This document shows, in pieces, positions 1 to 64,000 of a stretch of DNA of 64,000 nucleotides. The DNA is from an uncultured Actinomycetota bacterium (GTDB lineage Bacteria; Actinomycetota; Actinomycetes; Mycobacteriales; CAVVZQ01). Where the stretch lies: the NCBI GenBank assembly GCA_963752715.1, contig CAVVZQ010000006.1, positions 93,179-157,178 on the forward strand, in the 5' to 3' direction. The number at the start of each line of letters is the position of its first letter. The first letter of the stretch is position 1. The notes under the pieces are model-generated. The model worked only from the letters and a program-made list of their open reading frames with translations, did no database searches and was not told where the DNA came from. The position numbers and the translations under genes were made by a program.

Positions 1-1557
1 CCGATCCTGCTGTCGATCTCCAGGTCGCTGCCGTCCACCCCCACGGTGACGGGCACGGCCTGGGCGGAGGTCAGGGTTCTGGCCGCAAGCAGCAGCTCGG
101 TCTCTCCCGACCAGGCCACCGAGTCGACAGAGACCAGCGACGCCGCCGGCCCATAGGTGTCCTCCACAGCAGTGAACCCCGGGAGCCCGTCGATGCGCCC
201 CAGGTAGAGGCGCGACGACCCGGGCGGTCCCGCCACCACTGCCACCCGTACCCCGTCCGGCGCCACGGCCACTGACCGCAGCGGCGCCGGAACCCCCTTC
301 ACGGCAACCGTCTCCCACGCCGGACTCGCCGGCACCTCCCCGCGGTCGAGCCGCAGCCGGAGCAGGGACGCGTTGTCACGGATGACGTACAGCTCGCCCT
401 CTGCCCCCCAGTCGGGGGACGACAGCCCGGCCGCACCGAGGACCTCCGAGGCCGCGCCTGCCGCGCACGACGACAAGGCTGTCCTCGTCGCCACCGCGCA
501 CGACGCCCGCAATCTCCCCATTCACCGCGGACACCGCCGCTTCGGCCAGTGCGATCTCCTCGGTCCCCGGCGGCGGCGAACCGGCGGAGTCGGTCAGCAG
601 ACCGTCCGTCAGGAGGTGGAGCTCGGCCGGACCTGTCCTGGCCTGGAAGCGACTCCAGTCGGAAGCGGTCGACACGTCGGGGGCGTCTACCTTGAGCACC
701 TGCTCGCCGGCGACAATCCGGACCCCGGAGATGCCGAGCCCGCTCAGCGAGGTGACGATCTGCGCGGCCAGCACCGCGCGTCTGCTCTCGGAGAGCAGCG
801 CAGCCTCACTGCCGAGACGTACCTCCGCCACGCCGTCCACCACCGAGGCACCATCCAGGGTGATCGTGTCCTCGTACTGCACCGATGGGGCCAGCCACGC
901 AGCGGGACCCGCGACAAGCGCCGCCATCACTCGCCCCGGCAGCTCGTCCCGTCCGGCCGCAACGAACCGACGGTCCGGCACCAGCACCGGCCGGCCGCGA
1001 GCCATGTAGTACACGCTCACGTCACGGTAGACCCGGCTGAAGTCCTCCTCGGTGAGCACGAGGACGTCCATGGGGTTGTCGATGCGCCAGCCCTGATCGG
1101 TCGCCTGGAGCCGGAACTCGTGGCTCACCAGGCCGGCGCGGGGCTGGTAGCGGCCCGCGCTGTCCACCTCGGCGACCGCGGGGGCCTGCCACAGCAGCCG
1201 GTCGGCGCCGCCGTTGACCTGCTGGGAGATCTCGGTACCTGACTCCGAGACGATCACCACCGACTCCGGCCGCCACAGGCCTCCTACGGTCGGTCGCAGG
1301 TAGCTGCGGGCCCGGTCCAGCCCCTCGGTGGTGGTGGCGTTCGCAGCCAGGAACCCGCGTACGACCTCGATCGGGGTGGCGTCCTCGTCCGGTCCGCTGA
1401 AGTCCACCCGGATCTCGGGTCCGCCCACCAGGCGCGCCTCCTGCTGGGCCGGCATGCTCTGGACCTCGCTGCTGGACGGAACGCCCGCGCAGGCGCTCAC
1501 CCCGAGCAGCACGACCCCGGCAGCCAGGGCGGACCGGAGGCCGCGCAGCGCTGTCAT
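1..1557 (-). pseudogene. lpqB: LpqB lipoprotein (MtrAB-associated). The 3' end runs off the window and the reading frame is broken near 454-465.
   Basis: ATG at 1557 overlaps the mtrB stop (ATGA). The N-terminus MTALRGLRSALAAGVVLLGVSAC carries a lipobox. The ORF frame ends at TGA 376-378 after a junk tail (RRGLGGPRCGRAVVPRLGG). A second minus frame stays open from about 505 to position 1 and reads AGAASEVLGAAGLSSPDWGAEGELYVIRDNASLLRLRLDRGEVPASPAWETVAVKG. Confidence 0.75.
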
Positions 1558-3230
1558 GGCCGCGCCTCCGTCACCGAAAGAACCCGCACCGAACCCGTCC
1601 GGCGCCCGTCCGCCCCCCAGTGCTCGGGCTCCAGTGGCAACGGCGACCTGGTCAGCTCCCCTCCATCGTGCACCGGGACAGTGAGCCGGAACCGGGCGCC
1701 CAGCCCGGGCTCGCCCCACGCCTGCAGCCAGCCTCCGTGCAGTCGGGTGTCTTGGAAGCTGATCGCCAGCCCCAGGCCGCTGCCGCCAATGGTCCGGGCC
1801 CGTGAGGAGTCCCCCCGGTAGAACCGGTTGAACACCAGCGCTGCCTCGCCGGGTCGCAGGCCTCTGCCGTGGTCCGCCACCACGACGGCCACGGCCTCGT
1901 CGTCGCCGGCCACCTGGACCTCGACCGGCGCCCCCTGCCCGTGCTCCAGCGCGTTGCCGAGCAGGTTGCGAAGAATCCGCTCGAAGCGGACCGCGTCGAT
2001 CTCGGCCATCAGCGGCGTGTCGGGCACGGTCAGCTCGAGCTGGCATCCCTGTCGCTCGGCCAGCGCGGCTGTCGCCGCCACCTCCCGCCGAACGATGCCG
2101 CCGACGTCCAGCCAGTCGGGATCCAGAACGGCCACATTCGCGTCGTGCCGGCTGATCTCCAGCAGGTCCGTCAGCAGCTTCTCGAAGCGGTCGACCTCCG
2201 TATCGAGCAGCTCGGCGGCCCGAGCGAGGTCCGGGGAGAACTCCCCGCGGGCGGAGTACATGACGTCCGCCGCCATTCGCAAGGTCGTCATCGGTGTTCG
2301 CAGCTCGTGGGAGACATCGCTGACGAAGCCCCGCTGCACGTCCGAGAGCCGCTCGAGCTCGGCGATCTGGCTCTGGAGGCTGTCGGCCATCCTGTTGAAC
2401 GAGGTTGCGAGGCGGGCCAGGTCGTCCTCTCCCGTGACCTTCATGCGCACGTCGAGGTCGCCGGCGGCCAGGTCCTCGGCATTGCTGCGGGCCTGCCGGA
2501 CCGGCGTCACAACCTGACGCGTCACCAGGGCGGCAACGCCGGCGAGGAGCACCACGAGGACCACACCGGCAGCTGCCATGGTCCGCTGCACCAGCGCGGC
2601 GGTGCTCGCCGTTTCGTTGAGCGGGAACAGGTAGTACAGCGTGAAGGGTCCGAACGTGGAGCCCGCGGTCCCTCCCACGACCAGACCCGGACCGTTCCCG
2701 CCGTTCGGCTGGGGCAGCTTGACGTACTGCAGCTGTACGAGCCCTGCCACGCCGATCGCCTCACGTAGGTCGGAGGGGATCTGCTCCAGGCCGACAACAC
2801 CGGAGGACACTGCTGCCACCGTGCCGCCGGGCGGAACAAGGACGACGTCGAACAGGCCCGCCTGGCTGCCCTTGCCCGAGAGGGTGTCGACCAGGGAGAC
2901 CATGTCCCGGCTCAGGTCCTCGTTGGAGCCCGGGGCCTGCCCCAGAGCGACACCAAGGGTACGAAGGCCGGAGCGAGTCTCGGCGACCGCGGCGGCACGC
3001 TGGCTTGCCACCAGGCCGCTCACCACCAGGTTCGTGACGACGACCAGCAGGACTGTGACGAGGATGCCGGAGAGCACCAGGGTGCTGGTGACGACCCGGA
3101 ACTGCAGGGACCGTCGCCACAGTCGCGCCGGAGGCGACTCCTGCGCGGCGCTGCCCAGCGTCCTCCAGGCCCCCCGGCCGAGCTCGAGCGCGCCGGTGGA
3201 CCACCGCAGCCACAGTGTGCGCGCATCCAT
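1554..3230 (-). CDS. mtrB: Sensor histidine kinase MtrB
   Basis: Internal ATG at 3230, 22 nt after the mtrA stop; the upstream part of ORF 1554..3602 overlaps mtrA and is R-rich. Has TM segments, a HAMP region, the H-box FVSDVSHELRTPMTTL and an HATPase region (LGNALEH, GSGLGLAI). Confidence 0.9.
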   Translation of the reverse strand: MDARTLWLRWSTGALELGRGAWRTLGSAAQESPPARLWRRSLQFRVVTSTLVLSGILVTVLLVVVTNLVVSGLVASQRAAAVAETRSGLRTLGVALGQAPGSNEDLSRDMVSLVDTLSGKGSQAGLFDVVLVPPGGTVAAVSSGVVGLEQIPSDLREAIGVAGLVQLQYVKLPQPNGGNGPGLVVGGTAGSTFGPFTLYYLFPLNETASTAALVQRTMAAAGVVLVVLLAGVAALVTRQVVTPVRQARSNAEDLAAGDLDVRMKVTGEDDLARLATSFNRMADSLQSQIAELERLSDVQRGFVSDVSHELRTPMTTLRMAADVMYSARGEFSPDLARAAELLDTEVDRFEKLLTDLLEISRHDANVAVLDPDWLDVGGIVRREVAATAALAERQGCQLELTVPDTPLMAEIDAVRFERILRNLLGNALEHGQGAPVEVQVAGDDEAVAVVVADHGRGLRPGEAALVFNRFYRGDSSRARTIGGSGLGLAISFQDTRLHGGWLQAWGEPGLGARFRLTVPVHDGGELTRSPLPLEPEHWGADGRRTGSVRVLSVTEARP

Positions 3231-3252
3231 GGAGTCTCGGTCCGTCCCTTTC

Positions 3253-3972
3253 CTACCCGCTCGGGGCCGTGCCCGGCGCCGGCCCCGCAGTGGCCTTGTA
3301 GCCGACGCCGCGCACGGTCTGGATGATCGTCGGGTTGTCCGGATCAGCCTCGATCTTCGCCCGCAGCCGCTGGATGTGGACATTGACCAGCCGGGTGTCC
3401 GCCTGGTGCCGGTAGCCCCAGACCTCCTCCAGCAAGGCATCCCTCGAGAAGACGAACCCGGGCCGTCTCGCCAGGCACACCAGCAGGTCGAACTCCAACG
3501 GAGTGAGTGCGACGGCCTCGCCGTCGCGGGTGACCGTGTGCCCCGGCACGTCGATCTCCAGCCCGCCCACCGACAGTGTCTCGGGATCCTCGCCGCCACC
3601 ACGGCGCAGCCGAGCCCGTACCCGCGCGACCAGCTCCTTGGGCCGGAAGGGCTTCACGACGTAGTCGTCGGCACCCGACTCCAGTCCGAGCACGACGTCG
3701 ACGGTGTCGCTCTTGGCGGTCAGCATGATGATCGGGATCGAGGACTCTTCCCGGAGCAAGGTGCACACATCCAGCCCATTCAGGCCGGGAAGCATGAGGT
3801 CCAGAAGTACTAGGTCAGGGTGGAACTCTCGGAAGGTGCGCAACGCCCGGTCACCGGAGGAGACGAAGGCTGTCTCGAATCCCTCGGAGCGCAGCACGAT
3901 GCCGAGCATCTCCGAGAGCGCTTCGTCGTCGTCGATGACGAGCACGCGCGGCCTGCTGTATCCGTGCTGCAC
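3253..3972 (-). CDS. mtrA: OmpR-family response regulator MtrA
   Basis: Receiver domain (VLVIDDDEAL...DLVLLDLMLPGLNG...KPF) plus a winged-helix domain (LTPLEFDLLVCLARRPGFVFSRDALLEEVWGY...VHIQRLRAKIE...TVRGVGYK). Sits in the mtrA-mtrB-lpqB order. Confidence 0.95.
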   Translation of the reverse strand: MQHGYSRPRVLVIDDDEALSEMLGIVLRSEGFETAFVSSGDRALRTFREFHPDLVLLDLMLPGLNGLDVCTLLREESSIPIIMLTAKSDTVDVVLGLESGADDYVVKPFRPKELVARVRARLRRGGGEDPETLSVGGLEIDVPGHTVTRDGEAVALTPLEFDLLVCLARRPGFVFSRDALLEEVWGYRHQADTRLVNVHIQRLRAKIEADPDNPTIIQTVRGVGYKATAGPAPGTAPSG

Positions 3973-4028
3973 CGTGGCCCCCTTGCCGAATGAGCGCTCC
4001 TCCGCGGTGGCGAAATCGTAACGCTTCG

Positions 4029-4055
4029 GTCACGATCTCTATCATTCCTATCATT
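4029..4055. promoter_or_regulatory. AT-rich patch in the mtrA / 4085 divergent intergenic region: one GTCAC, then TATCATT-cc-TATCATT (9-bp phasing)
   Basis: The sequence is ggtcacgatctctatcattcctatcattgg. It is the only AT-rich stretch between the mtrA start (3972) and the GTG at 4085. The repeat copies start at 4040 and 4049. Confidence 0.25.
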
Positions 4056-4084
4056 GGCGCGCCGTAGCGGCCCGCCGCGAAGAG

Positions 4085-4894
4085 GTGCGCGAAGCTGTGG
4101 CCACGTTCCGCCAGCGTGTTACGTCCCGCGTTGCGGGCGAGGCTGCCTCATACGCGACCAACCGTTTCCCACTGGCCTCCCATGCGCTCTTGTCGCCGAT
4201 CGACCTTGCGCTGCTGACCCGCCACGATGCGGCCCGCGAGCAGGCGCAGAGTCTGCGCCAGGAGTTCCCATGGCTCGAGGCGGGCGACCTGACCCGGCGC
4301 CACGGCCGCCGGCTGACGACGCGCGCCGGGGTGACCGGAGCCGCCACCGGGGGGCTGGCAGCGGTGCCCGCGGTCGGCACCGCGGCGGCTGCCGTGGCGG
4401 TCACTGCCGACCTTGGCCTGACGCTCGCTTCGGCGGCTGAGCTGGTCATGGTCACCGCCGAGCTGCACGGCTTCCGGGGTCAGTCGCTCGAGGAGCGTCG
4501 TACGTGGGTACTCGCGGTGCTGTGGCTGGCCTTCGAGGACCCTCCGTCGAGCGGGCCCAATTCCGAGGTGATCCGACCCGGAGGGGCCGCCGCGACCGCC
4601 GGTCTCAGCGACAGCGCACGAGCCGCAGTCAACCGGCTGGTCGCCGAGCGACTGATCGCCCGGCTGGGGCTTCGGACGGGCGTCCTCCGCTTGGGGAGGC
4701 TGCTGCCGATGGGTCTGGGGGCCGCGGTCGGAGGAGTGGGAAACACCACCTTCATGCGTGCGGTGGCCCGCAGTGCCGAGGAGTTCTTCGCATCCCCGGT
4801 CGGACCCCGCCCCCGAGGGCCGGGGCAGCGCGGAAGGCCCACCACAGTCGTGGACGGCCAGGTTGTGCCCGGTTCGCGGCATACGTACGAATGA
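4085..4894 (+). CDS. Hypothetical protein, 269 aa, no family recognised
   Basis: GTG start. GC-rich third codon positions and balanced amino-acid composition, unlike the overlapping R/P-rich frames. Divergent from mtrA. Confidence 0.6.
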   Translation: MREAVATFRQRVTSRVAGEAASYATNRFPLASHALLSPIDLALLTRHDAAREQAQSLRQEFPWLEAGDLTRRHGRRLTTRAGVTGAATGGLAAVPAVGTAAAAVAVTADLGLTLASAAELVMVTAELHGFRGQSLEERRTWVLAVLWLAFEDPPSSGPNSEVIRPGGAAATAGLSDSARAAVNRLVAERLIARLGLRTGVLRLGRLLPMGLGAAVGGVGNTTFMRAVARSAEEFFASPVGPRPRGPGQRGRPTTVVDGQVVPGSRHTYE

Positions 4895-5003
4895 TTCCGC
4901 CGTCTGGGGCACCGACCCGCAGGTTCCCGTCTGCCACGCGCCCGCCAGAGGTTATGGTGCGGTCGAGGGGACCGGACTGGCTAGTGCCAGGACGGGTTGG
5001 ACC

Positions 5004-5122
5004 GTCTGGGCGGGACAGGACTGGGGCCGGCTGGTCTGGGGCCGACTGGTCTGGGGCCGACTGGTCTGGGCCGACGGGTCTGGGCCGGACGGGTCTGGGC
5101 TGTACTGGTCGGGCCGGGTAGG
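5004..5122. repeat. Tandem array of about 8 units of 14-15 bp (consensus GTCTGGGGCCGACTG, decaying outward)
   Basis: Units start at 5004, 5019, 5034, 5049, 5064, 5078, 5093 and 5108. The two central units are identical. The array ends 12 nt before ATG 5134. Confidence 0.9.
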
Positions 5123-5133
5123 GGGAATCGGGT

Positions 5134-5907
5134 ATGCGCTTCGCCTCCGCAGCCGCAGGCACCGTCCTCGGCGTCGCGGGGATACCGCTAGCGAGGTCCT
5201 TCGTCGTGATCCTTGCGCCGCTATGGGTCCTCGCCGCCGGCACCGAGCTGCTGCGATCGCGTCAGGCGCCTGCGGGCAGGACGACCGACGGAGCCTGCAG
5301 TACCCCGTTGCGGGGCGCGTTGTGCGCCGCGGCCGGAGGATGCGTGGGTGCGTTTCTCGGTGGGATTGCCGCCGGGGCCGTCCTCGGAGGGGCAGATCCC
5401 GCTCAGGCTGCGGGTGGGCTGGGGGCCGTGCCCGCCATCGTCGGCGATGCCTCCCCGCTTCGACTCGTGGCAGCCTCCGCAACCTGGGGCTGCGCGGTGG
5501 CAGCTGGCATGGAGTCAGGCTTGCGCGGAGAGTCGGCACTCGCGGTGTTCGCGGGGTGCGCGAGCCTGACAACCGCCGCAGGGGTCGGGCTCGCGCTCGC
5601 CCTGCCGGGCCTGCACGGGCTGATGACGCTGCTGCCGGCGGCGGTGCTGATCTGTGGAGTCGCAGCCGCCCGGGCCGGCTGGTCGCCTCCCGGGCCGGCC
5701 GGGCCTGCCCGGATCGCCCGGCTGCGGACCGCGTCGCCAGGACTGTCGTCGGTGGCCCTGGGTGCGCTCGGCGGGGCGATGGCGATCGCGATGACGGGGA
5801 CCGCCGCCGCCCTCGGCGCGAGCGCCTCACCCGACCGGATGCTGGCGCTGGGCATGTCGGCCCTGCTCGCCGCCGTCGTGGCGGCGGGGGCCTACGCCCT
5901 GCGCTGA
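5134..5907 (+). CDS. Hypothetical Ala/Gly/Leu-rich integral membrane protein, 257 aa
   Basis: ATG start, several hydrophobic helices, mostly G/C-ending codons. No family recognised. Confidence 0.5.
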   Translation: MRFASAAAGTVLGVAGIPLARSFVVILAPLWVLAAGTELLRSRQAPAGRTTDGACSTPLRGALCAAAGGCVGAFLGGIAAGAVLGGADPAQAAGGLGAVPAIVGDASPLRLVAASATWGCAVAAGMESGLRGESALAVFAGCASLTTAAGVGLALALPGLHGLMTLLPAAVLICGVAAARAGWSPPGPAGPARIARLRTASPGLSSVALGALGGAMAIAMTGTAAALGASASPDRMLALGMSALLAAVVAAGAYALR

Positions 5908-6464
5908 GACTGCCCGCTCGCCACAACCGGCCCGTGTGCCGGGTGCTGGAACCAGTCTGCCGACCTGCGGAAGAGGATGACGCGCGACCGGACGAGTGCT
6001 GCACCGGGGGAGCCGTCCCCGTAGAACGGGATGACCTCGACCGCCAGGACTCCTGCCACGCGCCGCAGCTCCGCAGCGACCGCCACCCTGTCCTCTCCCT
6101 GGTCCACCCGCCGACGCAGGTCGGAGAGAAGTCTGGAGAGGTTGGCCACCACCGTCGCCGGCTGTCGCACGACCAGAGAGAAGGTGGCCAGCGCTTCGAG
6201 GCGACCCGCCATGCTGTGGCGCAGTCCGAGCAGGGCGGCTGCGGGATCCCCGGCTGACGCAGCGCGGCGCAGATCCACGGCCGCCCTCCGCAGGGCGAGC
6301 CCGCCTTCGGTGCCGAAGGGCTGCGCTGCGACGTCCGCCTCGTCGGCCAGCACCCCCAAGTGGCCGGCCACGCGCTGGAGCCCCTCGGGTGCAGGGGGGC
6401 CGGCGGGAGACCGTCCGAGGTCATGCGCATGACTTCCGGGGTCGAGCAGCCGGTCCACCGCCAT
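5892..6464 (-). CDS. Hypothetical protein, 190 aa
   Basis: ATG at 6464. About 85% of third positions were GC in the 20 codons I read. The same frame stays open upstream to TAG at 6669-6671 with no ATG, GTG or TTG, so the N-terminus may be mis-set. Confidence 0.45.
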   Translation of the reverse strand: MAVDRLLDPGSHAHDLGRSPAGPPAPEGLQRVAGHLGVLADEADVAAQPFGTEGGLALRRAAVDLRRAASAGDPAAALLGLRHSMAGRLEALATFSLVVRQPATVVANLSRLLSDLRRRVDQGEDRVAVAAELRRVAGVLAVEVIPFYGDGSPGAALVRSRVILFRRSADWFQHPAHGPVVASGQSQRRA

Positions 6465-6822
6465 TCGCAGCGCCTGGAGATCCGCTCTCGTGGGAAACGC
6501 CGTGATCAGTGCCGCGACGGAGCGCTGAGCGGTGGCGACCGACTCCCACGCAGATCCGGGGGCAGCAGGGTGAGGCTGTGCCGCGCCTGCCGCGTCTCGC
6601 GCGTCTGCGCGCGTCGTCAGCGCTCCCCGCAGTCGGTCCCTCGACCATCCGCCACACCCCCCGGGCGACTAGTCTTGCCTCTCCGGGGCGGCTATGGCAG
6701 CGGATCCCGGAAAACGACGTTCCCGATTCCGTGCGTGCCCGATTACAGGGGGATTCGAGGGCGGACAGCTAGGGACCGGGTCTGAGGAGACGTACCGGGT
6801 CTCAGGTGCCTGAACCGGGGCC

Positions 6823-8146
6823 TCAGGAGCCGTACTGCCAGGAGGAGAGGTAGTCGGCCTGCGCGGGAGTGAGGGTGTCGATCGTGACGCCCATCGCCTC
6901 CAGCTTCAGCCGGGCAACCTCGGCGTCGATCGCCTCAGGCACCTCGTGCACTCCCGGGGTGAGGTCGGCGTACTTGGCAACCAGCCACTCCAGCGTCAGT
7001 GCCTGATCGGCGAAGCTCATGTCCATCACCGCCGCGGGATGACCCTCCGCAGCGCCCAGGTTCGCCAGCCGGCCCTCCGCGATCAGCATCAGCCGCCGCC
7101 CGTCCGCCATCCGGTACTCGTCGGTGTTCGGCCGCACCCCCCGCGTCACCGTCTCCGCCGCCGCGTCCAGAGCCTGCACGTCGATCTCCACATCGAAATG
7201 CCCGCTGTTCGCCAGCAGCGCCCCGTCCTTCATCACCGCGAAATGCTCCGCCCGCAGCACATCCCGGTTCCCGGTCACCGTCACGAACACATCACCCACC
7301 GCCGGCCGCCGCCGCCATCGGCAGCACGCTGAACCCCTCCATCGTGGCGTCCAGCGCCTTCACCGGGTCGATCTCCGTCACCACCACGTGCGCGCCCATC
7401 CCCCGCGCGCGCGAGGCAACACCCTTGCCGCAGTACCCGTACCCGCCCACGACCACCGTCTTGCCCGCCAGCAAGGTGTTCGTCGACCGGAAGATCGCAT
7501 CCAGCGTCGACTGCCCCGTCCCGTACCGGTTGTCGAACATGTGCTTGGTGTCCGTGTCGTTCACCGCCACCACCGGGAAGGCCAGCGCCCCGTCCGCCGC
7601 CATCTGACGCAGCCGGATCACCCCCGTCGTGGTCTCCTCACACCCCGCCCGCACCCCGTCGCGCATCTCACTGCGCGAGGTATGCAACTGGTTCACCAGA
7701 TCACAGCCATCGTCGAACACGAACTCCGGACCCACGTCCAACGCCGCGTCGATATGCGCGTAGTAGCCGTCCCGATCCACCCCATGCCGGGCGAACACAC
7801 TCACCCCGTACGCCGCCACCAGCGCCGCCGCCGTGTCATCCTGCGTGCTCAACGGATTCGACGCACACAGCCGCACCACCGCGCCACCCGCCACCAGCGT
7901 GCGCATCAGCACCGCCGTCTCGGTCGTCACATGCATGCACGCCGCCACCCGCGCCCCCTCCAACGGGCGCTCCGCAGCGAACCGCTCCCGAATCTGCCGC
8001 AACACCGGCATCGACCGCTCCGCCCAATCCACCCGACGCACCCCCGCATCGGACAACGACACATCCGCCACATCGTGCGGCGGAAGACCGGCGGGGGTCG
8101 AGGAGTGGCCTGCGGCGCTCGTGCTCGCGACGTTCGTTTTGCTCAC
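6823..8146 (-). pseudogene. ahcY: Adenosylhomocysteinase, split into two ORFs by a 1-nt frame break at 7295-7297
   Basis: ORF 7292..8146 reads ...[13 protein letters not shown]...[53 protein letters not shown] 6823..7299 reads (V)[19 protein letters not shown]...HFDVEIDV...YLSSWQYGS. Removing one G from the GGG run on the coding strand gives ...[16 protein letters not shown]. Confidence 0.85.
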
Positions 8147-8173
8147 GACGACCAGCGTACGGGGACGCGGGCG

Positions 8174-9262
8174 TCAGGTCGGCTCGGAGGCGTCCCGATC
8201 CGTCGCATCGCCCCGTGCTTCCTCCCGGGTCGCATCCCGGGCTTCCGCTTCCCGCACAAGCTCCTCGCGCAGGCCACGGTAGGGGGTTCCCTCAGAATGC
8301 GCGCCCGGCTCGGCCTCTCCCGCCTGTGCCCGCGTCGCGTCGTAGACGTCCGGCTCGAGGTAGACCACCAGCGCGACCGGCACCGCCGCGCGCAGTCTCT
8401 CCTCGGCGGAGTTGATGGCGGCCGTCACGTCACTGGCCGAGTCTGCGTGCCGGACCGATACCTTGGCCGCGACGAGCAGCTCATCGGGTCCGAGGTAGAG
8501 CGTCTTGAGGTGGATCACCCGGTCGACCGAGTCCTCCGGACCGCCTTCGATCGCCGCGACGATGTGGGCGGTGTCCTCCCTCGTCGACCCCTCTCCCACG
8601 AGCAGGCTCTGGGTCTCGAAGACCAGGATCACGGCCACCGCGACGAGCAGCACACCGATGGCAATGGTGCCGTACGCGTCGTAGGTGGGGTCCCCGGTGA
8701 CCGCACTGGCCACGATCGCCACGAGCGCGATCACCAGGCCGGTGAGCGCAGCGGTGTCCTCCAGGATCACCACCGGCAGCTCCGGCTCCCGGGCGCGCCG
8801 GATGTAGCGCCAGAGAGTCACGCCCGCGCGCCCCGGCTTGGACTCCCTCAGCGCGGTGCGCAGCGACCACGACTCCAGCACGACGGCGAACAACAGGATG
8901 GCGATCGCCACCCCCGGGCTGACGACCTCGCCTTCGCCTTCCTCGATCAGGTTGAGCTTGTGCACGCCTTCGTAGATCGAGAACAGGCCACCGGCTGTGA
9001 ACAGCACCAGGGCGACCAGAAAGGCGTAGAAGTAGCGGTTGCGTCCGTACCCGAAGGGATGGTCGACGTCCGCTGCCTTCCTGGCACGGTTCTGGCCGAG
9101 CAACAGAAGCATCTGGTTGGTCGTGTCCACGACCGAGTGGATTGCCTCAGCCAGCATCGAAGAGGCTCCTGTGACCAGGAAGCCCACGAACTTCGCCGCC
9201 GCGATCCCCAGGTTGGCGGTCGCGGCCGCGAAGATTGCTTTCCGACCGCCCCCGGTACTCAC
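8174..9262 (-). CDS. Cation diffusion facilitator (CDF) family metal efflux transporter
   Basis: Six TM helices with AEAIHSVVDT and HPFGYGR motifs, plus a cytoplasmic C-terminal domain. The GTG start overlaps the upstream stop (GTGA at 9259-9262). Confidence 0.85.
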   Translation of the reverse strand: MSTGGGRKAIFAAATANLGIAAAKFVGFLVTGASSMLAEAIHSVVDTTNQMLLLLGQNRARKAADVDHPFGYGRNRYFYAFLVALVLFTAGGLFSIYEGVHKLNLIEEGEGEVVSPGVAIAILLFAVVLESWSLRTALRESKPGRAGVTLWRYIRRAREPELPVVILEDTAALTGLVIALVAIVASAVTGDPTYDAYGTIAIGVLLVAVAVILVFETQSLLVGEGSTREDTAHIVAAIEGGPEDSVDRVIHLKTLYLGPDELLVAAKVSVRHADSASDVTAAINSAEERLRAAVPVALVVYLEPDVYDATRAQAGEAEPGAHSEGTPYRGLREELVREAEARDATREEARGDATDRDASEPT

Positions 9263-10398
9263 GGCACCTCTCGGCCTTCGGTTTCCTCTCGGATCCGTGC
9301 CGGCGTGGGGTCAATGCCCCCCGCGAGCGCCAGATAGACGCTGGTGTAGTCCGTCGGCGCGACGAGGCTCGCGAGCCGTTCGACCGGGTTGGCGCCCTCG
9401 GCCCTGAGCTCGGCGACCGACACGCCCCGGTCCTGTGCGGATACCCTCAGAGCGTCTGCGCGGGCTGTGATCACGGGGTGTTCCACGGAGTCCCGCATCA
9501 GGATCAGCCGCAGACGCATCGCCGCGGGCCCGGACTCCACCGGGTCGTGAAAGATGTCGTGGCTCTCCCGGGCGGCGAACGGGCCCTCCAGGACACCGAC
9601 CATCGTGCGCCCCGCCTCCGGCAGGACTCCCCAGGTCGAGGGCCACTTCGCGTTGACCGCCAGCTGGGACGCGAAACGGTAGGCCGCGACCCCCGCCAGC
9701 GGCGAGGTGCCCACCAGGACGGGAACGCAGCCCGACAGGTCCAGCGCCGCGGACTTGGCAGGGTTGACGAACACCTCGCTGCCCGGACGGCACTGGTTCG
9801 CGACGCCGTCCAGTCGGTCGGCGGCCACCATGAGGTCGCTGTCGGGGACCTGATGGAGTCCCCAGCAGTCGCGGGTGACCGCCAGCAGCGACGCCGCGAG
9901 GAACCACAGCGAGCTTCGCGAGGACAGCTCCGGGTCCCAGCCGAGGAACGGAGCCCGGCCGATTGCGCACAGCTCGGCCAGCGGCGAGTCCGTGGCACCG
10001 ATGCCGATAACCGCTGCGTCCCGGCGGATGCCCTCACCGACCGCCGACAGCGTCTCTTCGCTGGAACCCGACGCCGAGACCCCGACGACCGCGTCGGCGG
10101 CCCCGACCCAGCCGGGAAGGCCGGCATCCCGGTGCACGGTGACGAGAACCGACGAGGTGCTCCCGACGATCGCGCACAGGACGTCGCCCGCCACCCCGGA
10201 GACGCCGATACCCGCCACCACCACCGCGCGAGGCCGAAAGGCTCCGGCCACGCGGCTGGTGTCGGTCTCCGCGGCGGCCGTCACCGCACGGCGCACCTGG
10301 GCACCGCCCGTGGCGAGCGCCCGGAGCATCCCACTCCTGTCGGCAGCAGCGAGATGGGCCGGGTCGTTGAGGACGTCCTCGTCGATGAGCGGGTTCAC
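9259..10398 (-). CDS. SIS-domain sugar-phosphate isomerase (Rv3256c-like; bifunctional PGI/PMI type)
   Basis: SIS-like segments (VVVAGIGVSGVAGDV..., VGVSASGSSEETL). GTG at 10398 overlaps the Trm112 stop (GTGA). The ORF track's longer N-terminus is R/G-rich junk. Confidence 0.7.
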   Translation of the reverse strand: MNPLIDEDVLNDPAHLAAADRSGMLRALATGGAQVRRAVTAAAETDTSRVAGAFRPRAVVVAGIGVSGVAGDVLCAIVGSTSSVLVTVHRDAGLPGWVGAADAVVGVSASGSSEETLSAVGEGIRRDAAVIGIGATDSPLAELCAIGRAPFLGWDPELSSRSSLWFLAASLLAVTRDCWGLHQVPDSDLMVAADRLDGVANQCRPGSEVFVNPAKSAALDLSGCVPVLVGTSPLAGVAAYRFASQLAVNAKWPSTWGVLPEAGRTMVGVLEGPFAARESHDIFHDPVESGPAAMRLRLILMRDSVEHPVITARADALRVSAQDRGVSVAELRAEGANPVERLASLVAPTDYTSVYLALAGGIDPTPARIREETEGREVP

Positions 10399-10607
10399 GG
10401 CGTACCGGTCCGCCCGGTCTCCGCCGCGTCTCGGTGCCGTGCCTGGTCGAGCAGCATGACCGGAATTCCGTCCCGCACCGGGTAGGCCAGTGGGCATCCG
10501 GTGCACAGCAGCTCATCACCCGACGGAGCGACCACGACAGGGCTGTGGCAGTCCGGACAGGCCAGAATCCCCAGCAGATGCTCGTCCACGTCAGCTGTCT
10601 TGGCCAT
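10395..10607 (-). CDS. Trm112-family small zinc-ribbon protein
   Basis: LLGILACPDCHSPV...LLCTGCPLAYPVRDGIPVMLLDQA, 70 aa. Confidence 0.85.
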   Translation of the reverse strand: MAKTADVDEHLLGILACPDCHSPVVVAPSGDELLCTGCPLAYPVRDGIPVMLLDQARHRDAAETGRTGTP

Positions 10608-12003
10608 CGGACCCCTCCCGTACCAGCTCCAGCACCTCGTCGCGGAGCAGCTCCATGCTCTCGCGATCGGGCGCCTCGGCGTTGAGCCTCAGGAGGGGTT
10701 CGGTGTTGGACGGTCGAAGGTTGAACCAGCGATGGCCCGGCAGCGAGACGGTCAGCCCGTCGAGGGTGTCCACTTCGGCGCCCGGACGAGCGGCGAATGA
10801 CTCACGTACGACCCGGGTCCTCTCCCGCGGGTCGGACACCTCCGAGTTGATCTCGCCGGAGACTTCATACCGCTCGTAGTCGCCGAGCAGCTCCGAGAGC
10901 GGCAGCGGGCTCTCGGACAGCGCAGCGAGTACGTGCAGGGCCGCGAGCATGCCCGAGTCCGCGCGCCAGAAGTCTCGAAAGTAGAAGTGGCCCGAGTGCT
11001 CGCCCCCGAAGACCGCTCCCGTCTCCGCCATGACCTGCTTGATGAAGCTGTGACCGACCCTCGTACGGATCGGAACGCCGCCATGCTCCAGCACGATCTC
11101 CGGAACCGCACGGGATGTGATCAAGTTGTGGATGACGGGCGAGCCGGGGTCCTTGGCAAGCTCCCGCACCGCGATCAGAGCGGTCAGCGTGCTGGGCGAC
11201 ACCGAGCGGCCGCGTTCGTCGACCACGAAGCACCGATCGGCGTCGCCGTCGAAGGCCAGCCCGATGTCCGCGGCGGATTCCAGCACCTGCCGCTGCAGGT
11301 CCCGCAGGTTCGCCGGGTCGATCGGGTTGGCCTCGTGGTTGGGGAAGGTGCCGTCCAGCTCGAAGTACATCGGCACCAGGTCGACCGGGAGCCGAGCGAA
11401 GACCGGGGGCACCGTGTAGCCCGCCATCCCGTTGCCGGCGTCGACCACGACCTTCAGCCGCCGTCCGGCGGACACCTCGACCAGGGACAAGAGCTTGTCG
11501 ACGTAGCCCCCCAGGATGTCCTGGCGCTGCACCGTGCCGGTCCGTCCGGCCGCCTGAAGCGGACCGGACTCCATCAGGCCGCGGATCTCGGACAGCCCGG
11601 TCTGCTCCCCGATGGGGGACGCTGCCGCGCGGCACATCTTGATGCCGTTGTACTGGGCCGGGTTGTGGCTGGCCGTGAACATCGCACCTGGTACGTCCAG
11701 CGATCCCGAGGCGTAGTACAGCATGTCCGTCGACCCCAGACCGGCTTCCAGGACGTCCGCTCCCTGCGCTGTCGCACCTTCGGCGAAGGCCTGCGCGAGG
11801 GACGGCGACGACGGTCGCATGTCGTAGGCGGTGACGATCCGATCCGCACCCACCACCCGGACGAAGGCCGCACCCGCGTCGCGGGCGGTGTCCTCGTCCA
11901 GCTGCTCAGGTACGAGACCGCGGATGTCGTAGGCCTTGATGATGGCCGAAAGATCCCTCACGACGGTCCATCCTACGGTGAGCTCGTTCTGCCCTGCTCT
12001 CAC
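10591..12003 (-). CDS. manB: Phosphomannomutase / phosphoglucomutase
   Basis: IKAYDIRG, the active-site motif FTASHNPAQYNGIK, and DGDADRCF. The start could instead be GTG at 11961. Confidence 0.9.
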   Translation of the reverse strand: MRAGQNELTVGWTVVRDLSAIIKAYDIRGLVPEQLDEDTARDAGAAFVRVVGADRIVTAYDMRPSSPSLAQAFAEGATAQGADVLEAGLGSTDMLYYASGSLDVPGAMFTASHNPAQYNGIKMCRAAASPIGEQTGLSEIRGLMESGPLQAAGRTGTVQRQDILGGYVDKLLSLVEVSAGRRLKVVVDAGNGMAGYTVPPVFARLPVDLVPMYFELDGTFPNHEANPIDPANLRDLQRQVLESAADIGLAFDGDADRCFVVDERGRSVSPSTLTALIAVRELAKDPGSPVIHNLITSRAVPEIVLEHGGVPIRTRVGHSFIKQVMAETGAVFGGEHSGHFYFRDFWRADSGMLAALHVLAALSESPLPLSELLGDYERYEVSGEINSEVSDPRERTRVVRESFAARPGAEVDTLDGLTVSLPGHRWFNLRPSNTEPLLRLNAEAPDRESMELLRDEVLELVREGSDGQDS

Positions 12004-12020
12004 ACGGAGCGGGCGGGCCC

Positions 12021-12461
12021 CTACTCCGCCCGAGCAGCCGGGACAGACCGTAAGTGCCGCTTGCTTCCACGCCTGCCCGCAGTGCCCTGCGAGAGGTCGT
12101 CCCGCCCGAGCGCTTCCTCGCTCGCAGCCTTTCCGCCCGTGTGCTCCTGCTCCGGAGCGGAGTCAGAACCCGCTCGCGCGCTCGGCAGCGTCCGTCGGGA
12201 CTCCCGTACCGCATCCGCGATCGCCTCGAGGTCGTCCGGGTTCGGCGGAGCTGGCATGAACTCCCCCTCGTGACGGACCATCTCCCAGCCGCGCGGGGCC
12301 GACATCCGCACCGCGTGACCTTCGCACAGGTCGTAGGAGTGCGGCTCGTGATGCGTCGCCAGCGGGCCGACCACCGCAGTCGAGTCCGAGTACACATACG
12401 TGAGCGTCGCGACTGCTGGGCGTCCGCATCCCTGCCGGGAGCATCGACGGAAGAAGCTCAC
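12021..12461 (-). CDS. DUF3499 domain protein (Rv3258c-like)
   Basis: GTG start. CSRQGCGRPAVATLTYVYSDSTAVVGPLATHHEPHSYDLCEGHA. Confidence 0.8.
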   Translation of the reverse strand: MSFFRRCSRQGCGRPAVATLTYVYSDSTAVVGPLATHHEPHSYDLCEGHAVRMSAPRGWEMVRHEGEFMPAPPNPDDLEAIADAVRESRRTLPSARAGSDSAPEQEHTGGKAASEEALGRDDLSQGTAGRRGSKRHLRSVPAARAE

Positions 12462-12606
12462 GAGCCGTGACGCTAGTCATCCGGCGCCTCGGATGCCAGC
12501 CATTTCGATGCCTACCGGAGCGTGTCGTGATCAGAGCGTGACCCTGAGGCGACCCCGACCCCGCTCAAGCCGCCCGAGTGGCCGTGCCGGACTACCCTCG
12601 GTCCTC

Positions 12607-13140
12607 GTGAGACGCTTCGCGGGCGGCCGGTTCCGCCGAAGCCAGGACCTCCCGCGGCGACCCCGGGCGCGCGACCGCCATGGTCGGGGGCTGCGCTCGC
12701 CGCTGGTGCCCCCCGGAGTTCCCCTGTTCCGCACCCGTACGGAGCGCTTCGACGACCTGGTGCTCGACGCTGTCGAACACCTCGAGCCACGCTGGGGCAG
12801 AGAGCTCGCCGCGATCGAGTTCGCCGTCGAGGACGTTCCGCCGGACGAGACCGCAGACTGGGAACCGGACGTGCTCACGGACGGATCTGTGGCCCTGGCA
12901 CGGATCGTGCGTCCCCAGAGCGATGCACCGGCCCTCCCGGCCGAGCACGCCGACGGACGCGGTCCGGGCGGGCTCGGCGCACCGGTGAGCCGCCCCCGCA
13001 TCGTGATCTACCGGCGTCCGCTGGAGCTGCGGGCGGTGGATCGCCACGACCTCTCACACCTGGTTCACGACGTGGTGGTGGAGCAGGTCGCGCACGTGCT
13101 GGGGATCGAGCCGGGTGAGGTCGACTCACCCGGTCACTAG
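12607..13140 (+). CDS. Rv3259-like small protein of the metallopeptidase-like family; start uncertain
   Basis: RDRHGRGLRSPLVPPGVPLFRTRTERFDDLVLDAVEHLEPRW...RIVIYRRPLELRA...VVVEQVAHVLGI. GTG at 12607 is the first plausible start downstream of DUF3499. I did not see an intact HExxH. Confidence 0.55.
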   Translation: MRRFAGGRFRRSQDLPRRPRARDRHGRGLRSPLVPPGVPLFRTRTERFDDLVLDAVEHLEPRWGRELAAIEFAVEDVPPDETADWEPDVLTDGSVALARIVRPQSDAPALPAEHADGRGPGGLGAPVSRPRIVIYRRPLELRAVDRHDLSHLVHDVVVEQVAHVLGIEPGEVDSPGH

Positions 13141-13409
13141 ACGGCCGCCTGGCGACGTAGCCGACGGCGCTCCCGCTCGGAGAGACCCCCCCAGATCCCG
13201 AAGCGCTCGTCGTTGGCCAGCGCGTACTCCAGGCACTCGGCCTTCACCTCGCAGGTGCTGCAGATGCGCTTTGCCTCCCGCGTGGAGCCCCCCTTCTCAG
13301 GGAAGAAGGCCTCCGGGTCGGTCTGTGCGCACAGCGCCCGCTCGTGCCAATCCATGCCCTCACCCGAGGTGATCGTGAGCATGACCGAGGAGCTGGAACG
13401 GTCGGGCAT
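13137..13409 (-). CDS. whiB: WhiB-family Fe-S transcription factor (WhiB2/WhmD type)
   Basis: Cys motif ALCAQ...CSTCEVKAEC followed by GIWGG. ATG at 13409 is preceded by AGGAGG 5 nt upstream (ctaggaggcgtcATG). Confidence 0.9.
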   Translation of the reverse strand: MPDRSSSSVMLTITSGEGMDWHERALCAQTDPEAFFPEKGGSTREAKRICSTCEVKAECLEYALANDERFGIWGGLSERERRRLRRQAAV

Positions 13410-13491
13410 GACGCCTCCTAGCAGGTGGCCGCTGCGCGCAACGGCCTGATAGTGCTGGTACACGTGTCGTCGGGGTAAACGACATGGGTGA

Positions 13492-13520
13492 AATTACATA
13501 CGTGGATGACGCTCCCGTCA
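13492..13520 (-). promoter_or_regulatory. Candidate housekeeping-type promoter for whiB: TTGACG-N17-TGTAAT
   Basis: The minus strand reads cTTGACGggagcgtcatccacgtaTGTAATt. The -35 element is at 13515-13520 and the -10 at 13492-13497, about 80 nt upstream of ATG 13409, in a locally AT-richer patch. Confidence 0.4.
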
Positions 13521-13545
13521 AGACCGAAGTTTGCCGGGAGGCGTC

Positions 13546-16104
13546 CTACCGGGGTGGCGCGACGGCGAGACGCTCCTGCGACACGGCCCCGTACGTCGTC
13601 GTCCGCTGCCGCACCGGACGGCCGACAGCCTCGGCGATGGCAGCGATCTCCGACGGCTGCCGTGACGACCCGTGCTGGGAGCCGGCCATCCGGCTGATGG
13701 TCTCCTCCATGAGGGTCCCGCCGAGGTCGTCCGCCCCGCCCTGGAGGATCTGTGCGCAGCCCGCGTCGCCGAGCTTGACCCACGAGCACTGGATGTGGTC
13801 GATGCGGCCGTGCAGCAGGAGTCGGGCAACGGCGTGGACCGCCCGGTTGTCCCGCATCGTGGGGCCCGGACGTGCGATACCCGCGAGGTAGACGGGTGCG
13901 TTGTGATGCACGAACGGCAGCGGCACGAACTCGGTGAAGCCCCCCGTACGCTCCTGCAGCTCGGCGATGAGCCGCAGGTGGCCCACCCAGTGGCGGGGCT
14001 GGTCGACGTGCCCGTACATCATCGTCGCCGACGAGCGCAGCCCGATCCGGTGCGCCGTGGTGACCACGTCCACCCAGGCGGCGGTCGGCAGCTTGCCCTT
14101 CGTCAGGACCCAGCGCACGTCGTCGTCGAGGATCTCGGCAGCGGTGCCCGGGATCGTGTCCAGGCCGGCATCGGACACCTCCCGCAGCCAGGACTCGACG
14201 GTCACGCCGGCCTTCGCCGCCGCGGTGGCGATCTCCATGGGGCTGAACGCGTGCAGGTGGATCTCCGGGGCAGCCTCCTTGACGGCGCGGGCCAGGTCCA
14301 CGTAGGCGCTGCGGGGGAGGTCGGGGTCGATACCACCCTGCAGGCACACCTCGGTCGCACCGGCGGACCACGCCTCGCCGACCCGTTCGGCGACCTCGGC
14401 AACGCTGAGCTGGTAGGCGTCGGCGTCGGTACGCCGCTGGGCGAAGGCGCAGAACCGGCAGCCCACGTAGCACACGTTGGTGAAGTTGATGTTCCGGTTG
14501 ACGACGTAGGTCACCGTCTCCCCGACGGCATCGCGACGTACGTCGTCCGCCAGTCGGCACAGCGCCTCGAGCTCGGGGCCCTCCTCCGCCTCCAGCAGCG
14601 TGAGCGCGTGGCTGTCGCTCAGGTTCGCGGGGTCCTCGGCTGCGGAGGAGAGCGCGGCCACGAAACCCACTCGCATGGACCTGCCCGGGCTCACGGGCGG
14701 GCTGGGCTCGGCTGCCGCCCTCGGGGCGGGCGCACGTGCCAGTCCGGCAGCGGCCGCCACCATGTCCAGGTCCCCGTACACCCACGTGGCGTCCCCGCGC
14801 AGCTGCTGCTCGCGCCCGCGGGTGTCGATGCTCGCGTGCAGGTCGGCCCGGCCGCGAGTCACGCCTCCCCCGTCGGGTTCCTGCCAGGGCAGCCCCTCTG
14901 GCCGCGCCTGTGGGTCGGCGAGGCCGGTGCGCTCGTCCATCAGGGCACGGACGTGGGGAGCAACCCGCGGGTCGAGCCACGGCTCACCGGCGATCGCGTA
15001 CGGCGGGTAGACCGTCAGGCGCTCCGCCAGATGGAACCCTGCCTCCGAGGTCCGCCGGGTGAGCTCGTCGATCTGAGGCCAGGGCCGCTCGGGGTTCACG
15101 TGGTCCGGAGTCAGCGGGCTCACCCCGCCCCAGTCGTCGATACCGGCCCGGAGCAGCAGCTGGAAGGCATCGTCCACCAGGTTGGGCGGCGCCTGCAGGC
15201 GCATGCCGGGGCCCAGCACGAGTCGCGCCGTTGCCACCGTGGCCGCGAGATCGTCCAGGTCGGCGTCAGGAACGCCCCGCATGGCGGTGTCGGGCTTGGC
15301 CCGGAAGTTCTGGACGATCACTTCCTGGACGTGACCGTAGGTGCGCGCCGAGTCGCGGATCGCGAACAGGGACTGTGCCCGCTCCGTGAGCGTTTCGCCG
15401 ATCCCGACCAGGATGCCGGTGGTGAACGGGACCGAGACCCGGCCCGCGTCCGTCAGGGTGCGCAGCCGGACCGCCGGCTCCTTGTCGGGGGAGCCGTAGT
15501 GAGGCCCTCCCGGCTGGGACCAGAGGCGCTCCGCCGTGGTCTCCAGCATCATGCCCATGCTCGGTGCGACCGGCTTGAGCCGGACCAGCTCGCTCCAGCT
15601 CAGGACACCGGGGTTGAGATGCGGGAGCAGCCCGGTCGTCTCCAGTACCGCGATCGCGCACGAGCGCAGGTAGTCCAGCGTGGAGTCGTACCCCCGTTCG
15701 GACAGCCAGGCACGCGCCTGGGGCCAGCGGTCCTCCGGTCGGTCGCCGAGGGTGAACAGCGCCTCCTTGCAGCCCAGAGCCGCCCCAGCGGAGGCGATGG
15801 CGAGCACCTGCTCCCGCTCCAGGAAGGGGCTGGCCACGCGAGCGGGCGTGGTCGCGAACGTGCAGTAGTGGCACCGGTCCCGGCACAGCCGCGTGAGCGG
15901 CACGAAGACCTTGCGACTGTATGTGATGACCCCCGGGCGACCGACCGAGAGCAGCCCGGCGTCCCGTACCGCGGAAGAGGCCTCCAGAAGTGCGTTCAGG
16001 TCGTCGCCGCGAGCTTCCATCAGGACCGCGGCTTCGTCGAGGCTGAGGGACCTGCCCGTGGCTGCGCGCCGCAGCGCCCGACGCATCACGGAGCTGTGGC
16101 CCAT
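13546..16104 (-). CDS. fbiC: FO synthase (fused CofG/CofH), F420 biosynthesis
   Basis: Two radical-SAM motifs ([10 protein letters not shown] and [10 protein letters not shown]), about 850 aa. Start is ATG 16104 or 16086. The track's longer N-terminus is junk. Confidence 0.9.
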
Positions 16105-16185
16105 AGGCAACTGTACGGCGGCAAGTTCGCGGCACAGCGCCCTGTTGCCGGAGACACTGGCGCGGTGGAGGCAGACACTCGCCCA

Positions 16186-17163
16186 GTGAACATCGTGGTC
16201 CTCGCCGGAGGAGTGGGCGCCGCCCGGTTCCTCGCCGGCCTGCGCTCGCTGGCGGTGAGTACCACCGCCATTGTCAACACCGCGGACGACGTGACGCTGC
16301 ATGGGCTGCGGGTCTGCCCGGACCTGGACTCGGTGATGTACGCCCTGGGCGGGGGCAGTGACGCGGAGCGGGGCTGGGGACGGGCCAACGAGACCTTCAC
16401 CGTCCTCGAAGAGCTGCGCGCCTACGGTGTGGAGCCCACCTGGTTCGCGCTCGGCGACCGCGACATCGCCACTCACCTGATCCGCACCCAGCTGCTGGAC
16501 TCCGGCGTGCCGCTGTCACAGGTGACACAAGCGCTGTGCGACCGCTGGAAGCCGGGGGTGCGTCTGCTGCCGATGAGCGACGACCGGGTGGAGACCCATG
16601 TGGTGGTCGCGGACGGGCCCCACGGCGCCCGGCGGGCGCTGCACTTCCAGGAGTGGTGGGTACGGTTCGGGGCCGAGATTCCCGCATCGGAGTTCGTCCA
16701 GGTCGGTGCCGAGAAGGCCCGGCCCGGACCGGCGGTGCTCGACGCCATCGCCTCGGCGGACGCGATCCTCATTGCCCCCAGCAACCCCGTGGTGAGCGTC
16801 GCACCGATCCTGCGGGTGCCGGGTCTTCTCGACGCCGTACGGTCCTCCCCCGCGCGGGTTGTCGGCGTGAGCCCCATCGTGGCCGGACGCGCGGTCCGGG
16901 GGATGGCCCAGGCGTGCCTGTCCGCTGTCGGCGTCGCGACCCGCGCCGATGCCGTGGGGCGCTGGTACGGAGCACGTCAGGCTCCCGTCGGCAGCCCCGA
17001 GGCCGGCGAGTTCGGACTGCTGGACGGCTGGCTGGTGCACGACGGTGACGCAGCCGACGTGCCCGGTGTCACCGTTCGGGCGCGCCCCCTGATGATGACC
17101 GACGTGCCCGCAACGGAGGACATCGCCCGGGCCGCCCTGCAGCTGGCAGGGCTGCAGCTGTGA
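16186..17163 (+). CDS. fbiA: 2-phospho-L-lactate transferase (CofD)
   Basis: GTG at 16186 followed by [18 protein letters not shown]...NTADD...GDRD. This is the last 326 codons of the 1163-aa ORF; the rest of that ORF is antisense to fbiC. Confidence 0.9.
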
Positions 17164-18521
17164 GCGGCCAGGTGAGCGTGCTGCCGGTGGACGGCATCGG
17201 GGAGGTGACCGAGGGTATGGACCTTGGTGCGCTGATCTGCTCGCACGCCCCGTGGCTCCGGGACGGGGACATCCTGGTGGTCACATCCAAGATCGCCAGC
17301 AAGGCCGAGGGGCGACGCTACCCGCTGCCCCCGGAGGCACTCGACGGGACGCGCCCCGCCGCCGAGCGGGCACAGCACCGGGAACTGGCCCGCGAGCGGG
17401 CGATCCGCTCGGAGTCCCACCGGGAGATCGCCCGTCGGGGCTCCACCGTGATCGCCGAGACGCGGCACGGTGCGGTACTCGCAGCGGCGGGTGTGGATGC
17501 CTCCAACACCGAGCCGGGCAGCCTGCTGCTCCTCCCACTGGACCCGGACGCCAGCGCCGAGCGGATCGTCGCCGGCATCCGCAGTGGACTCGGTGTGGAA
17601 ACCGGCGTGGTGCTCAGCGACACCTCCGGCAGGCCCTGGCGGGTCGGGCTCACGGACTTCGCCCTGGGGGTGGCGAACCTGGCCCCGCTGGTCGACCTGC
17701 GGGGGCACCCAGACTCCCACGGCACTCCCCTCACGATGACGACCACGGCCGTCGCTGACGAGATCGCTGCGGCGGCAGACCTGGTGAAAGGCAAGACCAG
17801 CGGCGTCCCGGTCGCAGTGGTTCGCGGTCTCCCGGGGCTGGTGGGCGGCTCGGGGTCCGCGCGTGACCTGCACCGTCCGGCCCCGGAGGACCTGTTCCGG
17901 CTCGGCACTGCCGAAGCCTTCGCAGAGGGACTCAGGGAGTCGGTGGTCCGACGCCGCTCGGTACGACGCTTCGCCCAGCGGCCGGTCGACGCGGCGGTCA
18001 TCCGACGCGCGGTGGCAGCAGCAGTGACCGCGCCGGCGCCACACCATTCCACGCCCTGGCGCTTCGTCCATGTGACGGACCCCGCCACGCGGCAGGGACT
18101 CCTCACCGCCATGCGGGACCAGTGGCGCGCCGACCTCACCGGCGACGGCCTCGCCCCGGACGCCATCGACAGACGTCTCTCCCGCGGCGACCTGCTCTGG
18201 CAGGCTCCTGGGCTTGTCGTGCCGTGTCTGGTGCGCGACGGCGCTCACGCGTACCCGGACGCTCGACGGTCGGCGGCCGAACGCACGATGTTCGACGTGG
18301 CCATGGGCGCGGGTGTGCAGAACCTGCTGGTGGCGCTGGCGGCCGAGGGGGTCGGGTCGTGCTGGGTGTCATCGACGCTGTTCTGCCAGGACGTGGTCCG
18401 AGAGGCCCTGGCACTTCCGACCGGTTGGGAGCCGATGGGCGCGGTAGCGCTGGGCTACGCCGCCGAGTCCCCTGCTGCCCGACGACTGCGCGAGGTCTCG
18501 GCCTTCCTCGTGGAGCGCTGA
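17160..18521 (+). CDS. fbiB: Bifunctional F420 gamma-glutamyl ligase (CofE) with a nitroreductase-like domain
   Basis: The GTG start overlaps the fbiA stop (GTGA). Has [18 protein letters not shown] and GVDASN, with a C-terminal nitroreductase-fold region. Confidence 0.9.
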
Positions 18522-18540
18522 GCGCGATCGGCGCCTGATC

Positions 18541-19631
18541 TCACAGGGCCCGCATGTCCTGGACCGTCATCCGAGGTCCGAAGCGGGGCGGCGTGAACCC
18601 GCTGATCTCCAGCATGCGGACCGCACGGTAGCGCTGGCCACCGTACGGCTCCAGCAGTTCCAGCATGTGCTCGTCGTCCACCGGACGGCCGGTCAGCGCT
18701 CGTCCCACGAAGGCCGCCAGGTGGTAGTCCCCTACCGAGACCGCGTCCGGATGTCCCACGGCGCGCTGCAGCGTCTCGGCGGCGGTCCAGGGTCCGACGC
18801 CGGGCACGCTCCGCAGAGCCCGGTCGAGGTCGGCAGCCGGCAGCTCCGCCCCGAGCCGCTCCAGGCTGTCACCGACGCTCGCAACGGCTCGAACCGTCCG
18901 GCGCCGGTTGCCGTCGACGCCGAGGCGATGCCACTCCCAGTCGGCGATTCGCCTCACCTGCTGCGGGCCAGGCGGGAGGTGCAGGCCTGGGGGAGGTCCG
19001 CACGGTACAGGCCCGGACCGTGCGGACTGGGACCGTGCGGACTGGGACCGTGCGGACTGGGACCGTGCGGACTGGGATGGACGGACTGGGACGGTACGGA
19101 CCCGGTGGGTGGGGACCCGGGCGCCGGGTCGCCGTGTCGTACCAGCAACCCGCGCCAGGCAGCACGCGACTCCTTGCCGGTCACGCGCTGTTCCAGGACC
19201 GCAGCCAGCAGCGCCTCCCACACTCGCCCGGTACGGGGAATCCGGTGGCCGGCGAACCGTCGCCATGTCTGCGCGACGAGGCGATGGTGGGGCACGAAGC
19301 CACCGATGTCGTCGCGGCTGCCGAGCAGGGCAGGACCGGCCGCCACCGCCCAGGCGGCGCCGGACCCGTGTCCGCGGAACTCGACAGCTCCGTCCGGTTG
19401 CGGAACCACGTGCAGCGTGGCCGGACCCGTCGGGGTACGCATGGCGAGCCACGCAGAGCCGTCGCCGGACCACCGGAACGCGGGGTCCCTCCGACCACGC
19501 ACGAGCGGGCCAAGAACCTCACGAAGCGGAAGGGGGCGCTCCGTCCACGGCGGCCGCCAGCGCAGCGTCTGTGGGTCGTCGCCGGGGCGCACGCACCCCA
19601 GGATGGACCCCCGACACCTCCGGGACACCAC
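18541..19631 (-). pseudogene. HhH-GPD DNA glycosylase (AlkA / 3-methyladenine glycosylase II family) with an internal pentapeptide repeat and a 1-nt frame break
   Basis: The N-terminal part is in ORF 18954..19631 (LRWRPPW...VWEALLAAVLEQRVTGKESRAAWRGLLVRHGDPAPG). The C-terminal part is in ORF 18541..19473 (PPGLHLPPGPQQVRRIADWEWHRLGVDG...VPGVGPWTAAE...GDYHL). Adding one C to the C5 run on the coding strand (G5 at 18989-18993 on the plus strand) joins the two. Confidence 0.75.
19015..19103. repeat. 15-bp tandem repeat GGACCGTGCGGACTG: 4 perfect copies plus about 2 degenerate
   Basis: Perfect copies lie at 19015, 19030, 19045 and 19060. They are translated in the glycosylase frame as (SPHGP)4. 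Confidence 0.95.
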
Positions 19632-19911
19632 AGGACGCGTCAGAGGGACGCTGGAGGGAGCCCGGCATGGCTACACACCGCCATGGATCAGGCGCCCCGT
19701 GCGAGCGGGGGGGAAATGCCGCGCGGTCGGGGGGGGTCGACCAGCTGCGGCCCTCGCACGGGGCGCCTTCACACACTAGGACGCTCGCAGAGCGCCGAGA
19801 TGTTGCGAGACCAGCCAGAGTGTGACGTAGGTCATACAGAGGGCCAGCGTGTCTTCCCGCCCCCCGATGATGGAGTGGCGCCTGCCCTCAGCGTCGAGGG
19901 TGCCGCCGCGA

Positions 19912-20979
19912 TCAGGCATCCGTGGAGAAGCGGACGGCACACGCTCCGAGCTCGACGCCCGGCCAGACCCGCGCCCCGCCGATCAGCTCGTTGCGGGGAC
20001 CGATCACAGCTCCGTCCCCCACCACCGCATCCACCAGCACGACGTCGTCGGACAGGACCGCGCCGCGTCCGACGACCGAGTGCTCCAGTCGGCAGTTGGC
20101 ACCGACCCGTGCCTCGTCGAAGACCACACAGCCCCGGATCCGGCTCGACGACCCGATGCGGGCCCCCCGTCCCACCGTCGTCCCATCGCTGAGCTCGGCA
20201 TCCGGTGCGACCTCGGCTCCCGGCAGAACCAGCGCTTCCCCGGTCGGTCCAGGCAGGGCGAAGGTCGGCGCGATACCTCTCACGAGGTCACGGCAGCCCT
20301 GCACGAAGGCCTTCGGTGTTCCCAGGTCGAGCCAGTAGGTGGAGTCAACGTGTCCGTACACGGCAGCCCCCCGCTGCAGCAGTGCAGGGAAGGTCTCGCG
20401 CTCCACCGAGACGGCCCGACCGGCCGGGATCTCCTCGACTATCTCCCGACGGAACAAGTAGCAGCCGGCGTTGATCTGGTCGGTGACCGGGTTCGGGGAC
20501 TTCTCGAGGAAGTCCTGGACACGGCCGGACTCCCCGGTCGGCACCGAGCCGAAGGCTCGAGGGTCCTCCACCCGCGTGAGGTGGAGTGTGACGTCAGCGT
20601 CGTGTCGCTCATGGGATGCGATCATCGCGCGGAGGTCGAGTCCGGACAGCACGTCACCGTTGAAGATCATGACCGACTGGGCCCGCAACAGGTCCGCCAC
20701 GTTGCGGATGCCGCCACCCGTCCCGAGCGGCACCTCCTCTGTGACGTACTCGATGTCGAGCCCCACCTGGGAGCCGTCCCCGAAGTGGGACCGGAACACC
20801 TCGGGCTTGTACGACGTCGAGAGGATGACGTGCCCGATCCCCGCCTCACGCACCCGACTGAGCAGGTGTTCCAGGAAGGGCACTCCCGCGGTGGGCAGCA
20901 TGGGCTTGGGCGTGGTCACGGTCAGGGGCCGCATCCGCGTGCCCTGACCTCCGACGAGCACTATCGCATCTACTGACAC
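19912..20979 (-). CDS. manC: Mannose-1-phosphate guanylyltransferase (NTP-transferase plus left-handed beta-helix)
   Basis: GTG at 20979 followed by SVDAIVLVGGQGTRMRPLTVTTPKPMLP. The C-terminus has hexapeptide repeats. The upstream part of ORF 19912..21192 is junk. Confidence 0.88.
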   Translation of the reverse strand: MSVDAIVLVGGQGTRMRPLTVTTPKPMLPTAGVPFLEHLLSRVREAGIGHVILSTSYKPEVFRSHFGDGSQVGLDIEYVTEEVPLGTGGGIRNVADLLRAQSVMIFNGDVLSGLDLRAMIASHERHDADVTLHLTRVEDPRAFGSVPTGESGRVQDFLEKSPNPVTDQINAGCYLFRREIVEEIPAGRAVSVERETFPALLQRGAAVYGHVDSTYWLDLGTPKAFVQGCRDLVRGIAPTFALPGPTGEALVLPGAEVAPDAELSDGTTVGRGARIGSSSRIRGCVVFDEARVGANCRLEHSVVGRGAVLSDDVVLVDAVVGDGAVIGPRNELIGGARVWPGVELGACAVRFSTDA

Positions 20980-21019
20980 GGAACCGGACGATACCGGGCC
21001 GCGCCGCGAGGAGCAGTGG

Positions 21020-22177
21020 TCAGACGGACGCGCTCGCTGTCTGGTAGGCCCGCTCGTAGGTCTCCAGATGCAGCCGCGCACTGCTGTCCCACGTGAACTC
21101 CTTGGCGCGGGCAATGCCCTTCTCACCGAGCGTGGCGCGCAGCTCCGCGTTGTCGAGCAGCGTCGCGAGCCCGTCGGCCAGGGAGTCCGCATCGATTCCG
21201 GTGTAGTAGACGGCGTCTCCCCCCACCTCGGGCAGGGAGAGCATGGAGGTCGTCATGACGGGCGCGCCGCACGCCATCGCCTCCAGCACGGGCAGGCCGA
21301 ATCCCTCACCCCGCGACGGGTAGGCGACGAACAGTGCCCCGCCGAGATACGCGGGCAGGTCCGCGAAGTGCAGATAGCCCGGACGCAGTATGCGCAGGTG
21401 GCTCGGCACGTTGGCCATCGCGCGGTCCACCTCTTCGTCCCAGCCCGAGGAGCCGGCGATGACCAGTGCGGGCGGGTCTTTGCGATCTGCCGCCACCCGC
21501 ACCCACGCCTCGATCAGAGCCGGCACGTTCTTGCGGGGCTCCAGTGTCCCGAGGAACGCGATGTATCCCGGCTCCTCCGGCAGGCCGAGCCGCTGTCGGA
21601 TCACGTCCCGCTCCGTCTGCGTAGGCGGGTGGAAAGTGTTGGTGTCGACGCCGTGAGGAATGACGTCCACCCTGTCGACGTCGGCCTCGAGCAGGCGACG
21701 CAGCTCGGCCCGGGTCGCATGTGAGGGCACGACGATGCGGCTCGCACGAGTGAGTGCCGTCCGGGTGGCCGAGCGGAAGAACACTCCCTTGACCGAGGTG
21801 TGGACGCCGGGGTCGGTGAAGAAGGTGACGTCGTGCAGCGTCACGACTACGGGGCGGTCCCCGCGCAGCGGCATCGTGTAGTGCGGCGAGTGGATCACGT
21901 CGGCGCCGACCTTCTCGGCGACGATCGGCAGGCCGGTCTGCTCCCAGGACAGTCGGGCGGGCCGGTGGGAGATCGAGGCAGGCCCGGCGATCACGGACGC
22001 CGTCGGTGCCATCCTGCCGAACCGCTCGTGATCCGACCGCTGGCACACAACGGCGAAGTTCGCGCCGAGGTCGTCCAGGGACGTGATCAAGTAGTCGACA
22101 TAGCGGCCCACGCCACCCCGGTCAGCGGGCACCGCGGTCGCGTCGATCAGGACCCGGGGCTGCTTGCCGCCTGCCAC
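21020..22177 (-). CDS. GT4-family (GT-B fold) glycosyltransferase
   Basis: EGFGLPVLEAMACGAPV (an E-x7-E motif). Start is GTG 22177 or TTG 22180, just before KQPRVLIDAT. Confidence 0.85.
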   Translation of the reverse strand: MAGGKQPRVLIDATAVPADRGGVGRYVDYLITSLDDLGANFAVVCQRSDHERFGRMAPTASVIAGPASISHRPARLSWEQTGLPIVAEKVGADVIHSPHYTMPLRGDRPVVVTLHDVTFFTDPGVHTSVKGVFFRSATRTALTRASRIVVPSHATRAELRRLLEADVDRVDVIPHGVDTNTFHPPTQTERDVIRQRLGLPEEPGYIAFLGTLEPRKNVPALIEAWVRVAADRKDPPALVIAGSSGWDEEVDRAMANVPSHLRILRPGYLHFADLPAYLGGALFVAYPSRGEGFGLPVLEAMACGAPVMTTSMLSLPEVGGDAVYYTGIDADSLADGLATLLDNAELRATLGEKGIARAKEFTWDSSARLHLETYERAYQTASASV

Positions 22178-22292
22178 CAACTCACCTCGCGGATATCGGA
22201 ACGCTCGGACAAGACTACGCCCGTCCACCGCGACTCACCGACCGGAGGCAGACTCGAGTTGCGCGGGCGCTGCTCGCCTAGGCTTGCGGACT

Positions 22293-23000
22293 GTGAACGC
22301 CTACCGTCGGGCAGCAGCCGCTGCGCTGCTGACAGTCGCACTGGGCGCGCTCGGCGCCTGCTCGTCACAGGACGCTGACCAGGGGAACAGCACCGGTGGC
22401 GACGACCCGCTCCGGGCGGCGGCGCCGTCGCCGACGGAATCGGCGACCCCGACGCCGCAGTCCGAACCCGGCCGCAACCCCCAAGCAGACCCGCTGCCGG
22501 AACCTGCGACCGAAGAGCCAGCTGCCGCCAGTCCGGCTCCCGCGCCGTCCCAGGCGGCCGCGAGGGCGACGACGAACGCATGTCGCTCCAGCCAGCTCAC
22601 CGGCGTCGAGGCTGACCGTCTCCTCGGCGACTCCGCTACCAAGGTCCTGTTCGTCTTCCGGACCGCCGCACCCGCGGGGTGCACGCTGCAGGGCTATCCC
22701 TCGATCACTCTTCTCGACGCCGCAGGAGCACCGGTGCCGGTGGCTGTGCGGCACGGCGGCCTCGGCCTGGTCACCACCAGCCCCAAGCCGCACGAGCTGC
22801 GTCCGGACGGCTCGCTGTCGTTCTTCCTGGCCATGCCTCCCCCGTCGGGAGGCAACTGCTCCTCCGCCGCCACGGTGCGCGTGGGCCTGCCCTCCAACGG
22901 GGGGTCGGTGGACGTGTCCAGCGACATCTCCGTCTGCACCGGGTCGGTCTCGGTGACCCCCTTCCAGGCACTCGGACAAGCCGGTCAGATCGGCAACTAG
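22293..23000 (+). CDS. DUF4232-type secreted lipoprotein
   Basis: GTG at 22293. Signal peptide and lipobox AAALLTVALGALGAC, a Pro/Ala/Thr linker, then CTLQGYPSITLLDAAGAPV. Confidence 0.7.
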   Translation: MNAYRRAAAAALLTVALGALGACSSQDADQGNSTGGDDPLRAAAPSPTESATPTPQSEPGRNPQADPLPEPATEEPAAASPAPAPSQAAARATTNACRSSQLTGVEADRLLGDSATKVLFVFRTAAPAGCTLQGYPSITLLDAAGAPVPVAVRHGGLGLVTTSPKPHELRPDGSLSFFLAMPPPSGGNCSSAATVRVGLPSNGGSVDVSSDISVCTGSVSVTPFQALGQAGQIGN

Positions 23001-23294
23001 CACCGGGATGTGACCGTCCAGGTCGCCCGAAAGGCCGGGCGGCTCGGGCCTCCGATTCCGAGTTGTGCGCGAACTGTGACGTCTCCGTAACGTTCCCGCT
23101 TCCCCCGACGCTGTGACCTGCTCGGACTCCGCCACCGCGACCGCCCCGACCCGGCCCCTGCCCCGCCGCGACCCGCCCCGCCTCGTCCAACACGCGAAGA
23201 GTCGTCGTCCGCCGGTCGGCGTGTCGGCCCTCGTCTAGGGGGGGTGCCCCTCGACGGGGAGTTCGCACTCTCGTACAGTCCCCAATCACAAATA

Positions 23295-23308
23295 GTCACT
23301 CCAGTCAC
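23295..23308 (+). promoter_or_regulatory. Direct repeat GTCACtcca-GTCACatgc (9-bp phasing), a candidate MtrA-type box
   Basis: Lies about 70 nt upstream of TTG 23377 in an AT-richer patch. A degenerate aTCACa lies at 23285-23290. Confidence 0.3.
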
Positions 23309-23376
23309 ATGCGTTGCAGCGTGTCGACTGGACATTGGGCGCTGAGGCGCACTCACAACGTTCGGAGAGGACTCCG

Positions 23377-25194
23377 TTGAACGGCTCCGCACCATCTCCG
23401 CTGTCGCCCAGAACGCGTGCCCGCATGGCCCTGGCCCTGGCCTTGGTCCCCGTGGCTGTCGCTGCCCCGGCGCTGGTGGTGACCGAGAGCTACCCGGGCT
23501 CTGCGCCAGCTCGGATCTTCTCGGCGAGCGCGTTCGCGGCGGCCCCCACACCGCGGGTCCCCAACGGCCTGCCATCGGCGATCGAGAAGTTCTCCGGGTA
23601 CCTGCCGCAGACCACCTGCGACCCAGTCGCCAAACCTGGCGTGACTGCCTTCCGAGCCATGGTCATGGGGCTGTACAGGGGGACGAGCGACTACGGAATC
23701 GTCCGCGACTGCGGTCTCGGCGGCACGAGCGAGCACAAGGAAGGCCGCGCCTGGGACTGGAAGGTCAGCGCGTACAACTCCACCCAGAAGGAGCAGGCCG
23801 ACACCCTGATGGCGTGGTTGCTGGCTCCGGACAAGAACGGCAACGAGGCCGCCATGGCCCGCAGGCTCGGCATCATGTACATCATCTGGAACCGGAAGAT
23901 CTGGGGTGCCTACGCAGCTGATAAGGGCTGGCGACCCTACTCGGGGGTCAGCGCACACACCGATCACGTGCACTTCTCCTTCTCATGGCCCGGGGCACTG
24001 AAGCAGACGTCGTTCTGGACCCGGTCGGTCGCCACCGTTCCGACCACACCGGTCGGCTTCGGGGTGTCGGGCAACGGCGCCGGGACCACGTCCTCCGCCG
24101 GCGGTGGGTCCACCACCGTGAAGTTCGGCGACCGGGGGACGCTCGTCGCGGCCGTACAGAAGGCCCTGAAGATCGACGCCGACGGCGTCTTCGGCAACCA
24201 GACCCGCACCGCCGTTGTCGCCTTCCAGACCCGCAAGAACCTCGTGCCGGACGGCGTCGTAGGGCCCACGACGCTGACGGCCCTGGGCCTCGACGGCAAG
24301 GGCAGGCCGCTGTCCGGAGCCTCGTCAGCGGTTCCGGTGTCGGCGCCCGAAGCCGGCCCCCAAGCCCGCCCGCCGCGCCCGCTCCCAAGCCCGCTCCCAA
24401 GCCCGCTCCGAAACCGGCCGCATCCAGCGCCCCGACCTCCGCCGGACTGCTCAAGGTCGGCTCCCGCGGCACCGCCGTCGCCAAGCTGCAACGCCTCCTC
24501 GGCATCAGCGCCGACGGCGTCTACGGCAGCCAGACCGCCGCCGCCGTCAAGAAGTTCCAGGCCAGCAAGGGCCTCACCGCCGACGGCATCGCCGGCCCCA
24601 ACACCGTGGCCGCCCTCACCGCAACCACACCCAAGCCGGCGCCCAAGCCGACCCCCAAGACCACGACCCAGCCCGCCCCCAGCCCGCTCCAGCCCGCTCC
24701 GAAACCGGCCGCATCCAGCGCCCCGACCTCCGCCGGACTGCTCAAGGTCGGCTCCCGCGGCAGCCGCCGTCGCCGAGCTGCAACGCCTCCTCGGCATCAG
24801 CGCCGACGGCGTCTACGGCAGCCAGACCGCCGCCGCCGTCAAGAAGTTCCAGGCCAGCAAGGGCCTCACCGCCGACGGCATCGCCGGCCCCAACACCGTG
24901 GCCGCCCTCACCGCAACCACACCCAAGCCGGCACCCGCCCCGAAGCCGGCGGCATCAGCAGGGTCGAACGTGGTGCCTGCGTCAGCAACGAAGCCGGTCG
25001 GATACCCCGGCACCACGCTCAAGACCGGGACCCGCGGGGCTGCGGTCCAGACCGTGCAGCGAGCCCTCAAGATCTCCGCCGACGGTGTGTTCGGCCCTCA
25101 GACGGCGGCCGCGGTGAAGACGTTCCAGGCAGCCAACGGTCTCAAGCCGGACGGCATCGTGGGCCCCCAGACATGGGCGAAACTGGTCCGTTAG
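23377..25194 (+). pseudogene. Secreted VanY/M15-motif (LAS-type) peptidoglycan peptidase fused to PG_binding_1 repeats (paralog 1). It has two frame breaks of opposite sign.
   Basis: The SD GGAGAGGA precedes TTG 23377, followed by a signal peptide. Carries SEHKEGRAWD (the SxHxxGxAxD motif) and HTDHVHFSF. The PG_binding_1 units (ADGVFG...PDGVVGP) are in frame up to about 24357. From 24357 to 24763 the correct units are in the 23985 frame, and after that they return to the first frame. Confidence 0.75.
24402..24932 (+). repeat. Intragenic direct duplication: 239/240-bp copies at 24402-24640 and 24693-24932
   Basis: By eye the two copies differ at 2 positions (aag/gag, and an extra g at 24763). 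Each encodes a linker plus one PG_binding_1 unit. Confidence 0.9.
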
Positions 25195-25210
25195 TTCCTC
25201 CCACAGCCAC

Positions 25211-26212
25211 CTAGTCGTCGGAGGGGCGGTCCGGTAGGTGCTCGCGGGAGCGGGTGGCGACCTGGCCCGACCCCAGGATGTTCAGCGCTCGCGTCAGCGC
25301 GAGGCGTGCCGCGAGGCCGAACCTGACCAGCAGCCGAAACGGCGCGGCACGCCAGCCGGGCCAGCGCCGGGAGACGTAGCGGTACGCCGAGTCGTGGTGG
25401 GCGGCCGCCATCCGGGCGCTCTGACGGCTAGTGGCGTGCCCTCCTTCATGTGTCACGCGAGCGGTCGGAGCGTAGACGTTCAGCCAGCCCGCGCCCCCGA
25501 GCCGTTCTCCGAGGTCGAGGTCCTCGAAGTACATGAAGTACCCAGGGTCGAAGCCCGCGACCGAGCGCCATGCGGCCGAGCGCACCAGCAAGCACGACCC
25601 TGAGAGCCAGTCGCAGGTGTGTTCGGCGAGCTCGGATCGCTCCCTTCGGTAGGCAACGGTCCACGGGTTGGACGTCCACCACCAGCCGAGCGCGGCATGC
25701 GCTGCTCCCCGCACCGGGTGCGGCACAGATCGAGCGCTCGGGTAGACGGCACCGTCGGGCGTCAGGATGGCGGGACCCACCGAACCGGCCCGTGGCCACC
25801 GGCGGCCGGCCGCGATCATCTCGTCTACGGCCCCCGGCTCGAAGACCACGTCCGGGTTCGTGACCAGGATCCACTCGGATTCCGTGTTGCGGGCGCCCGC
25901 ATTGGCCGCCGCCCCGTAGCCCAGGTTGGCCGGCATGCGCAGCAGCCGGACCGGGGCAGTCTCCCCGCCCGGGCGCATCGCTGCCTCGGGCGCTCCGTCG
26001 GTCGACCCGTTGTCCGCGAGAACCACCTCGTAGGGAACTGACAGCGCATGCTCAAGGCTGGCCAGGCACATCGCAAGTGTGGGCCCGGGCGAGTAGGTGA
26101 CGATCACCACCCGCACCAGAGGTGCCGTCCCGGGCGCAGTAGCAGGCCCGGTTGCAGACCCGGCTGCAGGCCTGGATCCAGGCCCCGATACAGGCCATGT
26201 GGCGCCGTTCAC
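25211..26212 (-). CDS. wbbL: GT2 rhamnosyltransferase WbbL (arabinogalactan linker-unit synthesis)
   Basis: VIVTYSPGPTLAMCLASLEHA...VVLADNGSTDG...FMYFEDLDL. Position next to manC and the LCP gene matches mycobacteria. The true start may be an internal GTG near 26116. Confidence 0.85.
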   Translation of the reverse strand: MNGATWPVSGPGSRPAAGSATGPATAPGTAPLVRVVIVTYSPGPTLAMCLASLEHALSVPYEVVLADNGSTDGAPEAAMRPGGETAPVRLLRMPANLGYGAAANAGARNTESEWILVTNPDVVFEPGAVDEMIAAGRRWPRAGSVGPAILTPDGAVYPSARSVPHPVRGAAHAALGWWWTSNPWTVAYRRERSELAEHTCDWLSGSCLLVRSAAWRSVAGFDPGYFMYFEDLDLGERLGGAGWLNVYAPTARVTHEGGHATSRQSARMAAAHHDSAYRYVSRRWPGWRAAPFRLLVRFGLAARLALTRALNILGSGQVATRSREHLPDRPSDD

Positions 26213-26318
26213 CTCGTCATGCTGTCACGTTGGGCTTCGCTTCGCGGCACGCGAGACACGCCGACAGGAGATGCGGGACTACACCGCTGTAATTCACTAG
26301 GGTGGACCCCCCTCTTCT

Positions 26319-26358
26319 GTGACTGATGTGACTCTCGTAGTCTCCTGTGACATGTCAC
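26319..26358. promoter_or_regulatory. GTGACtgat-GTGACtctc (GTCACatca-GTCACagaa on the minus strand) plus the palindrome GTGACATGTCAC spanning ATG 26352
   Basis: GTGAC at 26319, 26328 and 26347; GTCAC at 26354. Lies in the wbbL / paralog-2 divergent region. Confidence 0.3.
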
Positions 26359-27731
26359 GCCTCACGAGTAGCCACAGTCACCGTCGTCCGGCCGTGTCCC
26401 GGGCGTTGCTCGCTCTCGCGACCGCGACAGCGGTGACTCTCCCGCTCCTGCCTTCCGGCGTCGCCCACGCCGCAGCAGCGACACCTCGGGTGCCGGTCGA
26501 GCTTCCGAACGCCATCGAGGGCTTCTCCCCCTACGTCGGCCAGCAGTACTGCGACCCGGTGGTGCGACCGGGTGTCGCTGCCTTCCGTGCCGCCGTTCTC
26601 CGGGCCTACCCGGGATCCGGTGACTATGGGATCGTCCGTGACTGCGACCGGGGCGGTACCAGCGAGCACAAGGAAGGTCGCGCCTGGGACTGGCGGGTCA
26701 ACGCAGCCGTGCCGTCGCAGAACGCTGCGGCGCAGGCGCTGCTGAGCTGGCTGCTCGCCAAGGACGCCGCAGGCAACCCCGCAGCCATGGCTCGGCGGCT
26801 GGGGATCATGTACATCATCTGGGACGGACGCATGTGGCGGTCGTACCGGGCATCCGCCGGCTGGCTTCCCTTCGACGGGGCCAGCCGCCACAGCGACCAT
26901 GTCCACTTCTCGTTCTCCTGGGAAGGCGCCCTGCACGAGACGTCCTTCTTCACCGGCACGGTCGCCGCCCATCGGTCGGGACCACCCTGGCCACTTCCGC
27001 TGCAGCAGCCGACCGACGACTCGAGCGGCCAGAAGGGAGCGGCCCGCCCTGTCGGCACCGCCAGCAGCACCGGCAGCGTGGGTTACCCGGGCTACCCCCT
27101 CAAACCCGGCGCCACCGGACCCGCCGTCAGCACCGTCCAGCGCGCCCTCGGCCTCCCCGCCGACGGGAAGTACGGAGCCAACACCGACGCCGCCGTCACC
27201 CGCTGGCAGCAGGCCCACGGACTCACCCCCGACGGAGACGTCGGACCCATCACCTGGCGCCGACTCTTCGGCCATACCGGCACAACCGGCGCTGCCGGCG
27301 CATCCAGCAGGGTCGGATACCCGGGCTACCCCCTCAAACCCGGCGCCACCGGACCCGCCGTCAGCGCCGTCCAGCGCGCCCTCGGCCTCCCCGCCGACGG
27401 GAAGTACGGAGCCAACACCGACGCCGCCGTCACCCGCTGGCAGCAGGCCCACGGACTCACCCCCGACGGAGACGTCGGACCAATCACCTGGCAGCGACTC
27501 TTCGGCCAGGGCCAGGAGCTGGAACCGGTTTCCTCGCGGAAGGCGGTGGACACCCTGATGTACGGCTCGCGAGGTGGCAAGGTCACGAACCTCCAGAAGA
27601 AGCTGGGGATCCCCGCCAGCGGCTGGTTCGGCCCGCTCACGCGAGCCGCCGTCGTCAGGTACCAGACGGATCACGGCCTGACGGTCGACGGGATGGCCGG
27701 CCCCGAGACACGCGCCGCTCTGGGGGTGTGA
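26352..27731 (+). CDS. Secreted VanY/M15-motif peptidase fused to three PG_binding_1 units (paralog 2, intact)
   Basis: Signal peptide ...LLPSGVAHAAAA. Carries SEHKEGRAWD and HSDHVHFSF. Has two near-identical PG-binding repeats and a third divergent one. The track ORF begins at GTG 26319. Confidence 0.85.
   Translation: MSRLTSSHSHRRPAVSRALLALATATAVTLPLLPSGVAHAAAATPRVPVELPNAIEGFSPYVGQQYCDPVVRPGVAAFRAAVLRAYPGSGDYGIVRDCDRGGTSEHKEGRAWDWRVNAAVPSQNAAAQALLSWLLAKDAAGNPAAMARRLGIMYIIWDGRMWRSYRASAGWLPFDGASRHSDHVHFSFSWEGALHETSFFTGTVAAHRSGPPWPLPLQQPTDDSSGQKGAARPVGTASSTGSVGYPGYPLKPGATGPAVSTVQRALGLPADGKYGANTDAAVTRWQQAHGLTPDGDVGPITWRRLFGHTGTTGAAGASSRVGYPGYPLKPGATGPAVSAVQRALGLPADGKYGANTDAAVTRWQQAHGLTPDGDVGPITWQRLFGQGQELEPVSSRKAVDTLMYGSRGGKVTNLQKKLGIPASGWFGPLTRAAVVRYQTDHGLTVDGMAGPETRAALGV
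27083..27508 (+). repeat. Intragenic direct duplication, 234-bp period (copies at about 27083-27274 and 27317-27508)
   Basis: The copies differ at about 3-4 positions in about 190 bp. Each encodes GYPGYPLKPGATGPAVS.VQRALGLPADGKYGANTDAAVTRWQQAHGLTPDGDVGPITW. Confidence 0.9.
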
Positions 27732-27858
27732 GGCGCCCGGACCGCAACACGCGGTCGCTCGCCACGGCGAACACGCCCCGGCGCCAGCACGAGAATCTAG
27801 GCTTTCGGTACCCGCGTTTCGGGAACGGCCGGCGAATCAGCAGCGTCGTAGTGTTTAC

Positions 27859-29439
27859 GTGGGTATGTCCGAAGGGCGGAGCATGACGGAACTGGCGACC
27901 GGAAGGCAGCCCCCGTCCGCCACGCCCCGGGGCGGTCGCCCACCTCGGCCTCCTATCGCGCCTCGACCGGCACCGGTGAGCACCCGGAGCCCGCGCCGAG
28001 GGATGGCAGCCATCGTGGCCGGGATCGCATCCAGCGGCGTCTTTCTGCTCAGCGGTGCCCTCTACGCCGGCTACGCCACCTTCGACGGCAACCTGTCCCG
28101 AGTGGACATCAGCGGCGGAGTCGCCGCAGGTCCTCCTACCTCGCTGAGCGGTTCGGCCACGTCCCCGGACTCCACACACCCGGCCATGAACGTGCTGCTG
28201 GTGGGCGTCGACGACCGCTCGAACCTGAGCAAGACGCAGCTTGCGGAGATCGCGACCGAGGATGTCGGAACCGCCCTGACCGACACCATCATCCTGGCTC
28301 ACCTGCCCGCGAAGGTAGATCCGGGCGCCCCCGACCAGGCGGTACTGGTTTCTATCCCCCGGGACTCGTGGGTGAGCATCCCCGGGTACGGGATGAACAA
28401 GATCAACTCGGCCTACCTCGAGGCCGGAGAAGGAGAGGAGGGCGCGCAGGCACTCATCGCGACGGTGGAGAACCTCTCCGGACTCGACATCGACCACTAC
28501 GTCCAAGTCGACCTCAACGGCTTCCTCTCTATCGCGGACGCGATCGGCGGCGTCGATGTGTGCCTCAAGCACGCCGTCGACGACGAGTACACCCAGCTGG
28601 TCCTGCCCGCAGGACCGCAGACGCTCGACGGGGTGGATTCGCTGCGCTTCGTGCGCCAACGCCACGGGCTGCCGCAGGGAGACCTCGACCGCATCGTGCG
28701 CCAGCAGGCTTTCCTCTCCGCCGCTTTGCGCAAAGTGACCAGCGCCGGGACGCTGCTCAACCCATGGCGGGTGAACGCGCTGCTCAACGCCACGACCGAC
28801 GCCCTCGTCGTGGACGAGGGCCTGACAGTGAACCGGATGCGCGACCTCGCCTTCAGCCTGAAGGGCATAGCGGCCGGAAACGTGGAGTTCCGGACCATAC
28901 CTGTCACCGGTCTCGGGGTCGAAGACGGCCAGTCGGTGGTCCGTCTCAACGACGACGAGCTGCCCGCGTTCTTCGAGTCCCTCAACGAGCTCGCGCCAGA
29001 GCCGGAACCGGCACTGGACCGACCCGAGCCCGGTGCACCCGTGCTGACGGTTCCGGCCCGGGACGTGAGCGTCGCCGTACGCAACGGCTCGGGCGTCAAC
29101 GGTGCAGCTACCAAGGCGGAGCGTGCTCTGCAGGCCAAGGGCTTCGACACCGTCGGGTATCCGTCAAATGCCGACCGGCAGGACTACGAAACCTCCGTCG
29201 TCTTCTACGGGCCGGGCCAGTCCGAGGCGGCACGCACCCTGGCCACCGCCGTGGAGGGCGCCGAGACCGAGTACGACGAGTCACTGGGCTCGACGCTCCG
29301 GCTCGTCGTCGGGGCCAACTACGCGGGGATTCGTGCCATCACGGTGCCTGGGGACACACCTCCCCCGCCATCCCCCGAGCCGTCCGAGGAACCCGTGTAC
29401 CAGTCCCGCTACGCCGACGACGCCAGCTGCGTGAACTAG
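27859..29439 (+). CDS. LytR-CpsA-Psr (LCP) family cell-wall glycopolymer ligase with a LytR_C domain
   Basis: N-terminal TM segment. LCP core (NVLLVGVDDR...DTIILAHL...SIPRDSWV...INSAY...LRFVRQRHG...GDLDRI.RQQ). C-terminal VAVRNGSGVNGAATKA. The start could be ATG 27865 or 27883. Confidence 0.9.
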   Translation: MGMSEGRSMTELATGRQPPSATPRGGRPPRPPIAPRPAPVSTRSPRRGMAAIVAGIASSGVFLLSGALYAGYATFDGNLSRVDISGGVAAGPPTSLSGSATSPDSTHPAMNVLLVGVDDRSNLSKTQLAEIATEDVGTALTDTIILAHLPAKVDPGAPDQAVLVSIPRDSWVSIPGYGMNKINSAYLEAGEGEEGAQALIATVENLSGLDIDHYVQVDLNGFLSIADAIGGVDVCLKHAVDDEYTQLVLPAGPQTLDGVDSLRFVRQRHGLPQGDLDRIVRQQAFLSAALRKVTSAGTLLNPWRVNALLNATTDALVVDEGLTVNRMRDLAFSLKGIAAGNVEFRTIPVTGLGVEDGQSVVRLNDDELPAFFESLNELAPEPEPALDRPEPGAPVLTVPARDVSVAVRNGSGVNGAATKAERALQAKGFDTVGYPSNADRQDYETSVVFYGPGQSEAARTLATAVEGAETEYDESLGSTLRLVVGANYAGIRAITVPGDTPPPPSPEPSEEPVYQSRYADDASCVN

Positions 29440-29443
29440 TCAC

Positions 29444-30192
29444 GTGAACCCGCTGCACGCACTGCTTGCCGATGTCGTACGGCGCAGTCCGGGCTCACCG
29501 CTGATCACCTACTACGACGACGGCACGGGTGAGCGCGTCGAGCTGTCGGGGGCCACGACGGAGAACTGGGTGGCCAAGACGGCGAACCTGCTCCAGGAGG
29601 AGCTCGGGGTGGGCCCCGGCTCGCTGGTTGCCGTCGAGCTTCCCCCCACTGGCAGACCGTCGTCCTCTGGCTCGCCGTCTGGCGCGTCGGAGGGTGTCTG
29701 ACCGGCCTCCCCTCCCGCCCCGCGGGTCAGGAGCAGGCTGATCTGGTCGTCGTGGCCGAGGCGCATCTCGACGCGGTCGCAGAGTCGACGCCGTGTCTGG
29801 CCCTCTCGCTGGCGCCGATGGGTCGCAGGCTGTCCAGGCTCGTGCCCGGGGTCGTGGACTACGCCGCGGAAGTGGCCGGGTACGGGGACCGCTGCCCGCC
29901 GAATGACTCGGCTGGTCTGACCGCCCTGACGGGACGCGGCCAGCCTTCACCCGCCTCCGACCCCACCTACGACCAGGTCGCGCACACCCTGCGGGAGCGT
30001 GCCGAGATGCTCGCGCTGAGCTCCCAGGACCGTGTCCTGATCGCCTTCCCAGCGGGCACTACCGCCGAGCCCGTGGAGCTACTGACCCCCCTCGCCGCCG
30101 GCGCCAGCCTCGTGCTCCTCCTGCGTGCCGCTGAGGGCTCGGACCGGGAGCAGCGAATCGCCGCTGAGGAGCGCGTGACGCGCCGTCTGTGA
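29444..30192 (+). pseudogene. TIGR03089-family protein (Rv3268-like), split by a 1-nt frame break in a C6 run
   Basis: ORF 29444..29701 reads ...ITYYDDGTGERVELSGATTENWVAKTANLLQEELG...VAVELPP and then junk. With 7 C instead of 6 at 29642-29647 it reads LPPHWQTVVLWLAVWRVGGCL... and runs into ORF 29752..30192. Confidence 0.7.
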
Positions 30193-30202
30193 GGGCAGCC
30201 AG

Positions 30203-31360
30203 TCAGGCCAGCAGCTGGCGAGCCATGACCATGCGCTGAATCTGGTTGGTGCCCTCGTAGATCTGCGTGATCTTGGCGTCGCGCATCATGCGCTCGACCG
30301 GGAAGTCCTGGGTGTAGCCGTACCCACCCAGCACCTGGACCGCGTCGGTGGTGACCTCCATGGCGACGTCGGACGCATAGCACTTGGCCGCGCTGGACAG
30401 GAACGTGAGGTTGCTCTGACCACGCTCCGACGCCGCGGCCGCCGCGTAGACCAGCTGTCTCGCTGCCTCGACCTTCATGGCCATGTCGGCGAGCATGAAC
30501 TGGATCGCCTGGAAGCTCGAGATCGTCCGCCCGAACTGCTTGCGCTGCTTTGCGTACTCCACGGAGACGTCCAGCGCCCCCTGCGCAATGCCGAGGGCCT
30601 GGGCGCCGATCGTGACGCGGGTGTGGTCGAGCGTGCGCAGCGCGGTCTTGAACCCGGTTCCGGGATCCCCGATGATCCGATCGGCTGGAATCGCGCAGTC
30701 CTCGAAGTAGATCTCCCTGGTGGGAGAGCCCTTGATCCCCAGCTTGCGCTCCTTGGCACCGACGCTGAAGCCCGGGTCGTCGGCGTGAACGACGAAGGCC
30801 GAGATTCCAGCAGGGCCACGGTCGGGCTCGGTGACCGCCATCACGGTGTAGTACTTGGAGATGCCCGCGTTGCTGATCCAGCACTTGGTCCCGTTGAGAA
30901 CCCAGTGCTCCCCGTCGCGCACGGCCTTCGTCTTCATAGCCGCCGCGTCCGAGCCCGCCTCGCGCTCGCTCAGTGCGTAGGAGAACATCGCCTCCCCGCT
31001 GGCGACTTCGGTGAGGTAGCGCTGCTTGATCTCCTCCGAGCCCGACACCAGCAGTCCGGTGGTCCCGAGCTTGTTCACCGCGGGAATCAGCGAGGAGTTG
31101 GTGCACACCCGTGCGATCTCCTCCACCACGATGGCCGAGGCCACGTCGTCGGCCCCCATACCGCCGTAGGCCTCCGGGATGTGAACCGCGTGCAGCTGGG
31201 CTCGCACCAGAGCGTCGTAGACGTCCTGGGGGAACTCTCCCTGCTCGTCGATCTCCCCTGCGCGGGGTTGGATCTTGTCCTGGCTGAGGTCCCGTACCGC
31301 CTCGCGCAGCGCGACGTGTTCCTCGGAGAGCTGGTAGGCGTCGAAGTCTGGGTTGTTCAC
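30203..31360 (-). CDS. Acyl-CoA dehydrogenase (FadE25-like)
   Basis: Full-length ACAD, 385 aa, ending ...YEGTNQIQRMVMARQLL. Confidence 0.9.
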   Translation of the reverse strand: MNNPDFDAYQLSEEHVALREAVRDLSQDKIQPRAGEIDEQGEFPQDVYDALVRAQLHAVHIPEAYGGMGADDVASAIVVEEIARVCTNSSLIPAVNKLGTTGLLVSGSEEIKQRYLTEVASGEAMFSYALSEREAGSDAAAMKTKAVRDGEHWVLNGTKCWISNAGISKYYTVMAVTEPDRGPAGISAFVVHADDPGFSVGAKERKLGIKGSPTREIYFEDCAIPADRIIGDPGTGFKTALRTLDHTRVTIGAQALGIAQGALDVSVEYAKQRKQFGRTISSFQAIQFMLADMAMKVEAARQLVYAAAAASERGQSNLTFLSSAAKCYASDVAMEVTTDAVQVLGGYGYTQDFPVERMMRDAKITQIYEGTNQIQRMVMARQLLA

Positions 31361-31363
31361 GTC

Positions 31364-31906
31364 TTAGAAGGATACGTCGCTGCGCCGCTGAAGGGCGTGG
31401 TCCTTGGCGCGTGCGGTCTCGGCGAGCGTCTCGGCGAAGCGCTCGAGCTGCTCCTGCAGACCACGGTCCGAGGCCGCGAGGATGCGCACCGCAAGCAGTC
31501 CCGCATTACGGGCCCCGCCCACCGAGACCGTCGCGACCGGGACGCCCGCGGGCATCTGCACGATCGACAGCAGGCTGTCGAGACCGTCGAGGTGGCGCAG
31601 CGGGACTGGAACCCCGATTACGGGCAGCGGCGTCAGTGACGCGACCATGCCGGGCAGATGAGCAGCCCCTCCCGCACCGGCGATGATGACCCGGGTGCCG
31701 CGTCCTGCTGCGGCCGAGGCGTAGGCCATCATGTCCCGCGGGGTGCGATGAGCCGACACCACGCGCACCTCGTGACGGACCTCGAACTCCGACAGCGCTT
31801 CGGAAGCCGGGCGCATCGTGTCCCAGTCGGAGTCACTGCCCATGATGACGGCCACCGTCGGGGCGGCGGGCTGCGTTGGGTTCGTCACCGTCGTCATCGT
31901 GGTCAC
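31364..31906 (-). CDS. purE: N5-carboxyaminoimidazole ribonucleotide mutase
   Basis: [11 protein letters not shown]...VVSAHRTP...[17 protein letters not shown]. The GTG start overlaps the purK stop (GTGA at 31903-31906). Confidence 0.93.
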
Positions 31907-33183
31907 CGAGTGCGCTCCGGGATTTCGTGGGGCTGGGATCCGTGGGGCTGGGAATCGTGCGGCTGGGAATCGTGCGGCTGACCGACGTCCGCGTCACCGG
32001 CGTCAGGCCCACGAGCTCCCAGGGACGGTCCGCTGCTGAGAAGCCGCGCGGCACGACGGGCTCGGTCCCGGGTCGGGCCGAGCTCAGCCCCGGACACGGT
32101 GACGTGACCGAGCTTGCGTCCCGGTCGGGCTGCCTTTCCGTACCAGTGCACCCGTACGGACGGATCCTGCTCGTACAGGTGTCGCATCCGCTCCTGCGTA
32201 CTCACTCCGCCGAGCGAACCCCCGAGCACGTTTGCCATCACGGTCCAGGGCGCTGTGGTGCCGGTGTCGCCGAGCGGGTAGTCCAGCACAGCCCTCAGAT
32301 GCTGCTCGAACTGACTCGTGCGGCTGCCCTCGATGGTCCAGTGGCCGCTGTTGTGAGGGCGCATCGCCAGTTCGTTGACCAGCAGCCCCCCTGCGGTGTC
32401 GAACAGCTCCACCGCCATGACGCCGACGACGTCCAGCTGCGTCGCCAGCGCGACGGCCAGCTCCCGGGCCTCACGCTCCCGACCCGGGTCCAGTCCCGGC
32501 GCCGGCGCGATGACCTCGACGCAGATCCCCCGGTCCTGGACCGTCTCGACCACCGGCCAGGCCTCGACCTGACCGCTCGGCGACCGGGCAACCACGCACG
32601 CGAGCTCACGGACGATCTCGACGTGCGCCTCGGCAAGCATGGTCGGTGCGTCGGGGGCAGCGCCTGGCTGCAGCAAACTGGCAGCCTCACGCGCGTTGTG
32701 CGCGATCCACACGCCACGGCCGTCATAGCCTCCCCGGGCTGTCTTGAGCACTACAGGCCACCCGGTGTCCCCGGCGTGGTCGGTGAGATCCGAGAGGCCT
32801 TCCACAGCCCGCCAGGCAGGAACGGGGACCTCCAGCTCGGTCAGCCGTTGCCTCATTCTCAGCTTGTCCTGCGCGTAGACCAGCGCCGCAGCGGAGGGGT
32901 GGACGCAGTGGCCGTCCCGGGAGAGCGCCGCGACAAGATCATTGGGCACGTGCTCGTGATCGAACGTCACCACGTCGCACTGCTCCGCAAACTGACGCAG
33001 GGCCTGCGGGTCGGTGTGGTGGCCGAGCGTGACGTGACGCGCGACTCGAGCCGCGGAGTCCGACTGCTCCACGGCCAGGACCCTGAGCGACAGCCCCATG
33101 GCGATGCCCGCCTGATGCGTCATCCGGGCGAGCTGACCGCCCCCCACCATGCCGACTACGGGCAAACCGGTGTCCCGCTCCAC
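31903..33183 (-). CDS. purK: N5-carboxyaminoimidazole ribonucleotide synthase with a repeat-encoded C-terminal tail
   Basis: ATP-grasp fold ([13 protein letters not shown]...[16 protein letters not shown]...[14 protein letters not shown]...RKLGHVTV). The last ~40 aa include [20 protein letters not shown]. Confidence 0.9.
31926..31985. repeat. 15-bp tandem repeat CGTG(G/C)GGCTGGGA(A/T)(T/C), 4 copies
   Basis: Copies start at 31926, 31941, 31956 and 31971. They lie inside the purK 3' end, 20-80 nt upstream of the purE start. Confidence 0.9.
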
Positions 33184-33246
33184 CAGATCAGGGTAGGCGA
33201 CCAGGCGGGGTCAGCGCAGACTCCGCAGGACTCGCGGTGACCAGTG

Positions 33247-34260
33247 CTACCCGGTGAGCCGGTCGACCGTCTCACGAGCGACGCCGAGCGAGGCCGGCAG
33301 GTCGATCGCATGCCACTGCAGCGAAGATCGCACCCCCCAGCCAGAGGCCCGGCCGATCCGCTCCAGCCGTTCCTGGACGAGGTCGGCAAGTATCTCCGCC
33401 TGTTCGATGATCGCACCGGACTGCCGTGTGAGAACCGCGAACCTCGCGGGGCCGAGTCGCACCACGGTCTGCCCACTGCTGTAGAGCAGCCGCAGGCTGC
33501 GTGACACCTCGATGAGAGCCTCGGAGTCCGTCAGCTCGTCACGTCGCACGTCCCCGAAGTCCACGACCACGAGGGCCCAGCGACGGCCGGGTGCAACGCC
33601 GCGGTACTCCGCCTCCTCGTACACCTCGCGCAGTCGAAGCTGCAGGTACGAGGGCGTCCCGAGACCGGTGAGCGCGTCCACGGCCGGCTCCGCGGCGGCG
33701 TACGAGCTCGCCTGAGACCAGCCACGCGCGAGGGCGACGGCCACCTGTGGGTCCAGCGACTCCACGCCGAGCGCATCAGCGAGGGCGGCGAGGTCCTCCA
33801 GAGCCTCCGTCATACCAGCACCGATCTCAGCCCGATCCCTCCCCAGACCCTCGAAATACTCTTCACCGACAGCGCCGTACGGCTTCGCCACAAGCGATGC
33901 GACAAGTCCGTCCACCGATGGCGCATGCCAATCCGACGGCACTCTCCAGCCTCGTTTCAGCGAGGCCGCCTGCCATCGGTCCATGAGCCGATGACTGTCG
34001 CGCGGTACCCGTCTACCAGGGGTGAGGCGGACCAGCACGGTCCCGGGGGATTGCAGAATGCGGACGAGGCCGGGTTCCGAGCTCCGTCCGGAAGCATCGT
34101 CAATAGGCGGTCCGGACCCCGTGTTTCGCCGCCGGCCCGGGGCGCCGATGAACAGCGGCACAATGGACCTCGTTCCCTTCGGATCGCTCACACGTATGAG
34201 ACGAGCAAAGCGAGCCTTGAGTTCGCAGAAGGTGCGCTCATACTGTGTGATATCCATCAC
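33247..34260 (-). CDS. Protein with a degenerate GGDEF-like C-terminal domain and an unknown N-terminal region
   Basis: VDALTGLGTPSYL...WALVVVDFGDV...VVRLGPARFAVL, where GPARF stands in place of GGDEF. Codons ending in A/T are clearly more frequent than in neighbouring genes. The start is uncertain (ATG 34260, or an internal Met at about 33985). Confidence 0.55.
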   Translation of the reverse strand: MMDITQYERTFCELKARFARLIRVSDPKGTRSIVPLFIGAPGRRRNTGSGPPIDDASGRSSEPGLVRILQSPGTVLVRLTPGRRVPRDSHRLMDRWQAASLKRGWRVPSDWHAPSVDGLVASLVAKPYGAVGEEYFEGLGRDRAEIGAGMTEALEDLAALADALGVESLDPQVAVALARGWSQASSYAAAEPAVDALTGLGTPSYLQLRLREVYEEAEYRGVAPGRRWALVVVDFGDVRRDELTDSEALIEVSRSLRLLYSSGQTVVRLGPARFAVLTRQSGAIIEQAEILADLVQERLERIGRASGWGVRSSLQWHAIDLPASLGVARETVDRLTG

Positions 34261-34282
34261 AGCAGGGCAGACGGGGAGAGAC

Positions 34283-35764
34283 GTGGACGGTCAGGACGAG
34301 GTGCCGGTCGGCCCCTCCGACTCCTCCGTGGCCGGCGAGCTCTCCGACGAGTTCCTCATCGGGCAGGTCCGCGCGGGCGACTCGGACGCCTACGGCGTGC
34401 TCTACGAGCGGCACCGAGGCGCGGCCCAGTCACTGGCACGCCAGCTGTCGCGAGACTCCTCGGAGGCTGACGACCTGGTCTCTGACGCTTTCCTCAAGGT
34501 CCGCAGCGTCCTGGACGACGGCCGGGGTCCCGACGCGGCCTTCCGCGCCTACCTGTTGACGACGGTGCGGCGGCTGGCCTACGACCGGACTCGCTCAGGC
34601 CGTCGACTGGTCAGCACCAGCGACTACGCGGGTCTGGACACCGCCGTACCGTTCCGGGACACCACTGCCTCCGCGCTGGAGGCCAGCATGGCCTCCGACG
34701 CCTTCAACACGCTGCCGGAGCGCTGGCGGCTGGTCCTGTGGCACCGGGTAGTGCTGGGGCACTCCACAGAGCAGGTGGCGCGCGAGCTGGGAACGACGCC
34801 CTCCGCCGTCGCCGCGCTGCTCTACCGCGCCCGCGAGGGTCTGCGGGAGGCGTACCTGCAGGCGCACATCACACAGCAGCCACAGAGCGTCGACTGCGAC
34901 TGGACCATAGAGCGGCTCGCCGCCTACGCGAGAGGCGGCCTGCCGAAGCGCGAGTCAGCGCGAGTTCGCAGTCACCTCGACGAGTGCGAGCGCTGTCGGA
35001 CCCTGAACAACGAGGTCCGCGAGGTCAACGCGACCCTGCGGGCCGCCATGGCGCCCGCGCTCCTGGGCTCGTCGGCGGCACTGCTCACCAGCTCCGCCAC
35101 GGTTGGCGGTTCGTCGCTCACCGGTGCGAGCGCCGGTGCCGGGGTCACGAAGCTGATGCTGGTGGGACTCGCCCTCGGCGGGACCCTCACCGTGGCCACC
35201 GGCAGCACTCTGTACCTGCTGAACAGCGACAGCCCGGCTCCGGGTGCGGAGTACTCGACGACCCACGCCGTGCTGAGTGCCGAGGAGCTGTCGCGACTCG
35301 CCGAGCTGTGCAGCAGGCCGGGGTACGGGGCCGGAAGCAGCGGACCCCGGGGTGAAGCGGGTCCAGGCATCGTGGGCGTACCGTCGCGGGAGACCCCCGT
35401 CGCACTCGGGCCGGACGGAACCACCGTGGCGTCGCTGGTCGCCGACGGGGCTTCCGCCATGCTGGTCGACGTCACCGCGGCTCGGCTGCTCAGCCAGCCT
35501 TGCGTGGCCATCAGCTCGGCCCAAGGCGCGACGTTCCTGTCTTTCGGCTCCCAGACGGAACGGCCCTGGAGGTGCTCGACGCAGGCGACGACCATACTGT
35601 GCCGCCCGGAAGGCCGGTGGTGGCGCTCGGCAGACTCCGACCCGGCCGGGGAGTTCGACCTGTTCGTCAGCACTCGGACCAGTGCGACGGACGACCGCAG
35701 CCCCATGGTCTACGTGATCACCCAGACCAGGGGCGGCTACAGCGTGGAGCCGGTCGATAGCTGA
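34283..35764 (+). CDS. ECF sigma factor fused to a zf-HC2 anti-sigma motif, one TM helix and a ~190-aa extracytoplasmic domain
   Basis: Sigma-2 region (DAYGVLYERHRGAAQSLARQLS...ADDLVSDAFLKV). Sigma-4 region (LPERWRLVLWHRVVLGHSTEQVARELGTTPSAVAALLYRAREGLR). Then C-x26-HLDECERC and the TM helix VTKLMLVGLALGGTLTVATG. GTG at 34283 follows GGGGAGAG. Confidence 0.8.
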   Translation: MDGQDEVPVGPSDSSVAGELSDEFLIGQVRAGDSDAYGVLYERHRGAAQSLARQLSRDSSEADDLVSDAFLKVRSVLDDGRGPDAAFRAYLLTTVRRLAYDRTRSGRRLVSTSDYAGLDTAVPFRDTTASALEASMASDAFNTLPERWRLVLWHRVVLGHSTEQVARELGTTPSAVAALLYRAREGLREAYLQAHITQQPQSVDCDWTIERLAAYARGGLPKRESARVRSHLDECERCRTLNNEVREVNATLRAAMAPALLGSSAALLTSSATVGGSSLTGASAGAGVTKLMLVGLALGGTLTVATGSTLYLLNSDSPAPGAEYSTTHAVLSAEELSRLAELCSRPGYGAGSSGPRGEAGPGIVGVPSRETPVALGPDGTTVASLVADGASAMLVDVTAARLLSQPCVAISSAQGATFLSFGSQTERPWRCSTQATTILCRPEGRWWRSADSDPAGEFDLFVSTRTSATDDRSPMVYVITQTRGGYSVEPVDS

Positions 35765-35773
35765 GCGCCCCGC

Positions 35774-36937
35774 TCAGCCGAGCCCGAGGTCTCGCGCGAT
35801 CAGCAGCCTCTGCACCTCGCTGGTTCCCTCGCCGATTTCGAGGATCTTGGAGTCACGCCAGTGCCGCGCCACCGGGTACTCGTTCATGAACCCGTACCCG
35901 CCGAAGACCTGGGTGGCCTCGCGAGCGTTGGTGACCGCTGACTCCGAGGAGTACAGCTTGGCGATCGATGCCTGGCGCTTGAACGGCTCTCCCGCCAGCA
36001 TCCGGGCTGCTGCGTCGTAGTAGGCCAGCCGTCCCAGATGGGCGCGCGACTCCATGTCCGCGATCTTGAACTGGATGGCCTGGTACCCGCCGATCGTGCG
36101 CCCGAAGGCCTCTCGCTGTCGGGCATAGGCCACGGACTCGTCCACGCACGCCTGGGACAGGCCGACCGCGAGGGCGGAGATGGCGATGCGGCCCTCGTCG
36201 AGGATGGAGAGGAAGTTCGCGTACCCGCGTCCCCGCTGGCCCAACAGGTTCTCCTGCGGCACGACCACGTCCGTGAAGGACAGCTCGCGCGTGTCGGAGG
36301 CGTGCCAGCCCACCTTCGAGTACGACGTGGAGGCGTTGAAGCCGGCAGTGGGGACCGGTACGAGGATCGAGCTGATCTCCCTGCCGGACGGGCTCCCCCC
36401 TGGCGACTGACCCGTCACGGCGGTGACCGTGACCAGGCGGGTGATGTCCGTCCCGGAGTTCGTGATGAAGGCCTTGGTTCCGTTGATCACCCAGTGGCCG
36501 TCCTCGAGTCGGGCAGTCGTCCTGGTGGCACCGGCGTCACTGCCTCCCCCCGGCTCGGTGAGCCCGAACGCGGCCAGCGCCGTCCCGCTGGTGAGCAACG
36601 GCAGCCAGGTCTGCTTCTGCTCCTCGGTGCCGAAGCGGTAGATCGGCATCGCCCCGAGGCTCACCGCGGCCTCCAGCGTGATCGCGACGCTGGAGTCCAC
36701 CCGGGCCAGCTCCTCGATGGCCAGGCACAGGTCGAAGTAGGTGCCACCCATGCCCCCGTACTCCTCGGGGAACGGAAGACCGAACAGTCCCAGCTCGGCC
36801 ATCGCCTTCACGACCCCGTAGGGGAACTCACCCGACTCGTCGTGTTCGGCAGCGCTCGGAGCCACGACGGTGCGTGCGAAGTCCTCGACAGTCCTGCGAA
36901 ACTGCTCCTGCTCGGCGGTGAGGGCAAAACGGGGCAA
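35774..36937 (-). CDS. Acyl-CoA dehydrogenase (short or branched chain, isovaleryl-CoA dehydrogenase-like)
   Basis: Full-length ACAD. TTG at 36937 is 7 nt after AAGGAG (ggtAAGGAGacgaactTTG). Confidence 0.88.
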   Translation of the reverse strand: MPRFALTAEQEQFRRTVEDFARTVVAPSAAEHDESGEFPYGVVKAMAELGLFGLPFPEEYGGMGGTYFDLCLAIEELARVDSSVAITLEAAVSLGAMPIYRFGTEEQKQTWLPLLTSGTALAAFGLTEPGGGSDAGATRTTARLEDGHWVINGTKAFITNSGTDITRLVTVTAVTGQSPGGSPSGREISSILVPVPTAGFNASTSYSKVGWHASDTRELSFTDVVVPQENLLGQRGRGYANFLSILDEGRIAISALAVGLSQACVDESVAYARQREAFGRTIGGYQAIQFKIADMESRAHLGRLAYYDAAARMLAGEPFKRQASIAKLYSSESAVTNAREATQVFGGYGFMNEYPVARHWRDSKILEIGEGTSEVQRLLIARDLGLG

Positions 36938-36987
36938 AGTTCGTCTCCTTACCGGACATCCGTTGACTCGCACTCTACGATGGAAAA

Positions 36988-37623
36988 ATGCTCGCCGGTG
37001 GGGACGCTTCAGGGGGACTCTCGGCTTCCCGAGTGATCTCGGCCCTAGAGGCTCGCTTCCACGAGGTGTGGCGGTTCCTCACGGTCGGGGTCATCAGCAC
37101 TGCCATCGAGTTCGCGCTGTTCAATGCGATGGTGTTCGCGCTGGCGTTCGGGCCGGTGACCGCCAAGGTGATCGCCACGGCTGCCGCGATGGTCAACGCA
37201 TACCTCGGCAACCGCCACTGGTCCTTCCGGCACCGGCCGCGCGCCCGGCTCTCCTCACAGGCGTTGCTGTTTCTCGTGGTGAACGGCATCGGGATCGCCA
37301 TGGGGGCGGCGTTCGTCGCCGGCGCCAACCGGATCTTCGACGCGCAGAGCTTCGTCGCGCTGAACCTGGTCAACGTCGCTGCCGTGCTGTCCGTGCTGGT
37401 CTTCAGGTTCTGGGCCTATCACCGCTGGGTGTTCCCGAGCGACGGACAGGTACTCAGCGGACGGAGGACCAAGGGCATCCCACCGCAGGCTGTCCCGGTC
37501 GGCCCAGTCGGCTCAGTCGGCTCAGTCGGCTCAGTCGGCCCCGCGAGTTCCGTGGTCCCCGTCGGGGTCGCTGTCTCGCCCGTCGGGAACCTCCCGGCCG
37601 GACTGGTGGGCGCTCCCCAGTAG
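36988..37623 (+). CDS. GtrA-family membrane protein (Rv3277-like)
   Basis: FLTVGVISTAIEFALFN...YLGNRHWSFR...FWAYHRWVF. The C-terminal tail carries a GSVGSVGSV repeat. Confidence 0.85.
   Translation: MLAGGDASGGLSASRVISALEARFHEVWRFLTVGVISTAIEFALFNAMVFALAFGPVTAKVIATAAAMVNAYLGNRHWSFRHRPRARLSSQALLFLVVNGIGIAMGAAFVAGANRIFDAQSFVALNLVNVAAVLSVLVFRFWAYHRWVFPSDGQVLSGRRTKGIPPQAVPVGPVGSVGSVGSVGPASSVVPVGVAVSPVGNLPAGLVGAPQ
37501..37545. repeat. 9-bp tandem repeat CGGCTCAGT, about 5 copies
   Basis: cggcccagt cggctcagt cggctcagt cggctcagt cggccccgc. In frame within the gtrA tail. Confidence 0.9.
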
Positions 37624-37702
37624 CGCCACCCAGCTGCACAGGCGCCGCTGAGGAACCAGCAATCAGCTCCCAGTCGCGCAGCCTGCCCGGCAGCTCAGCC
37701 CG

Positions 37703-39277
37703 TCAGACCGGGGTGATGCCGTGTCGGCGCCGTGAGAAGTCCCGCTCCTTGCCCTGGTACGCGCGGTACCTGAGGACGAGCTCCTCCCGCAGGTCCTCCG
37801 GCTCCACGATGGCGTCGACCACCATCTCCGCCGCCAGGTGAACGATGTCGATGTCCTGCTCGTAGGCTGCGCGGCGCTCGGCGACGAAAGCACTCCGCTC
37901 GGCCTCGTCCTCGATGGCCGCGATCTTGTTCGCATAGACAGCGTTGACGGCCGCCTCGGCACCCATCACCGCGATCTTCGCGGTGGGCAGCGCCAGGGTG
38001 GCGTCCGGCTCGAACCCGGGCCCCGCCATCGCGTACAGCCCGGCTCCGTAGGCCTTGCGCACCACCACGCAGATCTTGGGGACGGTGGCCTCGGACACGG
38101 CCGAGATCATCTTGGCACCGTGGCGGATGATGCCCTGACGCTCCACCGCAGTGCCGACCATGAAGCCCGGGACGTCTGCGAGGAACAGCAGCGGCACGTT
38201 GAACGCGTCGCAGGTCTGCACGAACCGCGCCGCCTTGTCGGCGGAGTCGGGGAACAGCACGCCGCCCTTGAACATCGAGTTGTTGGCGACGACACCGACC
38301 ACCTCGCCGTCGAGACGCGCGAATCCGACGAGGAGCTCCTTGGCCCACAGCGCCTGGATTTCGAAGAAGCTGCCCTCGTCGACCAGCCCTCGCACGTAGC
38401 GCCGCATGTCGAAGGCCTGTCGCTCGCTGTCCGGCACCAGTGAGCGCAGGTCGTACTTCACCTCAGCGGGTGCAGGATCGGCCACCGGAGGGGTGCTCTG
38501 CCAGTTCGACGGCAGGTAGGACAGATAGCGGCGCACGACCCCGAGCGCCTCCTGCTCGTCCTTGCACAGGAAGTGGCCGCAGCCGGAGACCGTGCAGTGC
38601 ATCCGGGCGCCGCCCATCTCCTCCAGCGTGGTCTTCTCGCCGACCACCATCTCGACCATCCGGTCGCTGCCGAGGTACATCGACGCGTTGCCGTCGACCA
38701 TCGCGACGACGTCGCAGAAGGCGGGGATGTAGGCGCCCCCGGCAGCCGACGGGCCGAACAGCGCACACACCTGCGGGATCGCACCGCTGGCCCGCACCTG
38801 GCTGTGGAAGATCCGGCCCGCACCGCGTCGTCCCGGGAACAGGTCCACCTGGTCGGTGATCCGCGCACCGGCGCTGTCCACCAGGTAGACCATGGGCACG
38901 CGGGTGCGGTAGGCCGTCTCGATGATCCGGACGATCTTCTCGACCGTACGGGCGCCCCACGACCCGGCCTTCACGGTCGAGTCGTTGGCCATCAGACAGA
39001 CCGGTCGGCCGTCGATCGTCGCAGTCCCGGTCACGACACCATCGGCGGGCAGGCCGTTCGCCAGGACGTTGGCGAACATGCCGTCCTCCGCGAAGCTGCC
39101 CGCGTCGACAAGCGACTCGACCCGGTCCCGGGCGAACATCTTGCCCCGCCGGGCGTTCGCCTGGTGATACTTGTCCGCCCCACCCTTGCCGATCGTGGCC
39201 CGCAGCTCGCCGACCGGAGGGTGCTCGCGTCCGTGGGTGCTCACGTTGGCAGGGTACGGGGACTCCCCCACCGTCAC
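37703..39277 (-). CDS. Acyl-CoA carboxylase carboxyltransferase beta subunit (methylcrotonyl-CoA carboxylase beta / AccD1-like)
   Basis: 524-aa carboxyl transferase (GKMFARDRVESLVD...VTGTATIDGRPVCLMANDSTVKAGSWG...ADVPGFMVG). Confidence 0.88.
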   Translation of the reverse strand: MTVGESPYPANVSTHGREHPPVGELRATIGKGGADKYHQANARRGKMFARDRVESLVDAGSFAEDGMFANVLANGLPADGVVTGTATIDGRPVCLMANDSTVKAGSWGARTVEKIVRIIETAYRTRVPMVYLVDSAGARITDQVDLFPGRRGAGRIFHSQVRASGAIPQVCALFGPSAAGGAYIPAFCDVVAMVDGNASMYLGSDRMVEMVVGEKTTLEEMGGARMHCTVSGCGHFLCKDEQEALGVVRRYLSYLPSNWQSTPPVADPAPAEVKYDLRSLVPDSERQAFDMRRYVRGLVDEGSFFEIQALWAKELLVGFARLDGEVVGVVANNSMFKGGVLFPDSADKAARFVQTCDAFNVPLLFLADVPGFMVGTAVERQGIIRHGAKMISAVSEATVPKICVVVRKAYGAGLYAMAGPGFEPDATLALPTAKIAVMGAEAAVNAVYANKIAAIEDEAERSAFVAERRAAYEQDIDIVHLAAEMVVDAIVEPEDLREELVLRYRAYQGKERDFSRRRHGITPV

Positions 39278-39299
39278 GGCGGGACGACGTACGACCGCG

Positions 39300-40238
39300 C
39301 TATCGGAGGTGGTCGGGGACCGGCGTGCGGCGGGTGCGCGGACCCGCCCTGAGCACCTGCGAGGGCAGCGTATGGCCGACCAGTTGCTCCGCCTGGGCCG
39401 CCACCTCGATCATGCGCTCCAGGTCGACGCCGGTGCTGATGCCCATGTCCTCCACCATGTGGACCAGTTCCTCGGTCGCAATGTTCCCGCTGGCGCCCGG
39501 GGCGTACGGGCAGCCCCCCAGCCCGCCCACGGAGGCGTCGAAGTCGGACACGCCGAGCTGCAGCGCCGCCAGCACGTTCGCCAGCCCGGTCCCCCGGGTG
39601 TTGTGGAAGTGCAGGTTCAGGGGCGTGTCCGGGAACGCCATCCGGGTCTCGCCGACGAGCCGGGTCACCCGCGTCGGCGTGGCCATACCGGTCGTGTCCC
39701 CGTACGACAGACCGTCCGCACCGTGCTCGAGGGCCTCACGGGCCACCGAGAGGACCCGCTCCAGCGGGACATCCCCCTCGTACGGGCATCCCCAGGCCGT
39801 GGAGACGATCACCTGGCAGGTGGCGCCGACGTCGTGCGCGGTTCCGATCAGCTCGGCAATCTCGGCAAGCGACTCGGCTGTCGTCCGGTTCAGGTTGGCG
39901 CGGTTGTGGGTGTCCGAGGCGCTCACGACCACCTCGATCTCCCGGAACCCGGCGTCGAGGGCCCGCCGGGCACCACGCAGGTTGGGCACCAGGGCGCTGT
40001 ATCGGATCGGGTCCGCCCGGTCGATGCCCTCCCAGACCTCGGCCGCGTCGGCCATCTGGGGGATGGCTCGGGGATGGACGTAGGAGACCGCCTCGATGCG
40101 CGCCACCCCCGTGGTCGCGAGGGCGTCGATCAGCGCGATCTTGCCGGCGGTGTCGACCGGAGGCTCGTTCTGAAGCCCGTCGCGGGGACCCACCTCTCGC
40201 AGGGACAGCGACGTCGGCAGATCGCCGACGAGGCTCAT
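39300..40238 (-). CDS. Hydroxymethylglutaryl-CoA lyase
   Basis: LREVGPRDGLQNE...HFHNTRGTGLANVLAALQLG...GGLGGCPYAPGASGN. Confidence 0.9.
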   Translation of the reverse strand: MSLVGDLPTSLSLREVGPRDGLQNEPPVDTAGKIALIDALATTGVARIEAVSYVHPRAIPQMADAAEVWEGIDRADPIRYSALVPNLRGARRALDAGFREIEVVVSASDTHNRANLNRTTAESLAEIAELIGTAHDVGATCQVIVSTAWGCPYEGDVPLERVLSVAREALEHGADGLSYGDTTGMATPTRVTRLVGETRMAFPDTPLNLHFHNTRGTGLANVLAALQLGVSDFDASVGGLGGCPYAPGASGNIATEELVHMVEDMGISTGVDLERMIEVAAQAEQLVGHTLPSQVLRAGPRTRRTPVPDHLR

Positions 40239-41035
40239 CGCACGTGCTCCACGTCACCTGCGGCGACCGTCACCCGATCGGACTCCGTCTGCAGCACCAG
40301 TCCGCCCGACCCGTCGACGTCCACAGCCTTGCCCACGAGGGCTTCGCCGCCGGGCACGGTCACCGTTACCTCCTTGCCGAGCGTCGCGCAGCGCTTGCGG
40401 TACGCGGCAACCAGGCCACAGGTACGGGCGTTCCCGTGGCACTGCCGCCAGTTCCGGTAGTCGTGCTCGACCTGGTTCAGCACGTGACCGATGAGGACGT
40501 CCCGATCCACCGTCCAGGCGCCCTCGAGCTCGAGCGAGGTCGCCTCCGCGATGGGGAGCTCCGCCATCGTCGTCGTGACGTTGACCCCGACTCCCACGAC
40601 GATCGCGTCGCCTGCCAGCTCGGAGCGCACTCCGCCGGCCTTGCGTGCCCGCGCGCCCAGCAGCAGGTCGTTGGGCCACTTCAGCCTGGTCTCGATCTCC
40701 GTCGCCTCGGACAGCGCGACCGCCAGAGAGGTGCCCACCAGCAACGGCACCCATCCCCATCGTGACCGCGGCACGTCGACCGGTCGCAGCAGCATGCTGA
40801 AGATGAGTCCGGCCCGCGGCGGAGACACCCACTGACGGTCGAACCGCCCGCGCCCGCTCGTCTGGAAGTCGGCGGCCGTGACCAGCCCTTCCGGCTCGTT
40901 GCGCAGTGCGAACGCCGCCACGTCCTCATTCGTCGAACCGGTCTGGCCGAGGACCCTGACGGTGTGCCAGAGTCCGCCCTCCCGGATGACGTGCTCGCGA
41001 ATCCGCTCGGAATTCAGTGCTTCACGCTCAGCCAC
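40235..41035 (-). CDS. birA: Biotin--[acetyl-CoA-carboxylase] ligase, catalytic-only form with no HTH domain
   Basis: TGSTNED...QTSGRGRFDRQW...LKWPNDLL. Its stop overlaps the lyase start (ATGA). Confidence 0.88.
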   Translation of the reverse strand: MAEREALNSERIREHVIREGGLWHTVRVLGQTGSTNEDVAAFALRNEPEGLVTAADFQTSGRGRFDRQWVSPPRAGLIFSMLLRPVDVPRSRWGWVPLLVGTSLAVALSEATEIETRLKWPNDLLLGARARKAGGVRSELAGDAIVVGVGVNVTTTMAELPIAEATSLELEGAWTVDRDVLIGHVLNQVEHDYRNWRQCHGNARTCGLVAAYRKRCATLGKEVTVTVPGGEALVGKAVDVDGSGGLVLQTESDRVTVAAGDVEHVR

Positions 41036-41132
41036 CGGACCCCCTCTTGAATGTCAGTACGGCGTTGCCGCGGCGTACACCAGACTCGCACCGATCCCGC
41101 CTCGGAGCCACGACTCCGGGCGGGTCGCTGGC

Positions 41133-41149
41133 AGGGTTCTCAGAACCCT
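41133..41149 (-). terminator. Hairpin AGGGTTC-tca-GAACCCT immediately after the stop of the eis-like gene
   Basis: Perfect 7-bp stem with a 3-nt loop. There is no U-tract, so it is a weak terminator candidate. Confidence 0.3.
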
Positions 41150-41151
41150 TC

Positions 41152-42378
41152 TCAGAACCACGTGCTGCACCACGCAGGCTCGGGCCACCCGAGCAGAGCC
41201 GACAGGCGGGGCACGGCGCCGGCATCCGGCACGACCGCCTGGCCGCACGCGACCAGTGTGGCCAGCCGGCCCGAGCCCAGGTACAGCGCGCCCAGGCCGG
41301 CGGCGGTCACGCTCAGGTCCGGCTCGTCGCTGCTGCGCTCGCAGCTAGCCCTTCCGCCGTCGGCGACCAGCCGGTAGACGCCCTCGGCAGGGCCTCCGGG
41401 GTCGCGCACCCGCATCACCAGAGTCCCGTCCACCGGATAGCGGCGGGACTGCAGCGCGCGGCACACATCCAACGGCCGCAGCCACAGCATGTCTCTGCGC
41501 CAGGCCTGACTCACCGCGCGGGCGTCCTGGAGCAGCCACGGCAGGTCGTCGTCCACCCGCCGGTCCTGCGCCTGGATGCGTCCGACCAGGTCGACGGCGA
41601 GCAGGTAGCGCCACAGGGACGCCTCGGCGGCCGACGAGACGGCGACCAGCTCCCGCAGCTGAAGCACGCTCTGCGCCACGCGCGCCTCCCACTTCTGGCG
41701 GACGTCGAAGCGCGCGAAGCCCGCCGGCTCGCCGCCACCGTCACGGCACAGGATGTGAAACGCCGCAGGCGCGTGCTGAGGCACGCGAGCCAGCGTTCCC
41801 AGCTCGGTGCCCCAGCGCCAGCTGCTCCGCGAGACCCCGCCCGGGTAGCGCCGCCGCTGCCTCTCGAACAGCGCAGGCGCCACGGCCAGCAGATCCGCGC
41901 CGGAGAGTTCCTCGACGGTGTGGTCCACGCCCGGGGCGGACGCGTTCATCCGCGCCGCCCGCGCGTCCACGTCGAGCCAGACGTGATCGGTGGCGGGCCC
42001 GAACCCGAACCGTCCGTAGATCGGGTACTCGGAGGCCACCAGGACGCTGACCACCTCACCCCGCTCGGCCGCGTCGGCGATCTCGGCCTCGAGCATGCCG
42101 CGGACGAGGCCGCCGCGCCGGTGGCTGGGGCGGGTGGTGACCATGGTGATCCCAGCGGCGGGGACCACTTCGCCCCCCGGGACCGAGACGTCGAAACCGA
42201 AGCTGGCCAAGGTGCTGACCAGTGAGCCGCCCGAGTACGCGCCCCGCATCCGCCCGTACGGCAGCCCGGGCAGCCAGGCCTCGACCTCCTCGTCGCTGGG
42301 CCGGCTGAGGAAGCCTGCCGAGACGGCCCGGAACCAGTCCTTCGTTGCGTCCGCTGTGATCAGGCGCACGTCAACCAT
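41152..42378 (-). CDS. Eis-like GNAT N-acetyltransferase with a C-terminal SCP2-like domain
   Basis: ATG at 42378 ([15 protein letters not shown]...). [23 protein letters not shown]...[11 protein letters not shown]. The upstream 124 codons of the track ORF are junk. Confidence 0.8.
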
Positions 42379-42469
42379 GACGCGGAATGTAGACCTGGTG
42401 GGACCTGCCCGCCCCAGCGGCCGGGCCCACCTAGTCTGGGTTCGTCTGATCTTCTTACCTCGGGGGGAA

Positions 42470-44095
42470 ATGCCAGTGTCCGCGGTCCCGGCGGAAGAAA
42501 CGCCCTCGTACGACATCCACACCACCAGCGGCAAGGCTGCCGCCCTGGACGCACGCATCGACGACGCCATCCATGCCGGCTCCGCTCGTGCCGTGGAGAA
42601 GCAGCACGCCAAGGGCAAGATGACGGCTCGGGAGCGAGTCGAGGCCCTCATGGACCCGGGCTCGTTCGTCGAGACCGACGCGCTGGCCCGGCACCGCGCC
42701 ACGGCGTTCGGCCTCGCCGCCCAGCGACCGTACGGCGACGGCGTGATCACCGGCTACGGCACGGTGGACGGCCGCCCGGTGTGCATCTTCAGCCAGGACT
42801 TCACGGTCTTCGGTGGCTCGCTGGGCGAGGTCTTCGCCGAGAAGGTCATCAAGGTGATGGATCTGGCGATGAAGATCGGCTGCCCGGTGGTGGGGATCAA
42901 CGACTCCGGCGGCGCGCGCATCCAGGAGGGAGTGGTCTCGCTGGGCATGTACGGGGAGATCTTCCACCGCAATGTGCAGGCTTCCGGGGTCATCCCACAG
43001 ATCTCGCTGATCATGGGACCGTGCGCGGGTGGAGCGGTGTACTCCCCGGCCATCACCGACTTCACCCTGATGGTCGACAAGACCTCCCACATGTTCATCA
43101 CGGGCCCGGACGTCATCAAGACCGTGACCGGCGAGGACGTCGCATTCGAGGACCTCGGTGGGGCGCACACCCACAACACGAAGTCCGGGGTGGCCCACTT
43201 CCAGGCCAGCGACGAGGCCGACTGCCTGGAGCTGACCCGGGCACTGCTGTCCTACCTGCCCAGCAACAACCTCACCGAGCCCCCCGCCTGGGACCCCGAC
43301 CCGGCCGCCTCCGACCTGGGGGTGAGCAGCTACGACGCCGAGCTCGACGACCTCATGCCGGACTCGTCCAACGTCCCCTACGACATGCGGACGGTCATCG
43401 AGCACGTGGTCGACGACGAGGAGTTCCTCGAGGTACATGCGCTGTTCGCGCAGAACATGGTGTGCGGGTTCGGTCGGGTGGAAGGTCATCCGGTCGGCAT
43501 CGTCGCCAACCAGCCCATGCACTTCGCCGGGACGCTCGACATCGACGCCAGCGAGAAGGCCAGCCGCTTCGTACGGACCTGCGACGCCTTCAACATCCCG
43601 GTGATCACCTTCGTAGACGTCCCGGGCTTCCTCCCGGGTACCGACCAGGAGTGGCAAGGAATCATCCGCCGCGGCGCGAAGCTCATCTACGCCTACTCGG
43701 AGGCGACGGTCCCGAAGATCACGATCATCACCCGCAAGGCCTACGGCGGCGCATACGTGGTCATGGGCTCCAAGCACCTGCGCAGCGACATCGAGCTGGC
43801 CTGGCCCACCGCCGAGATCGCGGTGATGGGAGCCCAGGGCGCGGCCAACATCATCCACCGACGCGAGATCGCCACCGCGGGACCGGACCCGAAGGCCGTC
43901 GAGAAGCGTCGGGCGGAGCTGATTCAGGACTACGCCGACCACTTCGCCAACCCGTACATGGCCGCCGAGCGCGGGTACGTGGACGCGGTCATCCATCCGC
44001 GTCAGACCCGCTCCGAGATCGTCAAGGGGCTGCGCCTGCTGCGGTCCAAGCGGGAGACCCAGCCTCCCAAGAAGCACGGGAACATTCCGCTGTGA
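42470..44095 (+). CDS. accD5: Propionyl/acetyl-CoA carboxylase carboxyltransferase beta subunit
   Basis: ATG at 42470 follows [26 protein letters not shown]...[26 protein letters not shown]...VDVPGFLPG. Confidence 0.92.
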
Positions 44096-44337
44096 CCGCC
44101 CACGACGAAGGGACGCCGCTGGTCAGGGTGCGGCAGGGCAACCCGACCGACTGCGAGCTGGCGGCAGTGGTAGCGGTCCTCGCCAGAGTCGACGCCGCCG
44201 CGCGAGCCGCCCGGGCAGCGTCTGCCGCGCAGGACTCCGGCGCTGCCGGGGTGTGGACCGACCGGGCGAGCCTGCTGCGTCGCCAGGTGACCCCGGGTCC
44301 GGGCGCGTGGCGCTTCTCTGCCACGCCGCACTCATGA
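44092..44337 (+). CDS. accE: Acyl-CoA carboxylase epsilon subunit
   Basis: The GTG start overlaps the accD5 stop (GTGA). 81 aa reading ...[21 protein letters not shown]...WTDRASLLR. Confidence 0.8.
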
Positions 44338-44341
44338 CCGC

Positions 44342-44386
44342 CCCGACCACCCCGACCACCCCGAGCCACCCCGGCCACCCCGGCCA
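44342..44386. repeat. 9-10 bp tandem repeat CCCG(A/G)(G)CCAC, 5 copies
   Basis: cccgaccac cccgaccac cccgagccac cccggccac cccggcca. Lies between the accE stop and the next gene's start. Confidence 0.9.
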
Positions 44387-44388
44387 GG

Positions 44389-46503
44389 GTGCGGGGACCC
44401 CGCTGGGCGACGGCCATGCGGTGGGTGGGCGTCGTACTGCTCGTCCTGACCGTGCTGCTCGGATGGGCCAACCGGACCCTGCTGGACGCCGAGGGCTTCG
44501 CGGACGCCACCGTGGAGGCCCTGCAGCAGCCCGCCGTCGCCTCGGAGATCGCCGAGGTCGTCACCGACGAGATCATCCTCGCCGCGGAGGAGGACCTCAC
44601 CGCGATCCGACCGCTGATCGTCTCGACGGTCGAGGTCGCACTGACCAGCGACGTGGCTGCAGGAGCGATCCGGCTGGCCGCCTCGACCGCACACGACGTG
44701 GCGTTCAGCGAGCAGGGCAACACGCTGTTGCTCAACCTGCAGGACCTCGCCGTTCTCGTGAAGACTGCGCTGCGGACCATCGCTCCGGAGGCCGCCGACA
44801 GCATCTCGGAGGCGGAGATCCCTGTCGAGGTTCCGGTCGCGGGCGACGCCACCGATGACACGGTCAACCTCGCCCAGCAGGCCGCCAAGGCGCGGTGGCT
44901 GCTGTGGGGTGCTCTGGTGCTGGGGACAGGTCTCCTGCTGGCGGGGATCCTGCTGGCAAGGTCACGGCGACACGCCATGCTCTCCGCCGGCGTCGGCCTG
45001 ATCACGGGGGGTCTGCTCGTCGCGGTCGGGGTTGTCGTCGGCAGGCTCACCGCCGTGCTGGCTGCCGGCGACAACAGCTCCCTCGTCGACGCGCTCTACC
45101 AGTCCTACGTGGGTCCGCTTCTGAGCTGGGGCGTCGCGCTGGCCCTCATCGGGGTGGTGATCGCGGCCGCCGCGGCCGCACTGCTCGACCGGATGGACCT
45201 CGACGCATGGCTTCGCTCGGCGGCCCGCGCACTCGCCCGTACGCCGGCCTCGCGCTTCTGGGCCGCGGTCCGGGCGGTCGCGCTGCTGGCTGCCGGAATC
45301 CTTGTCGCCTGGCACCCCACGGCCACGGTGACGCTGCTCGTCGTGCTCGGCGGCGTGCTTCTCGCCTTCCTCGGGCTGCGTGAGCTGCTGGGCATGATCG
45401 CCGGTCCGGCCCCCGCCACCATCGGGGCACCTATGGAGGGCCCGGGCGCCGTTCCGTGGCGTCTGGCGATGCTGGCGGTGGTAGGGATGGCACTCGTCGG
45501 CGTGGGGGTGGCGTTCCTCGCCACCCGGACGCCCCCGGTCCAGGCTGCCTTCGCCGGGGCCTGCAACGGCTCGGTGGACCTCTGTGACCAGCCCTTCGAC
45601 GAGGTGGCGCTGGCAGGGACCCACAACTCGATGGCTGCGGCAGACGTGCCCGGCTGGCTGTTCCCCAACCAGGGCAGCAACATCCCGGACCAGCTCGCGG
45701 ACGGTATCCGGGCGCTGATGATCGACACCCACGTGGGGCTGCCCACGGGGGACACCGTGGTGACGGATCTCGATGCCGAGCCCGACGCCACCGAGACCTA
45801 CGTCGAGTACGTCGGGCAGGAGGGCCTGGACGCGGCCCTACGCATCAGGGACCGGGTGGCCGGTCAGCCAACCGGCGACCCGGCGATGTACCTCTGCCAC
45901 GGGTTCTGCGAGCTCGGTGCGCAGCCCATGGCAGCGGTGCTCACGTCCATCCGCAGCTTCCTGGTCAGCAACCCCGGCGAAGTGCTCGCCATCGTCATCC
46001 AGGACGACGGCGGAACCCCCGAGCAGATCTCGGCGGTCTTCACCGAGACAGGCCTGTCGGACCTGGTATGGAAGGGTGACGTGCCCACCCGGCAGGGCAC
46101 TGGCGAGTTCCCGACCCTGGGCGAGATGGTGGAGGCCAACCAGCGGGTCATGGTGTTCGCCGAGAACCGGGTGGAGGGTGCGCCCTCCTGGTACCACCTG
46201 ATGTACGACACCTTCCAGGAGACTCCGTACAAGTTCGAGAGCCCCGACGAGATGTCCTGTGAGCCGAACCGTGGGGGTACGGACGGCTCGCTCTTCCTGG
46301 TCAACAACTGGATCGAGACGGCGCCGGCGCCCAAGCCCAGCAACGCGACCATCGTGAACGACTATGACCGTCTCCTGGAGCGGGTCCAGCGCTGCCAGAC
46401 CGAGCGCAGCGTGCCGGCCAACGTGGTGGCCGTCGACTTCTACGGAAACGGTGACGTTCTCGGCGTGGTCGACACCCTCAACGGGATCCCGGACGCACGG
46501 TGA
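44389..46503 (+). CDS. Polytopic membrane protein fused to a C-terminal PLC-like (PI-PLC X-type) phosphodiesterase domain
   Basis: About 400 aa with an N-terminal TM helix, a helical ectodomain and about 6 more TM helices. Then LAGTHNSMAA...IRALMIDTH...MYLCHGFCE...LFLVNNWIE...NVVAVDFYGNGDV. The start is GTG 44389 or ATG 44416. Confidence 0.75.
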   Translation: MRGPRWATAMRWVGVVLLVLTVLLGWANRTLLDAEGFADATVEALQQPAVASEIAEVVTDEIILAAEEDLTAIRPLIVSTVEVALTSDVAAGAIRLAASTAHDVAFSEQGNTLLLNLQDLAVLVKTALRTIAPEAADSISEAEIPVEVPVAGDATDDTVNLAQQAAKARWLLWGALVLGTGLLLAGILLARSRRHAMLSAGVGLITGGLLVAVGVVVGRLTAVLAAGDNSSLVDALYQSYVGPLLSWGVALALIGVVIAAAAAALLDRMDLDAWLRSAARALARTPASRFWAAVRAVALLAAGILVAWHPTATVTLLVVLGGVLLAFLGLRELLGMIAGPAPATIGAPMEGPGAVPWRLAMLAVVGMALVGVGVAFLATRTPPVQAAFAGACNGSVDLCDQPFDEVALAGTHNSMAAADVPGWLFPNQGSNIPDQLADGIRALMIDTHVGLPTGDTVVTDLDAEPDATETYVEYVGQEGLDAALRIRDRVAGQPTGDPAMYLCHGFCELGAQPMAAVLTSIRSFLVSNPGEVLAIVIQDDGGTPEQISAVFTETGLSDLVWKGDVPTRQGTGEFPTLGEMVEANQRVMVFAENRVEGAPSWYHLMYDTFQETPYKFESPDEMSCEPNRGGTDGSLFLVNNWIETAPAPKPSNATIVNDYDRLLERVQRCQTERSVPANVVAVDFYGNGDVLGVVDTLNGIPDAR

Positions 46504-47153
46504 GTGTGACCCTCGTCCTCGCCTCCGCCTCACCCGCCCGCCTGCGCCTGCTGCGCTCAGCCGGGATCGACCCGGTGGTCCGGCACAGCGGGGTGGACGA
46601 GGAGGCACTCGCTCGGCGGCTGCCCCCGGGGACCCGCCCCGCCGTGCTTGCCACCGAGCTCGCCCTGGCCAAAGCCAGCGTGGTGGCCGGCACACTGAGT
46701 TCCGAAGCGGAGAGCTCGCTCCGGCAGGTCGTCCTCGGCTGCGACTCCGTCCTGGAGTTCGACGGAGTCGCCTACGGCAAGCCCGTAGATGCCGCCGAGG
46801 TGCGCCGGAGGTGGGAGCGCATGGCCGGACGGAGCGGGACCCTGCACACCGGTCACGCGGTGGTGGAGGTCGGCAGCGCGGCAACCGCCCTCGAGGTCTC
46901 CTCCACGACGGTGCGTTTCGCCCGGCCCAGCAGCGCGGAGCTGGACGCCTACATCGCCACCGGCGAGCCCCTTCAGGTGGCCGGTGGCTTCACGCTGGAC
47001 GGGCTCGGTGCCTGCTTCGTCGAGGGTGTGACGGGCTGCTCAGGAACCGTCATCGGAGTCTCGCCGTCCCTGGTGCGCACCCTCCTGGCCCGCCTGGGAG
47101 TAGCGCTGACCGAGGTCTGGCCCGTGCAGACAGCACCGGGGCAGAGCGCCTAG
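46500..47153 (+). CDS. maf: Maf-like nucleoside triphosphate pyrophosphatase
   Basis: LVLASASPARLRLL...GCDSVLEFDG...YGKP...GAYGI-like region. The GTG start overlaps the upstream stop (GTGA). Confidence 0.88.
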   Translation: MSVTLVLASASPARLRLLRSAGIDPVVRHSGVDEEALARRLPPGTRPAVLATELALAKASVVAGTLSSEAESSLRQVVLGCDSVLEFDGVAYGKPVDAAEVRRRWERMAGRSGTLHTGHAVVEVGSAATALEVSSTTVRFARPSSAELDAYIATGEPLQVAGGFTLDGLGACFVEGVTGCSGTVIGVSPSLVRTLLARLGVALTEVWPVQTAPGQSA

Positions 47154-47163
47154 TCTGCTAGGC

Positions 47164-48105
47164 ATGGCCTCACGACCTGACCCTGCCTCTCTGCTGGTTC
47201 TCGCCCGGGACGTGGTGGGAGACCTCACGTCAGGCCTGCCGCGCAGCCTCGACCCGGCGCAGGTCGACCTCCGCGAGATGGACCTGCTCTATCCGCCGAT
47301 CCTCGTCTTTGCCCGAGGGTTCTTCCTCGCGCTGGGCCTGCAGACCTCGGTGAGCGGATCGGACCACGTGCCACGCTCCGGGGGCGCGGTCATGGCCATC
47401 AACCACACCAGCTACATCGACTTCCCGTTCGCCGGGCTGGCCGCACGCCCCTCGAACCGGCTGGTCCGGTTCATGGCTAAGGAGTCCACCTTCCGGCACC
47501 GGGTCTCCGGACCCATCATGCGGGGACTGCACCACATTCCGGTGGATCGCGAGGCGGGGGCCGGGGCGCTCGAGGCTGCGGTGGACTCGCTGCGCGCGGG
47601 GGAGATCATCGGGGTCTACCCGGAGACCACGATCAGCCGCTCCTGGGAGATCAAGCCGCTGAAGACCGGCGCGGTGCGCATGGCCAAGGAAGCGGGCGTG
47701 CCGATCCTTCCCACCGTCATCTGGGGGGCCCACCGGATCTGGACGAAGGGACGGCCCCGGGACTTCGGGCGCAACGGCTACCCCGTACTGATCGAGGTGG
47801 GCCAGCCGATCGAGGTGTCTCCCGGGGACGACAACCGGCACGCCACCCAGCACCTGCGCACCGAGATGCGGACGATCCTGCACCGACTGCAGGAGACCTA
47901 CCCCGACCGACCTGGCCCGGACGAGGACCCCTGGTGGCTGCCCCATCGCATGGGCGGCAGCGCCCCGACCCTCACCCAGGCCGAGGAGATGGACGCCGAG
48001 GAGCGGGAAGCGCGCCGGGCAGCGCGGGACGCCCGGGAGAGCTCCGGGACCGTGCCGAGCGCCTCGAGCACCCAGACCCCCGGGAGCGCCCAGAGCACCG
48101 GATAG
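47164..48105 (+). CDS. plsC: Lysophospholipid (1-acylglycerol-3-phosphate) acyltransferase family protein
   Basis: The motif NHTSYID (H-x4-D), plus GVYPETT and PILP blocks. Confidence 0.8.
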   Translation: MASRPDPASLLVLARDVVGDLTSGLPRSLDPAQVDLREMDLLYPPILVFARGFFLALGLQTSVSGSDHVPRSGGAVMAINHTSYIDFPFAGLAARPSNRLVRFMAKESTFRHRVSGPIMRGLHHIPVDREAGAGALEAAVDSLRAGEIIGVYPETTISRSWEIKPLKTGAVRMAKEAGVPILPTVIWGAHRIWTKGRPRDFGRNGYPVLIEVGQPIEVSPGDDNRHATQHLRTEMRTILHRLQETYPDRPGPDEDPWWLPHRMGGSAPTLTQAEEMDAEEREARRAARDARESSGTVPSASSTQTPGSAQSTG

Positions 48106-48183
48106 CGAAGGTCACGTGCGAGCACCGTACGACGGTGTCGCCGGACACCTATCCTCGACGGTGCCGGAACGAGGGGGTTCGCT

Positions 48184-49950
48184 GTGCGCAAGGTCCTGAT
48201 CGCCAACCGGGGCGAGATCGCCGTACGGGTCATCCGTGCCTGCCGGGACGAAGGCCTGGGCAGCGTCGCCATCTACGCCGATCCGGACCGCGACGCCCTG
48301 CACGTCCGGATGGCGGACGAGGCCTTCTCCCTCGACGGCACCACACCCGGCGACTCCTACCTGCGCATCGACAAGATCATTGACATCGCCCATCGCAGCG
48401 GCGCGGACACGGTCCACCCCGGCTACGGCTTCCTGTCGGAGAACGCCGACTTCGCCCAGGCCGTCATGGACGCCGGCCTGACCTGGGTCGGGCCGACGCC
48501 GGACGCCATCCGGGCCCTCGGCGACAAGGTGGAGGCGCGCCACATCGCCATGAAGGCCGGTGCCCCGCTCGTGCCGGGTACGCCGGACCCGGTGGCCGGA
48601 GCGGACGAGGTGGTGGCATTCGCCACCGAGCACGGTCTGCCGGTCGCCATCAAGGCTGCCTTCGGCGGGGGCGGCCGCGGCCTGAAGGTGGCCCGGTCCC
48701 TCGAGGAGATCCCTGAGCTGTACGAGTCCGCGGTGCGCGAGGCGACCGTCGCCTTCGGCAGGGGTGAGTGCTTCGTCGAGCGGTACCTGGACCGGCCGCG
48801 CCACGTCGAGGCACAGGTCCTCGCCGACGTCCACGGCACCGTGGTGGTCGTCGGCACTCGGGACTGCTCGCTGCAGCGTCGCCACCAGAAGCTCGTCGAG
48901 GAAGCGCCCGCGCCGTTCCTGACCGAGTCCCAGCGCTCCGGCATCCACGAGGCGGCACGCGAGATCTGCCGCCAGGCCGGCTACCACGGTGCCGGAACGG
49001 TCGAGTTCCTGGTCGGACAGGACGGAACGGTCTCCTTCCTGGAGGTCAACACCCGGCTGCAGGTCGAGCACCCGGTCAGCGAGGAGACCAGCGGCATCGA
49101 CCTGGTCCGCGAGCAGTTCCGGATCGCCGACGGCCAGGCCCTGGACATCACCGAGGACCCGGCACCCCACGGTCACTCGATCGAGTTCCGCATCAACGGC
49201 GAGGACCCCGGGCGCAACTTCCTGCCGGCTCCCGGCACCGTGACGCGGTTCGTCGCGCCGCTCGGCCCTGGCGTCCGGGTCGACACCGGCATCGAGTCGG
49301 GCTCGGTGATCGGAGGAGCGTTCGACTCCCTGCTCGCGAAGCTCATCGTCACCGGCCGGGACCGTACCGAGGCGCTGCAGCGGGCGGCCCGCGCCCTCGA
49401 CGAGCTCGTCGTGGACGGCATGGCGACCGTCATCCCGTTCCACCGCTCCGTGGTCATCGACCCGGACTTCGCCCCCGCCGACCCGGCAGCCACCTTCGCG
49501 GTGCACACCCGCTGGATCGAGACCGAGTACGACAACACGATCCAGCCCTACGACTCCCCTGCCGAGCTGCACGACGAGACGCCGGCCCGCGAGACGGTGG
49601 TCGTGGAGGTCAACGGACGCCGGGTGGAAGTCGGCCTGCCCGCGGGTCTGGGAACGGCCATGCCCGGCCCGGGCGGCGCGGGTGCTGCCCGACCCCGGCC
49701 CGGTGCCCGGCGCAAGTCCGCCGCTGGCGTCAGCGGGGACGCACTGACCTCACCGATGCAGGGCACCATCGTCAAGATCGCGGTGGCGGACGGCGACATG
49801 GTGGAGGAGGGCGATGTGATCGTGGTGCTCGAAGCCATGAAGATGGAGAACCCGCTGAAGGCCCACAAGGCCGGTACGGTCAGCGGGCTGGGCGCGGCGG
49901 TCGGCGATGTCGTCACCTCCGGCGCGGCCATCTGCGAGATCAAGGACTGA
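48184..49950 (+). CDS. accA: Acyl-CoA carboxylase alpha subunit (biotin carboxylase plus BCCP)
   Basis: [19 protein letters not shown]..., an ATP-grasp fold, and a C-terminal biotinyl motif VLEAMKMEN. Confidence 0.93.
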
Positions 49951-50434
49951 CCGGCCGGGGGGCGAGCGAGCAGACCATGTGCACGTGGCGCCCGATCGCA
50001 GGCAGCTCGAACGGCTCGCCACGAGCCACGAAGCCCCGCTTGCGGTAGAAGTCCTCCGCACTGGTCCGCACCGCGCACCACACCGAGGGCCCCCCGTAGC
50101 GGACCACGTGCTCCCTCACGCACCGCAGCAGCACAGTACCGAGGCCCGCCCGCTGCCAGCTCGGAACCACCGCCAGCCCCCGCAGCCGCCAGGCATCCTC
50201 CGGATGGCCCACTCGCGCCTGCCTGCGCACGCTGACGACCCCCAGCGGCGCGGCAGGGTGGCCGGGCCGCCAGACCGCGAAGAACCCCGAGCTCACGTCC
50301 TCGTCCCCGGAGAGGGCCATCGCCTGTACCGGCTCGTGCGGACGCAGCAGACGCTGCCGCAGGTCGAAGGTCACGTGCGCCGGCACCGGTCCCCAGCACA
50401 GCGCTTCGCTGTCCGTCCCGGCGGTGAGGGTCAA
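49940..50434 (-). CDS. Small GNAT-family acetyltransferase
   Basis: [22 protein letters not shown]...FYRKRGF. The TTG start overlaps the stop of the synthetase gene (TTGA). An internal ATG start is also possible. Confidence 0.7.
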
Positions 50435-52431
50435 TCCTGCTCCCGTGCAGCGCGCGCCGCCAGGAACGGCGTCAGGCTGTCCGGGTCGGCGAGCGCGCTA
50501 CGACTGACGGCCGTCTCGGGGTCGGCCCCCAGCAGGATTCGCTTGACGGGGACTTCGCACTTCTTGCCGTTCAGGGTGCGAGGCACAGCCGGGACCGCCA
50601 CGATCCGGTCCGGCACGTGGCGCGGCGACAGCTGCTCACGCAGCGCCCCCGACAGCTCCTCGCGGAGACGGTCGTCGACGACGGCACCCGCACCGGGCAC
50701 CACGAACAGCACCAGGTCGCCGGCTCCCCCTGGTTGGGAGAGATCCACGACCAGGCTGTCGGCCACGGCCGGGTGGGCCTCGACGACGCGGTAGAACTCG
50801 CTGGTACCCATCCGGATCCCGCCCCGGTTGAGGGTCGAGTCCGAGCGGCCGGAGATCACGACGCCGCCGCGCGGGGTGATCCGTACCCAGTCTCCGTGTC
50901 GCCACACGCCGGGGTAGTCGGCGAAGTATGCCTCACGCAGCCGGGAGCCGTCCGGATCGTCCCAGAACGCCACCGGCATGCTGGGCATGGGCTCGGTGAT
51001 GACCAGCTCGCCCACCTCGTCCAGGAGCGGTCGGCCCTGCTCGTCGAACGCGGCCACCGCCGCGCCCAGCATCCGGCACTGGATCTCGCCGCGGTGGACC
51101 GGGAGCACGCTCGCCGGGCCGACGAAAGCCGTGCACACGTCCGTCCCTCCGGAGAGCGACCCGATCAGGATCTCCGGCGACACCTCGTCGTGGACCCACC
51201 CGAACCCGTCGTCGGTCAGAGGTGCACCCGTCGAGCCGAGAATCCTGACCCCACTGAGGTCATGGCTCAGGCGGGGTCGGACGCCCGCCTTCATGCAGGC
51301 CTGCACGTACGGAGCGCTGACGCCGAACAGCGCGGGCTCGGTCTCCTCGGCCAGCTTCCACAGCACGTCCATCTCGCGCGCGGCGGGGCTGCCGTCGTAG
51401 AGGACCAGGGTGGCGCCCCGGAGCAGTCCCGACACCAGGAAGTTCCACATCATCCACCCGGTCGTGGTGTACCAGAACACCCGGTCACCCGGTGTGACGT
51501 CGCCGTGGATGCCGAGCGCCTTGTGGTGCTCCAGCAGGATGCCGCCGTGCCCCTGCACGATGCCCTTGGGAAGGCCTGTCGTGCCGGAGGAGAACAGCAC
51601 CCACAGCGGGTGGTCGAACGGGACCGGCTCGAAGTGCAGCGCCGCGGTGTCGGCGAGCATCTCCGCCCAGAAGAAGTCGCCCTCGAACTCGACCTCTGCC
51701 AGCTCTTCCGAGGTCCCGGCGTAGGGCACGACGACCGTGGCGACCAGCGAGTCGAGCTGCTCGCTGACCTGCTCGATGACCTCCAGCCGGCTGTGGACCT
51801 CGCCCCCGTACCGGTAGGCGTCCACGCCGAGAAGAACCTTCGGCCGCAGCTGGGCGAAGCGCTCCAGGATGCTGTGTGCCCCGAACTCCGGGGCGCACGA
51901 GGACCAGATCGCTCCCAGGCTGGCGGTGGCCAGGAACGCGATGACCGCGTGGGGAGAGTTGGGCAGGACTCCGACCACCACGTCTCCGCGGCCGACCCCC
52001 ATCTTGCGCAGCGCGGAGGCCACGGCTGCGACATGGTTGCGCAGCTGCCCGTACGTCATGGCTCCGGTCAGGCCGTCCTCACGCTCGAACACGAGCGCGA
52101 GTGCCCCCGCCTCCCGTCCCGGCCCGGGGGCCAGGGCGTGCGCCGCGTAGTTCAGCCGGGCGCCCGGGAACCACTCCGCTCCCGGCATGACGCGGTCGAC
52201 GAGCACCTCGCGAGGGTCTTCGTCCGCACTGATCCCGGCCCAGTCCCAGATCGCTCCCCAGAAGTCCTCGATGCGCTCGGTGGACCAGCGCCACATCTCG
52301 TCGTAGGTGCCGAAGTCCAGGCCCCGGTGCTGCCGCAGCCAGTCGGCGAACGCGGTGACCCCGGATGCCGCAATCCGCTCCGGACTCGGGCGCCACAGGA
52401 CCTCAGGCTCGGGAATCGGGGATGCCACCAT
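50431..52431 (-). CDS. Acetoacetyl-CoA synthetase (AMP-forming)
   Basis: 666 aa. LWRPSPERIAASGVTAFADWL...YDEMWRWS...FWGAIWDW, FSSGTTGLPKGI, and the A10 motif PRTLNGKK. Confidence 0.9.
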   Translation of the reverse strand: MVASPIPEPEVLWRPSPERIAASGVTAFADWLRQHRGLDFGTYDEMWRWSTERIEDFWGAIWDWAGISADEDPREVLVDRVMPGAEWFPGARLNYAAHALAPGPGREAGALALVFEREDGLTGAMTYGQLRNHVAAVASALRKMGVGRGDVVVGVLPNSPHAVIAFLATASLGAIWSSCAPEFGAHSILERFAQLRPKVLLGVDAYRYGGEVHSRLEVIEQVSEQLDSLVATVVVPYAGTSEELAEVEFEGDFFWAEMLADTAALHFEPVPFDHPLWVLFSSGTTGLPKGIVQGHGGILLEHHKALGIHGDVTPGDRVFWYTTTGWMMWNFLVSGLLRGATLVLYDGSPAAREMDVLWKLAEETEPALFGVSAPYVQACMKAGVRPRLSHDLSGVRILGSTGAPLTDDGFGWVHDEVSPEILIGSLSGGTDVCTAFVGPASVLPVHRGEIQCRMLGAAVAAFDEQGRPLLDEVGELVITEPMPSMPVAFWDDPDGSRLREAYFADYPGVWRHGDWVRITPRGGVVISGRSDSTLNRGGIRMGTSEFYRVVEAHPAVADSLVVDLSQPGGAGDLVLFVVPGAGAVVDDRLREELSGALREQLSPRHVPDRIVAVPAVPRTLNGKKCEVPVKRILLGADPETAVSRSALADPDSLTPFLAARAAREQD

Positions 52432-52494
52432 GCGCGCAGCCTATCGGGACAGCAGCCGGAGGCGTCCGCGCAAGCACGCGCCCCGCTGCGCCTG

Positions 52495-53919
52495 CTAGCT
52501 CCCTCGCATGAGCAGGCGCGCGGCCTCCGTCATCGAGCCGGACAGCGAGGGATAGATCGCGAAGGTCTGGGCGAACTGGTCGACGGTCAGGGAGTTCTGG
52601 ACTGCCATCGTCACCGGGAGGATGAGCTCGCTCGCGCGGGGCGCGACCACGACGCCTCCGATCACGATGCCCGAGCTCGGCCGGCAGAAGAGCTTCACGA
52701 AACCGAATCCCAGGCCCATCATCTTCGCCCTGGCATTGGTCTCCAGCGGAAGCGTCACCGTCCGGGCAGCCACCTCTCCGGCATCCACCTGGCGCTGTGT
52801 CACGCCCACCGTCGAGATCTCCGGGTTGGTGAACACGTTCGAGGAGACGGTGGCGAGGTTCAGGGGCGCGACGGCCTCCCCGAGGGCGTGCCAGACCGCG
52901 ATCCGGCCCTGCATCGCGGCCACCGAGGCCAGCATCATCACTCCGGTCACGTCCCCGGCCGCGTAGACGTTCGGAGCACCGGTACGCGACACGCGGTCCA
53001 CGGCCAGGAATCCGCCACGAGCGGGCGCGACGCCGACATGCTCCAGGCCGAGCCCCGCCGAGTTGGGCACCGAGCCGATCGTCATCAACGCGTGGCTGCC
53101 CGTCACCGTTCGACCGTCCTCCAGGGCCACGCGGACCCCGTCCCCGGCCTCGGCCACCGCCTGAGCCCGGGCCCGCGGGACGATCTCCATCCCCCGCTCA
53201 CTCAGAACGGCCTCCAGGACCGCCGCCGCGTCCGGGTCCTCACCCGGAAGAACGTGGTCGCGGCTGGAGACCAGGACCGTGTCCACACCCATCGCACAGT
53301 AGGCAGAGGCGAACTCCGCACCCGTGACACCCGAGCCCACCACCACGAGCCGCTCCGGAAGGGCGTCGAGCCGGTAGAGGTCGCGCCAGGTCAGAATGCG
53401 GCGACCATCCGGTCGGGCGGCATCCAGCACGCGCGGCGAGGCGCCCGTGGCGACGAGGACGACGTCCGCGGCCAGCGTCTCCTCCTCCTCGGCCCCGGTG
53501 CGCACAGAGATCCGGTAGGACGCGTCCGGCTCACGAGGTCCGGCGAACCGGCCGGTCCCCCGCACCACCCGCACGCCGGCGGTGACCAGACGCGACTCGA
53601 TGTCGGCCGACTGGGCGCTCGCCAGGTCGACCACCCTGCCGTGGACGGCGGGGGCGTCGGCATGCAGACCGGTCGCGGGACGGGCCCGTACGCCCAGGAC
53701 CTCCAGCCGGGACAGCACGTTCATCACGTCGGAGACGGCGATGAAGGTCTTGGACGGCACACAGTCGGTCAGCACACAGGCGCCGCCCGGGCCGTCCTGT
53801 TCCACGAGGGTGGTCCGTGCGCCCAGCTGGGCCGCGACCAGAGCCGCCTCGTATCCCGCCGGACCGCCGCCGATGATCACCAACCGAGTCACGGGGCCAT
53901 TCTTGCCCCCACGGATCAC
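52495..53919 (-). CDS. lpdA: Flavoprotein disulfide reductase family NAD(P)H dehydrogenase (LpdA-like)
   Basis: VIIGGGPAGYEAAL...GGACVLTDCVPSK... The likelier start is GTG 53892 (MTRLVIIGGG). Confidence 0.88.
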   Translation of the reverse strand: MIRGGKNGPVTRLVIIGGGPAGYEAALVAAQLGARTTLVEQDGPGGACVLTDCVPSKTFIAVSDVMNVLSRLEVLGVRARPATGLHADAPAVHGRVVDLASAQSADIESRLVTAGVRVVRGTGRFAGPREPDASYRISVRTGAEEEETLAADVVLVATGASPRVLDAARPDGRRILTWRDLYRLDALPERLVVVGSGVTGAEFASAYCAMGVDTVLVSSRDHVLPGEDPDAAAVLEAVLSERGMEIVPRARAQAVAEAGDGVRVALEDGRTVTGSHALMTIGSVPNSAGLGLEHVGVAPARGGFLAVDRVSRTGAPNVYAAGDVTGVMMLASVAAMQGRIAVWHALGEAVAPLNLATVSSNVFTNPEISTVGVTQRQVDAGEVAARTVTLPLETNARAKMMGLGFGFVKLFCRPSSGIVIGGVVVAPRASELILPVTMAVQNSLTVDQFAQTFAIYPSLSGSMTEAARLLMRGS

Positions 53920-53956
53920 AGGACGGGACTGCAGGGGGTGCAGTCGGCCGTACTCT

Positions 53957-54415
53957 GTGGCGGTGCCGCTGTACGCCGCCTACGGGTCCAACCTGGACCC
54001 GGACCGAATGCACCAGCGCTGTCCGCACTCTCCGGTCGCGGGCACCGGCTGGCTGAACGGCTGGCGGCTGACCTTCGGCGGCGAGGACGTCGGCTGGGAA
54101 GGGGCGCTGGCCACGGTCGTGGAGAGCACCGGATCCTCGGTCTTCGTGATGCTCTACGACGTCACCACCACCGACGAGGCGCAGCTCGACTCGTGGGAGG
54201 GTGCCGACCTCGGCTTCTACACCAAGATCCGGGTACGCGTACAGACGCTCGACGGAAGTGATCTGGCCTGGCTGTACGTCCTGGACGCCTATGAGGGCGG
54301 ACTGCCGTCGGCGCGGTACCTCGGGGTCATTGCGGAAGCCGCCGAGAGCGCCGGCGCTCCCGGTGACTACGTCGCGGACCTGCTCAGCAGGCCCTGCAGC
54401 TCACTCGGCCTGTAG
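53957..54415 (+). CDS. Gamma-glutamylcyclotransferase / AIG2-like family protein
   Basis: GTG at 53957 followed by AVPLYAAYGSNLDPDRMHQRCPHSP. The upstream part of the track ORF is antisense to lpdA. Confidence 0.75.
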   Translation: MAVPLYAAYGSNLDPDRMHQRCPHSPVAGTGWLNGWRLTFGGEDVGWEGALATVVESTGSSVFVMLYDVTTTDEAQLDSWEGADLGFYTKIRVRVQTLDGSDLAWLYVLDAYEGGLPSARYLGVIAEAAESAGAPGDYVADLLSRPCSSLGL

Positions 54416-55651
54416 CAGCTCGGAGTCCGGCAGGGCGGAGCCGGTTCGCTCACCGTCGTCGGCGGCTCGGGCGCGCAGGGCGGCCAGTGCGGTACTGACC
54501 ATCACTCGCACGCCCACCTCGAGCGCCCCTTCGTCGATGTCGAAGGACGGCTGGTGCAGGTCGAGGGGCGGCTCGCCGGGACGCTGCACGCCCAGGCGCC
54601 CCAGCGCCCCGGGCACCTGGTCGAGGTAGTAGGCGAAGTCCTCGCCGCCCAGACTCTGCGGAACGGTCACCACGCGGCCCCTCCCCAGCGCCACCTCGGC
54701 CGCCTCCCGCATGATGTTCGTCGCCTCCGGGTCGTTGACCACGGGAGGCACCCCTGCCGAGTAGTCCACCTCCGCCACCGCCCCCAGGGGCATGGCCACG
54801 TCGTGCACCAGTCGGCGCACCATCTCCGAGGCCCCCTGCCAGCTCTCGGGGTCGAGGACGCGGAGGGTCCCGATCGCGGAGCCGCTGCCCGGGATCGCGT
54901 TTGCGGTGCTGCCCGCCCGGATGGCCCCCCATACCAGCGACATCCCGGATCGGGGGTCGACCCGGCGCGAGAGCAGAGCGGGTACGTCGGTCACGACCTT
55001 GGCCAGGGCGTAGACGAGGTCCACCGTGAGGTTCGGCCGTGAGGTGTGCCCTCCCGGGCCCGACAGCCGCACCTCGACGCGGTCCGAGGCGGACGTGATG
55101 GGTCCCGGCCTGATCCCGAAAATGCCCACCTCCAGGCGCGCGTCGCAGTGCAGCGCGAAGATGCAGTCCACGCCCGCCAGGACGCCCGACTCGATCGCGT
55201 GGAGGGAGCCGCTCGGCAGCGTCTCCTCGGCGGGCTGGAAGACGATCCGCACCCGTCCTGGCAGGTCGACGCCAGCCAGGGCCAGGGCGGCCCCCAGCAC
55301 GACGGCCGCGTGGGCGTCGTGACCGCAGGCGTGGCACACCCCGGGAACGGTCGAGCGATAGGGCACATCCTTCACGTCGTCCAGCGGCAGTGCGTCGATG
55401 TCGGCCCGCAGTGCGACGGTCGGTCCGAGCCAGGACGGATCACCCGCCCCCGGCCCGATGTCACACATGACTCCGCAACCGCCCGGGAACACCTGCGGGG
55501 CCAGCCCCGCCGAGGCCATCCGCTCCGCGAGGTACTCGGTGGTGAGGAACTCCCGGTATCCCAGCTCGGGGCTGGCGTGCAGGTGCCGCCGCGCGGCAAC
55601 GATCTCGTGCCCGTGCGCGTCCAGCCAGCGGTCCAGCCAGTCCTCGCTCAT
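54401..55651 (-). CDS. M20-family amidohydrolase (N-acyl-L-amino acid amidohydrolase type)
   Basis: RRHLHASPELGYRE...CHACGHDAH...FQPAEE... Confidence 0.88.
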   Translation of the reverse strand: MSEDWLDRWLDAHGHEIVAARRHLHASPELGYREFLTTEYLAERMASAGLAPQVFPGGCGVMCDIGPGAGDPSWLGPTVALRADIDALPLDDVKDVPYRSTVPGVCHACGHDAHAAVVLGAALALAGVDLPGRVRIVFQPAEETLPSGSLHAIESGVLAGVDCIFALHCDARLEVGIFGIRPGPITSASDRVEVRLSGPGGHTSRPNLTVDLVYALAKVVTDVPALLSRRVDPRSGMSLVWGAIRAGSTANAIPGSGSAIGTLRVLDPESWQGASEMVRRLVHDVAMPLGAVAEVDYSAGVPPVVNDPEATNIMREAAEVALGRGRVVTVPQSLGGEDFAYYLDQVPGALGRLGVQRPGEPPLDLHQPSFDIDEGALEVGVRVMVSTALAALRARAADDGERTGSALPDSELLQAE

Positions 55652-56784
55652 CGGGTCACGCCTTCGTCCATCTCCCGAAGCAGCGAGTCGACGACCGCAC
55701 GCAGGTCACCGGCGTGCTCGGCAGCCGTACGGCGCTGCCGCAGGTAGGACGGACCCACCTCGAGGACGGTCCGCGCGAACTCCAGGTCGGACTCGCAGCC
55801 CAGCCGGCGCGCCGTCGGGGCGAGGTCCTCCAGCAGGCGCTCGATCTCCCCGCGCAGGGGGCCCACCCGTCCCGACTCGTCGAGCACGATGTCCGCCTCG
55901 AGACCGAACCGGGCCGCCCGCCACTTGTTCTCCCGAACCACCCACTCCCGCGGACGCGGGAGGGCGTACCCCTGCTCCATATGGTCGTCGAACTGCTGCA
56001 CCAGCGACTGGGTCAGCGCGGCCGCCATCATGAGCTCGTCCAGAGTGGGCACGTCGTCGAACACCCGGACCTCGACCGTGCCGAAGTTGGGGTGGGGTCG
56101 GATGTCCCACCAGACCTCGCGGATCGTGTCGATGCTGCCCGCGGTGATCTGCGCGGCCACGTACGACTCGAACTCGGTCCAGTCGCTGAACTGCTCGGGC
56201 AGGCCTGCCGTGGGAAGGCTCTCGAAGATCTTGGTGCGGGCCGACGCCAGCCCGGTGTCGCGTCCCATCCAGTAGGGACTCGAGGCGGTCAGCCCGAGCA
56301 TGTGCGGGACGTACGCGGTCAAGGCAGTGACGAACGGAATGACCTTCTCGCGCGAGGTGACGCCGACATGGACATGGACGCCGTGGGTGGCGAGCCGGTG
56401 GGCCGGCCACTGCAGCCGCTCGACGAGGCTGTGGTAGCGCGGGTTGGGACTGATCTGCTGTTCTGCCCAGTGGTTGAACGGGTGGGTGCCCGAACCCACC
56501 AGACCCAGCCCACGGCGCTCTGCCGCGCCTCTCACCTCGGCCAGCGTGCCGGCGATGTCGGACCGGGCCTGCGGGACGCTGTCACAGACGCCCGTGATGA
56601 TCTCGACCGTGGACTGGTACAGCTCATGCTTGGCCTTGGGATGCGAGTCGAGATCGGCGGGCCGGATCTCCTCCAGCACCTCCACCGAGGCCTGAGCCAG
56701 GTCACGCGTGACCCGGTCCACCAGCTCGAGCTCCCACTCCACGCCCACGCTGGCGTGCCGGGAGGCGTTGAAGGCCACGCGCAC
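55648..56784 (-). CDS. Carboxylate-amine ligase (glutamate-cysteine ligase family 2, YbdK type)
   Basis: VGVEWELELVD...HELYQSTVEI...HVHVGV...WWDIRPHPNFGTVEVRV. Its stop overlaps the amidohydrolase start (ATGA). Confidence 0.88.
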   Translation of the reverse strand: MRVAFNASRHASVGVEWELELVDRVTRDLAQASVEVLEEIRPADLDSHPKAKHELYQSTVEIITGVCDSVPQARSDIAGTLAEVRGAAERRGLGLVGSGTHPFNHWAEQQISPNPRYHSLVERLQWPAHRLATHGVHVHVGVTSREKVIPFVTALTAYVPHMLGLTASSPYWMGRDTGLASARTKIFESLPTAGLPEQFSDWTEFESYVAAQITAGSIDTIREVWWDIRPHPNFGTVEVRVFDDVPTLDELMMAAALTQSLVQQFDDHMEQGYALPRPREWVVRENKWRAARFGLEADIVLDESGRVGPLRGEIERLLEDLAPTARRLGCESDLEFARTVLEVGPSYLRQRRTAAEHAGDLRAVVDSLLREMDEGVTR

Positions 56785-56815
56785 GCAGACAGGCTATCGG
56801 CGCGCGACCCCACCG

Positions 56816-58465
56816 CTACAGCGTGTCGCGGGGGACGTAGGTGCCCCACACGTCGCGCAGCGCGTTGCAGACCTCTCCCACGGTGGCCTCGGCCCGCAGC
56901 GCCTCCTTGAGCGGGTAGAGCACGTTGTCGCTGCCCGCCGCCGCCCGTCGGACCGCGGCCAGGTGGCGCTCCACCTCGGCGCTGTCCCGCCGGGCGCGCA
57001 GGGCGGCCAGGCGCTCCCGCTGGTCGGCTTCGATGGACGGGTTCACGCGCAGCGGCTCGTAGCTCTCCTCCTCCTCGACGGTGAACCGGTTCACGCCCAC
57101 GACGGTGCGGGAACCGTCTTCGACGGACATCGCCACGTCGTACGCCGAACGCTCGATCTCGCCCTTCTGGAAGCCCTGCTCGATCGCCGCTACCGCCCCG
57201 CCCGCGTCCTCCACGCGCCTGATCAGCGCGTCGGCCTCGGCTTCGAGCTCGTCGGTGAGGGCCTCCACGACGTAGGAGCCCGCCCACGGGTCCACGGTCG
57301 CAGTGAGATCGCTCTCGTAGGCGATGACCTGCTGGGTTCGCAGCGCGAGCCGTGCCGCCTTCTCCGTGGGGAGCGCGATCGCCTCGTCGTAGGAGTTCGT
57401 GTGGAGCGACTGGGTGCCGCCCATGACCGCCGCCAGCGCCTGAACCGTCACCCGGACCAGGTTCACCTCGGGCTGCTGCGCGGTCAGCTGTACCCCGGCC
57501 GTCTGGGTGTGGAACCGCAGCATCATCGACTTGGGGTTCGTCGTGCCGAACTGCTCCTTCATGATGCGTGCCCACAGCCGCCGGGCAGCGCGGAACTTGG
57601 CGACCTCCTCCAGCAGCGTCGTACGGGAGACGAAGAAGAACGCCAGACGCGGCGCGAACTCGTCCACCTGCTGCCCGGACGCGATGGCCGCCCGGACGTA
57701 CTCGATGCCGTCGGCCAGGGTGAAAGCCACCTCCTGCGCCGGCGTGGCCCCCGCCTCCGCCATGTGGTACCCGGAGATCGAGATGGTGTTCCAGCGGGGT
57801 ACCTCGGTGCGGCAGTAGGAGAAGATGTCGGTAGTGAAGCGCAGCGACTCCTGGGGCGGATAGATGTACGTCCCGCGGGCGATGTACTCCTTCAGCACGT
57901 CGTTCTGGATCGTGCCGGTCAGGGCGCTCCCCGGGATTCCCTGCTCCTCGCCGACCAGCTGGTAGAGCAGCAGCAGGACCGCGGCCGGAGCATTGATCGT
58001 CATCGACGTGGAGACCTTGTCCAGCGGAATCCCCCGAAAGAGGGTCCGCATGTCCTCCAGGGAGTCGATCGCCACGCCCACCTTGCCCACCTCACCGTGG
58101 GCCACCGGATCGTCGGAGTCGTACCCCATCTGGGTCGGCAGGTCGAAGGCGACCGAGAGGCCCGTGGTGCCGGCGCCGAGCAGCTGGTGGTAGCGCTCGT
58201 TGGACTCCTTCGCCGTCCCGAATCCCGCGTACTGGCGCATGGTCCAGGGTCGCTGGGTGTACATCGTCGGATAGACACCGCGCGTGAAGGGGTAGCTGCC
58301 GGGCTCCCCGAGCCGGTCCTCGAGACCCTGCGCGACATCCTCTGCGTGGTAGACAGGTCGCAGCGGGAGACCGGACTCGGTCAGTCGCTCGGCGCTGTCC
58401 GGGCGTCGTGAGTGCTCCTGGCTCATGAGCCGAGGGTATCCAGGCCCCGCCGTGATCGGAGTCAT
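56816..58465 (-). CDS. Methylmalonyl-CoA mutase-family large (substrate-barrel) subunit lacking a B12-binding domain
   Basis: [35 protein letters not shown]...[21 protein letters not shown]. 549 aa, ending before any DxHxxG cobalamin domain. ATG 58426 is an alternative start. Confidence 0.85.
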
Positions 58466-58525
58466 GCGCAGAAGTCCGTTCCGACGGGTGTGTGCAGCAT
58501 CTCAGGGAGCCTGAGCAGCGGGAGG

Positions 58526-60175
58526 ATGAGTGCGATGCCTCCGATGCCTCCGATGCCTCCGACACCTGCCCCCGACCCGGGGGCCGACCGACTGGTTGCC
58601 CGGCGCGTGGCCGACCGATACCGGCTGCTGCAGGTCGTCGGCCGCGGCGGGATGGGTACGGTGTGGCGAGCCTACGACGAGCTCCTCGGCCGGGAGGTGG
58701 CCGTCAAGGAGCTCAGACAGCCACCCGGGACCTCGGACGCCGACGCCCGAACGCTGGCCGAGCGCACCCTGAGGGAGGCGAGGGCGGCGGGTCGGCTGGC
58801 CAACCCGCACGTCGTGACCGTCTACGACGCGGTCGTCGACGACAGCCGTCCCTGGATCGTCATGGAGCTCCTTCGGGCCCGGAGCCTGGCGGCCGTCGTC
58901 GAGGAGGACGGCCCGCTGCCGCCGGATCGGGTGGCGCGGATCGGCCTGCAGGTGCTCTCCGCGCTGGAGGACGCCCACCGGCACGGCATGCTGCACCGCG
59001 ACGTCAAGCCCGGCAACGTGATGCTGGGTGCCGGCGACTGGGTGACGCTCACCGACTTCGGTCTGGTGACATCGGCCGGTGACCCACACCTCACGGCTGC
59101 CGGGGTGGTCCTCGGTTCGCCGGACTACGTCGCACCCGAGCGGATTCGCGGCAATGCCGAGCCCGGGCCGCCGTCGGACCTCTGGTCGCTCGGCGCCACC
59201 CTGTACGCGGCGGTGGAGGGCCGGGCGCCGTTCCACCGCGACGGAGGGCTGGAGACCGTCAGCGCGGTGCTCAACGACAAGCCCCTCGCCATGCGCAACG
59301 CCGGCCCGCTCAAGGGTCTGCTCTCAGGTCTGCTGAAGAAGGATCCGGACTCCCGCATCGACGCGGCGGACGCTCGAGAGCTTCTGCAGCGGGCTGCGCT
59401 GCGCGGGGTGCCGCCGGGTGGCGCTGCGCCGCTCCCACGGGCCGCGCCGAAGGCGACCCCTACCGATACGACTCCGCCGCCGGCGCCAGAGCCCCGTACT
59501 CCTCCGGTGCCCGAGCCGGCTCCGCCGTGGGTTCCGCGTCCGCGAGCGCAGCCGGAAGGCACGCGGCGTCCGACGCCACGCCGGCGGACCGTGGTACTCG
59601 TCGCCCTGCTCGCATCCCTGGTCGCGGTAGTGGTGGGATTCGTCGCGACCCGCGCCTCCGAGGACTCCGCGGCCCCGACGACTGCCCCGAGCCAGCCGCC
59701 GGCTGCACCGGAAGCACCGGAAGCACCGCAGACGTACCAGATCTACACCCACCCGGTCGGATACACCCTTGCCGTACCGGTGGGATGGGTCTCCTCCGGA
59801 CCAGACGAGGCAGCCACGTTGACCGACCCCACCGGCACCACAGTGCTGCGCGTGGAGACCGCACCCGCCGATCCGGCGGGCTCACTGGCCGCACTGCAGC
59901 AGGAGCACGACCTGGCGTCCGCGGGAACGGCGGGCTATGAGCTCATCGCGCTGGAGCAGGTGGACTACCGTAGCTACGACGCCGCTGAGTGGGACCGTAC
60001 GGAGGACTCCGACGCAGGTCAGCGTCGCATCCGCAGTCGTGCATTCACCGACCCGGCCCGGCCGGGCGAGCCCGAGCAGTACGTCGTCACCCTGGAGACG
60101 CCGGCGGAGTCCTGGCAGCTGCTCGAGCCGGTGTTCACCGCTGCGATGCAGACATTCCAGACGCCACGGGCCTGA
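58526..60175 (+). CDS. Transmembrane Ser/Thr protein kinase with an uncharacterised extracellular domain
   Basis: GRGGMGTVW..VAVK, HRDVKPGNVML, DFGL, APE. A Pro-rich linker, the TM helix VVLVALLASLVAVVVGFVA, and a ~170-aa ectodomain. In-frame ATGs lie at 58526, 58535, 58544 and 58553. Confidence 0.88.
   Translation: MSAMPPMPPMPPTPAPDPGADRLVARRVADRYRLLQVVGRGGMGTVWRAYDELLGREVAVKELRQPPGTSDADARTLAERTLREARAAGRLANPHVVTVYDAVVDDSRPWIVMELLRARSLAAVVEEDGPLPPDRVARIGLQVLSALEDAHRHGMLHRDVKPGNVMLGAGDWVTLTDFGLVTSAGDPHLTAAGVVLGSPDYVAPERIRGNAEPGPPSDLWSLGATLYAAVEGRAPFHRDGGLETVSAVLNDKPLAMRNAGPLKGLLSGLLKKDPDSRIDAADARELLQRAALRGVPPGGAAPLPRAAPKATPTDTTPPPAPEPRTPPVPEPAPPWVPRPRAQPEGTRRPTPRRRTVVLVALLASLVAVVVGFVATRASEDSAAPTTAPSQPPAAPEAPEAPQTYQIYTHPVGYTLAVPVGWVSSGPDEAATLTDPTGTTVLRVETAPADPAGSLAALQQEHDLASAGTAGYELIALEQVDYRSYDAAEWDRTEDSDAGQRRIRSRAFTDPARPGEPEQYVVTLETPAESWQLLEPVFTAAMQTFQTPRA
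58534..58560 (+). repeat. 9-bp tandem repeat GATGCCTCC, 3 copies
   Basis: Encodes (MPP)3 at the kinase N-terminus. Each unit carries an in-frame ATG and a CCTCC. Confidence 0.95.
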
Positions 60176-60261
60176 TCATCTCCCTGTCGCGGGGTGGGGA
60201 CCCGTGGTTGTCGGCAGCCCGCACCCCAGTAGGGTCTGCGTCAGACCGAGGAGGTTCGACG

Positions 60262-61875
60262 ATGACAGATGCCGCAGCCCTGCGGGCCCAAGCCGAAGCC
60301 TGGATCGCCCAGGACCCCGACCCCTTCACCCGGGACGAGCTGACCAAGGTTCTCGATGATCCCGCGGAACTCGAGGACCGCTTCGGCAGCCGTCTGAAGT
60401 TCGGCACAGCCGGCCTTCGGGGAGCCCTGGGTGCCGGTCCCAACCGCATGAACCGCGTCGTCGTAGCCCAGGCGGCTGCCGGGCTGGCGGCGTACCTCCT
60501 GCGTACGCCCGCCGAGCAGCGCAAGGGCCGTGTCGCGATCGGCTACGACGCCCGCTACAACAGCCGCCAGTTCGCCATGGACACCGCCGAGATCCTGCAG
60601 GGTGCGGGCTTCGACGCCTACGTCGCCCCCAGAATCCTGCCCACGCCCTTCGCCGCCTTCTGCGTCCAGCACCTCGACTGCGACGCCGGCGTGATGGTGA
60701 CCGCCAGCCACAACCCGCCCCAGGACAACGGGTACAAGGTCTACGCGGGCAACGGCGCCCAGATCATCCCCCCGATGGACCGGGAGATCGAGGCGGAGAT
60801 TCTCAAGGTCGCCGAACGCCCGATCAGCGAGATTCCGCGCCGGATCGGCTTCATCGACACACCCGAGGAAGTGGTCGAGGAGTACTTCAACCGGGTTGCC
60901 GCCCTGGCACGCGCCGAGGACCGCAACATCACGATCGCCTACAGCGCGATGCACGGCATCGGCGCCGAGAGCGTGCTGACGACGCTGCAGAAGGCAGGGT
61001 TCCCGCCGGTGGCCGTGGTACCCCAGCAGCTGGCGCCCGACCCCACCTTCCACACGGTCGACTTCCCGAACCCGGAAGAGCCGGGAGCGATGGACCTGGT
61101 GGAAGAGCTCGCTGCCAACATAGGTGCCGACATCGCGATCGCCAACGACCCGGACGCCGACCGCATCGCGCTGTCCATCGGCGGGCGGAGGCTCACCGGG
61201 GACGAGACCGGGTACCTGCTCGGTGACTACGTCATCCGCACCACCAGCGGCCCGGACCGGATGGTGGCCAACTCGCTGGTGTCCTGCTCACTGCTGGGCG
61301 AGATCGCCAAGAAGCACGGTGTGGAGCACAAGGAGACCCTCACCGGCTTCAAGTGGATCATGAACGCCGGCGACAACATCATCTACGGATATGAGGAGGC
61401 GCTCGGCTACGGCTGCGCCCCGAGCATTGCCCGGGACAAGGACGGCGTGTCAGCCGCCATCATGGCCTGCGACATCGCCGCTGCGCTGAAGAAGGAGGGC
61501 AAGACCATCCTGGACCGTCTCGACGAGCTTGCCCTCGAGTACGGCTACTACGCCACCGGGCAGCTCTCGGTTCGCGTGGAGGACCTGTCCCTGATCGGCA
61601 AGGCGATGGACCACCTGCGGGCGAACCCGGTGACCGAGGTACTCGGCAAGCCCGTCACGGTCTTCAACGACGACACCGAGAACAAGATTGTTACCGTCAA
61701 GGCCGACGGGGTTCGGGCGATCGTCCGTCCCTCCGGCACCGAGCCCAAGCTCAAGTGCTACCTGCAGGTCGTGGTCCCGGTAGTGGACGAGGACCTTGCA
61801 TCGGCGCGTACGCGCGGAGACGAGTTCCTCGCTCTGCTCAAGGAGGAGATGCGGGTCGCCCTGGGCCTCGCATAG
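60262..61875 (+). CDS. Phospho-sugar mutase (PmmB / PGM-PMM superfamily)
   Basis: ATG at 60262 lies 7 nt after GAGGAGG. FGTAGLRG..., VTASHNPPQDNGYKVY, and DPDADR. Confidence 0.9.
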   Translation: MTDAAALRAQAEAWIAQDPDPFTRDELTKVLDDPAELEDRFGSRLKFGTAGLRGALGAGPNRMNRVVVAQAAAGLAAYLLRTPAEQRKGRVAIGYDARYNSRQFAMDTAEILQGAGFDAYVAPRILPTPFAAFCVQHLDCDAGVMVTASHNPPQDNGYKVYAGNGAQIIPPMDREIEAEILKVAERPISEIPRRIGFIDTPEEVVEEYFNRVAALARAEDRNITIAYSAMHGIGAESVLTTLQKAGFPPVAVVPQQLAPDPTFHTVDFPNPEEPGAMDLVEELAANIGADIAIANDPDADRIALSIGGRRLTGDETGYLLGDYVIRTTSGPDRMVANSLVSCSLLGEIAKKHGVEHKETLTGFKWIMNAGDNIIYGYEEALGYGCAPSIARDKDGVSAAIMACDIAAALKKEGKTILDRLDELALEYGYYATGQLSVRVEDLSLIGKAMDHLRANPVTEVLGKPVTVFNDDTENKIVTVKADGVRAIVRPSGTEPKLKCYLQVVVPVVDEDLASARTRGDEFLALLKEEMRVALGLA

Positions 61876-62014
61876 CTTCTGAGATTTCGACGGATCGGAC
61901 TCGCATCGCCGGGCCTGGCATCGCCGGGCCCGGCGATCCGCGATCGGCATGATCGCCCCGCCGTGGCACAAGAACATCGAGCGCGGATCCCCGGCTGGAC
62001 GACCAAACCTCCCG

Positions 62015-62039
62015 CGGTCCGCGCCCCTAGCGCGGACCG
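62015..62039. terminator. Hairpin CGGTCCGCGC-cccta-GCGCGGACCG between convergent pmmB-like and upp genes
   Basis: 10-bp perfect stem. The loop contains the upp stop codon (cta at 62027-62029). Confidence 0.45.
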
Positions 62040-62650
62040 AACTGCCTGTCCCCGGCATCTCCCAGCCCCGGCACGATGAACGCGCTCTCGTCGAGGTGCT
62101 CGTCCACCGCTGCCGTCACCACGGTCAGATCGAGGCCGGACTCCTCCAGGGCGGCTAGGCCCTCCGGCGCGGCCAGAACGCACACCACGGTCAGCTTCCG
62201 CGCGCCGCGGTCGAACACGAGCCGACACGCCCGCAGCAACGAGCCACCTGTGGCCAGCATCGGGTCGAGGAGGAACACCGGACGACCTGCGACGTCCTCC
62301 GGGAGGGACTCCAGATAGGCGTGCGGCTCGTAGGTGGTCTCGTCCCGGGCCATCCCGATGAAGCCGACCTGGGTACTCGGCATCAGCGAGAGCGCGGCGG
62401 GAAGCATTCCCAGACCAGCCCGGAGGACGGGGACGACCAGGGGCTGGACGTCGATTGCCACCCCGTCGGTCGCAGCGAGGGGCGTCTGTACGGTCAGCGA
62501 CGCCATCGGCAGCTCCCGGGCTGCCTCGTACACCAGCATCCTCGACAGGTCGTCCAGCGCCAGCCGGAAGGCGGCATTGCCCGCGGTCCTGTCCCGCATC
62601 CGGGTCAGGCGGTCAGCAGCGAGCGGATGGGTGATCTGAACGAGGCGCAC
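62027..62650 (-). CDS. upp: Uracil phosphoribosyltransferase
   Basis: GTG at 62650 (MRLVQITHPL...). VPVLRAGLGM, LLDPMLATGGS, and IVPGLGDAGDR. Confidence 0.9.
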   Translation of the reverse strand: MRLVQITHPLAADRLTRMRDRTAGNAAFRLALDDLSRMLVYEAARELPMASLTVQTPLAATDGVAIDVQPLVVPVLRAGLGMLPAALSLMPSTQVGFIGMARDETTYEPHAYLESLPEDVAGRPVFLLDPMLATGGSLLRACRLVFDRGARKLTVVCVLAAPEGLAALEESGLDLTVVTAAVDEHLDESAFIVPGLGDAGDRQFGPR

Positions 62651-62742
62651 CCCGCCACCGTATCGGACGCGACCCCGCATTCGGGGCGTCCGAACCGACC
62701 CCTAGACTGCGCAGCGAGGACGAGTGTCTGACTGGAGGACGC

Positions 62743-63444
62743 ATGGACGCCGCGCACGTCGCACACATGATCGACCACACGCTTCTCAAGCCTGAGGCGA
62801 CCGTTGACCAGGTTCGGGAGCTGTTCAAGGAGGGGGGCCAGATGGGAGTCTTCTCCTGTTGCGTGTCGCCGTCCATGCTGCCCCTGCCGGTGGACACCGT
62901 GCCGGAAGGCGTCAAGGTCTGTGTCGTGGTTGGCTTTCCCTCCGGAGCGGTACGCCCGGAGATCAAGGCCGCCGAGGCGGCCTACGCGGTGGCCAGCGGA
63001 GCAGACGAGGTCGACATGGTCATCAACTTCGGATGGGCGAGGGAGGGCCGCTTCAGCGAGATCCAGGCGGACATCCAAGGCGTGCGGGATGCTATCCCCG
63101 GGACGCTGCTCAAGGTCATCCTGGAGAGCTCTACCCTCACCGACGACCAGATCGTCCGGTGCTGCGAGGCTTCAGTTTCCGCCGGCGCGGACTTCGTCAA
63201 GACCTCGACGGGAATGCACGCCAGCGGCGGCGCATCAGTCCACGCCATCTCGCTGATGCGACAGACCGTCGGACCGGACATCGGGGTGAAGGCCAGCGGC
63301 GGCATCCGGGACGGCGCGTTTGCCCTCGCACTGATCGAAGCCGGTGCCAGCCGACTCGGAGTATCGGGCACCCAGAAGGTTCTCGAGGACATCGCCGCAG
63401 GCGCGGTCGCCGACGACACGCAGCCGGCGCCTCAGGGCTACTGA
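62743..63444 (+). CDS. deoC: Deoxyribose-phosphate aldolase
   Basis: IDHTLLKPEAT...VVGFPSG...DMVIN...FVKTSTG...VKASGGIR. Confidence 0.92.
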   Translation: MDAAHVAHMIDHTLLKPEATVDQVRELFKEGGQMGVFSCCVSPSMLPLPVDTVPEGVKVCVVVGFPSGAVRPEIKAAEAAYAVASGADEVDMVINFGWAREGRFSEIQADIQGVRDAIPGTLLKVILESSTLTDDQIVRCCEASVSAGADFVKTSTGMHASGGASVHAISLMRQTVGPDIGVKASGGIRDGAFALALIEAGASRLGVSGTQKVLEDIAAGAVADDTQPAPQGY

Positions 63445-63484
63445 GCGTCCGCCACCAGGCCTGAAGCCAAGAGCGAAACCGTCA

Positions 63485-63512
63485 ACGGCCCCCGGGGAAC
63501 CCCGGGGGCCGT
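63485..63512. terminator. Perfect 13-bp-stem hairpin ACGGCCCCCGGGG-aa-CCCCGGGGGCCGT between convergent deoC and add
   Basis: Read directly from the sequence. Located 40 nt after the deoC stop and 80 nt after the add stop. Confidence 0.7.
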
Positions 63513-63591
63513 CGCGTGTCGTGGCCTCGTGTCGTGGTACCCAGCGTCGCTCGCGCAGGACCGCGTCGCTCTGGGTCGCTTCACACCCCGC

Positions 63592-64000
63592 TCAGACGCG
63601 GTCCGCATAGAAGGGCACCAGCTGCTCGCGCAGCAGACGCTCCCGCTCCTCGTACGGCAGGAAAGCCGCCTGCATCGCGTTCACCTCGACGCGAGCCACA
63701 TCGGCCCAGCCCCAACCGAACGCATCGCTGACCGCAGCCAGCTCGGACGTGGTCGTACAGTTGCTCATCAGCCGGTTGTCGGTGTTGACGGTGACCGCGA
63801 AGCCGAGGCTGTGCAGCAGCCCGATTGGGTGTGCGGCGTAGGTGTCCGCGATGCCGGTCTGCAGGTTCGAGGTCGGGGCAACCTCCAGTGGGATCTGGCG
63901 GTCCAGGACGTACTGGGCCAGTCGGCCCAGCCGCGGCGCGCCCCCTCCCGGCGCCTCCTCGACCTCATCCGCGATGCGCACCCCGTGGCCGAGTCGCTCG
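63592..64000 (-). CDS. add: Adenosine deaminase, C-terminal part (5' end lies beyond the window)
   Basis: ...PLEVAPTSNLQTG...HPIGLLHSLGFAVTVNTDNRLMS... The frame remains open to position 64000. Confidence 0.85.
   Translation of the reverse strand, partial: ERLGHGVRIADEVEEAPGGGAPRLGRLAQYVLDRQIPLEVAPTSNLQTGIADTYAAHPIGLLHSLGFAVTVNTDNRLMSNCTTTSELAAVSDAFGWGWADVARVEVNAMQAAFLPYEERERLLREQLVPFYADRV

What the first reader, a model, noticed from the sequence alone, without database searches (positions are those of the whole stretch)
23009..23308. MtrA-box-like GTCAC direct repeat upstream of peptidoglycan-enzyme paralog 1
About 70 nt before the start codon (TTG 23377) an AT-richer patch reads aATCACaaata-GTCACtcca-GTCACatgc, with exact 9-bp phasing at 23295 and 23304. 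From memory, M. tuberculosis MtrA binds direct repeats of a 9-mer GTCACAgcg. MtrA in mycobacteria and corynebacteria controls cell-wall hydrolase genes (ripA and rpf genes; mepA and nlpC). Three further TGTGAC hexamers lie at 23009, 23075 and 23112 in the same 375-bp non-coding region. mtrA-mtrB-lpqB is encoded about 20 kb away in this window.
Basis: partly seen in the sequence, partly recalled or inferred. Interest (0 to 1): 0.6.

Follow-up and report, generated by a model that had tools for sequence, protein, structure and literature searches.

The report
Conserved TGTGAC operator before cell-wall endopeptidase genes
The GTCAC repeat is real and is one copy of a conserved regulatory DNA element found in front of a family of cell-wall-cutting enzymes in actinobacteria, but its 9-bp spacing is not that of a classical MtrA site, and a better MtrA-type site lies about 210 bp further upstream.

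Summary
Observation confirmed: ATCAC 23285, GTCAC 23295 and 23304, and TGTGAC at 23009, 23075 and 23112.

The 9-bp pair occurs twice in 64 kb. The second copy (26318-26332) lies directly upstream of the paralog. The same TGTGAC-N3-TGTGAC pair lies upstream of orthologs in eight other genomes (Janibacter, Marihabitans, a Micrococcales MAG). That is 8 of its 9 occurrences in 648 kb. Upstream of the 80 homologs, GTNAC pairs are enriched at periods 9 and 18, and only weakly at 11.

Both genes encode Mt3/VldE-type zinc L,D-endopeptidases with peptidoglycan-binding domains.

Interpretation partly supported. TGTGAC(C) is a perfect MtrA half-site. This MtrA has the same recognition helix as M. tuberculosis MtrA apart from one Val-to-Ile change, and the same wing. 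The M. tuberculosis family member Rv0320 is a high-affinity MtrA target. But validated MtrA sites have an 11-bp period, not 9.

Sequences matching the MtrA 7-4-7 site pattern occur at three places in the window, all intergenic: the mtrA promoter, the Rv3258c/Rv3259-like divergent promoter, and 23075-23092 upstream of this gene.

Most likely the proximal repeats are an operator over the predicted transcription start. MtrA is the leading candidate binder (about 0.45), and an unidentified factor with a 9-bp register is the main rival. No RNA element is supported.

The parts
23285..23309 (-). Proximal array, the finding itself. Read on the minus strand it is TGTGAC-tgg-AGTGAC-tatt-TGTGAT: three TGTGAC-type units at 0, 9 and 19 bp. 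It lies at about +1 to +25 of the predicted transcription start.
   Evidence: 28.5 bits; identical in L081
23251..23279 (+). Predicted housekeeping-type promoter of paralog 1: -35 TCGACG (23251-23256), 17-nt spacer, -10 TACAGT (23274-23279). The predicted start is near 23285. This is an inference, not a mapped start.
   Evidence: Read. The string ACTCTCGTA is shared with the paralog-2 promoter (26331-26339). The region lies in the 97%-conserved island. The generic E. coli-type scan found nothing.
23075..23092 (+). Distal sequence of the canonical MtrA form (7-4-7), TGTGACG-tctc-CGTAACG, with an 11-bp period.
   Evidence: It is one of only three places in 64 kb that match YGTNAY-N5-YGTNAY, and all three are intergenic. 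It lies in a stretch (23053-23096) unchanged in L081.
23109..23118 (-). Single half-site. CGCTGTGAC is the exact reverse complement of the M. tuberculosis 9-mer GTCACAGCG, and TGTGACC is a perfect 7-bp box.
   Evidence: the hexamer is conserved in L081
23009..23015 (+). Single TGTGACC half-site just after the stop codon of the DUF4232 gene.
   Evidence: GTGACC is kept in L081, but the flanking DNA is poorly conserved.
23377..25194 (+). Paralog 1: a secreted Mt3/VldE-type LAS zinc L,D-endopeptidase domain (motifs SEHKEGRAWDW and HTDHVHFSF) followed by three PG_binding_1 domains.
26318..26332 (+). Second copy of the pair, TGTGAC-tga-TGTGAC. It fills the -35/spacer position of the paralog-2 promoter, 5 bp upstream of TAGTCT (26338-26343).
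   Evidence: 28.8 bits; aligned with orthologous sites
26347..26358 (.). Perfect 12-bp palindrome GTGACATGTCAC over the annotated ATG (26352) of paralog 2.
   Evidence: The stretch 26319-26398 has the highest density of GTSAC in the whole window, 5 in 80 bp.
26278..26294 (.). Second conserved block of the paralog-2-type upstream region: the palindrome ACTACA-ccgc-TGTAATT (family consensus AAyTACA-N4-yGTAATT).
   Evidence: Alignment A1, with ACA and GTAAT invariant in 11 sequences. It accompanies the endopeptidase gene even where the divergent neighbour differs.
26352..27731 (+). Paralog 2 (459 aa, P0005): the same domain architecture, followed by an LCP-family gene (27826-29439).
4018..4034 (-). 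Reference site: CGTGACC-gaag-CGTTAC upstream of mtrA. It is a perfect match to the Streptomyces consensus and to the M. tuberculosis 7-4-7 form.
   Evidence: MtrA binds its own promoter in S. venezuelae (PMC13189361).
12526..12542 (+). Reference site: CGTGATC-agag-CGTGAC, between the DUF3499 gene (12021-12476, -) and a plus-strand Rv3259-like gene.
   Evidence: rv3258c and rv3259 are MtrA ChIP targets in M. tuberculosis.
3253..3972 (-). mtrA. The recognition helix TRLVNVHIQRLRAK and the wing VRGVGYKA match M. tuberculosis MtrA (2GWR), apart from one Val-to-Ile change in the helix.
   Evidence: helix and wing as defined in PMC10609481

Best explanation
The GTCAC repeats are one copy of a conserved DNA operator built from TGTGAC units in a 9-bp register. 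This operator accompanies genes for Mt3/VldE-type peptidoglycan L,D-endopeptidases in several actinobacterial lineages.

In paralog 1 the array (23285-23309, units on the minus strand) begins at the predicted transcription start, just downstream of a -10 TACAGT. In paralog 2 the pair fills the -35/spacer region, and a palindromic copy covers the start. A protein bound there would block RNA polymerase, so the element most likely represses the hydrolase genes.

The likeliest binder is the response regulator MtrA. It would read each unit as one half-site in a non-canonical spacing. A canonical MtrA box at 23075-23092, about 210 bp upstream, would help it.

Shown here: the repeats, their specificity to these genes, their conservation and their 9/18-bp register; the enzyme family; the MtrA-type half-site match; and the sequences of canonical MtrA form elsewhere in the window.

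Inferred: the promoter and start site, repression, and MtrA as the binder.
For: Element is real:
- The second copy lies at the paralog.
- The matrix scores are far above any other place in the window.
- 7 of the 9 intergenic TGTGAC hexamers lie in 515 bp.
- 8 of the 9 exact pairs in 648 kb lie upstream of orthologs in 8 genomes.
- Weaker copies lie upstream of homologs in Kribbia, Nostocoides, Dermatophilaceae and Sporichthyaceae-type MAGs, in both orientations.
- In the 450-bp zones upstream of the 80 homologs, period 9 occurs 9 times against 0.66 expected, and period 18 occurs 6 times against 0.99.
- The repeats lie in a conserved island in L081.

MtrA link:
- TGTGAC(C) fits the 7-bp M. tuberculosis box (PMC11215152).
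- The recognition helix matches M. tuberculosis MtrA apart from one Val-to-Ile change, and the wing is identical (PMC10609481).
- The gene family is homologous to TM4 Mt3 and to VldE.
- Mt3 is related to Rv0320 (PMC1796659). Rv0320 is an MtrA ChIP target in two studies, and its fragment has a KD of 1.42e-7 M.
- The pneumococcal VldE belongs to the WalRK regulon (PMC11667670).
- The three places in the window with the 7-4-7 form are all intergenic. Each matches a documented MtrA target in a model species (PMC13189361).
- Streptomyces homologs carry GTGACC-N5-GTKAC followed by a third unit 9 bp on.
- MtrA sites near the -10 repress cell-wall peptidase genes in C. glutamicum (PMC3353115).
- MtrA can bind single half-sites in vitro (PMC13189361).
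Against: - The period is 9 bp in every orthologous site, and 18 bp in the distal Janibacter array. Validated MtrA sites have 11 bp (10 tolerated once, at bldD-a). In C. glutamicum the linker length matters, and replacing one box of a high-affinity M. tuberculosis site lowers affinity about 85,000-fold (PMC3353115, PMC5650626, PMC10609481).
- Orthologs in Janibacter and its relatives have no canonical 7-4-7 box at all.
- Paralog 2 also has an inverted pair, which a tandem-binding regulator is not expected to use.
- The promoter and start site are predicted only.
- No binding data exist for this organism.
- The sequence of the Rv0320 site could not be retrieved.
Confidence: 0.45

Rival explanations
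1. The operator is the same, but the protein is different. The TGTGAC arrays are bound by an unidentified, widely conserved actinobacterial factor that stacks head to tail with one protomer per 9 bp, as BldC-family proteins do. MtrA acts, if at all, only at the distal canonical box 23075-23092.
For: - The 9/18-bp register is strongly selected.
- The number of units varies: 2 in most orthologous sites, 3 in paralog 1, L011 and L074.
- Both orientations relative to the gene occur.
- BldC binds 9-bp direct repeats of variable number as head-to-tail multimers, and BldC-like proteins are widespread (PMC5859096).
- Relatives lack canonical MtrA boxes.
Against: - The BldC unit is AATTnnnnC with an AT-rich minor groove. 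The units here are GC-rich and do not fit it.
- No BldC homolog is in the window, although 64 kb is a small sample.
- No known factor with a TGTGAC-N3 specificity was found in the literature search.
- The half-site identity with MtrA and the MtrA-Rv0320 link would then be coincidences.
Confidence: 0.35
2. In paralog 1 the proximal repeats have no function of their own. They are a chance cluster, or a decaying remnant of the paralog-2-type operator left after duplication and inversion.
For: - The count in the window is only marginally above chance.
- The orientation is inverted relative to most orthologs.
- The only relative informative for paralog 1 is 93% identical.
Against: - The repeats lie in a 78-bp block with no change, while the flanks are 72-79% identical.
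- The matrix score of 28.5 bits equals that of the best orthologous sites.
- The position just after the predicted -10 parallels the palindrome in paralog 2.
- Minus-strand copies also occur upstream of other homologs (L054, L050).
Confidence: 0.1
3. GTCACA is the -35 element of an alternative (ECF41/SigJ-type) sigma-factor promoter, TGTCACA-N16-CGTC. That consensus is recalled from memory.
For: - GTCACA at 23304-23309 is followed after 15 nt by CGAC.
- An ECF sigma gene and a zinc-finger anti-sigma gene lie at 33995-35764.
Against: - No CGTC lies at the right distance in paralog 1, in paralog 2, or in the Janibacter sites on either strand. This was read.
- A tandem 9-bp duplication of a -35 element has no role in such promoters.
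- The orientation differs between loci.
Confidence: 0.05
4. The repeats are part of a structured 5' leader RNA, either a riboswitch or a protein-binding leader.
For: - The repeats lie in the predicted 92-nt leader.
- A hairpin pairs TCCAGTC (23300-23306) with GACTGGA (23326-23332).
- Cell-wall hydrolase genes of actinobacteria often carry riboswitches. This last point is from my own knowledge.
Against: - No Rfam family matches, either at gathering scores over the whole window or at E<=10 over the region, where only noise appears.
- The folding z-score is -1.19.
- The consensus fold of 8 orthologous leaders has a covariation term of 0.
- The element occurs on either strand relative to the gene.
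Confidence: 0.03

Closest known systems
MtrA boxes of M. tuberculosis, Streptomyces and C. glutamicum (OmpR/PhoB-type tandem sites)
   Same: - The half-site is the same (t/c-G-T-n-A-C-c; GTCACA).
- The units are in direct orientation.
- The site lies in the promoter of a cell-wall hydrolase gene.
- The regulator is encoded in the window, and its DNA-reading residues are conserved.
- The distal site 23075-23092 meets the full 7-4-7 form.
   Different: The proximal repeats, and all orthologous pairs, have a 9-bp rather than an 11-bp period. Paralog 2 adds an inverted pair.
WalRK (VicRK) control of VldE/Spr1875 in Streptococcus pneumoniae
   Same: The enzyme family is the same (Mt3/VldE LAS L,D-endopeptidase). 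In both cases it may be controlled by the essential cell-wall two-component system. WalR and MtrA are homologs.
   Different: The phylum differs. The WalR consensus, TGTWAH-N5-TGTWAH with an 11-bp period, is recalled from memory. Regulation here is untested.
BldC-type operators (Streptomyces)
   Same: Direct repeats in a 9-bp register, of variable number, usable in either orientation.
   Different: The unit sequence AATTnnnnC is not present, and no BldC gene is seen in the window.
Bacillus subtilis PhoP boxes (TT(A/T/C)ACA with a 5±2-bp spacer; from memory)
   Same: This is an OmpR-family regulator reported to tolerate periods of 9 to 13 bp. It shows that a 9-bp period is not excluded for the family.
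   Different: The regulator and the half-site differ. The point was not verified in the papers read here.

Membership tests
MtrA box (proximal repeats 23285-23309) | Half-site fits the 7-bp box t/c-G/t-T/a-n-a-C/T-c (core GTnAC) | tested here: met
   On the minus strand the units are TGTGACT, AGTGACT and TGTGATT. The motif is as given in PMC11215152 and PMC5650626.
MtrA box (proximal repeats 23285-23309) | Two half-sites in direct orientation | tested here: met
   All three units are on the same strand.
MtrA box (proximal repeats 23285-23309) | 4-bp spacer between the 7-bp boxes, giving an 11-bp period (10 bp seen once, at bldD-a) | tested here: not met
   23295 to 23304 is 9 bp. 23285 to 23295 is 10 bp, but with the weaker unit GTGAT. 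All orthologous pairs are at 9 bp.
MtrA box (proximal repeats 23285-23309) | Bound by (phospho-)MtrA in vitro or in vivo | not testable with these tools
   This needs EMSA, footprinting or ChIP.
MtrA box (distal site 23075-23092) | 7-4-7 direct repeat with consensus half-sites, in an intergenic position | tested here: met
   The sequence is TGTGACG-tctc-CGTAACG. It is one of three places that match YGTNAY-N5-YGTNAY (0.85 expected), and all three are intergenic. It is unchanged in L081.
Mt3/VldE LAS L,D-endopeptidase (downstream gene) | Conserved H..G.A.D and H.DH.H zinc motifs, and homology to VldE-MT3 and to TM4 Mt3 | tested here: met
   SEHKEGRAWDW and HTDHVHFSF are present. PDB 9FLH matches at E=0.0015. 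The TM4 tape-measure protein matches at residues 786-907 with 87.5% probability. The database annotates PF26571. Enzyme activity was not tested.
BldC-type direct repeats | 9 bp per protomer, in head-to-tail arrays | tested here: met
   Periods 9 and 18 are enriched.
BldC-type direct repeats | Unit AATTnnnn(C) with an AT-rich minor groove | tested here: not met
   The units are TGTGACnnn, and they are GC-rich in the Janibacter sites. The BldC unit is as given in PMC5859096.
Known RNA families (Rfam 15, including the riboswitches found before cell-wall hydrolase genes) | Covariance-model match | tested here: not met
   There are no matches at gathering scores. At E<=10 only three matches appear, each far below its family's gathering score.
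ECF41-type promoter | TGTCACA-N16-CGTC | tested here: not met
   GTCACA at 23304 is followed by CGAC at N15. Nothing comparable occurs at paralog 2 or in Janibacter. The consensus is recalled from memory.

The most novel reading that the evidence does not exclude
The TGTGAC-N3-TGTGAC arrays define an undescribed operator type that is conserved across several actinobacterial orders and dedicated to Mt3/VldE L,D-endopeptidase genes. It would be read either by MtrA in a second, 9-bp binding geometry or by an unknown factor that polymerises with a 9-bp register.
Probability: 0.35. Interest if true: 0.5.

Novelty: new member of a known kind. Interest (0 to 1): 0.35.

Why it matters
MtrAB is the essential cell-wall two-component system of actinobacteria, and its binding motif is loosely defined. 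A sharply conserved element in front of one hydrolase family gives a clean test case. The element has perfect half-sites but the wrong spacing, and it sits next to sequences of canonical form in the same genome.

If MtrA binds the element, the accepted 11-bp rule is incomplete, and regulon predictions miss such sites. If another protein binds it, a second regulator of peptidoglycan endopeptidases exists. That regulator could be identified with culturable Janibacter strains.

The work also links an uncharacterised actinobacterial enzyme family to the VldE endopeptidase and to the documented MtrA target Rv0320. As it stands, this is ordinary promoter biology with one unexplained detail.

Tried and rejected
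- RNA element: rejected.
- Generic sigma-70 and terminator scans: nothing found.
- Looking up the source contig by exact protein: failed twice.
- Only one close relative of paralog 1 was found (L081).
- The metagenome scan with MtrA, meant to test whether the mtrA-promoter box is conserved, returned 11 orthologs at 63-73% identity. Their upstream regions could not be aligned and carried no clear box.
- Rajagopalan 2010, Brocker 2011 and Purushotham 2015 are not held. The original spacing of the GTCACAgcg repeats is therefore taken from later papers.
- The 26-bp Rv0320 fragment sequence is not in the held supplements.
- tblastn of the catalytic domain against phages missed TM4, and PHROGs gave only a weak hit of unknown function. 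Profile comparison was needed.
- The Pfam copy of the tool lacks PF26571.
- Motifs considered and dropped, all judged by eye against consensus sequences recalled from memory: the CRP/GlxR, Rex, BldD, BldM, WhiA, GlnR, SigD, SigH/R, DnaA-box and MraZ motifs. Each fails on spacing or on core bases.
- The strict 7-4-7 pattern is absent from the upstream zones of the 80 homologs.

Full report
**1. What is there**

The sequence is as described. ATCAC is at 23285, GTCAC at 23295 and 23304 (9-bp phase), and TGTGAC at 23009, 23075 and 23112. All lie in the 376-bp gap between a DUF4232 gene (ending at 23000) and a gene starting at TTG 23377. That start codon has the ribosome-binding site GGAGAGG (23364-23370) and gives a signal peptide with a basic N-region. 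Public gene calls use ATG 23425 instead. mtrA, mtrB and lpqB lie at 376-3972 on the minus strand.

**2. The genes**

The downstream protein and its paralog (26352-27731) are 54% identical in their N-terminal domains. Each carries three PG_binding_1 domains.

- The N-terminal domain is annotated PF26571 (VldE) in the public protein collection.
- It keeps the LAS zinc-peptidase motifs SEHKEGRAWDW and HTDHVHFSF.
- A profile of it matches PDB 9FLH at the GI.YIIW and H.DHVH motifs. A second entry carries an H-to-A change in that motif.
- It aligns with the Mt3 region of the mycobacteriophage TM4 tape-measure protein (hhalign 87.5%, E=3.6e-6).
- VldE is the WalRK-regulated L,D-endopeptidase of S. 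pneumoniae. Its catalytic module is the Mt3 motif (PMC11667670).
- Mt3 is related to M. tuberculosis Rv0320 and Rv1728c (PMC1796659).

The neighbourhood is the conserved actinobacterial cell-envelope region. It holds phosphomannomutase, a WhiB gene, DUF3499, GT4 and GT2 glycosyltransferases, and an LCP ligase gene right after paralog 2.

**3. More than chance**

By count alone the pair is marginal: 2 matches against 0.43 expected. The evidence lies in where the copies are.

- The second match is TGTGACtgaTGTGAC at 26318-26332, directly upstream of the paralog.
- Of the 9 TGTGAC/GTCACA hexamers in the 5.36 kb of intergenic DNA, 7 lie in these two upstream regions (515 bp). None of the other 25 intergenic stretches has the pair.
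- Among 80 homologous loci from genomes, the exact pair occurs 9 times in 648 kb. Eight of these lie 60-80 nt upstream of the start codon of the ortholog, in Janibacter (six species or MAGs), Marihabitans and a Micrococcales MAG.
- A matrix built from these sites finds weaker copies upstream of homologs in Kribbia, Nostocoides, Dermatophilaceae and Sporichthyaceae-type MAGs, on either strand. Some have three units: L011 GTGGC-N4-GTGGC-N4-GTGAC, and L074 GTGAC-N4-GGGAC-N4-GTGAC.
- In the 450-bp zones upstream of the homologs, GTNAC pairs are enriched at period 9 (9 against 0.66 expected) and period 18 (6 against 0.99). At periods 10 and 11 the enrichment is weak (3 and 2 against 0.49).
- In Janibacter the divergent neighbour is a CoA-transferase gene, not the GT2 gene of this window. 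The element therefore accompanies the endopeptidase gene.
- In the one close relative of paralog 1 (L081, 93%), intergenic identity is 87% overall. It is 97% in 23246-23346, with 23263-23340 unchanged, and 96% in 23058-23127. The flanks are 72-79% identical.

**4. Anatomy**

Paralog 1 has a plausible promoter: TCGACG, 17 nt, then TACAGT (23251-23279). The array would then begin at about +1.

Paralog 2 shares the string ACTCTCGTA at the same place, with -10 TAGTCT (26338-26343). It has no -35 hexamer. The TGTGAC pair occupies that position, and the palindrome GTGACATGTCAC covers the ATG. The transcript may be leaderless.

These promoters are my reading of the sequence. The generic scan found nothing.

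In both genes, TGTGAC-type units cover the start region. This is the position where C. glutamicum MtrA represses cell-wall peptidase genes (PMC3353115).

**5. Is it an MtrA box?**

For:
- TGTGAC(C) is a perfect instance of the 7-bp M. tuberculosis box (PMC11215152). CGCTGTGAC at 23109-23117 is the exact complement of GTCACAGCG.
- The recognition helix of this MtrA differs from that of M. tuberculosis MtrA only by one Val-to-Ile change, and the wing is identical (PMC10609481).
- Rv0320 is an MtrA ChIP-seq target at both time points and in Minch 2015. Its fragment is among the tightest of 294, with a KD of 1.42e-7 M.

Against:
- Every study gives an 11-bp period: 9-nt repeats with a 2-nt spacing (PMC6265350), 7+4 (PMC11215152), GTnACC-n5-GTnACn with one 10-bp case (PMC5650626), and 8+3 with linker length important (PMC3353115).

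**6. An internal control**

GTNAC pairs at period 11 occur at only two places in the window. The stricter form YGTNAY-N5-YGTNAY occurs at three places. That is 4 matches, because one place matches on both strands, against 0.85 expected, and 1 of 100 shuffles reaches 4. All three places are intergenic, although intergenic DNA is only 8.4% of the window. They are:

- 4018-4034, upstream of mtrA. MtrA binds its own promoter in S. venezuelae (PMC13189361).
- 12526-12542, between the DUF3499 gene and a plus-strand Rv3259-like gene. rv3258c, rv3259 and whiB2 are ChIP targets in M. tuberculosis. The correspondence to Rv3258c and Rv3259 rests on synteny, from my own knowledge.
- 23075-23092, upstream of paralog 1.

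The canonical form therefore marks plausible MtrA sites in this organism, and paralog 1 has one.

Two Streptomyces homologs carry GTGACC-N5-GT(G/T)AC followed by a third unit 9 bp further on. The Janibacter-type orthologs have no canonical box.

**7. Rivals**

- An RNA element is not supported, and it does not fit an element used on either strand.
- BldC shows that a 9-bp head-to-tail register exists in actinobacterial regulators (PMC5859096). Its unit sequence does not fit, however, and no homolog is in the window.
- ECF41-type promoters, DnaA boxes, MraZ repeats and several palindromic operators fail on spacing or on core bases. This was judged by eye against consensus sequences recalled from memory.

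**8. Verdict**

The element is real and regulatory (about 0.85).

It is probably an operator that represses Mt3/VldE endopeptidase genes by covering the start region.

MtrA is the best single candidate for the binder (about 0.45). The grounds are half-site identity, the family's record as an MtrA/WalR target, and the adjacent canonical box. A different factor with a 9-bp register is the main rival (about 0.35).

That paralog 1 is under MtrA control through some site is more likely than not (about 0.6).

This is a new member of a known kind of feature, with one unexplained property: the conserved 9-bp register.

Noticed in passing
window 4018-4034 (-): A perfect canonical MtrA-type box, CGTGACC-gaag-CGTTAC, lies upstream of mtrA and overlaps a possible -10 (TACGAT). 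It suggests autoregulation.
   Followed up: partly
window 4037-4055 (-): Immediately upstream of that box is an AT-rich tandem repeat, AATGATAGg AATGATAGa, with a 9-bp period. It is reminiscent of BldC-type AATTnnnnC units. This was read by eye.
   Followed up: no
window 12526-12542: A third canonical MtrA-type box, CGTGATC-agag-CGTGAC, lies in the divergent gap between a DUF3499 gene and a plus-strand Rv3259-like gene, next to a WhiB gene (13137-13493). The equivalent M. tuberculosis locus is an MtrA ChIP target.
   Followed up: partly
window 26278-26294; alignment A1: The palindrome AAyTACA-N4-yGTAATT is conserved upstream of the paralog-2-type genes in 11 sequences, and is perfect in L011 and L070. 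It looks like an operator for a dimeric factor. The half TGTAAT resembles a WalR half-site. The binder is unknown.
   Followed up: partly
window 26347-26358: The perfect palindrome GTGACATGTCAC spans the annotated ATG of paralog 2, 4 nt after a -10-like TAGTCT. The mRNA may be leaderless.
   Followed up: no
window 6823-8146 (-): Adenosylhomocysteinase is split into two overlapping reading frames by a frameshift near 7295, in a GC-rich repeat. This is probably an assembly indel.
   Followed up: partly
window 1-2046 (-): lpqB also changes frame near 380-520. Its C-terminal part continues in another frame and runs off the start of the window. Two frameshifts in 64 kb point to an error-prone assembly. 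The repeat spacing is nevertheless confirmed by the independent contig L081.
   Followed up: partly
window 33995-35764 (+): An ECF sigma factor gene and a zinc-finger (zf-HC2) anti-sigma gene read as one open frame. This may be a cell-envelope stress system, 8 kb from the hydrolase genes.
   Followed up: no
window 23300-23332: An inverted repeat, TCCAGTC ... GACTGGA, has an imperfect 13-bp stem that includes the third GTCAC. It would form a hairpin in the predicted leader. It is unchanged in L081, so there is no covariation information.
   Followed up: partly
L031 3860-3884; L047 3868-3893: Streptomyces homologs have no signal peptide and carry beta-propeller-like repeats. Upstream they carry GTGACC-N5-GT(G/T)AC plus a third unit 9 bp further on. 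I could not check whether the S. coelicolor or S. venezuelae ortholog is in the published MtrA ChIP lists.
   Followed up: no
L007 about 3782-3804, and the other Janibacter loci: The Janibacter upstream regions have a second array, GTGAC-N4-GGAAy-N4-GTGAC (18-bp pair with a conserved middle unit), and a conserved GGGTCTGGCGTG block between the palindrome and the arrays.
   Followed up: no
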